Assembly (NCBI RefSeq): GCF_001186125.1
Contig: NW_014040523.1
Location: 1 to 54,347, forward strand
Direction of reading: 5' to 3'
Length of the DNA stretch: 54,347 nucleotides
DNA from: Sphaeroforma arctica JP610
Lineage: Eukaryota
The notes beneath the pieces were generated by a model. That model was given only the letters and a program-made list of their open reading frames with translations, had not been told where the DNA came from and ran no database searches. Made by a program: the position numbers and the translations under genes. Position 1 is the first letter of the stretch. Each line of letters begins with the position of its first letter. Shown one piece after another: positions 1 through 54,347 of this stretch.

Positions 1-75
1 ATGTGTGTGTATTTGTGTATACGTATATGTATATATATATATATAGACATATATATATATATATATAGGTGTAGT

Positions 76-110
<35 letters not shown>

Positions 111-212
111 TATATATATATATATACATATATACATTATATACATATATATATACTTATATCTATATAAATATATATGTATATATATGTATGTATTTAA
201 GTATATATAAGT
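1..212. repeat. (TA)n-rich microsatellite
   Basis: Nearly pure TA/TATG dinucleotide run; the 1..210 ORF is an artefact of it. Confidence 0.95.
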
Positions 213-1057
213 AAATAATATATTCAAGGCGTGGTTAGTAACTGGATAACAATCAACCCTTTTATAGCCGCTGCTTATCGTATACCATTGTTGTATTGAA
301 GAATCAGACCATTCGGCGAATGTAAGCGCCGATTCCATGGGTTTGTTCTGCAAGCTGCGATAGCTAACATATATTTATGCGAATATTAACACAAAAACAC
401 AGCGTCGTAGTAAATTAAACGGATCCGCTGCGATTAAGGCTCAAAAGACACTCTTAGACCTGCCCATCTGACAAACAGATATAGATGTCTTTTAGGGCAC
501 TTGAATCTCTGCTCTTTTTCGCACACAGGCTTGGGCGCCTCGGTCATATTACTCCAGGACACATCAGTGAGGAAGCCACTGTGGTATAATCGACGGGTTT
601 CTCTATCCGTTCTACAGCTCCTTGTACTGTTAGTGGCCCTGTTAGCTATCGCTGTGAATTTTTATCTAACCCTGAATGAACAAAACACACTGCTAAAGGC
701 CTGCCTCCACATTTGTCCACACGAGGCACGCGTGTCAAAAGCATAGCAGGGACTATAAATGCTCGGTATATTTTATCAGAAACTTGAAAAAACTTCGCAA
801 GTGTAGGGTTGTATAGCCTTTTATGACCGACGGTTCGTGAATCAACCGCTCTTACTATATTATACGCCTGTGTATAATAAAACGCTCTCACTGTATTATA
901 CGCCTGTGTATTACGAGCTCGAGTCTTAGAGGTTCCAAGGTCATCCAGCCTCATTTCGGTATCAAAGGCATTTCCCCGATCGATGCCCACTCGAGCTCTC
1001 TTTTCAAAACGTCGCCTGTCGCTTATAAATATTACATGTATTTCTCCCAATAGTTTA

Positions 1058-2308
1058 TCACGCCGTTTGTATCTTGTGTAGTTCTTGCATCGTCAGCATA
1101 TCTTGGAACGCGCTGAGGTTTTCGTACATGTCTGTATCTTCTATCTCGAACGAAGGAATGGTCTTCAAGGACGGTTTGTGCGAGAAAGTGGGATGAAGAA
1201 CAGTTGCGGTCGAAGATGGGTTGTTTAGCAAATCAGGTGCAGTGCTATAATGGCGGAGTGCAGGTTTTGCCAAGAATGTATGCTGCTTTGACTGATGGCT
1301 CTTCCCGTAAATTAAGCTTTGTATACTACCATAGTTGTACTCTTCACTGACTGGCTGGTGGTACACCCACAGCATTGGATTGAGAAAGTTCATGCCCATA
1401 TCATTCTGGCCGTGCCTTGGTCCAGAAGAAGTATGTGAATCTGAGACAAATGACTGGGACGACGAGCTGTATCCCGAGTCCCTGCCGCTTTCACTACTAG
1501 ACAGATCAGATCTAGAACTTCCAGGAGACAATTTCAGCGCCTCCGGTCCTACGCTTTCATCATCATTTGAGTGAGGTGAGACCATAGTACGTGGGGAAAC
1601 TTGACCGTCCAAAACATTACTTTCAGATTTGCTGCCGTGTAAATTTCGTATGGAAATGCTTCCAAGAGATAGCTTAGAAGCAGCGTGCCGTAAACTAGTA
1701 ATGCTTATACTATCACTCAATTTCCATTCCTTCTTGTCGCTACTTCTCGCCCTCAGATTCCTTGCGTTTGACACACTACCAGTAATCTTTGCCAGACGCA
1801 GTGGCACTGTATCTAACACGGCTAAGCCTTTTCTATTTTCATGGCCTCTATGCTCGCGCCATAAGCGATAGAATTCTTCTGCCGAACTGAAGGATTCGGG
1901 ATGACTTGTAAAATCTTCTAGCTTTCGCTGAGACAATCGCTCAGTACCTAAATGATCTTTGTTGTAAATACACGTTATTGGGCACGTACTGTCTATGGGT
2001 ACCTCAATCTGACGAGTCACCTTCGCACCCTTGAATTGTATATATGTGGTTGCAGTTTTTTTATACGCGCCACTAGATAATACATCATAGACTGCGCATC
2101 GTACGTATGCAAAGTCACGACGTTTTTTATCGTATATCATATTCGCAACCTCAAGGGGTTCGAATTGATTTGTGAATAACAATTCAGCTTTGAACTGTGT
2201 ATTTATCACAACGGCAGAATATTAATATAGCGAGCGACAACAGTAGATAAATAATTATTTCACAATTATTCCATGGCTCCGTGCTCTATGCATCGATACA
2301 CCGTTCAT
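1058..2308 (-). CDS. Uncharacterised host protein: ordered N-terminal ~140 aa followed by a Ser-rich low-complexity region; probably spliced
   Basis: Uninterrupted 383-codon frame at 1058-2209 with no TE motifs. A 3' acceptor (tacacAG|TTC AAA GCT) lies at 2195/2194. A possible 15-codon first exon at 2264-2308 (ATG AAC GGT...ATT|GTGAAA) would join in phase 0, but that exon is speculative. Confidence 0.55.
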
Positions 2309-2857
2309 ATTTATTTATTTTAAAACAAGCATGTTCAACTGTTCATTTGACTGAACATACATTTAATATTTGTTTTATCAAAATCAAAAAAAAAAATAGA
2401 AAATGTTCCATATCCGGCTTCCGCAACCACATGCATTCGAGATATCAGATTACAGATAGCAACACTATACCACGAGGGGAGCCAATCAATTCGAATGTAT
2501 GTCCCAAAACATTGCAACGATTCTAATTTCATTTCAGCGTTGTCTGATTCCTCACATTTCTGCTGGTTAAATTTGGATTACTCATAAAGGTTTTATTCAA
2601 GAGTATTTTTTAAGGAATAAAAAAGGTAACCCAATTACCAGCATGTATTGTGTCCCTTTTGTGATTATCGCTTGAGTTTGTGAGCATGTTTTTATTCTTA
2701 TTTGATTGGTCTAAAATGCGCGATAGGGAATATTATTCAATGTATCTAAAACAAGGTTAAACTCGCTGTGGCCATCTCAACTCTGAAACTCTCGACGTCA
2801 GTCGTCAGAAAACACAAGACATGTGTTGAGTTTGACATCACACACAGAGGGCAGGGG

Positions 2858-2912
2858 GAAGCCGGAAGCCGGAAGCCGGAAGCCGGAAGGTCGGATTCTC
2901 AGAAGGCGGAAG
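2858..2912. repeat. (GCCGGAA)n heptamer tandem repeat
   Basis: gccggaa four times in tandem from 2861, plus a degenerate copy near 2905. Confidence 0.85.
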
Positions 2913-3356
2913 CTTATTATTGACCTGGTTGGGGTCCTGGTTACCTGGTCATGAGTAATTTAACCATTACTACTATTTACTATGTATTTTAGTTAAAAAA
3001 AATTTAAAACAACATACTACTAAATACACACTATGTTTTTAGTACAGGATTTTTTTTAAAGTATACCACAACGGACTAAAAGTCCGGATAGTATTATAAA
3101 TATATATAAATAACTGGTTCTGTTCGGTTCGCACTCTTTTTAACATTTTTTTTTTAACTTCTTGTTAAAAAAAAGCAAATAAACCGTGTCCCGAAAGTAC
3201 AAAAACAAGCATGACATGGCCGAAACTGTGGCAGTTGGGATTCTTCACTCTCTTGGACTCTTCTTGGGCGTATTTTTTGAGTATTTTTTTGTTGTTGTTT
3301 GTTTTCTACTTTAGTCTTTTTTTCATGTTTTAGTTATAAAAACAAACTAAAAAACG

Positions 3357-3490
3357 TTGGGCCGTTGGCAGATGGTACTTGGCAGTGGCACTTGGCCGTT
3401 GGCACTTGGCACTTGGAAGTTGGAGCCTTGTTGGAGGCCTTGGCATTTGGTACTTGGCACTTGGCGCTTAGCACTTGGCACTTGGCCCTC
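3357..3490. repeat. Degenerate (TTGGCAC)n heptamer array
   Basis: Many ttggcac/ttggtac/ttggcc units; these generate the WHLA/KCQV pseudo-ORFs. Confidence 0.85.
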
Positions 3491-3784
3491 TCTTGTTGAG
3501 TCTTGGGGCTGGGCCCGTCGGGTGCTGCCTGCCCGGAATCTGGGACTCTGGGCCCCTGGGCCTGGGGCCTTGAGCAGTTTGCACTTCGAACTTTGAAGGC
3601 GCAAATTTTGCAGTAGCCTCCATTGTCCATTCTCCATCCTCCATAGCTTCCTGAACTACAATGTTTTTTTAAAACAGATAAATTTTTTTTAAATCAATTC
3701 TTCATAATAAATGCAGTATATCTATATAAATAGAATAAAAAATAACAGTTGTATTTGTTGAAAGAAAAATACAAATGACTATAT

Positions 3785-4068
3785 GCCAGAGACTCGAATA
3801 CTCTCAGAGTCCACTGGTCCAGACTCCATACTCCAGAGAGCCCGAACCATGAGAAGTGAGAGCCGAGAACTGAGAAGGCAGACTGGTGGCAGACTGGTAG
3901 GCCTGAGGCTGCAGAGGCCCAGACTCCAGACTCCAGGAGTCCAGAGGCCAGAGGCTAGACCCCCAGAGTCCCAGACTGGCAGAATTGTTTTATTTCAACA
4001 AAAACAAAATTTTCTAAGTTATTTTTTTATCAATATCCAGGCCTCCAGCCCTCCAGGAGTCCAGGCAC
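3785..4068. repeat. Degenerate (CCAGACT/CCAGAG)-type repeat array
   Basis: Repeated ccagact, ccagag and ctccaggagtccag motifs. Confidence 0.7.
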
Positions 4069-4589
4069 ATTATTTATATATTTTTTTTAATAATAGTATA
4101 TTTTCTTTGAGACGTTCGGTATAAGCAGTTGGACTCCTTGCAACTTGTCCCTGACCGTCATACACAAGGGCCCTGACTCATAACATCATTGCGTCACAGA
4201 AAAACAATGAGACATCTATCGAGTTGACAACCTTAGTGGCTATTTGATTGGTTGAAAGGCTTTTGACCGATTTGAATATATGTTTTTTTTTCCTTTTTTT
4301 TCTGGCGTCTTCTGGCAGGCCTAGACTGAGTGTTCTTGTGTTTTATTTTTTAATAAAAAGGCTGTGTGTTCCAGATTAAAAACATACGTCATATTTTGCG
4401 TTTTACAGTGAGAATTTATATTGTTCGGTCCTATCTAGTTCTAAACTCGTTTATAAAAACTTGTTCAATTACGGTAATCATGGTTGTAGGCTTGTAGCTT
4501 CGTGTATATTTAAAAGCTCAAAGCTATGCGCGTACTGGGCTTGTGATACAGAACCCAAACGTCTTTGTTGCTATGACTGCATGCCTATG

Positions 4590-5512
4590 CATAATGGCCA
4601 GCACAAACCCACTCACCCCTCTGACACAACCCGCCTGGGCCCACGACAAACCATCACTGCGCATCCCGTACAGTATCTATGCCCACCTGAAAAATGTATA
4701 CACAACCACGGAAGGGCGTACATCCGACCATAAAGCTCTGCGCCGACGATGTGACGATATCAGGAAAAACTAAACAAAATGCTGGTCCAACAAGAAGATC
4801 GCGGTAATAGCCCGGCCCCAATACTACTACCAACTGGTCATGGGTAACCCGCCAACCTTAAATCGGGGCAAAGCAAGACATAACAGCTTCAACCGCTGCT
4901 TCGAGCCTATACCAATCCGACTCTGTGCTATGAGTTGGAACATATACTTGCTTAACGAAGTAACTTTATTGTCATATTACATATTGGCTATATAGTATAA
5001 TAGTATAGTAATTGCCATGTGCCTTTTTTGGGATATTATTACAATTATTCTGCTAAAATATAAACCGTAATATATTTTAGACTTATAGGGTTTGAGGGTT
5101 TGAGTCTTATAAATTCGTCTCAACACTATGATTGTAAAAAACACGTACATGTTCACATTGCTCGACTGCCGCACCGACGGCTGTCTCTGCCCTGTCTGCC
5201 CTGTCTGTCGGCCACAAATTCACCACCAGCCACTTTGCGAATCATGGTAGGTCGGAAACTGTCTCCCATTGGCTCTGACCTCCTCCAGCAACTACAGAAG
5301 CACCACGACTTCCACGGTATCTGGACTCTCCACGAACACCTTGGATCCTTTCTCCAGCATGTAGAGCAACCTCCGTACCCACACCCATTTCTGACATATC
5401 AACAGATGTTTGTTCTCCATTTCCCGGCTAATCACGCTGTTGAAGTACTACTTTCAAATTTCGGTCTAAACCAAGTCATCGCGCCCCTTGGGTTTGCCTA
5501 TGATACTTCCAA
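4590..5512 (+). mobile_element. Non-LTR retrotransposon fragment (C-terminal ORF region), same family as 7319-10610, split by a Copia solo LTR
   Basis: Translates MASTNPLTPLTQPAWAHDKPSLRIPYSIYAHLK...IRLCAM|IV..TYMFTLLD...HDFHGIW...AYDTSN, collinear with the reverse complement of ~7745-8485. Contains stops and frameshifts. Confidence 0.92.
4933..5125 (-). mobile_element. Copia solo LTR (193 bp) with 5-bp TSD CTATG
   Basis: CTATG at 4928-4932 and 5126-5130; the uninterrupted LINE copy near 8145 has a single CTATG. The left ~60 bp match the Copia 5' LTR end at 31195-31255. Minus-strand termini are TGTTGAG...CCAAC(T). Confidence 0.93.
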
Positions 5513-5557
5513 TCAGCGTGTAAACAAATAAAGAAGCGTGTAAACAAATAAAGATAC

Positions 5558-5905
5558 CTAAAATATAAACCGTAATATGTTTTAGGCTTATAGGGTTTTA
5601 GGGTTTGAGTCTTATAAATTCGTCTCAATACTCTCCTGAATTTGGAAGTGAAAGGACAGTGTGTATACATAGTTGTATATCTTTTTGCAGGGTATACTAC
5701 TGGGGTAGTGTCAGCAACATGTGGACTTGCTCTCCTCAGACTGCATTGAGGCTGGAATAATTGTAAGATGAAGATAAAAAAAGGGGGTGTCGTTGCAAAT
5801 GGCTGGAGTATAAGTGGGCGATGGCAGCGAATTTGAAGTAGTGGAAGTTGTGGGGCGACATCTGGGGCTGAAGGCGTCGGCGCGAGCTTGAACTGGGAGG
5901 ACGAC
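5558..5905 (-). mobile_element. Copia 3' remnant: partial 3' LTR, polypurine tract and internal sequence
   Basis: 5558-5630 repeats 5053-5125. The adjacent ctctcctgaa (minus TTCAGGAGAG, PPT-like) is also present at 16122 at the 3' end of Copia A. Confidence 0.7.
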
Positions 5906-6599
5906 ATATAAGAGGTTTTGCCCTTTTTAATAAGGCTACATTATGTGTCCTTCGCAAGCAAGGATATACACTGTTGTGTATGCGTTGTACCTTCACTAAC
6001 CATGGCAACTCGCGGTGATCAAGTTCTTTTTTTTTGTTAAAGAGTATATGTAACAACACTATATCTGCCACAAAATAATGAGCCGGTGTTGTTCCTGTAA
6101 CCAGATCGGCACACTCGTTCATTTGTGTTTATACCCCCTTAAGGTGGTACGGCTAATCATCAGCATCATCCGTTAATGCGTACATGACTGATATACTCTG
6201 TCAACTAAAGTTGCCAGCTTAAGGTGCGCAATCCCTTTTCGCTTAGCATCTTTAAGTGTGTCTACTACGTTCTGGTGCTTTAGCTTATGGTTATGCGTCA
6301 GTCAAACAAGGATATTTTTATCATTCTGCTCTTCCAGCATATAGGGTGTTGAGCATCCACTTGCGTGATCTCTAAGTCTGTGTAGTGTTTCCAGACTCTT
6401 GTCTTTCTTTTGTATGAGTGTCATGTGTGCGTTCATGTGCGTTTGATATACTTGACTTGTTTAATAGTCGCATTATATTTGCATATACTTCGGGAATATC
6501 TTTCATTAATTCCTTTAGAAACCTTTGAACTGCTTAACGTTCAATCTAGTGGAGAGTGGAATCTCCGATTCTTTGACCTTGTTAAGGAAGATCTCAGAA

Positions 6600-7030
6600 G
6601 GGGTCCATTTGGTTGTTCCAATGGGACCTATACGACATATTATAGTATGTCTCCAGGGCGTCTTCTGCACGGCTCGAGTACCCTAATATAGGAAAGTATC
6701 TACTTCCCTATCTAAATATATTGGCTCACATTGTATCATGCTTATTAATTTACTGAGCCATGGATCTTTGCTCCGTAATGGGCAACACAACATAATGGTA
6801 GCTTTGTGTATATGAACATAATTTAATATATGGGCAATTACCTGCCATGGTGGATTTGCCCACGCATTATGTTTGGAGAAATCTAGTTGAAAGGCATCTC
6901 TTAAAGGATGATTTAAAGTCCTATAATTATTTAGTTGTGCATTATGATGTGCAGCAAACATGTCAAATGTATGTGGCCTAAATATTTTTTGAGCCAATTC
7001 AAACCACCTGGGATTACATTTCCAGTCAGT
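6600..7030 (-). pseudogene. Dam-like DNA N6-adenine methyltransferase domain of Gypsy A pol
   Basis: DWKCNPRWFELAQKIFRPHTFDMFAAHHNAQL..Y...DAFQLDFSKHNAWANPPWQVI...LCCP...PW. NPPW at 6845-6856; directly downstream of and in frame with the RNase H end; one premature stop at 6683-6685. Confidence 0.85.
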
Positions 7031-7318
7031 GGCTAGTAACTCACGTACGGATTTATTAAAGTCCGGTACGAAGCGTGATAAAATATCCGGTAAGTGGTTA
7101 TGTATCCCTGGTAGATGTTAGATATCAAAATGAAACTTTGATGTCGTATCATGCCATCGACTCAGTAATTGTGTAGGAATACGGCCTCCGGTCAGTCTAA
7201 AATATCATGATCAAATGAGATAGCACATTGGTGTTTATTAGTATTTAAAATAATTTAATATAAGTTCCTTTTCCAATATTTCCAAAGAGTTCTGAATTCA
7301 CTTTGGTGGCTCCAATAG

Positions 7319-10300
7319 GGATAATATTATTTATTTCAAAGGAGTTAAGTTACAATGTTTGTACATATGGTATGGCTCTCATAGCCGTTGTAGTGGTTTG
7401 GGGAAGATCGATGGGAAGAAGTGGTCAGTAAATTCCCTGTTGAAGCTTGGACCAAGTGAGTCGACAATGGAGGATATGCGCTGGGTCAATTCAGGCCGGT
7501 GCTGACAAAAAAAACTGACACCATCGAGTGTGTCACGTATTCGCTTTCTGACCTACTAAATAGTGTACCCACCTCTGTGGTTCGGATCGGGTCTTTATCG
7601 TGTAGTGCTGTAGAATGGGTTAGTGCAGAGTACGAAAAGCCAAGTAGGACCAGGTTATCCGTCATAATTCGGTTGAGGAGCGAGGTTGGGGGTGAACCGA
7701 TGCCGCACCAGACCACGGATGCACTCGGTATGTGCTGGTTTGCCTGTATTGGAAGTATCATAGGCGGAACCAACAGGCGCGATGAATTGGTTTGGGCCGA
7801 AATTTGGAAGTAGTACTTCAACAGCGTGACTAGCCGGGGTATAGGAAACATCTGTTGATATGTCAGAGACGGGTGTGGGTACAGGGGTTGTTCTACATGC
7901 TGGAAAAAAATCCAAGGTGTTCGTGGAGGATCCAGATACCATGGAAGTCATGGCGCTCCTGTATTTGCTGGAGAAGATCAGGGCCAATGAGATGCAGTTC
8001 TAGGCCTACCAGGATGCATTGGATCAGTTGCTGGATGCAGGCAAAGTGGCTGGTGGTGAATTTTTGGCCACCGGGGCAGACAAGGAGAGACAGCCGTCAG
8101 TGCGGTAGTCGAGCAATGTGAACATGTACGTATTCCTTACAATCATAGCACAGAGCCGGATTGGTGTAGGCTCGAAGCAGAGGTTGAAGCTGTCGTGTCT
8201 GGCTTTGTCCCGATCTGAAGTTGGCGGTTTGTCCATGACCAATTGGTAGTAGTATTGACGCCGGGCCATAGCCGCGATCTCCTTGTTGGACCAGCGTTTC
8301 GTTGAATTCTTTCTAATGTCGTCACATCGTTGGCGGAGGGCTACATGGTCTGGTGTACGCCCGTCCATGGTTTTGTATACAGTCTTCAAGTGGGCATAGA
8401 TACTGTACGGGAAGCGCAGTGAGGGTTTGTCGTGGGCCCAAGCGGGTTGCGTCAGAAGGGTGAGTGGGTTTGTGCTGGCCATTGAGTCGAGTTGCATTCC
8501 CAGACAACCTCCGAGGTAGTCCGCGAATGCTTGCGTGGGGAGCAGACCACAAAAATGGAGTAAGTTGGTTTGATGTTTGGGAAACCTAGGGTATTTGGTG
8601 CCCGTGATGATGGCTGCTGCTCGAATGAGTGCTGAGTTATAGCGCTCAAACAAGGGGTCCATCGCATCCTTCCATATAGATGGAGCCCAGGCAATAATGT
8701 TCAGGCCATATGTAGCCGTGGATAAGATGAATGTTTTGAACAACACCAGCCTGTTGCGGGGGTGTCGCCAGCTGAAGCCATGGAAACCATAAGCGCGGAA
8801 GGAGGCGATACCCAGAGACAATACTGTAACCAGAGATTCCATATGTCTGGCGAGATTTATCCCTGGTATTCCGTGGGAGAGTGGGAACCCCAGGTATTTG
8901 GAGAGTTTAGGGTTGACATGTGTGGGAGCCATCTTCAGGGGTAAATGGCATGTGTTCCAAGGGGCATCTGCAAGCGTCGGCGTGATAAGCTCACCATTTA
9001 TACGGAGGGTTGGCGCCGCGTGTCGCAAGTTGGTAGATCGTACTCGGGGTTTGATGACACCCTGTTTGAGGCCAGATTTGCGTCCCCAAGCATCAATGTC
9101 GTCTAAAAAGGGCTGGAGCGGAACCGGTTGGGGGGCTTGGATCCGTGTGTCGTCGACAAATAAATAAAAGCGGAGGAGCTTGGGCCGGAATTTTGCTAGT
9201 GTGACAGCCAAAGAATCCATGTAGATAATAAAGAGCTGGGGGCCAACGATTGAGCCTTGTAGGATGCCATTTGTTCTATGAAATAGATCCAAGAGCATGC
9301 CGCGGTATGTCACTCGAGTAGAGACCCTCTCAAATAGCGCACGGAGGCAGTTGATCCAGTTTTCGGGCATTCCAGCGTGGCGCAAGAGTACCCACAGGCG
9401 CGGGAGAGCAACCTTGTCGTATGCCTTGAGAATGTCCAGACAGACGTCGTTCCACTCCTCTTCCGACTGTGTCTCAGATCCCATGGCGGCGAGTGCTTGG
9501 GTATGGCAGGAGTATCGTGATTTGAAGCCAGCTTGAGTTGCGTTGGTAGCAGAGCCGGGGTGGCTAGTAATCAGCTTGAGGAAACACTTCTCAAATATGC
9601 GTCTGACTTTTTGCGTTAGCGTGATAGGGCGGAAGTCGGCGGGGGAGGTGATATCTGTATCGGCCTTTTTTGGGTGCGCTGTCAGGAGAGTGCAGTTCAG
9701 GGCGGTAGGGAAGGTACCCGCCTTTAGTAGCTCAGTGAATGCTTCGGCAAGGAGTCTAATCAGTGGGCTATTGGTGTTCGGGCGTCCTAGTGTCCTGTGT
9801 TCGGTGGAACGCTCTACTGCGGCCTTCAGAAGGAGGATGTGGATTCCGTCAGGGCCAGGCCCCTTATTGGGATAGCGTAGTATAGCCTTCATTACATCGT
9901 CTGGGCGTACGGCGGGAGTTACATCTGGCGAGGGTTCGGTATCCGGTGGAACAACGTACGGATTCGTGGAGCTGAATAGGTCCTCAAAATAGCCAGTGAG
10001 AGTGGCGCCTGTGTCGTCGGCACCCGGTATGTAGGGTTGGCGTGGAGATCGTCGTTGGTACGCAATATCTTGGAACATTTGGGTATTGCTTTGGGCGGTC
10101 AGACGTGGGCGGAACGAGTGGTTTGGTACCCAAGGTTTATTTATGTCGTAGTAGAATCCCCCAAAGATTTGTGGGTTAGCGGCATAGCGCCAGATGCGGT
10201 CGAGAATCCGTTGCAAGCCTTCCGCTGGACCAAGCAAGGTGAGATACGGCCGTAGTAGGTTCTGATACACCCGGATTTCGGCTTGGAATAGTCGTGCGCG

Positions 10301-10610
10301 GGATTTGTTGCGTAAGTGATAAAGTCGATGGCGATATCGGTTATATCCATGAGAGGGAAGGCGTTGGTCCGGAGGCGGCGGCATTGTTGGCATTTGTTGG
10401 AGCCGATGGATGTATTCCGTTGTAAGTACCTGGAGATCAAGCCCAAAGGTGTGGTCACCATAGATGCTGTAGTCCGTCAGCTTATAGGTCTGGAGGGAGG
10501 CGGAAGTCGAGGGCCGGTGATACGCATGTTCTGTACCAGTTGAGCCGCCAGCATAGAGATAGTCCAAGTGCCACGTGTTATTTAGGGTAGCTAAAACCCT
10601 ATAAAAAAAA
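7319..10610 (-). mobile_element. 5'-truncated non-LTR (LINE-like) retrotransposon with 9-bp TSD CTCCAATAG
   Basis: CTCCAATAG at 7310-7318 and 10611-10619; a single copy occurs in the intact LTR near 42230. Encodes the APE C-terminus, RT and a Cys/His knuckle, and has a ~340-nt 3' UTR. Confidence 0.93.
8024..10575 (-). CDS. Non-LTR ORF2-like protein: partial AP endonuclease plus reverse transcriptase
   Basis: HLDY...YGDH (APE C-terminal motifs), PGPDGI, FRPITL, QAGF, LDILKAYDKV, GILQGS, LFVDD, KYLG. A frameshift near 8085 hides a C-x-C...H-x-x-C knuckle, and coding likeness continues to ~7655. The ORF-track start at 10642 lies in the flanking LTR and is not the real start. Confidence 0.9.
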
Positions 10611-11410
10611 CTCCAATAGCCTGAGTATTTGGTATGACTCATATACTTGAACCTATTTGAGACGATAGTAGATGTAGGATATTATAGACTAAATCTTATA
10701 ATCTCTGAACTACTACTTACAGGTTTTGGTCTTCCCGCCAATCTCCAAAATCCAATAAGTCTTTTTCTTTTTTAACTTTTCTCCAGATGGAACTTTATTT
10801 ATATTAGCTAATGAATTAACTTGATTTACGTTCTTTGTCTATCTACAGATTAGACATGTGGTCAGGAACACTGTACTTCTAGTGAAAATTATTCAACAAA
10901 GAACACCTACAGGTACGTCCTGTGTGATCGAGGATATTAAGGCTCTTACCAAGAGGCAGTCCCGATTATTCTTACACAAGCTACCACTGCTAAATCCTAA
11001 CTGACTTAAATTGTAACTTAGTTTATAGAACATAGTTCAAAACATAGAAATATCTATCGAAGTTTACAATTGAGTGTCTGGCTTCATCTCCTTTATTTAT
11101 TAAAGGGACTTCTGGTCACACATCAGCGTAAAAGCTGACCCGTATAAGTAATCCGGAAGTGTGTTAAGGCTGCTACTATGGTTAGTAGCTCTTTCTTCAC
11201 TGTTGGATAATTCAACTGCGATGCATTCATTGCTCGGCTAACGAATTGTATATACCTAGGTTTACTATCTATAACCTAGTATAGTACGCTTCCGAGTGCT
11301 AATTCTGATGTGTCCGTTGCTATTTCAAAAGGCACGCCATTGACTGGTCCTAGTACAACAGGGGCTTGTTGGACTGCGCGCTTGAACGCTTTAAGTGTGT
11401 CATCACACTC

Positions 11411-12724
11411 TTAGGTCCATAAGTCTCCTAGTTTACCTTTATGACATCTTAAGTGTCCAAGAGGTTTTAGATAATCAGCTAAGAGTGGTACTCCAAGAGA
11501 GAAGAAGTTTACAAATCCACACATGCTGTTTACATCTCTTCCTGTAGTTGGTGTTCGCCGATCTAACAGGTGTTCCACCTTACCGGGGTCGATCTTATTA
11601 CCTTCCCCAGATATACGATAGCCTAAGAGCTGTATTTCGCTCATTGCGAAGTGACATTTCTTCTCGTTAATCTTGAAGTTTTGCTCGTTGAGTCTCTGAA
11701 TGACTCGTCTGACTAATGCAGCATGTTCACCCTTAGTCTTTGAAAAGTTGACTATGTCATCTATGTAGACTTGCATATTAGGCATGTCTGCAAACATTTC
11801 TTCCATTACTTGTTGGAAGAATGCTGGTAAAGAGTGCAACCCGAAAGGTGCACCTCTAAACCTGTATTGTTTACCCTTCCAAGTAAAAATAAAGTACTTA
11901 CGATGGAGTTTGTAAATTTGCATTTGATGATACCCCTGTGTTAGGTCTATGGTTGTAAACACCGTAGCACCTTCCATTCGTCTCAGTAACTCGTTTATAC
12001 GAAGGAGATGTAAACTATGAGTCGGCAATAATTTATTTATTGGGCTCATATCCAGACATACTCTGACTTTCTTAAATGTTCCGTCAGAGTTGTGTTGATC
12101 AACTGCCAGCAGTGCTAAGTTTACTGGCGTTTGTTGGTAATTGATTTCGATTACCCCATCGGCTAACCATTTCTCCACTTGTTCTTTAACTACAGCCTCA
12201 TGTCTCCAAGAAACATAGTTTCTTGAAGAGCATTTGATCTTAGTGAAATCTACCTTGGTTAAGTCGAGGCTGACGTATCCGTCATTAAAGCGGAATTTCG
12301 CCCAGTCAGTTATCTTTATCTTCTTATTTACTAATATAAGTTCCATTATTATATCGGCAAAGCCAGGAATTAATTCCTTGACTGTGTCCGATAGTGGTGT
12401 ATATGGTTTCAGACAATTATCGTCTGATTGATCCTTTAATGGATCTATGTTGTTGGGAATACCTGTTACGGTTATCCCTAACGTGAGCAAATCGCTCATT
12501 CCAACTATAATGTCGTACTTCTGTGTCATCTTAACGATCACAGCTTGAGTCGTGATATTTATATCATCAGCCAGGGAGATTTTAACATCTGTGGCCATGG
12601 TATCACACTTGGAAGTTTTATCATCTGCTAAAATAAGGTGAGTAGTTTGAGTTGGCCTTTCAATGCCTTTCATTAATGCAAAGCGGTCGGATATACATGA
12701 AATTTCTGAACCAGGATCAATCAA
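11411..12724 (-). CDS. Gypsy A aspartic protease plus reverse transcriptase (pol fragment)
   Basis: 437-codon open frame with DPGS, RVCLD, PFGL and YIDD motifs. Confidence 0.9.
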   Translation of the reverse strand: MIDPGSEISCISDRFALMKGIERPTQTTHLILADDKTSKCDTMATDVKISLADDINITTQAVIVKMTQKYDIIVGMSDLLTLGITVTGIPNNIDPLKDQSDDNCLKPYTPLSDTVKELIPGFADIIMELILVNKKIKITDWAKFRFNDGYVSLDLTKVDFTKIKCSSRNYVSWRHEAVVKEQVEKWLADGVIEINYQQTPVNLALLAVDQHNSDGTFKKVRVCLDMSPINKLLPTHSLHLLRINELLRRMEGATVFTTIDLTQGYHQMQIYKLHRKYFIFTWKGKQYRFRGAPFGLHSLPAFFQQVMEEMFADMPNMQVYIDDIVNFSKTKGEHAALVRRVIQRLNEQNFKINEKKCHFAMSEIQLLGYRISGEGNKIDPGKVEHLLDRRTPTTGRDVNSMCGFVNFFSLGVPLLADYLKPLGHLRCHKGKLGDLWT

Positions 12725-12849
12725 TGCAAGGACTTCATTTCCGTTGCAATATACAGGGATTATTACACACTCATCTAAGGAGTTGTTGTATTTTCTTTGT
12801 AACGATTGTACCTGGTAGTACTTTCACTCCAACTTAATGTCGGGCTTTT

Positions 12850-15079
12850 TGTCACAAGACTTGGCGTGATAGCCATTGGTCATCTCACACTTGTCACACT
12901 TCGAAAGGAAGTGTGTACAGTTGGGTGTATGTCTTCCATTCCAATAATCGTTAGAGGTTAATTGGTACATGTCATATCCACACTGTGCGTCGGCACATTT
13001 CTTAATCTCCTTATAGGGAGGTTCCTTGTCCTTCGGCTCCGCGCGAACCCGCTTAGTGGGTCGCGTTGGCTGAGCAGCGTCGCGAGTGCGTGTCTGATTA
13101 GGAGGCGTCTGATGAGGTTTATCATCCGACGTCTGTCGTGAGAGATATCCTTGATCAGGGAGCTCGCGTGATTACTTATTCATCACCTTCCCATCGAGGT
13201 TATTCGGTGCGCGGAGTAAAGAGTGGATACAATGTCATAAACCTGTTCCCACTTAAGTCGAGACAGATGGAACTTTGTTTCATGTCCCTTGTCTCGGACC
13301 TCAGTTGCGTACTTACGTCGCAACTCAGTGTACAGACTCTCTCGGTCGTTGTTCCCTATGTTCTTGCAGAACACATGCATAGCCAGGAACTCGTACCATT
13401 TCTGAGCTTTGTTCTTTGTTATATCAGGACGCTTCAGATCTGCATCAAGTTTCAGAATGTAACTCTGAATGGGAGTGTTCTCGACTGGTTCAGTTAGAAT
13501 TGAGCTCAGTCCAGGATCACGCATATCCTTGCTTAATAAGAACGTTACTAAGCAGCACACAGCTGGCCAGTCACTACATGTGTCTAGCTGATGCTGATGT
13601 CGCTGCAGGATCAAATAACTTGTTCCTGTAGGATCAAATGACTGCATTAAAGCAGCAATCCATTGCTGGGGAGCGATATCATTTGTCTCCAGCATGACCG
13701 TAAACGTATTTCGCGTACGGGTTAGCTTGTCGAGGTCATGTTTATTTATAACTCGATCTGCTTGCTGTTGGCATCCCAGTTCGACTTAAGTCGACTGATC
13801 TGTCTCTTGTATTTCTGGTTGTCCCGGTGCACTTGTCCACGTTGGGCATGAAGTAGCTGATCGATGCGCTTCTGCTTGATCGCAATCATATTAGCAAAAT
13901 ATAATACATCGTCCGTCTGGTGATTGGTATCGGCGATTTCCATCTTTTTGGTGTAAACGTCGACCGCTTTATTAAGTTTGGTCACCTCATCAAAGTGGAA
14001 ATCCTCTACGGGTTGGTGTATGACGGTGCGATCGAAGCGATTAAATTCGACGTCGTTATCACGTCTACTAGGGTGTTTATTACCCCGTGTAAAGTCCATG
14101 GTCGAGGCCTTTCGGTGCTCTGTTCCTGGGATAGGTGTTGGCCTTATAAGTTCGGGAGGTAACTCCGTGTGGACGACATATCCAGTCTTAACTGGTTTAT
14201 GACGTGGACGGTCCCCCCAACTGGGTAAAGGTGGTGGAGTGTTTTTACCTGCCTCTGGGTCTATAATACCCTCAAGGACAGGCGACTCATGGCCTGGCGA
14301 AAGAACAGCCGAATAATTAGCCTGGACTTCTGGTGGCAGGTCCTCGTAAGGTATAGATACGCTGAGCACATATGGGTCAACTGACACAGGTTTGGCGCTC
14401 AGGTCCATTCGCTTTTCGGGCGACATTGACTGCTGACGTTCTGTCCACTTCTGTAGGGCTTTAGTAATGCCCGGAGAAACATGCTCGCGTAAGCGCTGTG
14501 CTTGCTTTCCTGATTCATACGTTCGATCTACATATTCAACAGACATGCTTTTCATAAGAGCGGCTAACTGATTCTTAAGATCAGTGTTTTCAGTCATTAA
14601 CTTACATATGCGCGTTGGCTCAGTGGTCTCGGACGAAGATTTGGGTTTGCCACTTGAGCTTGCCTCCTCTTCTGGTTCCGGTGTAGTACCTTCTGAGATT
14701 CGTCTTTGTCCCTTATAATTGGGAACTTTTCTGTCTGGGTTTCATCAGAAGAATTGGTTGGGGCGTCGTGAGACGTGTCCCTTGTCTCACTTCTTCGCTT
14801 CGGAAATGCGTACTTCGAAATTGAGGCAATCATTGGTCCTCGGGCCCTTTCGGCAGGAGTAGTCTCCTTAATCGGAGTGGCTACATCCTTATCCGAAGCA
14901 TTGTTCTGACTATTATTGCCAGAGACAAGTGCTTCGGCTACGGTGCGGTTAAACCCATCGGCAGCATCCGCGATTGCTTCTGCGGCAGCAGTAGCTGCGG
15001 CGGCACTAGCAGCTTCTCTCTCAATCTTCTTGCGTTCGGCCTTGCGTTTCTTTGCAGGTGTATTGTCTTTCTTTGTCAT
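12850..15079 (-). pseudogene. Gypsy A gag region (fragmented)
   Basis: Consecutive minus-strand ORFs 14597-15079, 13746-14597 and 13183-13695 upstream of a CX2CX5HX3C knuckle and the protease. Confidence 0.7.
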
Positions 15080-15207
15080 AATACTTAAGTTATAACTTCA
15101 GTCTATTCTCTTTAGGGAATAACTGCGCTTAGGAAAAAAAATCGTGGTAGTTATCTACCTTTACGTTTAAGTAGTCTAAGTAGTTAATACCTTTGCTAAC
15201 TTTAAAA

Positions 15208-15770
15208 TGTGTAAGTTTCGGTCTATCAAGGCGATAATAACGCCTTATAGTAAATAAACGCTTAGGTTAAGGCTAAGTATACCAAAACTTAAAAGTAAAT
15301 AAACGAAAGGAGTCTTTTAGCAAAGTTAGGTATGCCTCGTGAAAACAGCAATACTCTGAGGAATTGTAGGGCTGAGACATTGTCTATATATAATCCTCTC
15401 AGTACTGTTTTCGCCGAAGGGATTTTATTTAGTGTTTCGTCGTCGCTCTATAAACTATGGTATGTTTCGTTGGGGCGAATCCGAGAGACTCATAAAATCC
15501 TATGTTTAGAGGAAGAAAAAAGAAGAAGAAAAAACTCTTGATGTCCATAGTTATTGCATTAACCAATAACTTGCCACTTATCAAGAATTACCAACTAGCC
15601 TTCATCAGATTGACACATCTGGTTGGCTGAACGGAGGATAAACGAAGCAACGCTAATAGTCCTTAGAAACCTATGTTCGGTTGAGCCATCTTGCTACCGA
15701 AGTATTCGGATATAAATAGATTTGGAAAGTAAAATATAGTTATATTAATAGAAATAGTCCAAATCTTACA
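15208..15770 (-). repeat. Putative 5' LTR of Gypsy A
   Basis: Minus-strand TGTAAGATTT...CTTACACA followed by TTTT, as in Gypsy B; TATA-like motif at ~15386. No partner LTR is present to confirm the boundaries. Confidence 0.45.
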
Positions 15771-16299
15771 TTTGGTATTTCACGGGGGCCTTTTAATGGC
15801 CTTGTCCAAATTCTGATTATGTAAAATGGAAAAGGTATTTAATTATTGAAACCGTTAAACCCCATTTAAGGAAAACTAAGTTTACGTACTTTTAAGAGTA
15901 CGTTTATATTACAAGATTCTAATGTGGAGGCCCGGCTTCTACAGAAGGGGGAGGCGGTGTTGGTGGTGGTCGACCAGTCGGGCGTTGTGCACGTTGTGTG
16001 CGTAAGTGTGTAGCGATGTTACGGCTAGTGGGTCTAGAGGAAGGAGGGCTGGTGTCGAGCCAGGAGGGAAGGGAGATAAATCAAAGCAGGGCGGATGGCG
16101 GTGGGCAACGATCGGGTGGAGCTCTCCTGAAGGTATATACGATGTTTTGGGGTGGGGGGGGAGCGGGGTTTCGGATGCATAGCCGAGATAGTAGACACGG
16201 TATAGTGTGTTGGTAATGTGTGTATGATTGTTGTCGAAATTGTGTGCTAGGGTCGGGGATGGTGGTGAGTGTGTGAGATGTATGCTTAGAGTGGGCGGG

Positions 16300-17720
16300 T
16301 CGAGGAAGGTTCTTAGTCAAGGTGTCTGCGATGCTATCGGCAGTGTTGACGTATTTGGTTGGCGATGACACCTTGGTCTTGGAGGTCACGAATATGGTGA
16401 ACACGAATGTCGACGTGCTTCAGCTGCTTGGGAGTACCCGAGTTGGTGATGACATGTACGGCGGATTGGTTTTCGCAGTATAGATCAGTGGGAGTGTCGG
16501 GGGTAAAGCCAAGCTCAGTCAAAAAGTTGCGGAGCCACTGTATGTGTTTAGCGGCTTCACTGACAGCAAAGTATTCGGCTTCAGCAGTGCTAGTGCTGAC
16601 ATTCCAGATGACTGTTGTGCCACATATGCGAAAAACGTAGCCGGTAGTGGAGCGACGGGTAGGGAGGCAGCTAGCATAGTCGGAATCAGCGTAGGCGTCA
16701 GTGAAGAGCGGTTGGGGTGTTTTACTGTACGTGAGGCCAAGTGTGGGGTTGGTGCGGAGATAGCGGAGCACGCGACAAGCAGCGAGCCAGTGGTCTTCGC
16801 AAGGGTTGAAAAGGAAACGCAAGAGATTGTTGACGGCGAAGGTGATATCGATGCGCGTGAGTATGGAGAGGTAGAGAAGGGTGCCGACAAGTTCGCGGTA
16901 TGGGCAGTCAAAGGGAGGGCTGTCGTGTTCAATGAGAGGGGTGATCCGGAGGGGGGTGTTGACTGGATGAGTGGAAGCGATGTCAAAGTGTTCGAGAGCC
17001 TCAGTAATGTACGAGGTTTATGCTGGTAGAAGTGGCGTTGGTGATAATGCGACAGCCGAGGAGCCAGGTGGATTCGCCGAGGACGGAGCAATCGAATTCC
17101 GAAAGAAGTTGTGCTTTAAAGCGTTCAACGTCGGCGGGAGTGCAGCCACATATGATAAGGTCGTCGACGTAAATCAGCACGGTGCAGTTGTATGAGGGTG
17201 TGCGGATGGTAAACATACAGCGGTCTGTGTGTGCCTGATGAAAGCCGAATTGAAGGAGCTTAGACTTAATAAGGGAGAACCAAAGCTTCCCAGATTGTTT
17301 GAGACTGTAGAGCGATTTCTTTTGCTCAAGGGTGGTGTCCTTATAAATACCTATTTGATCTGAGCCAGCGGGTGGTTTCATGAAGATGAGATGGTCAAGG
17401 TCAGCGTGAAGGAATGAGGTGTTGACATCCATCTGCTTTGTGTGCCAGCCCTTGTTGGCAGCAACAGCGAGAAGCGTGCGGAGGGATTCATGGGTGCAGG
17501 TAGGTGCATACGTCTCCGTGAAGTTGATATCATTGGTTTGCATGAAGCCACGGGTAACAAGTCGAGCTTTATTTGTCAATAATCCCATTGACCATCTTGA
17601 TTTTGAAACCCTATTTAGAGGTCACAGTTAGGACGTCAGCAGGGAGGTCGGTCGTGTCGCGGAGGATGAAAGTACCAGTTTTGCGAAGGCTGTTCATCTC
17701 AGTCGATGGCAGCTCGCCAG
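16300..17720 (-). pseudogene. Copia A reverse transcriptase plus RNase H
   Basis: ORF pieces 17001-17588 and 16334-16822 with canonical Copia RT and RH motifs; frameshifted. Confidence 0.9.
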
Positions 17721-18469
17721 AGGTCGGCTTCTGGACTGTAGGGGTGATGGGTTGGTCCTGCACAGCTTTGCATAGAGCATGAACGTAAGAGCGAACGGCA
17801 TCGTATTTACGTTGATCCGACAGTTGCTTGCGGGTAAGGCGAGGGCGGTACTTGTCAGGGCCCGGGAGATCAGAGATGTGTGGGGTCTCGTGGGAGTCGT
17901 CGATGAGAAGGTTACGGAGCTCGCGGTTACGGGGACGTTTGGCGATGTGAAGGTGTAGCTGGTCGTTGTGGGAGCCGAGGATACGGTCTTGGTCGTGGCG
18001 AGCAGTAGAGGCTTGGAAGAGTTCGGCCTGTTGCTGAGTTTGGAAGTCAGCGGTACGGGCGCGAGCTTTAAGGGCGTGACGGGCGTCAGAGGATTGGGCG
18101 TGTGGGTGGGCGACACGGTCGTGGGCGGTGCGGAGCAGGGTCTGAAGATTTTTATGGAGAGAGTCAGTTGCTGGGGGGCTGGGGAGGAGTGAGGGTTTGG
18201 GGGAAATACATGGTGTGGATTCAAGTTCAACGACGGAGCACGGAGGAGGGTATGGAGGGTCGGGGACGTCGCATGGTGGGGGTGGAGTATCGATGACGGA
18301 GCAGGGCGGTGGGTCCGGAGAGTCATAGGTCTCGGGCGGTGGCAGGGATGTCAGGGTGGCGGGAGGTTCTATGACGGAAGGCAGGGTATCACGATATGTG
18401 TCGACAACAGAGAGCTGTTCCGGGGTGAGATAGGGCTTCGATTTAAAGCCGACGTTGTGCCACAAGTGA

Positions 18470-19240
18470 AAGATGCTCTCGTTGAATTGAACTTGGCGGG
18501 AAGTCATGGTGTGACCAGTGTCAACGTTGAGCATGCAATATTCGTTGGCGTGCGTGGAGTAGGGGTCACGTGCGATGAGGATGCCAACTCGACATTTGAG
18601 ACGGAGTTTGTCGGTATTGCCGTGGTTATAACTGAGGGTCATGCATCCATATACGCGAAGGGCTTTGACGAAAGCAGTAACGGGGCGATCAGAGAAGGCT
18701 TCGTTGGGATTGGATGTGCGGTGAAAGATGTTGCGGATGTGAGAGGCATGGGATTTGGCTTCGGCCCACATGTGGGAGGGTTGGAGAGCCTGGGCGACCA
18801 TACAAAGTGCAATGTTCATGTTGGTCTGGTGTGCACGTTCGACACCACCGTGTTTGGCGGAGTCGCCAGTGAGGCTGTAGAGGATTTGGACATGGGCAAG
18901 GTGGTTAACGAGTTTGAATTCGGTGGCAACAAGCTCACCTCCACGGTTGGCGATGATGGTGCGTAGGCGATCGTGCCCTTGTGCTTCGATAAAGGTATAA
19001 AAACGGTCGAGGACAAGGTGATCATCGCTTTTGATGCGGGGATGTTCTTGGTACCCGAGGCCTGTACGGCGTCCAAAGAAATGGATGGTGTATGCGTGGC
19101 CACCATATCTCTGTCTTCAAGGTTGACTTGCCATTCAGCGTCAAGAACAGGGAGGGTGCGTGGCTTGTCACTGACTGGGATTTTGTACATTTTTCCAGTG
19201 GCGCAGGAGACGCAGGAACATGCTGGAGACCCCGTGTGGA
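18470..19240 (-). pseudogene. Copia A integrase
   Basis: C..C..GK-like Zn-finger end near 19200, core fragments, and MWAEA...RVYGC...DKL...SRQVQFNE. Confidence 0.75.
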
Positions 19241-19399
19241 GGAGACTGACGTCGATGGCAGTTTGGAGTGCGGCAGGGATGGGTACGGCGTGAGCCGGAG
19301 GACCGAAGATGGCGACACCAGTGTAGAGCCAGTTGGGAGCGGTGACAAAGTCCTGAGTGCCGTCGGGCTGGCGTCGGAGAAATGTATGGGGAGCGGAGG

Positions 19400-19740
19400 G
19401 GGTGATTTAGTTTGGGCCACCAAGCTGCCTTGGGGTTCGAGCTTGGCGGTACCGCGTGGGAAGTCCTTCCAAGGAAGGTTGCCGTAGAGGCGCTTCGTGG
19501 GTTGGCGGTACCGCGTGGGAAGTCCTTCCAAGGAAGGTTGCCGTAGAGGCGCTTCGTGGGTTGGCGCCAGTTCTGTTTGTATGCGTCATGAAGGGAAGTG
19601 GCTTTGCCTTTGTGGTCAATGGTGCAGTAGGTAGGAGCTTGGCGTTTGTGCTTAGTAGCGAACATGTCGATATCAACGGGGCCAAAGACTTGCGTGACGT
19701 GTTTGTCAAATAGTGTGGGGTGAAGCTGGTATTCGTCGCA
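19400..19740 (-). pseudogene. Dam-like DNA N6-adenine methyltransferase domain within Copia A pol
   Basis: DEYQLHPTLFDKHVTQVFGPVDIDMFATKHKRQAPTYCT...DAYKQNW...LYGNLPW (AAC CTT CCT TGG, one substitution from NPPW, 19528-19539), then ...AAWWPKL in a shifted frame. Confidence 0.8.
19443..19566. repeat. Exact 59-bp tandem duplication
   Basis: Units start at 19443 and 19502, with ttggcg repeated again at 19561. Confidence 0.95.
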
Positions 19741-20041
19741 GTAGGTCAGCGGCGGGGGGATGGGGATGTTGTGTGTGTGGGCGATGGCTTTGGTCGTGTG
19801 GATGAACTGGTGGCCAAAGCGGGCGTGGTGGAGGTTGAGACTGTCAGTTTGGAATGTATTCAGGTGGTAGCGCCCGGCAGATTCATCAATGAACTTGACG
19901 GTGGTGCCACCGCGTGTGATAAGGCATTGGGCGAGGCCGTTGGGAGTAGGTGTTTTGGGGGGAAAGATAGTGTAACCGTTGCGTTGCATCTTGCGCACAC
20001 AGAGAATAGGCTGACTGGCGTCGGGGAGGACGAGGGCAGGG

Positions 20042-20366
20042 TGTAGCATCTAGGGACCAGATTGTCAAAAAGCCAATACAAATCCTAAAACTCAGAATCA
20101 TCAAATACTGAGTTTTGGAATTAGGATTGGAATATTTCCGATATTAGAGTCATGAGAAATATTATTGGTAGAACCGGTAAGATATACCGGGACTCCCGCG
20201 TGTGAGAGAAACACTCAAGTAAATCCTGAGTCTAGTGAAAACACAAATAAAGACTCAGTTCGGTTCTCTCCGACTAGGACTTTTCCTAGCTGAGATAAAC
20301 GTACTTGAGAAGAGGTCTATTGTATCCTATTGTCTCATACCTTTCAGATATTCTCCATACTCTACA
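20042..20366 (+). repeat. Gypsy B 5' LTR (325 bp)
   Basis: TG...CA direct repeat of 28347-28671; about 20 mismatches by hand count. Confidence 0.96.
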
Positions 20367-20477
20367 TTTTTTACAATATCCTTACTTAGAATAAGTCAAA
20401 TAACATACACTCGAAAGGAAGAATGAGTGGGAATACAGGGAGTCTTAATCCTTACACATAAGGAGAGACTCCAGATA

Positions 20478-20546
20478 AAGAGGCCCCAACAAGTGAAGAG
20501 GCCCCAACAAGAGAAGGCCCCAACAAGTGAAGAGGCCTTAACAAGC
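20478..20546 (+). repeat. Short ~16-19-bp tandem repeat (GAGGCCCCAACAAG core) in the Gypsy B leader
   Basis: Four units visible, plus a degenerate one at ~20628. Confidence 0.8.
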
Positions 20547-22295
20547 AAACCAGAAGAGAAGCTCGAACCGCAGAAGGAAAGGGCACTGAAGAACTGTGAT
20601 ACCAGGAGGAGCAGTTAGTTGGAAACAGAGGACCCCAACAAGAAGACCGCTACAAGAATTATGACTCGGTATAGAAGAACGAATAAGGCAACAAACTCGT
20701 GCTACAACAGTAGCGTGCTGAAGTGTAAGGTGTTAAATCATTTGTGATGATAATAGTGTGCCATAGAGAGTTTACGAGACTGGCGTAGGGCAAAACCAGT
20801 GAAAATTCAAAAGCTGTCAAGGTGATTGAATAATCAAAGCTAATTATTTTCTAGGATTTTCAGACAAGAAAACACCTTGACAGAAGATTCACAAAAAGGG
20901 CACTACCTAACCTCACTCACTCGAGGCTCCTGGACAAAAGATTAAGAAGCATAGCACGCATTTTCCACCACACCCAACAGACAAGCATCAAGCAAATCAA
21001 TAGATAACTGAAATCTTCAGTATGTACAAAGATTATAAGAAGCAAACACAATACAGGTGGCATAACAAGAAAAAGCAATACAAATGGCATAACATTACAC
21101 AAGAGTTACACATAACGATCATGATCTAAATTCATACAAATCGAAGATCAGAGAGACATCAAATTTCAAATCGAAGAAACATCAAATCATACGCGTAGAC
21201 AGCCATAGTATTATCACACAATATTATGATCTAAAATATTCTAATAACCAGACCAACCAATATTATTGAGCGACAAACAACACACATAATATAATACTAG
21301 TCGCAACACATAAGAAATCAGGATAATACGTAGACACGCGAGGTAAGAAAGAACAGCGCATACTGGCAAGGAACGTTTAGTACCCAAGACAATTGCAAGA
21401 CAACAGTATACAGCTACAGAAAGAAAGCGCAATTTGACAAACACTACAACGAACTCTATAAAAACAAGAAATTGCACAGACACCAACATTTCGAGGTATT
21501 GATCACACAGAGCCCATAAAGGCTCATGCACAACGACACAATTGCAGTAGCACTAGATGAACATACATAAATGTTTATAAAACACATACTCTACGACGCA
21601 GTCGCGCTAGAACATACATAAACATGTATACACAAACATGAACTAAGTGCAAAACTAGGCAATCACGAGAGATCAATAAGGGATCACAGAGGATGTCACA
21701 ATTAAGACAAAAACACAACACATACATGAACCACAAAAGGTAAATAAATGTCAGGCTAGCTAATTAAGCAATATAGAGCCAAAGAGTACATACAACACAA
21801 CCGTCACAAGGGGACACATTATAATAAAACTGTAAATCCACCAGTAGATTCAAGGACACATCTATTGATAAGAGAGGCTATAAGAAACGCTAAGACTAGC
21901 CACTCTGGCACAATTAGTCAAGAAGCATAGATTTTATTACAACAACAAACACTCAGCAATCAGCAATCACATTGAAAAAAGATACAACCCCTATTTCTTT
22001 CATGACTAGCCACTCAGGCAAGCATAGTCAAACATTACCAGAATCACACAACACATGCGATCAGCATCGTCACTGATTCAATACAAAGCACATTGCGAAG
22101 ACAATAAGCGATAACAAGCAATCCTAAGTGAAATCGAGAGACACAAATCAACGAACACAGGACATACACAACACACGCAGGCGTTCATTAGAACAAACAG
22201 TGTGAAGAAATACAAGGACACAAGTAGTCGCATAAATTAAAGGACTCTGACACGATCATAGTGCTAAGGAACGAACATCAAGTGTGGACTAGCGC

Positions 22296-22450
22296 ACACA
22301 TAGTTCGGCACAAAACCCGAACCGACCGGTGACGCCAATAGCGACACACTTCGGTACCGGATACAGTTTGGTACAGGACACACTCCGGTACAAGACGCAG
22401 TTCGGTACAGGACACAGTTCGGTACAGGACACAGTTCGGTACAGGACCAA
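22296..22450 (+). repeat. 17-bp tandem repeat (CGGTACAGGACACAGTT) in the Gypsy B leader
   Basis: About six units at 22345-22450 and degenerate ones upstream. Confidence 0.85.
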
Positions 22451-22459
22451 ACTGCTAGA

Positions 22460-22840
22460 GTGACGTCACTAGGACCGAACATCTCACTGAGAACACACAT
22501 GAGGAATTATTTTCTCATATGACGGAATAAGTATAAGTGACGTCACATATGACAAATAAGCTTTACTAACAGGCACCATTTTCAAACCCTATAAATATAG
22601 GGGACGAAGCAACAAGCTACCGGGCCATACAGCACGGTAAACACTTCCAGCGGAAGTGCAGCAAAGTAACGACACTAAAATAGTAAGTAAAACAAATCAA
22701 AGTTTTATTTTATATATAAAAATTATTACTAAAGACGGGGGGGGGGGGGGGGGTGAAGCGCGCGCTTTCGCACAAAATATAACCAGAGTCTTTATTAATA
22801 ATTCACTAACACCCACACACCACGCAGACAACTGAAAATG
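22460..22840 (+). promoter_or_regulatory. Putative internal promoter and 5'-UTR intron upstream of Gypsy B gag
   Basis: Two GTGACGTCAC (CRE) palindromes at 22460 and 22537; TATAAATA at 22590; GTAAGT at 22683; branch point CACTAAC at 22804; acceptor CGCAG ending 22827; ATG at 22838. Confidence 0.55.
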
Positions 22841-24255
22841 CCAACAGCAACCAGAACAAGCGTGTACGGTGGGAGGAAATGTAGTGAAGGCGCGGGTGAC
22901 GTGGGAGTTAGCCCAATGGGGGAAGCAAGCCCAGGCAGTAGCTCGGGCCAGCCTACTCCGGCGGGGGTACCCATCTTAGCCTCAGCAGTCTAGAAATATA
23001 CAAGAGTATCTGTCAAGGCAATCATGTCTTTGTGAGTCGGTTTGTGTCCAAGTTGGAGCAGACAGCACCTGTGCCCATACCAACTCTGCACATGGTGAGG
23101 GTAGGCATATATTATCAACAGCCAGAGCGCTGTATGCCACTAGTGGATGCGAAGCTCAGACGACGATATGACCAAGCGATCAACGATTGTGTTGATGATG
23201 AGGAAGACAAACTCATCCAGATCAGTCTGTACATCAGTGAGCTATAGCTCATGCGTTCACGTTTAGGCGATCAGTTAAACGAACCATCTCTTAAGAAATT
23301 GTTTAAGACTTCTGAATTTCCTAAGATGCTTAAGGTAAATTTATTTAGAATGGAAACTGTGAAGATATCATAGAGTTCAGTACACAGTGTAGTGATCTGT
23401 TCTTAGCTAAGTCAATGCCTCTGTGTCAGTACCCAGCACTAGTGCGAAGCCTTTTGGATTCCACTGAAGCAACGGAGAAGACCAAATCAGTACTCAACAA
23501 TATGAGAGATTCTGAGACACACACATCCAGGCACTTCACCGATCCGGAGCAGTTCAATAGAATCATTATTGACCGACAGTAGACTATCTATTGGAGAAGT
23601 TTCTCAATGACATGCAGAATAAGAAGATGAACGTCGAAGTGTGCACAGAGCGTGTGCACAAGACAAGGCGATGTTGGAAGAGCGTTACCGCATCTCAGAC
23701 AAGCAACCCATATACTTACAAATCCTCAAAGTACAAAGGTACCTAGCACTTAAGTACTATGTATTGCAATCAGTTGTGGATACTCTCATTAAGGGAGACA
23801 GGCAACCGGGTGGGAGTGAAGGACACTTGTCCAACATGGACCACGCCAAGCTTCATACTATGACTGAGACACACATAAGAACAGTGGCTGTGACACAAGC
23901 AGAGCGTATATTGAGGGATCAGGTGCGAACAGCAAACAAGCGCAATAACGCACAGACGAACACGCAGGTTGAGGATAACTCTACGAATGCTAACAAATGG
24001 CACAAGCCAGACAATGGTACATACAACCATAACAAGCAAGGAGGGCATACACAGAAGAAGAAGGGGGCACGTGAAGAGTGTGCATGCCCCTACTGCTTGG
24101 CAATGCCATCCCCACATCGATTCAGTGAATGTCCCAACAAGAAAGCAAATCAAGCCAAGAAGGCTGAGGAGCAAGCCAAGAAAGATGTGAAGATAGCAAG
24201 ACTGTCCATTACGTCTGGCAATGTGGAAGACATCACCGAAGGTGATGAGCACTGA
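22838..24255 (+). pseudogene. Gypsy B gag
   Basis: Broken reading frames ending in ORF 23641-24255, which has a CX2CX6HX4C knuckle, upstream of the protease. Confidence 0.7.
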
Positions 24256-24389
24256 AAGCACTGGTGGGCGGATGCAAACACGATTGACCTGGCTGACAGA
24301 CTCAATGTATTTACAGATGAAGAAACGTTGTTAGTAAATGCAAATGATATAAATTACCAACCTTTATCTTTACTTCCCGCACCACGAGA

Positions 24390-26100
24390 CTAACGTTTAC
24401 ACATTGACATACAAATTAATGGTAATACATACAATGCACTAGTAGACTCGGGTGCACAACGCTCATGCATGGACAAAAGTGTAGTATCATAATTATATCT
24501 TTCTGTTAGAGCGCAACCGGGGTACATACAACTAGCACAAACAGATGCACGAATACAACGCACGGGATCAACAGAAGTTTGTGACATTAAATATGGAGGT
24601 AGAAAAACCTCTGTGGTTTGAAGTATTGGACTTACCTGAAAAGAAGACACCAATACTTATAGGTATGTACATCCTAGCATGCATAGGTATATACATAGCA
24701 GGATAAATCAATCCACAAATACCAACAGATGTAAAATGGGAATCGCTTTCACAGCACATGAAGAGGTCCCAGGGCATGAACAAGAAGGTCTCAGGTAGTC
24801 ACTTACAGACCTCCTGATATTCATTGCAACCTACCAGGCTCCATAGTCACAGTACCTGCAAATAAAATCAACGTCAGGCAAATGAGGCATGCTAAAAAAT
24901 ACATTCCGCAAACGGATGAGAATGTGCAACGATGACTTAAAGATGGCCACATATATATACGTGATAAGTCCACAACGGTAAACTTGCCGTTGTTATCAAC
25001 AGGTGAACATGACCAAACAGGTCTACTCAAGAAAGTCAAGACATGTCTAGACTTACGTGAGACCAATTATCAATATGAACAGGACAAGTCTGTGTTACCA
25101 AAGATAAAGGAAGTGATACACATCCTACAAGGAGCACAGTTCTTTTCAAAGCCAGATTTTACAGGAGGATTTCATCACTTTCTAGTAGATGAAGCAAGCC
25201 AACACTTCTTCACATTCTCGTGGAGAGGAGCGCAAAACTCATTCAAGTTCTCGCCGTTTGGACTACACTCACTCAAAGCACAATTCCAGAGAGTCATGGC
25301 TGCTCATAGATATCAAAGGAGTGCAAGTGTATGTAGATGACATAGTCATTGCGAGTCTTACAGAAGAAGAACACCGCAAGACAGTTCGTGAAGTAATCAA
25401 GCGACTGAATAGTGCAAACTTCCGACTCAATCACAAGAAGTGTGCCATTGCGGTCAAAGTGGACAACATTCTTGGGGTGAAAGTCGCCACACAGGGACTC
25501 AAAACAGACTCCGAGAAACATAAAGAATGATGGATTGGCCACTACCCAGAACAAAAGAGATCTGTACAAAGTAGTTGGACTAGCAAATTACATGCGAGAC
25601 CATGTCCCCAACTTTGCTCACACCACGAAACACTTTCGGAACCTAATGAAAAGTAAAATGAACCAGAATATATACATGTTATGGACTCCGGAACTAATCA
25701 GGAAGTGGGAAGAACTCAAAGAAGCAATCGCATGTTCAGCGACGCTAGCATATCCTCTTGATGGGGTACCGTTTCAAATTATGAACGATGATAGTGACTA
25801 TGGCATAGAAGGGTGTTTATTTCAAGTCATCGATAGAGTTAGAAGAGACATTCTCTACTTCTCAAAAAGCTTGAATCCAGCACAACAACGCTATGGCACA
25901 AATACCAAAGAGCTACTAGCGCTGGTATACAGCCTGTAACATTTCTCCGAATACATCAAAGGGGGGGACATAACACTGTGGACAGATCACAAGAGTCAAG
26001 AGACGTTACACCCAATGCTAGCCAAGTGGACAGCAAAAACGTTCCACCACCGCAAGGACAACCAGATGGCAGATATGTTGTCACGTCTCCATGAAGATAC
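24390..26100 (+). pseudogene. Gypsy B protease-RT-RNase H
   Basis: ALVDSGA, KTCLDLR, DFTGGFHH, SPFGL, YVDDI, DDSDYG, KELLALV, WTDHK, NQMADMLSR; many frameshifts. Confidence 0.92.
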
Positions 26101-26209
26101 TTTTAGTACTAAAGAGTCAAAGGTATTAAAACAGGCAAATGAGGCAACACATAATAGCCAAGAGTACACCACCTTGGAAACGAACATGCCCATAACCATA
26201 TCGGCCATA

Positions 26210-26606
26210 GACTGGATGTTACATTCCAGATTCTATCAAGAAGTGGAACGAAGGTTTGAGAAGTTCACAGTAGTCTGTTTGCATCGGCACACAATGCGCA
26301 CACAGATAAACACTACACCAAAGAACAGAATGCGCTACAACAAAAGTGGGCGCAGGAAGTCAATGCATGGGCGAATCCACCATGGGAACTCATACCTGAT
26401 GTCCTTGACAAAGTCATTGCAGAGGCAACCAGCATCACGATATGTGTACCATATTACCCCAATGCCTCGTGGTTTCCAAAGTTCTTGACTTTACTAGAAG
26501 AAGACCCGATGTCAGTGGAAAACACAAGCAATACGTTTTTCAGAGAGGGCAAGAGGGCTTGCGGCAAGACCCCATGGGGTGTCACGTTAGTCACAAAGAT
26601 AGGAGC
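26210..26606 (+). pseudogene. Dam-like DNA N6-adenine methyltransferase domain of Gypsy B pol
   Basis: DWMLHSRFYQEVERRF.../LFASAHNAH...NALQQKW...NAWANPPWELIPDVLDKV...ICVPYYPNASWFPKF...GKTPWGVTLVTKIG. NPPW at 26374-26385; one frameshift before LFAS. Confidence 0.87.
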
Positions 26607-26729
26607 TAAGTCTCCATACTTTGACTCAACGCGGGAACAACCTGCTATACACGTTGCAGCGTCAGAACCAGTTCACTCTGGAGAAACACCACAGGCAACA
26701 GAATATGAGACACATGTCAACATCATTTA

Positions 26730-28032
26730 GCAATACCACAACTTGGGACACTGCACTCCTGAGGAAACAGTACACAAGTTGCAAACAGATGGACATGATT
26801 GGGATGATATCCAACAACATGTACACAAGTTCATTGACGGATGTATACCATGTCTCAAAAATAAAATACACAAAAAGGGATTTCACCCCTTACAATCAAT
26901 TACAGCCGCATATCCAAGCGACAGAGTCCAAATGGACACCATAGGGCCACTATTGGATTCCAATAGAGGACACACATACGTGTTAGTATACCTTGACGTA
27001 TATTCATCGTACGCCATTTTACGTCCAATGATGGACAAATCAGCGGCTACCATAGCACACACACTGGTACCAATTATATGTGAACATGGATTCCCACAAA
27101 TCATACAACCGGACCAAGGCACTGAATATGTTAACAACATACTATCAAAAGTTGTTGAACAAGCGCCAATGTAACACCTAGACCTCATGTCACTGCTACA
27201 GAAATTCGTTGAACAGAATCCAGGTAACTGGTGTTCAAGACTTTCATTCGTACAGATGGGCCATAATCTGCGTACATCTAGACGACACAAGTCACCGGGC
27301 TCTAATGTGTACTTTGGTCGCAGACAGAATCAACTCACGGACTACAATGAGCCAGTGGCCGCACCCAGTACAACAGTATCTTAGGAAGAGCGACTGCAAA
27401 ATCTAGAAGAAGCCATCAGGCCACAACTAGAGAGCAATGTTGCACAGTATCAAGAGAAGAGGCGAGCAGCATTCGATCGAAAATACCAACAGAAGTATGT
27501 AAACTTCCATGAAGGGGAGCTTGTCTTGGTCCGCTATTAAGGTGAAATGAACAAGTTAACAGCACCAAATGGTAGACCATACAAAATAGTATGCAGGGAG
27601 GGCAACGGGTATATTGTCTGTAACCTTGATGGGACAAAAGCCTCAGAATATCCTGACTCGATCAGTGATGAGCTACTTGGCTTCGTGAAAAGGGCCAGTG
27701 CTCTGGAAGCATTTGCTTCCAACAATCACGTACAACCAAACGAAGAGACTCAGTTCTCATCGATAGTCGACGACAGGCCGTCCATCCGAGGTGATGGATC
27801 CCAGGAGTACCTACTGCAATGGACAGATGGTGAGCGTACCTGGACGCATGAATCAGACATCGCAGATGCTGATGTCATTACAACATACCGTCAACGCCGG
27901 AGACGTAAAAGAAGGCCGTCAAGGCCAAAGAAGCCAGCGACAACGAGCACTGGTAAAAGATCAGACAGACAGCGCACGAGACCTAAGCAAGTTTCACTGA
28001 TACCACAGGACACTCCCACTTTTCTCGCCTAG
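26730..28032 (+). pseudogene. Gypsy B integrase plus chromodomain
   Basis: HNLGH...CIPC, RVQMDTIGP, DQGTEY, GRPYKI (GPY/F-like), IVDDR...EYLLQWTDGERTWTHESDI. Confidence 0.92.
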
Positions 28033-28346
28033 AAGCATGCTCCCCCCACACACCAGATGGACAAGGACCAGAGACTCGGTTGCAGAGCCACCGCTGAGAT
28101 GCATTTTCTTAAGCCAAGTTGGGATCAACCGAGAGCACCGGTCAAGACTGACTCCGATGATCGTTGTAGAGGACTCCTGCTATAGTATAAATTTAATTAA
28201 TCGGTAATATATAATAGATTACGGTGTCAGGTTTTTCATCTTATGCCCCCTAAGGGACAAGATAAACACCAACCTCTAGACAATCTAGTACTGTTAGATG
28301 TCACTTTATACTCCTACGCAGGCTAAGAAGCATAAAGTTGGGGGGC

Positions 28347-28671
28347 TGTAACATCTAGGGACCAGAGTATCAAAAAGCCAATACAAATCCCAGAACCCAG
28401 AATCATCAAATACTGAGTTTTGGAATTAGGATTGTAATATTTCTGTTATTAGAGTCATCAGAAATATTATTGGTAGAACCGGTAATATATACCGGGACTC
28501 CCGCGAGTGAGAGAAACACTCAAGTAAATCCTGAGTCTAGTGAAAACACAAATAAAGACTCAGTTCGGTTCTCTCCGACTAGAACTTTTCCTAGATGAGA
28601 TAACCGTACTTGAGAAGAGGGATATTGTATCCTATTGTCTCGTACCTTTCAGCTACTCTCCATACTCTACA
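28347..28671 (+). repeat. Gypsy B 3' LTR (325 bp)
   Basis: Direct repeat of 20042-20366, preceded by a PPT. Confidence 0.96.
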
Positions 28672-28675
28672 AGGG

Positions 28676-30976
28676 CCGAGACCGGGGATGGTGTCACGGG
28701 TTGGCGCGGTGACGAAGAAACCGCCGGCGAGTTCAATAACGAATTGACCATGTTCTACGTTCAGCGGAGGTGACGATGGAAATTCTGCGCCGGAGTCGAT
28801 AAGATCAGTGGCGATGACGGATTGGTGGTAGGGTTCGGCACGGAATATATGGGTGTTCACATGGTAGCGCACTGGTTTGATGATGGGATCAGTTGGTGGG
28901 GGAACTGGTGGTGGAGGTGTGGCTGCGTGAGGAACCCCGTGGCTTCAGGCACGGCGACAGGCGGTGGTAGTGTGGCCTGTGGAATTGCGGCAGTTGTTGC
29001 ACTTGAGGGGACGAGGAAAAGTGCATTGCGAACCGGTGTGGGAAGAATCCCAGCAGCGGCGACGATTGCTGGAAGGGCAGTCATAGGCACCGTGAAGAGG
29101 CACTGTCGACGCTATAGGTGTTGCTGATACTTAGAATGGCTTTGCTATTGGTGGCGTAGTTGCGCATTTTAGTAACGATGGTGTCAAGGGTGTACGTGTG
29201 ATCAGTTGCGCCCATAATGTCCTGGGCGACGATGTCAAAATCGTCCGGGAGAGATTGCAGGAGGCTGCAGACGTGATAAAATTCGGGTGTGTCAGCATGA
29301 AGGCTTTTGAGTTGATCGCGAAGGAGGTTGACTTTGGCAATGCTGTCGTCCAGGGAGAGTTACTTGGGGAGGGTGACGAGATGAACGAGAAGTTCCCATA
29401 TGCGGCCGATGGTGATGGAGTTGAAATCGTCACAAAGGTGGCGATAGAATGCGTGGGGGTCTTGGTCTAGGTAAGTGTCGTATTGTTCTGGGAGGCCGCT
29501 GCCGATGGATTCAAATAAGATGGTGGTGCCGACGGTCTTTCGGATGCGTCAGCGGTGGAGGCAGGGTGCAGGGTGTGAAGGACGTCATGTTTCTTAAGGA
29601 TGTGCTTGAGTTGACAATGCCAGTTGGTAAAATTGTCGTATCTAGTAAGCTTCGTGGCAGGATAGTTACTGGAATACCTGCGGGGTTTACCGGTGCTGAT
29701 GCGGCTGACAGGGATGTTGGGCATCTGATGGGAGTCGTGGCGGGGGGCACCAAGGAGTGGAGAGTCCGAGCGAGATCGGGATGGGGTGAACATGGGGGTA
29801 GATGGGGACCGTTGTTCAAGCTTACGAATCTTGCTTTGGGCTACCTCTAGCTGTTAACAGAGGCTGTGGGAATCAGAGGCAGCGAGTTCTGCCTGAAGGG
29901 TAGTGAGTTCGTCATGGAGCTGTGTGGCGGCAGTGGTGAGGTCCTCGTTTTCGGTGAGGGCCTCTTGTAGAAGTTGTGCATGTTCGTGTTGTTGTTGGGT
30001 GAGGTGAGCGCGGTGTGTGTCGCGGTCATTGCGCAAGCGATTGATGTCGGCTTCAGCAAGGGCGTGAGTCTTACGGAGAGCGGCGTGGGTAGCTTCAAGG
30101 TGAGTGTCGGGGATGTAGTGGAGTGTTCCTGTGCTTGAATGAGTACAAAGCGGGCCTCTTCACGTTCTTCAAAGTATGTGTCACGTTCACGACGGATGTG
30201 GGCGAGGTCGTTTTGCAATGTGGTGTGTTCGGTGGTTGTTGTGATATTGATGTCTTGCATACGTGTAAGATTGCGATGAATATTATCACGTTCAATGGTG
30301 ATGTCGGTGTAACTAGATTGCGCCTGATTACGTTCAGTGATGAGGGTAGCGCGTTCGGAGCGAATGTGATCAAGTTCAGTGGCGAGCTGGTCGCGTTCAG
30401 TGATGAGTGTGCTACGTTCGTTACGGATGCGCTCAAGGTCATTAACTAGAGAGTTATGTTTGATGGTGTGTTGGTCGTAGTCAGATTGAGTTAAATCGCG
30501 GGCGGTATTGGCGGTGATACGTTCAGTGAGGATGGTGTGGCACTCTTGACGAAGGCGTGCAATGTCGACGTTGAGATCAGCAATGGAATCAGATTGTTTG
30601 GCAGATACATTGCGGATGGTGTCGAATTCAGTGGAAAGGTTGGCACGGTCGCGTCGAATGCGAGTGAGGTCGGATTGTGCGTCAGTGTTGGCCTTGTGTG
30701 AGCGGTTTCAATCAGTGATAGCGGATATTGCATCGAGTTCGGAAAACACAGCGTGAGCATCTAAGTATATGGCGGTGTTGTTGGCGGTGTTGTTGACGTG
30801 AGAGTTATCGTTGGTGTCAACAACAGCAGATATGATGGTGCGGGTAAGTTGGATGTGATTATTGGCGTGGGAAATATTGGTGCATGGCTGGAGAGTTGGG
30901 AAGAAGTCACGTTGAAAACGTTGGGCGCCCTCAAAGCTAAATCGGGATTTGGCCCGTGGGCGGAGGTTGACGCATG
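28676..30976 (-). pseudogene. Copia A gag-protease with a long N-terminal coiled-coil extension
   Basis: Heptad-like ER/RDE repeats at 29850-30760, a gag N-terminal motif, a degenerate knuckle (R)RRCWDSSHTGSQC, and IDSGA. The protease rejoins across Gypsy B as TIPGLGP|ALVLPDASQPILCVRKM. Confidence 0.8.
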
Positions 30977-31183
30977 GTGATGTATGAGATGGAACTAGAG
31001 GAGCAGCGGTGGTGCAGAGGTGGTGAGATCAGAGGATCGGCAGAGTTGGTGAGCTCAGAATATCAGAGGTGGTGAGATTAGAAGATCAGAGGTGATGAGA
31101 TCGGAGAGATATTGTGATCAAGAGATCAGGGGTGGAACTCTAAGCGATGTATATATGGAATATAAATAATTATATTCGATATA

Positions 31184-31194
31184 GGCCCATAACC
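31184..31194 (-). promoter_or_regulatory. Copia primer-binding site GGTTATGGGCC (half-tRNAiMet type)
   Basis: Immediately follows the LTR end ...CCAACA (31195); matches the Drosophila copia-type PBS, which is complementary to an internal tRNAiMet segment. Confidence 0.85.
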
Positions 31195-31311
31195 TGTTGG
31201 AACATATATTTGCTTAACGAAGTAACTTTATTATCATATTACATATTGGCTATAAANNNNNNNNNNNNNNNNNNNNGTTAAGCTAATACCCGGGACACTC
31301 AGGGTTAGTAT

Positions 31312-31692
31312 AACTATGACGGATAACCTGGTCCTACTCGGCATTTCGTACTCTGCACTTACCCATTCCACGGCACTACACGATGCAGACCCGATTCGTA
31401 CCACAGAGGTGGGTACGCTATATAGTAGGTCAGCAAGCAAATACGGGCACTCGAGGGTGTAATTATTTTGTCAGCACCGGCCTGAGATGACCCAGCGCAT
31501 ATCCTCCATCGTCGATTCACTTGGCCCACGCTTCAAGTAGGAATTTACTGATCACTTTTCCCATCGATCTTCCCCGAACCACTACAACGGCTATGAGAGT
31601 CATACCATATGTATATACATTTTGTAACTTATTCTTTGAAAAATTTCATTTTTTTTCCTACGTATATGTTTGTTTCAACGAATAGAACCCTT
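31312..31692 (+). mobile_element. 3' UTR fragment of the LINE family at 7319-10610
   Basis: Collinear with the reverse complement of ~7330-7668. Confidence 0.9.
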
Positions 31693-33050
31693 TGTTGTAC
31701 CAAGTGGAGAGTAACTTTATTTACACATCTACTGAGAGTTTTATATGCATGTACCTCCACGACTTTACGTATCCATACGTAAGTTTTAAATACATGTCAC
31801 TAATTGAAAATGAACCTATTTGACACCTTATAACACCTGTCATTCTATAGTTCTCCTCTGTGTACCGAACTGTAGCTGTATCTGAGAAGACTGATGACAG
31901 TGTTGTTTTGACCAAGCACTCCCCTAAATCCGGTAGTGTATCAGGTATCTTTGAGAATACAATCTACAGTGAGCTTATGTAGTATTCTGTTTTTTTTTTT
32001 AGATTGTTTCCTATTGATTCTGGTGGGACAAGGATATCGGGGTCGGCAGTGAACGTGGAGCTTGTGTGGCGGGAATGTGTCGGCTGAGGTGTGTTTTTTG
32101 GTTAATATGTCAGCTATGTTATCATGTGTATTAATATACTGTGGACAGATGACACCTTGTGTGTGAAGATCCCGTATGTTGTGAATACGAAGATCTACAT
32201 ATTTGAGGTGCTTGTTTGTGCCTGCATTGTTGATGACATGAATTGTCGATTGATTGTCACAACGTGGGGGTGTGGGCTTGGTCTGTGTAGACCTCATCTC
32301 GCTTAAGATATTGCGGAGCCATTGAATACTTTGGGATGCTTCTGACGCCGCGTAGTATTCTGCTTCAGCTGTACTGGTCGTGATGGTCCTGTTCTTCTGA
32401 CGTTTCGACTTCCAGATATCAGGGACGCCATTGATGCGAAGGACATAACCGCTGGTGGATCCTCGTGTGTCAGGGCAAGCATTATAGTTAGCATCGACGT
32501 AGGCGTCAAGAAAGGGGGCTTTTACAGGTTAAACTAAGATTGTGTGTACCTTTAATGTATCGAAGTATACGAACTGCCGCGGTACAGTGGCCAAGGGTTG
32601 GATTTGCCATACAGTATTGGGCCACAGAGTGTTGAGCTGGTACGATATATCAGACCGAGTGAGGACAGAAAGATACTGAAGGGTCCCAATTATTTATCTG
32701 TATGAGCAGGAGTGGCGTGAACCGTCGTTAATGTATATTATGGATAGTGTGGTTGCGTAGGTCATAGGTGCCGAACTTATGGAGGCACGTCAATTCGCGC
32801 TCGATAGCTTCTCGCCAAAGATCAGCATTGTCACCACGAAGAACCTCTCTGATGGTTGTAGGTGTAAGTGGGTGTTCCTGAATGGCTGCGCAGACCGTGT
32901 ACAGTGCATCAACAGTCTCATTGTACATGGCTTGGTTGCAAGTATGTGTTGTATTGGACGATGATAGCGTACGGGGTCGTACTAATACGGACGAGAATGT
33001 CATCAGGTGGGTTGGCATCAGAAGTAAGGTGTGGTGGTCGTTGACTGAGT
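31693..33050 (-). mobile_element. Second Copia remnant (RT/RNase H pieces, PPT, probable 3' LTR 31693-31918)
   Basis: WREAIEREL..L, DAYVDANY, STAEAEY, CDNQSTI, KYVDLR, NIADILTK; minus-strand AGGGGAG|TG at 31925-31917. The LTR left end is uncertain. Confidence 0.8.
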
Positions 33051-33109
33051 GATGTATACTTTTAACATATCGTTATATTACCCAGTCTATGTATATAATT
33101 TTTATTAGA

Positions 33110-34638
33110 ACATTTCCATAAGATATTGTATCATACACTCCTTAGCAACCGTCACGCGCGCATGCAGAAGAGACGCAGCCCCGGCTTGACACACCATCGA
33201 CTCAGGCTGTCGACTCTCACGTGTTTGAATCCGCTTCCGATATACTGGAACCATATTCGGATCGTCGAAAGTATGTGCTGTCACCAATGTTTGAGAGCCT
33301 CTCAACCAGCGTACCAAGTAGTGGTTTTGTAGTTTTGGTCGTCGCCCCCTGTGCGAGTATCGTCACTATGCCACCCGTCTTAAATTCGATCAAATCAAAC
33401 TTACACAGGTCAGTAGCCTCCGCCATAGCAGCAGTATACTGTATCGTTTCTGATGAAGTTTCAGCTAATCTATTAAATTCATCCAACCGCTTTAACCATA
33501 CATCATTCGTCATATGAACATGACCAGGTAAGTCATTAGGTTATGTTAGCGAACGGTATAACATGGCGGGAATCAAAATAAACACTGATTGGTGCCGACT
33601 TGTGAAGACATGATATCCAAAGGTTCTGGTAAAGCATAGTAAACGGTAGACGATCATCTCACAGTTCCGGGCAGCCAACACATAGTGCGCGCGCACATTT
33701 GTGAATTTCTTTGTGCCGTCGCTACGCCGCACCCAAGGTCTGAGGACGTCTTGTGTATAATTCCGAGTGCCCCGTGTAATAGCCTTCACGATATTATTCA
33801 CAAATTCAGTACCCTCATCACTCTGAATCTTAGAGGAAACCCATGCTCACCAAACACCGATACTAATTATGTCGTCACCGTTTTTGCATCCTTCGCAGGT
33901 ATCGTCCAAAGTATAGAGTACCCCGACGCTACATCCAATATATGTAAAATAAACTTGTTGCCCTTAGTAGATGTGACCACCATGGTAATGAGATTCATTT
34001 GTATGTAATACCAAATAATTGTACTGTGATGTACTACTCATTAAAGAGTGGAAGCCCTTCTTCATGGTGTCATTGCCTAAGCATGTACGACATGCTTTAC
34101 GGACCTTTTCCGTAATCGGAACCATCTAGTCCCAATTATGTCCGTCATCCTTCACCTGTTGTACAGTAACCGCCGGTGAAGGGTGCTCTTGTTTATGAAA
34201 TTGCCACGCCAACTGCACCCAATTACCGTAGCCCGCGCACATACCTCAGGGACTTGTTCAGAGATCTGTCGCATCACCGGTTGTGCCCAATTCTCTGGAT
34301 AACGCGTACTAGCCTCCTCACATACAGGTATCTCTAACCTCAAATTGCACCAAAACGATGAATTGACCTTGTAGCCCGAGTGAGGCCCAATCCGGACAAC
34401 AATAGTATGCTCCCACGGGTACTTACCACAGGCCTGTGTGCCATATTTGTGCCGTGCGTGGAATCAGTAGCGGGTCCGTCTGCATCATCGATAAGCGCAA
34501 TGGAAACGACAGCGCACGTGTGTTCAACGGCGAAAACATTATGGCAGACGTATTGTCTGTCAACACCTTGCGTAGTACCTTATATATAAGGCGCCTTGGT
34601 GGATTCATCCATGCATAGTATTTACTCCAATCAAATTC
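33110..34638 (-). mobile_element. Gypsy element D remnant (MTase C-half plus integrase)
   Basis: HKQEH..VKDDGHNWD...CRTC...KKGFHSL...KIQSDEGTEFVNNI, homologous to the Gypsy B integrase. Confidence 0.82.
34380..34638 (-). pseudogene. Dam-like adenine methyltransferase domain (C-terminal half) of Gypsy D
   Basis: FDWSKYYAWMNPPRRLIYKVLRKV...SAIMFSP...DPLLI/..ACGKYPWEHTIVVRIGP. NPP(R) at 34594-34605 (AGG, one change from TGG). Confidence 0.8.
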
Positions 34639-34639
34639 A

Positions 34640-35810
34640 ATTTCTCGTCCGCGACGCCGAACGTGAGGAACGCATGCAAGCTATGATTAGCCTCCGTGAT
34701 CAAGAACAGGCAGAGAAAGACAAAGCCCACGCATCCGAGATCCAAGGTTTGAAGATTAGCCTTCTATCCATGAACGAACAGTTCAACGTCAAGAAGGTCA
34801 AGACCTTAGAAAATACTGAGGCTATCCTTCGTGTCCTCACGACACCTCTTCCCAAGCTCATCAAGGAGAAACTGAAACAAGATAAATTTGTAAAACTGTC
34901 CGCAATCAAAAGTGCAACGCGCCCCACACGAGAGAACACCACCGAACTTAAAATAGTAGACGTGATCGCAAAAGTAAAAATCAGTCAAGGAATCTTTTAC
35001 GTCTTTTGCCGACTTCCTCGACACATGGATAACACTTTTGGCATCCATGCTTTACTTCAACGAAGAGCTGAAATCCGACATGCCAGCCGTACTCGATCTA
35101 CTCAGTTACACCAAATTGCTCACCGGGTACCTCATGAACTACACCCTAACTGCCGTCGAGACTCTTGACTACCTTCACCGCGAGGGACTTGAGAAGTACG
35201 AGAAAGACACTCGCTTGGCGACTATCGACACCAACAAACTCTGTACTTTCTTGACAACACTGAACAACAGACGAACGAACACGTTCGGTAGCAAGTGTCG
35301 AGTTTGTAAGATTTTCTGCACCTGCGAAGTCAACGAGACGACCACCAGAGCACCCAAAGCCACTACCCTACGTCTAGCAACAGGAACCAACGATGCACTA
35401 CATTCAATCGTCACGGATAAAATTCTTGTAAAGAAGACAAGTGCAAATTCAAGCACGAATACAACAAGCCGAAATGCAAGTCACGCGCTACGTATGGAGG
35501 CTGTGAACATGATCCCAGCAAGCACGAATGGGATTCAAATATTATCCCTATATTCTTTTCTCCGTAAGGCGGTACGTCCAGACACCGTTCCAAACTTACA
35601 GAAGCTAACGAACGCATTTCAGGGATACAATAAAGAATTAAAAAGAATACTCTACTACACATGATCAAGTTTGATGCTGACATTGGTTACAAAGGCAGTC
35701 GTGCGAGTAAAACAATATACCGCAATCATCCACCAGCATTCGATAATGTACCGGGACTCTCTAGAACCATCACACAGGACGCTCTCAAAGGGACAATCAT
35801 AGACCCTTGT
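34640..35810 (+). mobile_element. DIRS-order (Ngaro/PAT-like) retrotransposon remnant: gag plus RT N-terminus
   Basis: IKEKLKQDKFVKLS, FLDTWI, C..FN...C...CKFKH Zn-finger-like sequence, then DIGYKG...RNHPPA...ITQDALKGTIIDP. These resemble DIRS/Ngaro gag and the GF.IGY.G...NH.SA RT leader. No RT core or recombinase is seen. Confidence 0.6.
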
Positions 35811-37689
35811 AAGGTACATTGTGTACTACTTATAACTTTATATTTACTTTATTATGCATGTTATAAATGTTTTAGTCGCAAAGTAAAGGCTATAAATCTT
35901 CACTGTTGTAGGTGCAGTGGGCCCCAACCACCTACTGCAGTCCGCGGCATCCAGATACACCCGCGGTCCTTTTTCGTTCTCTATTCTATAAGGCCTAGTG
36001 CAGGGAATAGCTCGTTGTTATCGTCTTCTATACTATTATCAAGGTCCTGCTCATCAGAGTAGTCTCCATCCACATCATCCCGATGAGGCATACACTCCTC
36101 CATTGAACTTTCATGATGGAACAATGCAAAACTTGTTCTTGTTCGTCCTGACATCACTTTAGAACACAGTCTCACTCGTCTGCTAGTATAAAACTATCGT
36201 GAAATACAGACTATTGCGATTGCATCGATTGCATCCCATTGAAGCAATCCATCAAATTGGGTTGTGTGCAGGATATGTAATTACCGTACGAGTTTGATAG
36301 TTGTGTATTAGTATTTCGTGCTCTTTGGGCTTTGTGTATTTAGAACATTATTGGAAGTAATAAAATTTGTATCTCGATATCATGTGAATGTCCATGTTCA
36401 TGCAACAAAAGTTAATGCCTATGTTGGTTATATCTTACCGTATCCGTTGGAGAGTTCCCTACTTCTAATGTATTGCCTGTCATGTTAACTAACTATATAA
36501 GAGCCGTTTATATGTAGACAGTATTTATACACATATGTCACATGTAACTAGCAGTATGACTATTTGTGTTTGTTTGAGTTGCTGTGTTTGAATGATTGCT
36601 GTGAAGCGAATTGTGGTCGGATTGCCATGTTTCGCATGTCGTTTTCATCTAGAACTTTTCGGTCTTTACATTGCAACAAAAAGTGTAGGCTTAAGGGATC
36701 TTTGTAAGGGTGTAAATTAGGGCCAAAGTCAACTGCCTCCAAAATCCTACGATTCGTAGGATTTCAACAACAACAAAAATAGGGCCAAATTTACGATTCG
36801 TAGGGTTTCTGGGCACTAGTGATATGTAAAAATCTAAAAAAAATGTTTGGTTTCAGACGGCTAGTAAGACCAGAATGACTTAAATAAAGCAGTCTAGTTC
36901 AGATTTATTACCCTGATGTTATTGGTCCACTCTGCGTAGCAAGAGGGGGCATTGACTATCAGGGCACTTAGTTATATACAAGGCCCACATTATCAGCCCG
37001 GGCTAGGATCGAGGGACCAGGGACTCTGACAGCGGTTAATTTTTGATGACAGATATGGCTCCAGAGTTCGGTACTATACTGGCAGGGTCTTACAGGCTAT
37101 GAAATATTGTATTTTTAAAATACAAGATTTTTTTTTTGATAAACCAAAGATATTCGCTAAGAACCCTGAACTTTTTTGAACTTTTGAAGGCGGCCTGGAG
37201 CTTCAAAAATCAAAAGTGCCAATGTTAAAGAAGTCATTTTGTCAAAAAAAAAAAGATAAGGCTAAACCATGTAAAGCGCACACCGAAGATCGGTATGTTA
37301 TACACATATTTTGAGCTACTTCGAGCTAAAAGAGCACTGGTGACAGAATAAGTCGTAATTGATGGACAAAACTGAGTTCATAAGTAGGTCATATTACACA
37401 ACTTTGGCAGCACCTTAATATATACTTTTGGAAATGTGTACTTTAAAGTTTGAACTGACACAGCTGTGACGATAACATCAAGATTGAACAGGACAACCTC
37501 AAAGTAACATGTAAAAGATATATAGGGTAAGATTGATAGTGTTGTGATAGTGATGGTGAACATAGCACAATCATTAACCCAAAGTCGTGAAAGAACAACG
37601 ACAAACAGAATGAAGAAGGCACATATATTGGGCTATAAATATAGTATGTCCTAATTAAGAACCTGGGAAAATTGAATAAGACATGAATA

Positions 37690-37890
37690 CGCATGAATGA
37701 TAATTGATGATGTTTGATTTGAGATTAGTTTGACTATATGAATAAAATTCATAGGAGTTGCTGAGAAACTACAGGAAAGGTTTCTTGCAGGAGATCGAGG
37801 ACTGACATGGTATAAACAGTGTCTACGTAGACATCAACGAATTCATACAGAGAGAGTCAACGACTTGAATAGTAAACTGTGTCATAAACG
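37690..37890 (+). pseudogene. Possible pogo/Tc5-type HTH remnant
   Basis: RFLAGDRGLTWYKQCLRRHQRI resembles the G..WY..FL.RHP motif; weak and interrupted. Confidence 0.25.
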
Positions 37891-38174
37891 AGGTTTTTAT
37901 CATTGTAAAGCGGTTGTTTCTCGAAACCTTCAGTACACTAACTTATTCCGTATTAGGGTTTGATGTTTAGTATTGGCTATACCAAGCCAGACATTTTCTG
38001 ATCTTCGTCATCATATTTTCGTCGATCCCCCATTGTCATTTTCACCCAAATTCACGCGTGTGCACAGCCTCATTCATACACCTTGTTTATACGCAGGCAT
38101 CTCGTGTGTGTTAGTGCCTGCACAAAAATTACGGGTGTTGAAGGTCTAATTCCACTGTTAGGTGGTTTAGAGAA

Positions 38175-40270
38175 TGGTATATTCAGGTATATTCACGTGT
38201 GGTGAGTTTACAGACATATAAGATTCAGTCATAGCTATAGACATGTCAATGTTGATTCACAAGGTTTTGAATGTGCATGCAACAGAAATTATGTGTTTTA
38301 AAGACAAACGTGATTGCTACGAAAGATTTAAAATAAATATATGACGCATGATTAATGTAGTAAAGAATTGGGGGAAAGGGTAACATAGTATTACCAGTAT
38401 TCGATGGCAAGAGAGTGGATGGTAAGCGAGCTAATGCATCGCGATCTATAAAAAAAGCGCATGCATGTACAAGCTGAAGTGGCAAGAATGCTAGTTGTAG
38501 AGGGGGTCGACGGAGAAGGTGAGAGTATATATAAAGAGTGTAAGTCGGCAGTTGGCGCTTACAATTTAGATGCAGCGAGAATGGTAATGTGTATGCTTGC
38601 GGAGAATGACATAGACTTTATACTCGCCCCGCAGGAAGCAGAACCAGATCACTTATCTGCAGCGAGTTGGTATCTGTGACTATTGCATATGTAATGATAG
38701 TGACTATATAGTTCTGTATTGTGATAACATTATCTTTGATAATTACTTCTATAGAGGACTAGGTAGACTATTTAAACGTGCTAAGTTGGTGTAAGACTTG
38801 ATTCATTTCGAGAGAAGCCTAGTGAAAGTGAAGAGTGGCAGTCGAATATGCATGAGTTTTTATATTACGTGAGTATACATGGACTTGTTGACATGTTATA
38901 TCCATGTGTCTGTCTGTTTAGACCAGACTATAGGCAGCGTACTGGTGTTGGACCTGCGGACCAATTGAAACACGTAAGCGAAGGGCGTGTCACTGTTGAT
39001 TTAATTTTACAGTACCAGTATGTATGCATCTGATCCTAATAAGTTGTTCTATACAAGACAAGCAGTACAAAACACAGTCCAGTATATGATCCAGTGCATC
39101 AATGCTTTGTTTCAGCATACGACTCTCAACGACAATATATCGAACAGAAAATATATGAGGTATAAATCAATGTTTACGGTCCAAGTGTCTATACTCCGTG
39201 GCTACACCCTGTAGCTACAGCTATATAAAGTAGAGAGTGCTGTATTATGTAGGGGGCTGGCGGACAGGAAGTGAATTCACGAAGTGCGATCAATGAATTA
39301 TGGACTAGTTACTGGCGTAAATGTAGGATAACCAACTTTACACGTAGTATGCCTCCCATTGATCTCACTAGTATAAACCGTGTGCAATTACGTGCGTATT
39401 CTACAAGCCATGGTCTGTCTATACCTCAGCACGTAACCACTGTAGAGTCGACGACTCCCTATTGTCTAAACATAAATCTATGCAAGAGATTTACGTTAGA
39501 GATATGTCTACGCTAGAATTAGTCAATTATACACAGGAAAATGTTTTTAAGATCGATGTAAGCAAAGATATAGTGAGAGACTATTTTGATAGAAAAGATG
39601 GATATTTCTCTACGCCGACAAAACAAACAGCAAAAACGGCGTACACTGGAGCTAAACATGGGATTCTCAGAGTCAGACAATAATGATCTTGCAATGTATG
39701 TACAAGCTAAGGTAGGGCGATCGATGCATAACACGCCGAAAGAAGTGTTTTTGCGTTTAATATGTACACCTGTTCATAAAGGTAATCAAATGCATTATAG
39801 ATGTAATAAAGTGGATGTTATAGCTCTTTGCTTATTCCCAACTCCGATACCTTATAGACCGTGCCATTATATGAAGGTATGCGTTCACATTCGTACAGCT
39901 TTAGAAAGGACGATAGAACTTAGTATCAGTGAAGGCACAGATGATGAAAATACCTGGAGAGACAGAGGTGTTATCGCGAGCATTGTGTCAAGCATCCCTG
40001 CTATTACGATACACCTTTTATTACTGCTATGATTAGGTCTATGTACAACCCGTGGATAGGAGCACCAGTAGAACGTATTGATGGCAGTGTATCCACCACT
40101 GAGCGAGAGGAAATAGCAAGGGGTAGGCATTTAGCGTTGTATCGTACTGAACGTATGAAAAGTGTACGTTATCCAAATCGTGGTCTTAAGTACGATGTAA
40201 TAGCTATAACAAAACCTAATACCTTAAGCGAGATAATCTCAACTCTTTTTGGCACGTTTCTTTTTGGCTG
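38175..40270 (+). pseudogene. Exo1/XPG-family 5' nuclease followed by SAP-like and SWIM-like segments (decayed)
   Basis: VIAIDMSMLIHK (38228), PVFDG (~38395), FILAPQEA (~38620), NDSDY (38693), PDY...GVGP (H3TH, ~38925), DLTSINRVQLRAYSTSHGLSIP (39361), YVQAKVGRSM...C...CVHI...GTDDENTW (39697-39957). Confidence 0.7.
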
Positions 40271-41779
40271 AGATATCCTATCAGTCATAGGCATAAACTA
40301 GTCACGTATAGGGGGGTTTAAGTTCACTAAACCACGAATACACCCACTGTCGGTTAAGTGTAAATCAATCTCAGATAGAGTAAGCCGGCCTCTGTCCCAG
40401 ACCCGGTAGTCTTGTAATTTTTCATTGTTTCGCTCGATGTGAATACGGTATACGGCTATCTGTTTATCCCTCCTCTTTGTTTCGTTATCAAATGCAATTT
40501 GTCCCCGGGCTTTCTTCCGGGAACAAATCAAATGTATTCGACTCGTTTTCAGTTCATTCATCTGCCTGTCAGTGCAGCATGTGCAAGACGAACGATAGCC
40601 AAATATTTGTTTGCCATGGTCGACAATGTCGTTATCTGTTGCTGATCCCGGGCATGGTGGTGTCACTACTGCAATTTAAGAATTTGAAGCTGCTACTGTA
40701 CAATGTTTACTAATAACACTCTTTTTATATAATGTGTAAAAGCATGTGTGTGTAGCAGGAACGACCCTGTATAGATCGTCTGTCTTCTTCTCAGTGCATT
40801 ACTAAACCATGGCAAATAACCGGGCAGTAGTCTCATGTTTGTTGCCATATCACACTGCACGTGTTTTGCATTTTGCTTTTCGTGGGTATCGGTTGAGGTT
40901 TTCTCACCATCTCTGCCACAGCATATGTCCAAGTACCATATATATATATATATATGTTTAGCTTTCACACGTCACACATCGAAGTATATACTTGTATCTG
41001 GCGTATATTTACTGTATCGTAGTTGAGTGAGCCAGCAAATGGATTTGTTCAAAACAAAACAAGTTTGTTACCTCTGCGTTTATATGTGTAATCTGCATCC
41101 TTCGTAGCTAATATAGGTGAATCGTCATCGACATCTATATCAACTGCTTCAGGGCAAAATTCTTTATACAGTTTAATCCTGACACGACCATTAAAGTGAA
41201 AAGACCGCATTCCAGTAGTCATATAGCAACCTAATAGCGATAACAGACGGCTTCCCAGTGAATGTATCACACAAACGGTCATCTTTTGATAAACGTTCTA
41301 TGTATATCTATGCATGAATACGTGAGTGATACTTGTGTTGGTATGGGTGTGGCTGTCTTCGCTCTAGTTTGCTGCATGTGTTCTTGTAGTATTGGTTACT
41401 CTGTCGAGTACTGCTTGACATATAGACCAAGTTATGTATCTATTAGTCGACGACGATGATGAAGACGTTGAGACAATCTGCTTAATGACAGATAAGTAAC
41501 ATTTGTGCTGAGGCGTCGGCCGTACAAAAGCAATGAAGGCAAATCTCCAGCCTAAATTCGGAGTTGTCCATTTGTTATTTTGTGTAACTGATCGTCACGA
41601 TAATGACATGTTGCTATTTTACGCCGTACTCTAACCTTCGTCCCCTTTGCTGCCTCAAACTCACGCCTTATCTTAGTTCTCATATTCGTCTCTTTAACCA
41701 GGATAATCAGCTGTTGATCACGCACGTTTTGGTTAACTGAGAGACCTAGACCTGTTTTTTTCTCAGGTATTCGCCGCAC

Positions 41780-42374
41780 TGTAAACTTCGATGGATATTT
41801 CTATGTTTTAAACTATGTTATATAAGCTAAGATATAATTTAAGTCAGTTAGGATTTAGCAGTGGTAGATTGTGTAAGAATGATCGGGACTGCCTGTTGGT
41901 AAGAGCCTTAATTTCTTCGATCACACAGGACGTACCTCTAGCTGTTCTTTATTGAATGATTTCAATAGAAGTACTAAGTGTTCATGACCACATGTCAATT
42001 TGTAGATCGACATAAGAACGTAAGTCAAGTTAATACATTAGCTAATATAAATAAAGTTCCATCTGAAGAAAAGTTAAAAAAGAAAAAGACATTGGATTTT
42101 GGAGATTGGCGGGAAGACCCAAACCTGTAAGTAGCAGTTCAGAGATTATAAAATTTAGTTTATAATATCCTACATCTACTATCGTCTCAAATAGGTCCAA
42201 GTAAATGAGTCATACCAAATACTCAGGCTATTGGAGCCATCAAAGTAAATTTAGAACACTTTGGAAATATCGGAAAAAGAACTTGTATTAAATTATTTTA
42301 AATACAAATAAAAACCAATGTGTTATCTCATTTGGTCTTGATATTTTAGACTGACCGGAGGCCGTATTTCTACA
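41780..42374 (-). repeat. Gypsy C 3' LTR (595 bp)
   Basis: Minus-strand TGTAGAAAT...GTTTACA; matches 48784-48943 and the solo LTR at 7172-11068. Confidence 0.93.
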
Positions 42375-42512
42375 TAGCCCCCAGTAGCTTTTAGGACTAC
42401 GGACGTACGTGAAGGTACGATCTAGTTCGTAAAGCGAAAACCAAAGTAAAACGGTTTCGGTCATAGCTTATCGAGTAAGTATGTGCCTTTATGCACAAGT
42501 TCAAGACTCATG

Positions 42513-44269
42513 TTACACTCTATGTCGTTTAGTATTTGGTCCAGTAACTATTTCCGATGTAGGCGCATTACGTTTATTACTTGGTAAGGTAATAGCCAAA
42601 GATTGTTCTTCATTAGTAAGGAAGTTCGAAGAATTTTCTGCTCTGTTGGTAAGCAGATCAGAAAGTTTAGTCACATAGGAAGTAGGTGGCAAATAGGGAA
42701 TTTCGTATCCATTCGGGTTTGTAGTCACCTGAGGAAACCCTTTCCGTTTATCTCGTGAGTTCTTATGTAAACGCTTATTCCATTTCTTATTAAAAATACG
42801 AAGGAAGTCGCGAGAGTCACGAAACGCATAGGAGGTTAGCCAAGTTACTGCCCCATCCATAAAACGAGTCTTGTAGTAAGTGTAGCCGTCTTCGGATGTT
42901 TTGTCAATTATATCTTTGACTTGTGACTCCATAACTGGGACATCAGAATCAAATGAGCGAGCGAATGAGAGTTCGGAGGTAGGGATACAGTGAGTGCCTA
43001 GTTTAGTTGCGCTAGTACCATCTATGTTATTCACTTCGTAAGTATCACTCTTCTCATCATGGTAGGAAATAACAAAAGGTCCGATTGTCTTAGAAGTGAG
43101 TTCGGTAACGTTGGCATTGCGATTTAAAAAATTAACATAATCGCCAACTTTGAACTGAACAATGTTCTTAGTGCTATTCCATCGGTCATACGCTTTAAGT
43201 AGGACACGATTTTTGTGCTCGAGTAAACAGGGGTAAACAATGTTCTGCATAAGCTCGATCTTTTGTAGCCACGGAGTAACATGTTTCTCGGGCGCAGTTT
43301 TGTCAAACGTTGCTTGTAATTCACTATAGCGGCCAAAGAAATAGTGAAACGGGAATGTTCCAGTTTGATGATTCATGCAGTTATTCATTTGAGTCTGAAC
43401 CCATTTCAAAAGATAAAGCCACATATCCTCAACGTCATCCAGTGCGGTACGCAATAGCTTCTTTAGTTCTCTATGACGTGTCGCATTTGCACCCTGCGTT
43501 TGGGGTTTATCAGGAACACCACGCCTATGGGTCATGCCTGATACGAGTATAAGTGCCTCCACGGCACAAAACTCACTACCGTTATCAAAACATAGTACTC
43601 GGGGAAACCGAAGTCATTAAAGACGTGATAGCATAACTCTGCTACTGTTTGCGGGCGTTTGTTCGGCATTGCATAAAGCAAGTTATAGCCCGAAGCCGCA
43701 CATAAGAAATGACAGATATATACATCGCCAGTATGCTGGGATCGCGGGAGTTTAACCAAATCGACTATGACTCGGCGCATCGGTTGGTCTTCTGTCACAC
43801 TTTTTAGGGGTGCCCAACCGTAGCGCTTGATCTGGTTCTTTTCACATTCAGTACAGCATCGGTATACTTCACGTATGGGTTCTTTCAGTCCCGGGTGATC
43901 AAGCCCTGCACGAATAGCCATCTTATAAGTATGCTCATATGCTCGATGAGTTAAATTATGTATTATTTTAACTCTACTCTCGAGGTCTTCTAAGTCAGTC
44001 AGATTCTGTGTAACGCTGGCTGGATGAACCATAGTTCCGTTAGATGGGGCAACTTCAGTATCAGGAGTGGTAGACTCCTGAGATACGTAATTAACAACAT
44101 TAGATTGATGAAATACCTTCTTCAGTTGTTTGGCAACTCCTGGCTGTTCTTTAAGCAGCGCTTTAAGTAGTTGAGTGCGAGCTTCAGGTTCTCTTAGAGC
44201 TTTGAGTTTTTGATCCATGGCCTTAGCTAGTTCCATGTTTTTACGATCTAATGCCGTCTCAATCGGCAT
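42513..44269 (-). pseudogene. Gypsy C integrase plus chromodomain
   Basis: HNLTH...CTEC, RVIVDL, DNGSEF (frameshifted), PQTQG, IGPF, chromodomain-like tail. Confidence 0.9.
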
Positions 44270-44384
44270 TACCTCGACTGTATTTCATGTTGGGTGCATG
44301 TGTTGTACGAGTCTTGAGCTTTTGTTCAAACTCCTTAGGCTCCTCTAGTTTAGGTATAAACTCGGTTGAGGGTTTCTAATTAAT

Positions 44385-44775
44385 GGTACCTCCAGGACCG
44401 ATGCGACAAACGATGGTGTGTTTCCAAGGTGTCTTCTTCATAGAATAGGATCCCTGGTACAAGAACGTGTCGGTTTCACGGTCGACATAGATAGGCTCGT
44501 CTTGTATCAGATCAATTAAATCACGTATCCGTGGGTCGGAACTACGTAAGGGACAACACAGCGTAATGGTAGATTTAGTAATAATAACATAATTTAACAA
44601 CTGTGCGATAAGTTGCCAAGGTGGGTTAGCCCACGCATTATGCTTGATAAGTCAAGTTGAAAGGCATCACCTTTAGGATGAGTCAACGACCTATAATCAG
44701 GAACCTGTTTGTTATGTTCTGCCCATCTTGATTGAGCGAGGTTAAATCATTTCTTATTAAGCATCCAATCGGTTG
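44385..44775 (-). pseudogene. Dam-like DNA N6-adenine methyltransferase domain of Gypsy C pol
   Basis: DWMLNKK*FNLAQ...HNKQVPDY...DAFQLD/KHNAWANPPWQLI...LCCP...KTPWKHTIVCRIGP. NPPW at 44616-44627; the DxFA motif is deleted relative to Gypsy A. Confidence 0.85.
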
Positions 44776-44799
44776 CTAATAACTCTCTAACTGTTTTCT

Positions 44800-46860
44800 G
44801 GTAGTCATTGACAAGTCGAGAGAACATGTCAGGAAGATAACCATATATTCCTGGTATGTGTGTAATGTTAAAAGCGAACTTAACAATAATGTCATGCCAG
44901 CGGCTCACCAACTGTGAATCAGGGTTCATGTCCTTTAAATATGTTAAAGACTTTTGATCACAGGCGACAGTGAAGTAACTTACATAAAGGTAGTCTTTAA
45001 ACTGTCTTAGCGCAGTAACAATAACAAGGAGCTCTTGTTTAACGGTAGGGTAATTCCGTTGACTCTTATTATAACGCTTGCTAAAGAATTGTATGTACCG
45101 TGTAGTAAGTATACGCTAGATAACTGTATCTCAACGTTCTCCCTCCTCAGGGAGGGGGACGTTGTTCATTTATTAATAATTATAAACAGTAATCCTAAAA
45201 TGACTGACTCTTAAAATGTGTCATTAGTCATGTGCTGTAAAACCAGCAAAGCCCTAAAACCCAGTTTATCAGATTATTCTGATAAACTGTAAAACTTGTA
45301 ATAAACCTAAAATAATCAAATAAATCTAAGTACTTGTATTCTGACCACAACCGTGGTTTATCATTTATTGTTTGGTATAGCACTCCACCTAACGCTTGAT
45401 CTGAAGCGTCAGTTGCTACTTGGAATGGGACATCGTCCACAGGGTATTGCAGGATGGGTGCGTTCATTACTTTACTTTTGACTAGCTGAAATGCATCATC
45501 ACATTCTCTAGTCCAGAGCTTTCCCAAAGATCCTTTGTGCAGCCGTAGGTGACTGAAAGGCTTTAAGTATTGAGAAAGACGAGGTACCGAATCTGAGAAG
45601 AAGTTAACAAACCCACACACAGAGTTCACATCTCTTCCAGTAATCGGTGTTGATAGATCCAACAGAAATTGTTTCTTGCCAGAATCAATTTCTGCCCCTG
45701 CTGCAGATGCCTTGTAACCAAGTAAGTGTATAGAATCTTTAGCAAAAGAACACTTGTCCTCGTTAATCTTAAGTTTGGCATGGTTTAGTCGCTTTAAGAC
45801 TTCCTTAACGAGTTTAGCATGTTCATGTACTGTCTTTGTAAAGATAACTATATCATCTAAATATACTGATACGTTATCCGACAGGTCCGCAAATAGTTAT
45901 ATCATAACTTATTGGAAGAAAGAAGGTAACATGTGTAAGCCTTCAGGTGCACCTTTAAACTGGTACTTCTTACCTTGCCAAGTAAAGGGAAAGTATTTCC
46001 TATGCGGCTCATATATTTGTAATTGATAGAATGCAGCTTTTAAGTCTACCTAGGAAAATATAGTCGCACCTTCCATTTTGCGTAGCATCTCGCTTATCTC
46101 TGGTAAGGGAAAACTATGTTGCGGAAAAGTTTGTTGATTGGCGACAGGTCTAGTACTACTCTTGTTTTACTAAACGTGCCATCAGATTTATATTGATCGA
46201 CCGCTAAGAGAGCTAAGTTAACTGGGATTGCATCATAATTGATTTTAATTAGACCCTGTTTTAACCAATCTTCAATTTGGGTTTTGACAACGTCCTTGTA
46301 TCTCCGACTCACGTAGTTATGTGAAGCACACTTTAGCTTAGAGAAGTCGACGTTTGTTAAGTCAAGCTTAACGTACCCGTTAGAGAACTTAAACATACAC
46401 CAGTCAGTTATTGCAATCTTTCTGTTTTGTATAATTAAGTCCATAATTATATCGGTAACGTGCGGAATCATATCCTCTGCTTCACTTTCCGGAGGTTTAG
46501 GTATCTTTAACATGTTATCATCTGACTGATCATTATTTGGGTCTAGCCCATTAGGCAGACCAGTGAAAGATATACCTAAACTGAGAAGATCAGTCATACC
46601 TATAATTAAATCATATTTCTGAGACATGTCAGTAACGATTAAGTGAGTCTTTACTTCTCTTCTATCTGACAAAATTATGTGTGCATAGTCAATGGCTTCT
46701 TCGCAAGTGGTAACTTTGCCATTTCCCAAGATTAAATTAGTTGTTTCGTTATGAATAGCCACATCTGTAGCGTAGGCTACTCGGCGTGAGATAGCAGAGA
46801 CTTCAGCCCCTGGATAAAAAAGTGCTATAACCTTTCTCCATTGACATAAACGGTTTGAAA
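44800..46860 (-). pseudogene. Gypsy C protease-RT-RNase H
   Basis: Collinear with Gypsy A pol (KTRVVLDLSPIN, YLDD, TDASD, HIPG...PDMFSR); contains stops and frameshifts. Confidence 0.92.
45101..45349. mobile_element. Solo LTR (249 bp) of another family with 4-bp TSD ACCG
   Basis: TGTAGT...ACCACA termini; ACCG at 45097-45100 and 45350-45353; removal restores RNase H KPR|YIQFFSK. Confidence 0.9.
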
Positions 46861-46939
46861 TATACGTTCATCTCCTTTGGTATAGATTTTATAGAACTTT
46901 TTCTCATAATCTTGTTCTAGTGCACACATATGGAACTGT

Positions 46940-48780
46940 CAGTGCTTAACTTGGACGTTTGGTATGTCCTTGCAATCATCTTTGTGCCAACCGTTAGTAC
47001 CCTTGCAAGTAGTACACTCTTTCATATAGTGTCCAAATTTTGGCTTACCTGGTGCACACTTAACCATCACGTTTAGTGAGGTTGTAACCACACTTCTTGC
47101 AAGGTGCACTCTCTTTTCTTTCTCCCTTTGGTTCAGTAGAAGTAGAGCCTTTACCACTTCCAGCAGTAGTGCGAGGTTTCTTAGTATTACGCGCAGTGTT
47201 ATTCTCTAACGCGGTACGCTTAGCCGGCTCGGTAAAGCTCAAGGTACTAAGTACTCTAGTAGATGGGCTGGTATGCTTTTGAACTATCTTCTCAAAGACA
47301 GACTAAGCCATAGATCGGAAATCACCATAGGTGATAATATCATCATTAACCTTCTTAAAAAGATTAGCCCCCAGAGTCTCCATCATCTGACAAATTAAGA
47401 AATACTTGCCAGTACAGGTACAACCTCCCATCCGAGTGTTCATATGTGTCATATGAGCTAGATCACCTCGAATAGTAGTATTGTTCGCAAAGGACTTGCG
47501 AGACTCTAGAAGTTCACGGCCAAGTGCATCTTCAAAGAAGGCGTTAAGTATATTCTCACGCAACGGCGCCAGGATAAGGCTTTCCAGTTGGGCTCATGGG
47601 CCTTCAAGATAGTTTTCCATTCCTCTGACTCTCAGAAATGAATAAAGGCATTCATCATCTGCTTACCCTTAGGGCTGGCAGACTCCTTAAGTTGATCAAA
47701 GACCTTCAGTGTCTCCACTGTACTCTCATAAGTAGAGTAGTTGACCTCAGCCTTCGCATTTCCTAGCTGCTTTATAAAGCTTGGTTCGAAGCGTTCACGA
47801 GGCTCACACTCAGTGATACCGGCTGCTAGTACCAAGATGGAGTATATCTTCTTTCTCTTGTTATTGATTAGATAGCGAATGTTATCCGCTTTCTTGTCGT
47901 CAAGGTCAGAGTCATTCAATAGACGGTCCTCAAGAACTTACATACCAGAACATAATAGCCTGAGACGATGTTGTCTGGTTCTCACTTCCTCGTCTTCTGA
48001 GCTAGAGTGGGTACTCTCTAGTGATGTATTGGTATAACGATTACCAAAGTCGTGATTACCAAGGTTAGATGGTAAATGATGATCGATGTTATGAAGGTGG
48101 TAGGCTTCATCGATTTCCATACGATCATAGCCTCTGACAGGGTTAGGTTTTTCGAGAGGATGGTCGATTGTAGCTTCCGAGCTATAGGGGTTATATCTTG
48201 AGATTTTACCCACTTTACCAGCGGTAACTGGCTCAGTGGTAACCCTGCTGGCTAGTAAACCAGTGAGTCTCAAATTCGAAACCCGGCTTGGAATATTATT
48301 TTCTTCGGTATAGGAAGAATATCGGCCACGTGGGATATGACCGAAGGGTCAGAAGCTGCGGCAGCGTCTAGCTCCTTTTAAAGCTCATCTTTGTGGTTCT
48401 AATGGCGTCAAGACTAAGAAGATCCAACCACTCGTTGTCGAGTTATAGCGTCCCCAACATTTGCGTCTTCCGCCCCAACATTCATCGGCAAGGCATTCAG
48501 TGGCGAGGCATTTAATGAAATTTCACGAAAAGGAATGACATTAATAGGTGGATTGGGCTGACTTTTAGTAGTAATAAACCGTCGATCTCGAGACGATTCC
48601 TCCACGTGTTCAGGAGATATATCCTTTCCAATATCTGACTTTTCGCGGTCAGATGGCAAGCTGAGGTCCTGGGCTGCCCTAATAGGAGACACATGGACGC
48701 TGGCGAGTCTTTCCGCGGCAGTTGAGACCTCTACTTTTAAGGATTTAGGGTCCAACGAGTCATCCTCAGAGTTTTCCTCA
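46940..48780 (-). pseudogene. Gypsy C gag region
   Basis: Series of broken minus-strand ORFs ending in Cys/His knuckles upstream of the protease. Confidence 0.65.
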
Positions 48781-50405
48781 GAACCAAGTAAATGAGTCAT
48801 ACCAAATACTCAGGTTATTGGAGCCATCAAAGTGAATTTAGAACACTTTACTTGTATTAAATAATTTTAAATACAAATAAAAACCAATGGGTTATCTCAT
48901 TTGATCATGATATTTTAGACTGACCGGAGGCCGTATTTCTACAGCACATACTACTGCCATTCGTGCAGATGCACTGCATACGGGCTGGTAGATGACTAGG
49001 AACATAACAAAGTTTGTGATTAAGTACTCCATTGTAGCTCTACACATGGCATAACATTGGCTCCGGGGCATAGACGACCACCTTTTCATATTAACTGAGA
49101 CATTAGACAATGTTTAGCGTTTATATGCAAAGACTTGGTAATACATGTTATTTCTAGCCTCTCGTAGTAGCCAACTAAAGGAAGCAAAGCTTTACGTAAT
49201 CCATATCAGTCGCTTGACAGCATACTTTGCTGTCGGCAATACAAATGAATGGCCATTTATTCCTATGCATCTCTCAACACTCCTGCACCTACACACTGTC
49301 CGCACGAAAGAAACCCTTTCAGTGTTCTTTGACTCAATCCACTTGACGATGGCCGCTTACTCGGGTTTGACTCGCCGCTCATCGTTATCATCTTCGCGTC
49401 ATTGTACCTCAGTATCTTTAACAGATCGCGATGCAATGGAGGCATCAATCAATGCAAGGATTTCTTTAGGACGTCGATATTCTTTGTCAGTCTCACAAGT
49501 ACATGCCTCACACAATCTATGGTTATAACTTATACGTGAACAGATTCTCTCTAATTGTTTTGTTATTTCTAAAATATATATATATTTGTGTTATTTTGTT
49601 TTTGTTTTGTTTTGTCAGTTTTTGTTTAAAAAAACAAAACGAAAATTGCGTAACGTTGAACACTCCTATTTTTAAAAAATAAATAAATATTTTAGTATCC
49701 TCGACCTCCGGCCTCAGCATTCACTATTCAGATACAATAGATATTTATCGGTGATTCGGTGTACTCTGTCGGTTGTCGCCTGGCTGACGGTGTGCTGAGC
49801 TTGTGCACACGCGTGACGCAGGGGTTCACAACTTCACATTTTAATTGTTAAAATATACGGCCCTCTGGAATCTCAAATCTGGATACAAAATCTATATGTA
49901 ATACTTTTATAAAAATAAAAGAGCTAGAAAAACAGTTGTATGTTGTATTTTATAATCAAATTAGGTTATGCATACATTTATCAAATTAGGTTATGCCTAC
50001 ATATATGTATTTACGCATCGATATATTTAGTAACATCAAGTTTTCTTAGAGCTTTTGTACCCCTCTATCTAGAGCCGCTTGTAGGTATCACGTATTTACA
50101 TAGAATGGATAGAAAGCACAGCGCGCTCGTTGTCATGTACAATAGTGTTTACACTGTATATCATGATATACGATATCAACAGGTCCAAAATTCTGGTAGC
50201 TTCATTACTGAGGTAGAATCGCACGTTCGCACATATTGTGTACAGCCGTGCTGGATTTTAAACAAAGTTTTTTTATAAGATTTTTTCTGTGATCACACCT
50301 GTAAGCAGAAATTGTCTTTTTGTCAGAAGGAAACAAAAACTACTAGCAAAGCGGATGGACGCTATATAACATTGAGACTATTGCAAGCTGCTGAGACAAA
50401 TACAG

Positions 50406-51786
50406 GAAAAAGTTTCGTATTGTGAGTGCAAGTGTTAGCTATCACGAGACGATAATCATGCGACGGCAGGTAAGTATATTGTCTCGAAAGCAGGGGTCTG
50501 TGTGAATGAGCGCTTCACTTGTCTTGTATGTTGAGTGCGAAACTATACTTCCAAAATTACGATAAGAGATCCAACTGTCTTATACTACACCTTTATCAAA
50601 CTAAACAGCAGGTTGACTTGGGTAACGGCAGCTTACGTCCAATAATCACTCTCCCACCACTGCCGAACGCGCCTACCATACTTCCACCTAATGACGCAAC
50701 GAGAACTACGACCGTGAATTCTCCGACTGGCCTTGATGGTACTGTGATCACGACAGCGGAAACGACAACAGCGGGATTCTCATCTACGGATATTGCTACA
50801 ACCGAGTCTTTGATTGATGTATGAATTTTACACGTTCGATCGCTGTATTTTCTTAGCACTCGCACATATTGACATGTAATTTCAGGTGGTGCTTGCTGAA
50901 CTAAACATGCGCTTTTTCCGTAGTTCAATTTCGCTAGTGGGGTTGTAAGAGCAACAATTGCCTGTAGAGTAGCGTAATAATATCCGAACTTTTTATTACC
51001 TTCTTCTACAGTGCGGGCCAAATGGCACATTGCAAAGTGACAACCGGTGTCTCTGCCGTGAAGGTTTCGCCACAAATAATAATCAGGATGCGCTTAGTTT
51101 CGAATACTGTACATTGCCTGTGACCGGCAACAACGCACCCGCTCCAGGAGGAGGTGGCAGCAACGGGAATACTGAAATATCGGTAGGATATATGATCACT
51201 GACAGTGAGGATAAACTTAATTCATACTTAAAATTGCTATTGTCCATATATCGACGCGAATGGGCATATACTGAGCGACCTTACAAGAGGCACACTATCA
51301 TTTTGATCTATATATGCATTTTAACATGTCGTCACTTTTTCTTGTAGAATTGCTGACCTATGTGCATATGATTTTTATAGGACGCAGGTTCTGCGGCATC
51401 GACGTCATCATCCTCCATTGACACAGTCGGCTTGGCCTTTTTAATATTCGGAGTTCTCACCTTTTTGGTGGTGATGGGCATCAGCTGCGTTTTCTGCGCC
51501 AAGTGTTGCTGTAAGAGGTATGTGCTGTGTACATTTCAATTTGCAGTACATAAATTCGGGAGTAGAGAGAAACCTGATATTGGTTGCCACTCACACACAT
51601 TACATGAGTACAATTTAGTTGACCATGAATAAATTGCTTCGCATCACCTGCTTGTCTGATAACAATAGGCGGTACAGAGACAGGAAGCATCGGAAGTACT
51701 CGACAAAAATTCGCCAAACCCCTTTGAAATCCGCCCCAGTCCCCGACCTCGAAGCGCCACGAACCGAACGAGAACTGATTCTCTAA
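50406..51786 (+). CDS. Spliced single-pass membrane protein: Thr/Pro-rich region, EGF-like motif, TM helix, Cys-rich/basic tail (5' end unresolved)
   Basis: Phase-consistent GT-AG exons 50406-50469, 50612-50818, 51012-51182, 51381-51517 and 51669-51786. CGPNGTLQSDNRCLCREGF...C; TM LAFLIFGVLTFLVVMGISCVFC; AKCCCKRRYRDRK; stop TAA at 51784-51786. Confidence 0.72.
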
Positions 51787-53214
51787 TTGAAAAGGACTGG
51801 AGTCATCCTACCTGCAGCTTTAGCCGTGATACACGTGTCACTGGCATATCTAGTGCCAAAGCTATTTGACCTGGGGTAGCAACATAATTATATCGTACCC
51901 TTGAACTAGGTACAGAATATGCTGAAAATTTTACAGCCTCGTTTTTTAGAACCAATCCATGCAACTGGCGTGATGAATTTGATAAGATCTTTATTGGGCT
52001 TTTCTATGAGGGGCTCCGAGAACGATTAAAATATAACGATAAAAGAGTTTCAGGCATGAACAATCGGCATCTTTTATACGCGCATTCCAGCTAGGTATAA
52101 TGCAAGGACGTCACTTTGATAGGATGTGGAGGCACGATCGGGAATATTATGCCATTCATGCACGTCGCCAACCACAACGAAAACTGGCCTCGTCCTGCCT
52201 GTCACATCCGACTTGTCACCTGCCATAGTCACACACTCAATCAGCCACTAATCGTTGTAATTTCACCACAAACTTTGGTGTACACATCCAATAGCCCACG
52301 ATATAAGCCACCGCAAAACAACGCATGATGTCATACGCAGAAGTCAGGACCGCAACTGCCCAGGTGGGGGTGATGAGATTTTGCATTCGGTATACGAGCG
52401 GAGCAGCAACAAACAATGCTATAGGCTTCCCATTGATTGGACAGTGTAAGGCCTCAGATGCACGCTACGAGATCGTAGTTCTGGTCGATACTCGGGCGTG
52501 CGGCATGTCAGCTCAGTTCAACCCGGATATTATCCCCGAAAGTGACTCCGTCATCTGTTAGAAACTCCTTGTATCTGCACGAGTATTAATTTGGCACTAG
52601 CGGCTTGTCGCGACAATGGTTTCTGATCCCGGAGGGTGCTCCTCGTGTCTATTCGTCCCATCTATTCATTTTCTTCATCTACCCATTTGGAAGCTAGATA
52701 TCCAAAATGTGAGATCTTGAATCTCAGAAGTTCCTCAGAGCACACATAAGCCAGTCTCGCCAAGTACAGTGCCGCGGCAATCTCCACGAGCAACAACGTC
52801 CAACTGAGAAACTTAGACCTGGAAAATTCATCAAAAAGTAATAATAAGAATCAATCAACTGATAGTCTAAAAATATTGAACATTGTATGAAATGGAATCA
52901 GAAGTGTTCTCCCTCAGTAAAAGGGAAGTTCAGGCGAAATAGGGATTGTACTTGCGACTCGCGTGCGTGGGAGCAGATGAAGAAAAAAAGGGACAATTAC
53001 GTGACAGAGCGACGAAAAGGCAGATGAAACTCGAGTACATTCGAAGTACGCGATTCGTTAACGAAGAACCAATGCATCTCCAGCCACGACCCGGAACTTT
53101 GTAATCTTCACCAATTCACACAAGAATAATTAAGAATATTTTAGTGATCGCACACTATATAAAAAATTATTGCAAATTTCACGCAGAAGGAATTGTAGGA
53201 GCTCCAAGATGAGA

Positions 53215-53482
53215 AGACACAGTCAATGTAACGAGGAAAAGTGTCTGGACAGTCCCATTCACATCTATATACAGAAAATAGAGATACACAAAAACGAACA
53301 CTATTATCATAATACACGATTAAAAGTGGAACGCATACCAGAAAACACAGTCAATGTAATGAGGAAAAGTGTCTGGACAGACCATATGGACAGACCATTC
53401 ACATTCAAATAAAGAAAATAGAAATACACAGAAACGAACATTCTTATCATAATACACGATTAAAAGTGTATCGCATACCAGC
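53215..53482. repeat. Imperfect tandem duplication, ~130-140-bp units
   Basis: acacagtcaatgtaa...ataatacacgattaaaagtg..cgcataccag occurs twice. Confidence 0.85.
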
Positions 53483-53607
53483 AGAGCAAGATATGAAGTA
53501 CAGTGCTGGCGCCAAATATTAGACTGGATTGCCATGCGTGGAAGCGAATGTAGTCATTCTTTATCTCAAGTACCAGAAACAGAAAACCTGAATACGTAGG
53601 AAGAAAT

Positions 53608-53726
53608 AAAATATCGAATGAAAACATTGGTGATCGTGAAATGAGTTTCTGACGGCGGAGAAAATATCGAATGAAAACATTGGTGATCGTGAAATGAGTT
53701 TCTGACGGCGGAGAAAATATCGAATG
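53608..53726. repeat. Tandem duplication, ~53-bp unit
   Basis: aaaatatcgaatgaaaacattggtgatcgtgaaatgagtttctgacggcggag twice, plus a partial third. Confidence 0.9.
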
Positions 53727-54084
53727 TATAGTCTTAAAAAACTATTGTTAATTTCGGAAAGTACCTATGGGGCATCCAAAATTTAGACCTATAAAAAAAA
53801 TCGTGGAAGAGATTCATATGTGTACCCCTACGATTGTATTATATATACCAGATAGTCTATATATTCGCAAGTTGATAGTTCATATATTAAATGGACATTG
53901 CATTCGTTATAGTGAAAAATATAAAAATTAACACCCACAAACACACGAAGAAAAAACAAATACGAATAGTTCATAATAAATGAATTCAACGATCATGTCT
54001 ATTGTCTCTTTTTAGAGAGCTTTCCCCCACAAATATCTATATTTTCTTCAATATCTAAAATTAAATCTATTTTTACAGGAATAA

Positions 54085-54153
54085 GTATATATATATATAT
54101 ATATATATATAAATACAAATATATACGCATATATATATATATACGCATATATA

Positions 54154-54228
<75 letters not shown>

Positions 54229-54340
54229 GTATATACATTTTAAGATACATAAATATAAATATACATATACATATTTATATGTATATAAATACATACATAT
54301 ATACATATGTATATACATACATACATCCATCCATCCATCT
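54085..54340. repeat. (TA)n/(TACA)n microsatellite
   Basis: Dinucleotide and tetranucleotide runs. Confidence 0.95.
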
Positions 54341-54347
54341 ATAGATC

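What the first reader, a model, noticed from the sequence alone, without database searches (positions are those of the whole stretch)
6600..7130. Gypsy A has the best-preserved RH-MT junction, with both DMFA and NPPW motifs
Seen: HLPGIHNHLPDILSRFVPDFNKSVRELLATDWKCNPRWF...FDMFAAHHNAQL...DAFQLD...WANPPW reads in one frame. This mirrors the DIRS RH-MT junction (HIPG..N..AD.LSR...DW.L). The family is distinct from B in LTR and gag. Inference: the domain is an ancestral, conserved part of pol and may have been acquired by recombination with a DIRS element at the RNase H end.
Basis: partly seen in the sequence, partly recalled or inferred. Interest (0 to 1): 0.7.

Follow-up and report, generated by a model that had tools for sequence, protein, structure and literature searches.

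The report
Dead Gypsy retrotransposon with Dam-like domain
This is a broken copy of a Gypsy-type jumping gene that carries a well-conserved adenine-methyltransferase domain right after its RNase H, a design described in a 2026 preprint, and its RNase H is Gypsy-type to the end, so it shows no sign of a crossover with a DIRS element there.

Summary
Observation confirmed: window 6683-7117 (minus strand) is one 144-codon frame from the RNase H end through DMFA and NPPW. The domain folds like phage N6-adenine methyltransferases (pLDDT 95) and was under purifying selection. This copy is dead: stops flank the frame, a 3.9-kb nested insertion splits RNase H, and integrase is partly deleted.

It is a DAM-LTR Ty3/Gypsy element (bioRxiv, May 2026), and its nearest named relatives are Abeoforma proteins. 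The scan met this architecture before on other genomes.

'Ancestral part of pol' is supported for its clade. 'Recombination with DIRS at the RNase H end' is not. The shared motif is also in 81 of 112 methyltransferase-free relatives. A's RNase H scores Gypsy-like in all four quarters. Its linker is 15 residues, against 5-11 in DIRS.

The domain groups with DIRS against phages (100/100), but the donor direction is unresolved. Most Gypsy versions lack a 7-residue loop found in 38 of 38 DIRS proteins, as phages do, whereas PCIF1 has it.

In passing: a Copia element here carries the same domain inside its integrase zinc finger, which the preprint's main text does not mention.

The parts
15365..15943 (-). 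Likely 5' LTR of Gypsy A (TGTAG...CTACA ends like those of B and C); no second copy in the window, so the 3' LTR is missing
   Evidence: termini seen; depth rises about 4-15-fold at 15312-15665 in 3 of 4 runs, and is also high in the fourth; inference
12824..15097 (-). gag-like region in four stop-to-stop frames; no Pfam match
   Evidence: three of the four frames scanned; position-based inference
11411..12823 (-). Aspartic protease and reverse transcriptase (YIDD)
   Evidence: Pfam Asp_protease_2 E 5e-5, RVT_1 E 4e-26; 62% identity to P0001
11069..11341 (-). RNase H, first part; stops and one frameshift
   Evidence: tblastn to P0001/P0002
7172..11068 (+). Inserted solo LTR of family B (TG...CA, 4-bp target duplication) splitting RNase H; itself split by a non-LTR RT element (about 7319-10610, ORF 8024-10681, 9-bp duplication)
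   Evidence: 91-92% identity to the B LTR; termini and duplications; empty-site joint 7166-11068 in 4 of 4 runs
7073..7171 (-). RNase H, last part, ending HLPGIHNHLPDILSR; stop at 7118-7120
   Evidence: Gypsy-type by profile score and tree
7028..7072 (-). 15-residue linker between RNase H and methyltransferase, beginning with Gypsy-type FVP
6629..7030 (-). N6-adenine methyltransferase-fold domain (PF05869 Dam-like): DW at 7022-7027, DMFA 6953-6964, NPPW 6845-6856; premature stop at 6683-6685
5925..6179 (-). Integrase remnant; about 670 nt of pol (zinc finger and core start) missing between 6548 and 6179
   Evidence: 48% identity to P0001 residues 1091-1174

Best explanation
This is a dead copy of a Ty3/Gypsy LTR retrotransposon whose pol reads protease-RT-RNase H-methyltransferase-integrase, with a Gypsy-type RNase H and an inherited, conserved methyltransferase-fold domain that in active copies likely marks the element's own new DNA with 6-methyladenine. 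Shown: the domain order (intact in relatives P0001 and P0002), the fold, the NPPW catalytic motif, purifying selection, inheritance across the clade, and that no part of RNase H is DIRS-like. Inferred: the domain was added as a module downstream of RNase H, in the RNase H-integrase linker, not by a crossover inside RNase H (about 80%). It shares ancestry with the DIRS domain (about 90%), and DIRS was most likely the donor (about 55%). Inferred from the preprint's model and untested here: the enzyme is packaged with RT, methylates adenines of the cDNA or RNA-DNA hybrid, and the host AMT1 enzyme would keep the mark after integration, favouring transcription (about 50%).
For: Intact relatives: P0001 (68% identity over the query) and P0002 carry RT, RNase H, Dam and integrase in one ORF. 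Nearest named relatives are Abeoforma whisleri proteins P0005, P0121, P0122. RT clade of 10 DAM-bearing rows at 100 (FastTree). RNase H: DIRS 100/100 apart from all 37 Gypsy rows including A. Profile scores for A +56, +46, +44, +24 bits by quarter and +8.6 for the last 20 columns; leave-one-out controls +15.9+-7.6 for 108 DAM-less Gypsy and -8.6+-6.3 for 38 DIRS. P before the conserved D in 79 of 105 DAM-less Gypsy, 1 of 38 DIRS, and A. Linker 5-11 aa in 37 of 38 DIRS measured, 15-94 aa in 19 DAM-Gypsy. The domain sits at other places too: before RT in P0174, before a Copia RT in P0187, inside a Copia zinc finger in this window. Model pLDDT 95; best viral matches are phage N6-adenine methyltransferases, TM 0.72-0.77. 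A vs B: pN 0.18 and pS 0.84 over 85 codons of the catalytic half, against pN 0.27 for RT. 16 of 32 majority differences from this copy are synonymous, against 21% expected (p 0.0003, or 0.014 against 30%). Both stops are private to this copy. Preprint main text: more 6mA and expression on DAM-LTRs in two ichthyosporeans.
Against: No activity is shown: the preprint's E. coli assay was negative. Iyer et al. call DIRS domains likely inactive (passage). The intact B-family relative P0002 has CPPW instead of NPPW. The closest solved structure is the RNA cap methyltransferase PCIF1 (Z 10.5, rmsd 3.2, 136 aligned), above T4 Dam (Z 7.6). The last-20-column score has limited power: 2 of 38 DIRS score above zero, the highest +8.7, equal to A. 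An old crossover overwritten by later Gypsy-Gypsy recombination cannot be excluded. Among 10 non-sister DAM-Gypsy proteins, RT and methyltransferase distances do not correlate (r 0.20, p 0.15). The host is not identified, so AMT1 presence is untested.
Confidence: 0.72

Rival explanations
1. One reading: a Gypsy RT switched template onto a DIRS RNA within the shared HxPG..N...D.LSR motif, so the RNase H end and everything up to integrase came from DIRS.
For: The same order RNase H-methyltransferase occurs in DIRS (passage of PMC3783388). The domains group together against phages, 100/100. The A/B family has the shortest linker (15 aa) of 19 DAM-Gypsy proteins. Several DAM-Gypsy lineages use this slot.
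Against: The motif is generic (81 of 112 DAM-less relatives). Residues before and after SR are Gypsy-type: hydrophobic-hydrophobic-P/S after SR in 38 of 105 DAM-less Gypsy, 0 of 38 DIRS, and in A. No DIRS linker reaches 15 aa. The domain also sits at non-RNase H positions.
Confidence: 0.12
2. Reverse or parallel origin: LTR elements took the domain from a phage-like gene before, or independently of, the DIRS form, and DIRS either received it from them or is a sister lineage.
For: Loop after N.QL: 9 residues in 70 of 70 motif-bearing phage loci (of 82) and 15 of 15 diverse phage proteins (12 new); 9 in 11 of 13 proteins of A's clade (12 in the A/B family); 16 in 38 of 38 DIRS. Of 154 domains, 22 have 9 and none of those has a DIRS-type short linker; all 93 with a short linker have 15-18. 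Two of three careful trees put the phage root on the side of A's clade (95/71, not starred). DIRS monophyly is not rejected (p-AU 0.41 and 0.45).
Against: Human PCIF1 has the long DIRS-type loop (alignment, E 0.16), so the long loop may be the ancestral eukaryotic state. Short-loop P0187 and P0205 nest among DIRS (96/94), so the loop can apparently be lost again, or long branches attract. The tree with only A's clade, DIRS and phages puts A's clade inside a DIRS polytomy, with DIRS monophyletic in 2% of bootstrap trees. The preprint, with 10,030 proteins, infers DIRS-to-LTR transfers. My DIRS sample is the top 150 of 745 hits to one query, and the domain has only about 130 columns.
Confidence: 0.25
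3. The domain is not a DNA methylase: like its structural neighbour PCIF1 it would bind or methylate the element's RNA, or act as a non-catalytic nucleic-acid-binding module of the polyprotein.
For: Top PDB match PCIF1. 10 of 61 aligned members also hit Pfam PCIF1_WW. Iyer et al. place DIRS domains in the PCIF1 clade. Negative E. coli DNA assay. Motif variants FPPF (13), HPPF (5) and CPPW (2) among 154 domains.
Against: NPP[WFY] is kept in 119 of 154 domains. Phage DNA N6-methyltransferase models match better (TM 0.72-0.77, E 1e-6 to 1e-8) than PCIF1 (TM 0.65-0.69). 6mA is enriched on DAM-LTR DNA in the preprint.
Confidence: 0.35

Closest known systems
DAM-LTR retrotransposons, ichthyosporean lineage (Fernandez-Moreno et al., bioRxiv 10.64898/2026.05.21.726589; whole main text read, figures and supplements not seen)
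   Same: Ty3/Gypsy RT, PF05869 domain in pol, nearest named relatives from Abeoforma whisleri (a species the paper lists), NPP triplet kept, no detectable chromodomain in the A/B family.
   Different: This copy is dead. The main text has no breakpoint or RNase H analysis and never mentions Copia (0 hits for 'copia', 'RNase H', 'recombination', 'breakpoint'). It says the lineage lacks chromodomains, yet P0005, P0124, P0038, P0131 and window element C score 18-22 bits on a chromodomain profile. My sample does not resolve the DIRS-to-LTR direction.
DIRS1-like retrotransposons (RT-RNase H-methyltransferase ORF plus tyrosine recombinase; passages of PMC3783388)
   Same: Homologous methyltransferase domain directly after RNase H; one clade against phages.
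   Different: A has a protease, a DDE integrase remnant, Gypsy RT and RNase H, a longer linker (15 vs 5-11 aa) and lacks the 16-residue loop.
Phage N6-adenine methyltransferases of Pfam PF05869 (e.g. Edwardsiella phage eiAU)
   Same: Same compact fold (TM 0.72-0.77), D.AA/D.FA and NPP[YW] motifs, short loop.
   Different: Only 13-20% identity in the top structural matches; best tblastn E 0.04 in 50,697 phage records; free-standing genes.
PCIF1/CAPAM cap-specific adenosine methyltransferase
   Same: Best solved-structure match (Z 10.5, rmsd 3.2, 136 aligned); placed in one clade with DIRS domains by Iyer et al. 2016 (passages).
   Different: 13-16% identity; cellular RNA enzyme with WW and helical domains; has the long loop.

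Membership tests
DAM-LTR (Ty3/Gypsy with DAM) | Ty3/Gypsy-type RT | tested here: met
   RVT_1 E 4e-26; inside the Gypsy side of the RT tree, DIRS apart at 95
DAM-LTR (Ty3/Gypsy with DAM) | PF05869 DAM domain in pol with NPP motif | tested here: met
   E 9e-6 passes the preprint's 1e-5 threshold, just under Pfam's curated cut-off
DAM-LTR (Ty3/Gypsy with DAM) | Protease and DDE integrase, no tyrosine recombinase | tested here: met
   protease, integrase remnant, rve in intact P0001/P0002; no recombinase family among 41 window frames scanned
DAM-LTR (Ty3/Gypsy with DAM) | Paired LTRs with target-site duplication | tested here: inconclusive
   one LTR-like end at 15365-15943; the 3' end is deleted
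DAM-LTR, ichthyosporean lineage | Methyltransferase and RT group with Abeoforma/Sphaeroforma/Pirum elements | tested here: met
   with Abeoforma P0005 in the RT clade (100) and with P0005, P0121, P0122 in the methyltransferase clade (100/99); weaker when other Gypsy domains are added; no Sphaeroforma or Pirum sequences held
DAM-LTR, ichthyosporean lineage | Ichthyosporean host encoding AMT1; 6mA on insertions | not testable with these tools
   no genome held; organism names coded; no methylation data
DIRS1-like retrotransposon | DIRS-type RT and RNase H | tested here: not met
DIRS1-like retrotransposon | No protease or DDE integrase; tyrosine recombinase instead | tested here: not met
DIRS1-like retrotransposon | Methyltransferase 5-11 aa after RNase H with the 16-residue loop (feature derived here) | tested here: not met
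   15 aa and 12 residues in A
N6-adenine methyltransferase (active enzyme) | Rossmann-type fold with [DNSH]PP[YFW] motif | tested here: met
   motif definition from a passage of PMC4738411
N6-adenine methyltransferase (active enzyme) | Methyl transfer to adenine | not testable with these tools
   the preprint's heterologous assay was negative

The most novel reading that the evidence does not exclude
The methyltransferase entered LTR retrotransposons from a phage-like gene before or apart from DIRS, and this Gypsy clade keeps the phage-type short loop. The published DIRS-to-Gypsy direction would then be reversed. The domain would be a portable module that even Copia elements take up, here inside the integrase zinc finger.
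Probability: 0.2. Interest if true: 0.6.

Novelty: new member of a known kind. Interest (0 to 1): 0.27.

Why it matters
The architecture itself is published, so this copy adds little. Two side results matter to specialists. First, the junction gives a negative answer on how the domain was captured: not by a crossover in the shared RNase H motif. Second, the 7-residue loop that separates DIRS from most LTR and phage versions is a simple marker for testing the direction of transfer, which the preprint infers from trees alone. If the Copia case holds in intact copies, DAM capture extends to a second LTR superfamily and a new insertion site, which would strengthen the view that these genomes select for the domain itself.

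Tried and rejected
No whole genome was held, so copy number, intact copies and AMT1 could not be checked directly. No RNA holder was listed; two guessed-RNA runs laid nothing and one guessed-RNA run of another organism label laid 23 contigs, which I do not use as evidence on expression. Folding P0123 without an alignment failed (pLDDT 37). A viral-contig scan with alignment A1 was not possible, and the scan with P0134 gave one 16-residue match that I ignored. The search for intact relatives of the Copia domain found none among 137 candidates (weak evidence); the Atlas returned unnamed clusters and gag_pre-integrase/rve clusters at 0.91-0.92. Atlas hits for A's domain were mostly unnamed eukaryotic clusters, one with Dam in 11% of members. 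A single origin of all Gypsy domains was neither shown nor rejected (p-AU 0.35). The loop as a clean polarity marker was considered and downgraded after the PCIF1 control. Campylobacter phage hit L002 is a different methyltransferase type and was left out of the trees. Rows dropped: P0174 from the RNase H test; P0125 (a repeat protein with no domain hit); long or partial rows (winD, winCopia, P0205, P0017, P0036, P0246) and part of the DIRS set from the trees. The N-terminal A-vs-B comparison (39 codons, pN 0.30, pS 0.53) is affected by B's deletion and was not relied on.

Full report
Observation. The quoted peptide is exactly the stop-to-stop frame at 6683-7117 on the minus strand. It hits Pfam Dam PF05869 at E 9e-6, 25.9 bits, just under the curated cut-off of 28.1, and scores 130 bits over nearly the whole length of a profile built from its relatives. 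The motif pair occurs once in the window and never in 200 shuffles.

Anatomy of the copy. On the minus strand: a likely 5' LTR (15365-15943), gag-like frames, protease and RT (11411-12823), RNase H, the methyltransferase-fold domain and an integrase remnant. RNase H is split by a solo LTR of family B (7172-11068, 4-bp duplication) that holds a non-LTR element. Contigs that skip this insertion occur in 4 of 4 runs laid. There are stops at 7118-7120 and 6683-6685, and about 670 nt of integrase and the 3' LTR are missing. At both stop sites nearly all depth in run X2 carries another letter, so they are private to this copy. A has the best-preserved methyltransferase of the four Gypsy copies, but B has the better-preserved RNase H side.

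Relatives. Two intact polyproteins, P0001 (68% to the query) and P0002 (B family), have RT, RNase H, Dam and integrase in one ORF. A full scan gave 745 hits, of which I received the best 150. The nearest named ones are Abeoforma whisleri proteins.

RT. In a 168-row FastTree, A and nine DAM-bearing proteins, including Abeoforma P0005 and the C-family protein P0132, form a clade at 100. The 38 rows I call DIRS stand apart at 95. The DIRS label rests on this tree and on the RT-RNase H-methyltransferase ORF; their recombinase genes could not be checked.

RNase H and the junction. The end motif is matched by 87 of 120 proteins, 81 of them among the 112 without the domain, so it does not point to DIRS. 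Against profiles of 108 DAM-less Gypsy and 38 DIRS proteins, A scores +56, +46, +44 and +24 bits by quarter. All 108 Gypsy controls are positive and all 38 DIRS controls negative in every quarter. For the last 20 columns A scores +8.6; controls give +15.9+-7.6 and -8.6+-6.3, and 2 of 38 DIRS are positive, up to +8.7. P before the conserved D occurs in 79 of 105 Gypsy, 1 of 38 DIRS and A; a hydrophobic-hydrophobic-P/S triplet after SR occurs in 38 of 105 Gypsy, 0 of 38 DIRS and A. Linkers are 5-11 aa in 37 of 38 DIRS measured and 15-94 aa in 19 DAM-Gypsy proteins, with A's family at 15. The RNase H tree separates 20 DIRS from 37 Gypsy rows at 100/100. The join therefore lies downstream of RNase H. 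An old crossover erased later cannot be excluded.

Methyltransferase. Phage matches by sequence are weak (best E 0.04). A's clade is 100/99 in the 60-row tree but unresolved when other Gypsy domains are added. RT and methyltransferase distances correlate within the clade (r 0.66, p 0.002, 9 proteins) but not among 10 non-sister proteins (r 0.20, p 0.15). Direction is open: two trees place the phage root next to A's clade and one nests it in a DIRS polytomy. AU tests reject neither DIRS monophyly (0.41, 0.45) nor a single Gypsy origin (0.35).

A loop difference bears on this. It is 16 residues in 38 of 38 DIRS, 9 in 70 of 70 motif-bearing phage loci (of 82) and 15 of 15 diverse phage proteins, 9 in 11 of 13 proteins of A's clade and 12 in the A/B family. 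Of 154 domains, none of the 22 with 9 residues has a DIRS-type linker. Against reading this as polarity: human PCIF1 has the long loop (weak alignment, E 0.16), and two short-loop rows nest among DIRS.

Selection and structure. Between A and B the catalytic half shows pN 0.18 and pS 0.84 over 85 codons; RT shows 0.27 and 0.73 over 201. Of 32 majority differences from this copy in run X2 (from 40 rows shown of 49, stop sites left out), 16 are synonymous, against 21% expected. The model has pLDDT 95. The best viral matches are phage N6-adenine methyltransferases (TM 0.72-0.77). The best solved structure is PCIF1 (Z 10.5, rmsd 3.2, 136 aligned), ahead of T4 Dam (Z 7.6).

Mechanism. Shown: position, fold, motif, constraint and inheritance. 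Inferred, following the preprint's model: the domain travels with RT, methylates the element's cDNA or hybrid, and the host AMT1 enzyme would maintain the mark (about 50%). The rival is an RNA-directed or non-catalytic role (about 35%). This copy cannot make the protein.

What is known. Fernandez-Moreno et al. (bioRxiv 10.64898/2026.05.21.726589; whole main text read; figures and supplements not seen) describe DAM-LTRs, an ichthyosporean lineage, at least four DIRS-to-LTR transfers, 6mA enrichment and a negative E. coli assay. Passages only: PMC3783388 (DIRS layout), PMC4738411 (DIRS domain in the PCIF1 clade, likely inactive), PMC5890265, PMC6338049. Searches for a Copia-borne adenine methyltransferase listed 0, 2 and 7 papers, none on this subject by title and abstract start; the preprint's main text has no 'copia'; the library lacks most subscription journals. 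The scan's own notes list the architecture on six windows of other genomes and nothing for the Copia case or this genome.

Verdict. Real, correctly read, a new member of a recently described kind. The proposed recombination at the RNase H end is not supported; shared ancestry with DIRS is; the direction is open. Interest 0.27.

Noticed in passing
window 19393-19737 (minus), in a Copia element spanning about 4934-31254: A Ty1/Copia element (RVT_2 E 5e-42) carries the same methyltransferase domain (45.7 bits, E 2e-15) between the HH (LHHARFGH) and the CC (CVSC) of its integrase zinc finger. The motif is NLPW and the domain is broken by a 59-nt duplication and a deletion. No intact relative was found. 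Not mentioned in the preprint's main text. This is the most interesting lead in the window.
   Followed up: partly
protein P0187 (JGI/IMG, 522 aa): A second Copia-type protein with Dam (E 6e-11) directly before RVT_2, a different position from the window's Copia.
   Followed up: partly
proteins P0174 and P0254: Gypsy polyprotein with an exonuclease/endonuclease/phosphatase domain followed by Dam, upstream of RT (P0174); P0254 has the same two-domain pair.
   Followed up: partly
window 27541-28032 (+), and P0005, P0038, P0124, P0131, P0201: Diverged chromodomains (13-22 bits on a profile from 76 of 111 DAM-less Gypsy; 8 shuffles at most 1.5) in members of the clade that the preprint describes as lacking them; not detectable in P0001, P0002 or element B.
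   Followed up: partly
window 4934-31254: Nested insertions: Gypsy A and Gypsy C (20042-28671, 4-bp duplication) sit inside the Copia; a B solo LTR sits in A, and a non-LTR element in that LTR. All five LTR elements with this region of pol recognisable (A, B, C, D, the Copia) carry the domain.
   Followed up: yes
window 33690-34650 (minus): Fourth Gypsy remnant (D) with the second half of the domain (NPPR motif) followed by integrase.
   Followed up: partly
window 8024-10681 (minus); fragments at 4593-5513 and 31312-31641: 885-aa RT ORF of a non-LTR element with no Pfam endonuclease match; family not determined.
   Followed up: no
window 31941-32528 (minus): RNase H-like end of a second Copia element (read from the translation; no Pfam hit).
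   Followed up: no
window 1058-2221 (minus): 387-aa serine-rich frame with no Pfam match; possibly a host exon.
   Followed up: no
window 34590-36062 (+): Three frames of 142-228 aa with no Pfam match; possibly gag-like parts of another element.
   Followed up: no

What the first reader, a model, noticed from the sequence alone, without database searches (positions are those of the whole stretch)
26015..26760. Gypsy chromovirus with a Dam-like adenine methyltransferase between RNase H and integrase
Seen: in the LTR- and TSD-bounded element B, the RNase H end (NQMADMLSR) is followed by DWML...LFASAHN...AWANPPW...VP...WFP...KTPW and then the HHCC integrase. Known: (N/D)PP(Y/W/F) is motif IV of amino-methyltransferases, and the DW.L/DLFA/NPP layout after RNase H is the phage-Dam-like MT domain of DIRS retrotransposons. 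Cytosine MTases have been reported in some eukaryotic retroelements, but I do not know an adenine MTase as a standard Gypsy pol domain. Inference: a Gypsy lineage that writes 6mA (or 4mC) on its own cDNA or target, perhaps mimicking a host mark or evading silencing. This copy is frameshifted.
Basis: partly seen in the sequence, partly recalled or inferred. Interest (0 to 1): 0.9.

Follow-up and report, generated by a model that had tools for sequence, protein, structure and literature searches.

The report
Gypsy retrotransposon with adenine-methyltransferase domain
A broken copy of a Gypsy-type jumping gene, likely from a Sphaeroforma-like protist, carries an adenine-methyltransferase domain between RNase H and integrase that likely marks the element's own replication intermediates; this design was described in a 2026 preprint, and the main addition here is a faint chromodomain that the preprint reported as absent in this lineage.

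Summary
Confirmed but largely known. Window 20042-28671 is a decayed Ty3/Gypsy element (325-bp LTRs, 4-bp TSD) inserted in a Copia element. Between RNase H and integrase lies a Pfam Dam domain (36.8 bits, cut-off 28.1) with NPPW intact. Unbroken 1288-aa relatives have the same order. The RT tree joins it with an Abeoforma element (100/98), and the top named hits are Sphaeroforma arctica. This is the ichthyosporean DAM-LTR lineage of bioRxiv 10.64898/2026.05.21.726589. The scan found this architecture before on other DNA. Additions here: (1) a cage-less C-terminal chromodomain, also in Abeoforma, though the preprint says the lineage lacks one; (2) purifying selection on Dam between two neighbouring elements (pN/pS 0.27); (3) the fold is closest to predicted phage Dam models and, among solved structures, to PCIF1; (4) one Copia polyprotein with Dam. 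Activity is unshown: the preprint's E. coli assay was negative. Best guess: RT-tethered N6-adenine methylation of single-stranded or hybrid replication intermediates (0.45).

The parts
20038..20041 (.). 5' target-site duplication AGGG (4 bp)
   Evidence: the host Copia reading frame matches on both sides with a 4-bp duplication
20042..20366 (+). 5' LTR, 325 bp, TG..CA
20372..20383 (+). PBS-like leader without TGG, complementary to LTR positions about 272-283 (possible self-priming site or U5-leader stem)
   Evidence: 12-bp duplex, -15.2 kcal/mol with the 3' LTR copy, 0 of 1000 shuffles as strong; an exact 10-mer complement arises in 176 of 20000 shuffles; not significant with the 5' LTR copy, 109 of 1000
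23623..24255 (+). gag remnant with a CX2CX6HX4C knuckle-like motif near 24088-24132
   Evidence: sequence; no Pfam hit
24316..24748 (+). aspartic protease (DSG), broken
   Evidence: tblastn to P0003; protease Pfam hits on P0002/P0003
24897..25530 (+). reverse transcriptase (YVDD), frameshifted
   Evidence: RVT_1 E 1.4e-9
25682..26086 (+). Gypsy-type RNase H ending in ADMLSR
   Evidence: RT_RNaseH_2 E 1.1e-17
26207..26604 (+). Dam-like amino-methyltransferase domain (DW, xLFA..N, NPPW 26374-26385, TPW); frameshift at about 26273
26731..27590 (+). integrase: HHCC, D-D core with the catalytic Glu region deleted, GPY/F-like motif near 27571-27582
   Evidence: rve E 1.4e-10, Integrase_H2C2 E 9.6e-5
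27748..27900 (+). diverged chromodomain lacking the first and third cage aromatics (type II-like)
   Evidence: Pfam Chromo E 0.0047, below cut-off; 28 of 28 PDB hits at E<=10 are chromodomain proteins; custom HMM 15.0 bits against a maximum of 1.6 in 480 shuffles
28334..28345 (+). polypurine tract
28347..28671 (+). 3' LTR
28672..28675 (.). 3' target-site duplication AGGG

Best explanation
This is a dead copy of a Ty3/Gypsy DAM-LTR retrotransposon whose Pol carries a conserved Dam-like methyltransferase domain after RNase H, which in intact copies likely methylates adenine N6 on the element's own single-stranded or RNA:DNA replication intermediates inside the particle. Shown: the architecture, the fold model, retained motifs, purifying selection and the lineage. 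Inferred: (a) the domain stays with RT-RNase H after polyprotein cleavage, because it ends the RT-RH ORF in DIRS and the RH-Dam linker is conserved while the Dam-INT linker is not; (b) it binds SAM and methylates with little sequence specificity, being a bare ~135-aa core with no recognition domain; (c) after integration the host AMT1 system would maintain the mark and keep new copies transcribable, which is the preprint's model; (d) the cage-less chromodomain would steer integration by something other than H3K9me reading.
For: NPP[W/F/Y] is kept in 31 of 33 Gypsy/Copia-linked Dam rows. The D-x-F-A..N motif is conserved across a 97-row alignment (D 73, F 79, N 72 rows). The Dam domain is under purifying selection between window elements C and D: pN/pS 0.27 (bootstrap 0.19-0.36, 126 codons) against 0.36 for RT (251 codons), with synonymous sites saturated. 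P0002 vs P0004 identity: Dam 59%, RT 58%, RH-Dam linker 50%, Dam-INT linker 27%. In DIRS loci L002-L006 Dam follows RNase H directly, and in the four whose frame reaches a stop it ends the ORF. The model of a 77%-identical S. arctica homolog has pLDDT 91.6. It matches predicted phage N6-adenine DNA methyltransferases (E 7e-9, TM 0.73). In the PDB it matches PCIF1/CAPAM best (Foldseek E 1.2e-4; VIA Z 9.3, rmsd 2.8, 117 aligned; EcoDam Z 6.5, T4Dam Z 6.4). PCIF1 methylates ssRNA > hybrid > ssDNA > dsDNA without sequence preference (PMC9178792). The preprint reports more 6mA and higher expression on DAM-LTRs in S. arctica and A. whisleri.
Against: No activity has been shown for any retroelement Dam. 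The preprint's expression in dam- E. coli gave no 6mA increase. Iyer et al. judged DIRS1 MTase domains 'likely inactive' (PMC4738411 passage). The PCIF1 top rank in the PDB is weak support for single-strand preference, because predicted phage Dam models score far better. The 6mA enrichment could follow from higher transcription alone. Selection was measured on elements C and D, not B. Earlier scan notes report conserved DAM-LTR domains that lost the catalytic motif (unchecked), which fits a non-catalytic role. GATC counts and ApT ratios in B show no signature (24 GATC against 30 expected).
Confidence: 0.45

Rival explanations
1. The domain is a non-catalytic or weakly catalytic nucleic-acid or SAM-binding module that helps RT/RNase H or packaging; 6mA on these elements is written by host AMT1 because they are transcribed.
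For: Negative E. coli assay; Iyer et al.'s inactivity claim for DIRS1; P0187 (NIPF) and P0191 (HPPW) have altered motif IV in long ORFs; earlier notes on motif-less DAM-LTRs.
Against: In one search every row of the ichthyosporean Dam clade that was printed keeps NPPW or NPPF, and the domain is constrained as strongly as RT. That is hard to explain without catalysis or SAM binding.
Confidence: 0.25
2. It is an RNA adenine methyltransferase (PCIF1-like) acting on the genomic RNA or its capped 5' end, affecting stability, packaging or priming.
For: PCIF1 is the best solved-structure match and the only one at Z>=8; Iyer et al. place DIRS1 MTases in the PCIF1 clade; the element may self-prime from its own RNA.
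Against: PCIF1 cap recognition uses a helical domain (PMC8287941 passage) that this domain lacks. Phage DNA Dam models match better than viral PCIF1 homologs (E 7e-9 against 1.6e-4).
Confidence: 0.17
3. It is a motif-specific dsDNA methyltransferase, like phage Dam, acting on finished cDNA or target DNA (6mA, less likely 4mC) together with integrase.
For: Pfam Dam and PHROG 111 membership; best structural matches are phage DNA MTase models; it lies next to integrase.
Against: No 6mA gain on E. coli dsDNA; there is no target-recognition domain; the DIRS ancestors have no integrase.
Confidence: 0.13

Closest known systems
Ichthyosporean DAM-LTR lineage (Fernandez-Moreno et al., bioRxiv 10.64898/2026.05.21.726589; whole main text read, supplements not seen)
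   Same: Ty3/Gypsy pol with a DIRS-derived PF05869 Dam domain and an NPP triplet. Top named hits are S. arctica (P0001 83%, P0108 77%). The RT and Dam trees join Abeoforma whisleri elements (P0116, P0117).
   Different: The preprint says this lineage lacks chromodomains; a diverged one is detected here in B, its relatives and Abeoforma P0116. The 4-bp TSD, the possible self-priming site and the PCIF1 fold match are not in its main text (0 occurrences of PCIF1, CAPAM, copia, priming).
Chlorophyta DAM-chromovirus-like clade (same preprint)
   Same: Gypsy with Dam and a chromodomain.
   Different: Described from green algae with a Pfam-detectable chromodomain. Here the chromodomain is sub-threshold and cage-less, and the named relatives are ichthyosporean.
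DIRS1-type tyrosine-recombinase retrotransposons (MT domain)
   Same: Same Dam-like domain directly after RNase H (L002-L006).
   Different: B has TG..CA direct LTRs, a TSD, a protease and a DDE integrase; its RT falls among Gypsy elements, not DIRS.
Phage Dam family PF05869 / PHROG 111
   Same: Sequence profile and predicted fold (TM 0.73).
   Different: A bare core embedded in a polyprotein; no dsDNA activity found for eukaryotic members in E. coli (preprint).
PCIF1/CAPAM cap-specific m6Am methyltransferase
   Same: Closest solved fold (Z 9.3, rmsd 2.8, 117 aligned); NPP-aromatic motif.
   Different: No WW or helical domain; 13-17% identity; substrate untested.

Membership tests
Ty3/Gypsy LTR retrotransposons | Direct LTRs TG..CA, TSD, polypurine tract | tested here: met
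Ty3/Gypsy LTR retrotransposons | Pol order PR-RT-RH-INT with HHCC and DDE integrase | tested here: met
   D-D(35)-E counted by hand in P0002; the Glu is deleted in this copy
Ty3/Gypsy LTR retrotransposons | RT-RH groups with Gypsy rather than DIRS or Copia | tested here: met
   Best PDB hit of P0002 is Ty3-G Pol, E 1.8e-65; tree rooted on DIRS; RVT_1, not RVT_2
DAM-LTR retrotransposons (2026 preprint) | PF05869 Dam domain (E<=1e-5) in an integrase-type LTR pol | tested here: met
   E 4e-9 in the window, 4.4e-15 in P0002
DAM-LTR retrotransposons (2026 preprint) | Asn-Pro-Pro catalytic triplet followed by an aromatic residue | tested here: met
   NPPW at 26374-26385
DAM-LTR retrotransposons (2026 preprint) | Elevated 6mA and expression; AMT1 in the host | not testable with these tools
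   no genome held; no base-modification data
Ichthyosporean DAM-LTR lineage | Clade with Sphaeroforma/Abeoforma/Pirum elements | tested here: met
   RT-RH clade of 14 rows including Abeoforma P0116, 100/98; Dam tree support only 0.79-0.91, FastTree; no Pirum sequence was identified
Ichthyosporean DAM-LTR lineage | No Pfam Chromo hit at the preprint's threshold (E<=1e-5) | tested here: met
   best E 0.0042; 6 of 12 members hit only weakly
Ichthyosporean DAM-LTR lineage | Truly lacks a chromodomain (the preprint's wording) | tested here: not met
   Sensitive tests find one in B (15.0 bits) and in the lineage's own Abeoforma member P0116 (20.6 bits). The wording appears to be a threshold effect, so I file B under DAM-LTR and place it in this lineage by phylogeny only.
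Chromoviruses | Chromodomain at the integrase C-terminus | tested here: met
   type II-like, no full aromatic cage (types as defined in PMC6317226 passage)
Chromoviruses | RT-RH inside the chromovirus branch | tested here: inconclusive
   Sister to 8 rows that mostly carry chromodomains (98/100); joined to Tf2/sushi-like chromoviruses at only 84/91; no curated reference set; rows were chosen from an earlier tree
Tf1/sushi self-priming group | PBS complementary to the LTR/transcript 5' end instead of a tRNA | tested here: inconclusive
   12-bp match to the 3' LTR copy only; transcript start unknown; single element
Active N6-adenine methyltransferases | SAM-dependent methyl transfer to adenine N6 | not testable with these tools
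   needs biochemistry; the preprint's E. coli test was negative
DIRS1 retrotransposons | Tyrosine recombinase and inverted/split repeats, no DDE integrase | tested here: not met
   DDE integrase and direct LTRs

The most novel reading that the evidence does not exclude
Ichthyosporean DAM-LTRs are cryptic chromoviruses whose RT-tethered minimal methyltransferase pre-marks single-stranded cDNA or RNA:DNA hybrid with 6mA inside the particle, so that new copies land already carrying the host's active mark; the same module has also been captured by Copia elements.
Probability: 0.3. Interest if true: 0.75.

Novelty: new member of a known kind. Interest (0 to 1): 0.33.

Why it matters
If active, the domain is a way for a transposon to write its host's 'active chromatin' mark on itself, and what retroelement Dam domains methylate is an open question. 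The architecture itself has been in print since May 2026, very likely for this lineage. What this locus adds is a correction (a hidden chromodomain), selection evidence, unbroken natural relatives to assay, a reason to test single-stranded and hybrid substrates, and a lead to a Copia capture.

Tried and rejected
No host genome was held, so copy counting and dN/dS across intact B copies were not possible. The first fold (P0001, 12-row alignment) was poor, pLDDT 48.6, and was not searched. A profile search of the Dam alignment against PDB sequences found no methyltransferase (3 weak hits, best E 0.043). The metagenome scan gave 6 loci: one B-family fragment ending before Dam and five DIRS elements. 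No RNA holder was listed; the X19 'RNA?' label is a guess and was not used as expression evidence. P0131 and P0133 looked like Dam repeats by stretch count but are unrelated repeats. A nested DIRS insertion was rejected because relatives are in one frame. A 5-bp TSD was rejected because the flanks and the Copia frame fit 4 bp. No chromodomain was detected in P0115, P0123, P0125, P0134, P0223 or window element D, and only 0.4 bits in element C. GATC, ApT and CpG counts were uninformative. A search of earlier findings by sequence found nothing. No second Copia-type RT was found among the 148 newly listed representative hits. No complex prediction was run.

Full report
Observation. The downstream frame scores above the Pfam Dam cut-off (36.8 against 28.1 bits, E 4e-9) and hits PHROG 111. 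The element spans 20042-28671 with 325-bp LTRs (20 mismatches, K2P 0.064), a 4-bp TSD and a purine tract. It sits in a minus-strand Copia element (RVT_2 E 5e-42) whose frame matches across a 4-bp duplication. This copy is dead: 6 frame changes, 9 stops in aligned segments, and loss of the integrase Glu region.

The domain is a real part of Pol. P0002 and P0003 (1288 aa) and P0004 (995 aa) carry RT-RH-Dam-INT in one frame, the first two with the protease. A phmmer scan found 477 relatives at E<=0.001 and listed 150. I scanned 25 of them plus P0007 with Pfam. Of the 14 hits of 1200 aa or more besides P0003, 11 have Dam after RNase H in a Gypsy-type pol, 2 have it before RT, and 1 is a Copia polyprotein. 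In four public runs, 1296, 99, 436 and 402 contigs were laid on this region, and 13, 2, 8 and 8 contigs do not share the break at about 26273. The family is therefore multi-copy and the break is not family-wide. Three more Dam-bearing remnants lie in the window.

Lineage. Named hits are Sphaeroforma arctica (P0001 83%, P0108 77%, P0005 76%) and Abeoforma whisleri (P0116, P0117), so the host is likely a Sphaeroforma-like ichthyosporean (inference). An IQ-TREE RT-RH tree of 45 rows, chosen from a 121-row FastTree, puts B, C, D and P0116 in one clade (100/98). That clade is sister to 8 rows, 7 with Pfam chromodomains and 4 with Dam (98/100). The join to Tf2/sushi-like chromoviruses is unstarred (84/91). 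Because rows were picked from the earlier tree, the group support is partly circular.

Selection and motifs. Between elements C and D, Dam has pN/pS 0.27 (0.19-0.36) and RT 0.36 (0.29-0.43), with synonymous sites saturated. In the B family Dam is as conserved as RT (59% against 58%), while the Dam-integrase linker is 27%. NPP plus an aromatic is kept in 31 of 33 Gypsy/Copia-linked rows.

Fold. A model of P0108 built on a 97-row alignment has pLDDT 91.6; it lacks the N-terminal DW helix. Predicted phage N6-adenine DNA methyltransferases match best (E 7e-9, TM 0.73). Among solved structures PCIF1/CAPAM ranks first in both searches (Foldseek E 1.2e-4; VIA Z 9.3, rmsd 2.8, 117 aligned), ahead of KsgA (7.0), EcoDam (6.5) and T4Dam (6.4). 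This agrees with Iyer et al., who group DIRS1 MTases with PCIF1 but call them likely inactive (PMC4738411, three passages). PCIF1 methylates ssRNA > hybrid > ssDNA > dsDNA (PMC9178792, abstract and first part of Results). A shared fold does not show the substrate.

Chromodomain. Pfam Chromo is sub-threshold (E 0.0047), but all 28 PDB hits at E<=10 for 27724-27909 are chromodomain proteins. An HMM built from 22 retroelement chromodomains outside this clade scores B 15.0 bits, P0004 25.8, P0120 23.7 and Abeoforma P0116 20.6, against a maximum of 1.6 in 480 shuffles. P0115, P0123 and element D scored nothing, and C only 0.4. Against the canonical rows in that alignment, B lacks the first and third aromatic positions (identity of the cage positions recalled from HP1). 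This matches the type II definition (PMC6317226 passage).

What is known. The preprint 10.64898/2026.05.21.726589 (whole main text read) reports the first DAM domains in non-DIRS LTR elements and five lineages. One is an ichthyosporean lineage (Pirum, Abeoforma, S. arctica) said to lack chromodomains. It finds more 6mA and expression on DAM-LTRs, finds no activity in E. coli, and proposes methylation of RNA-DNA intermediates maintained by AMT1. Its supplements were not seen and may bear on the chromodomain and Copia points. My searches listed no other paper describing a Dam domain in Gypsy or Copia, an ichthyosporean chromodomain, or PCIF1 with DIRS beyond Iyer et al. Most listed papers were judged from the listing only; PMC4007536 and PMC12477816 from passages. 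The library lacks most subscription journals. The scan's earlier notes hold 23 findings with these words in at least 3 genomes.

Mechanism. My best reading (0.45) is an RT-tethered, low-specificity N6-adenine methyltransferase acting on single-stranded or hybrid intermediates in the particle, with host maintenance after integration. Architecture, motifs, constraint and fold are shown; cleavage pattern, catalysis, substrate and benefit are inferred. The rivals are a non-catalytic module (0.25), an RNA writer (0.17) and a dsDNA motif methylase (0.13).

Verdict. The feature is real, a member of a kind described in 2026 and very likely of a lineage named there. The additions are modest. Interest 0.33.

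Noticed in passing
P0223 (one search hit; one 6857-bp contig): A 2098-aa Ty1/Copia polyprotein (gag, CCHC knuckle, Dam 619-684 with NPPW, protease barrel, integrase, RVT_2) in one frame. The preprint's main text never mentions Copia and its RT tree used RVT_1. It is a single sequence, so a chimera is not excluded.
   Followed up: partly
P0125, P0134: Gypsy-like pols with an exonuclease/endonuclease/phosphatase domain and Dam in front of RT (EEP-Dam-RT-RH-INT); P0125's cluster has 5 members.
   Followed up: partly
window 26278-26592 (in public runs): A contig joint goes back 315 bases (105 codons) across the Dam core at depth 4401 and 2824, against about 30-80 for most contigs. This hints at a high-copy tandem derivative of the Dam core. 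A variant of similar depth changes the second Pro of NPPW (phasing not shown).
   Followed up: partly
window 6560-7168 with 11156-12823 (-); 42500-48943 (-); 33235-34656 (-): Three more Dam-bearing Gypsy remnants (D, C, E); C and D form a separate family close to P0123.
   Followed up: partly
window 7172-11068; 41780-48943: A solo LTR of family C (split by later insertions, including an RVT_1 ORF at 8024-10681) sits inside element D. Both it and element C have 4-bp TSDs, as B does, whereas Capsaspora chromoviruses make 5-bp TSDs.
   Followed up: partly
window 20372-20383 / 28618-28629: No tRNA-type PBS; the leader pairs with the LTR itself, a possible self-priming site.
   Followed up: partly
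window 20367-22900: An unusually long, A-rich (AT skew about +0.35) leader with 17-bp tandem repeats near 22343-22447.
   Followed up: no
window 16000-20037 and 28676-31200 (-): Host Copia element with strong GC skew and a coiled-coil gag region.
   Followed up: no
window 1058-2221 (-): 387-codon open frame with no Pfam match.
   Followed up: no
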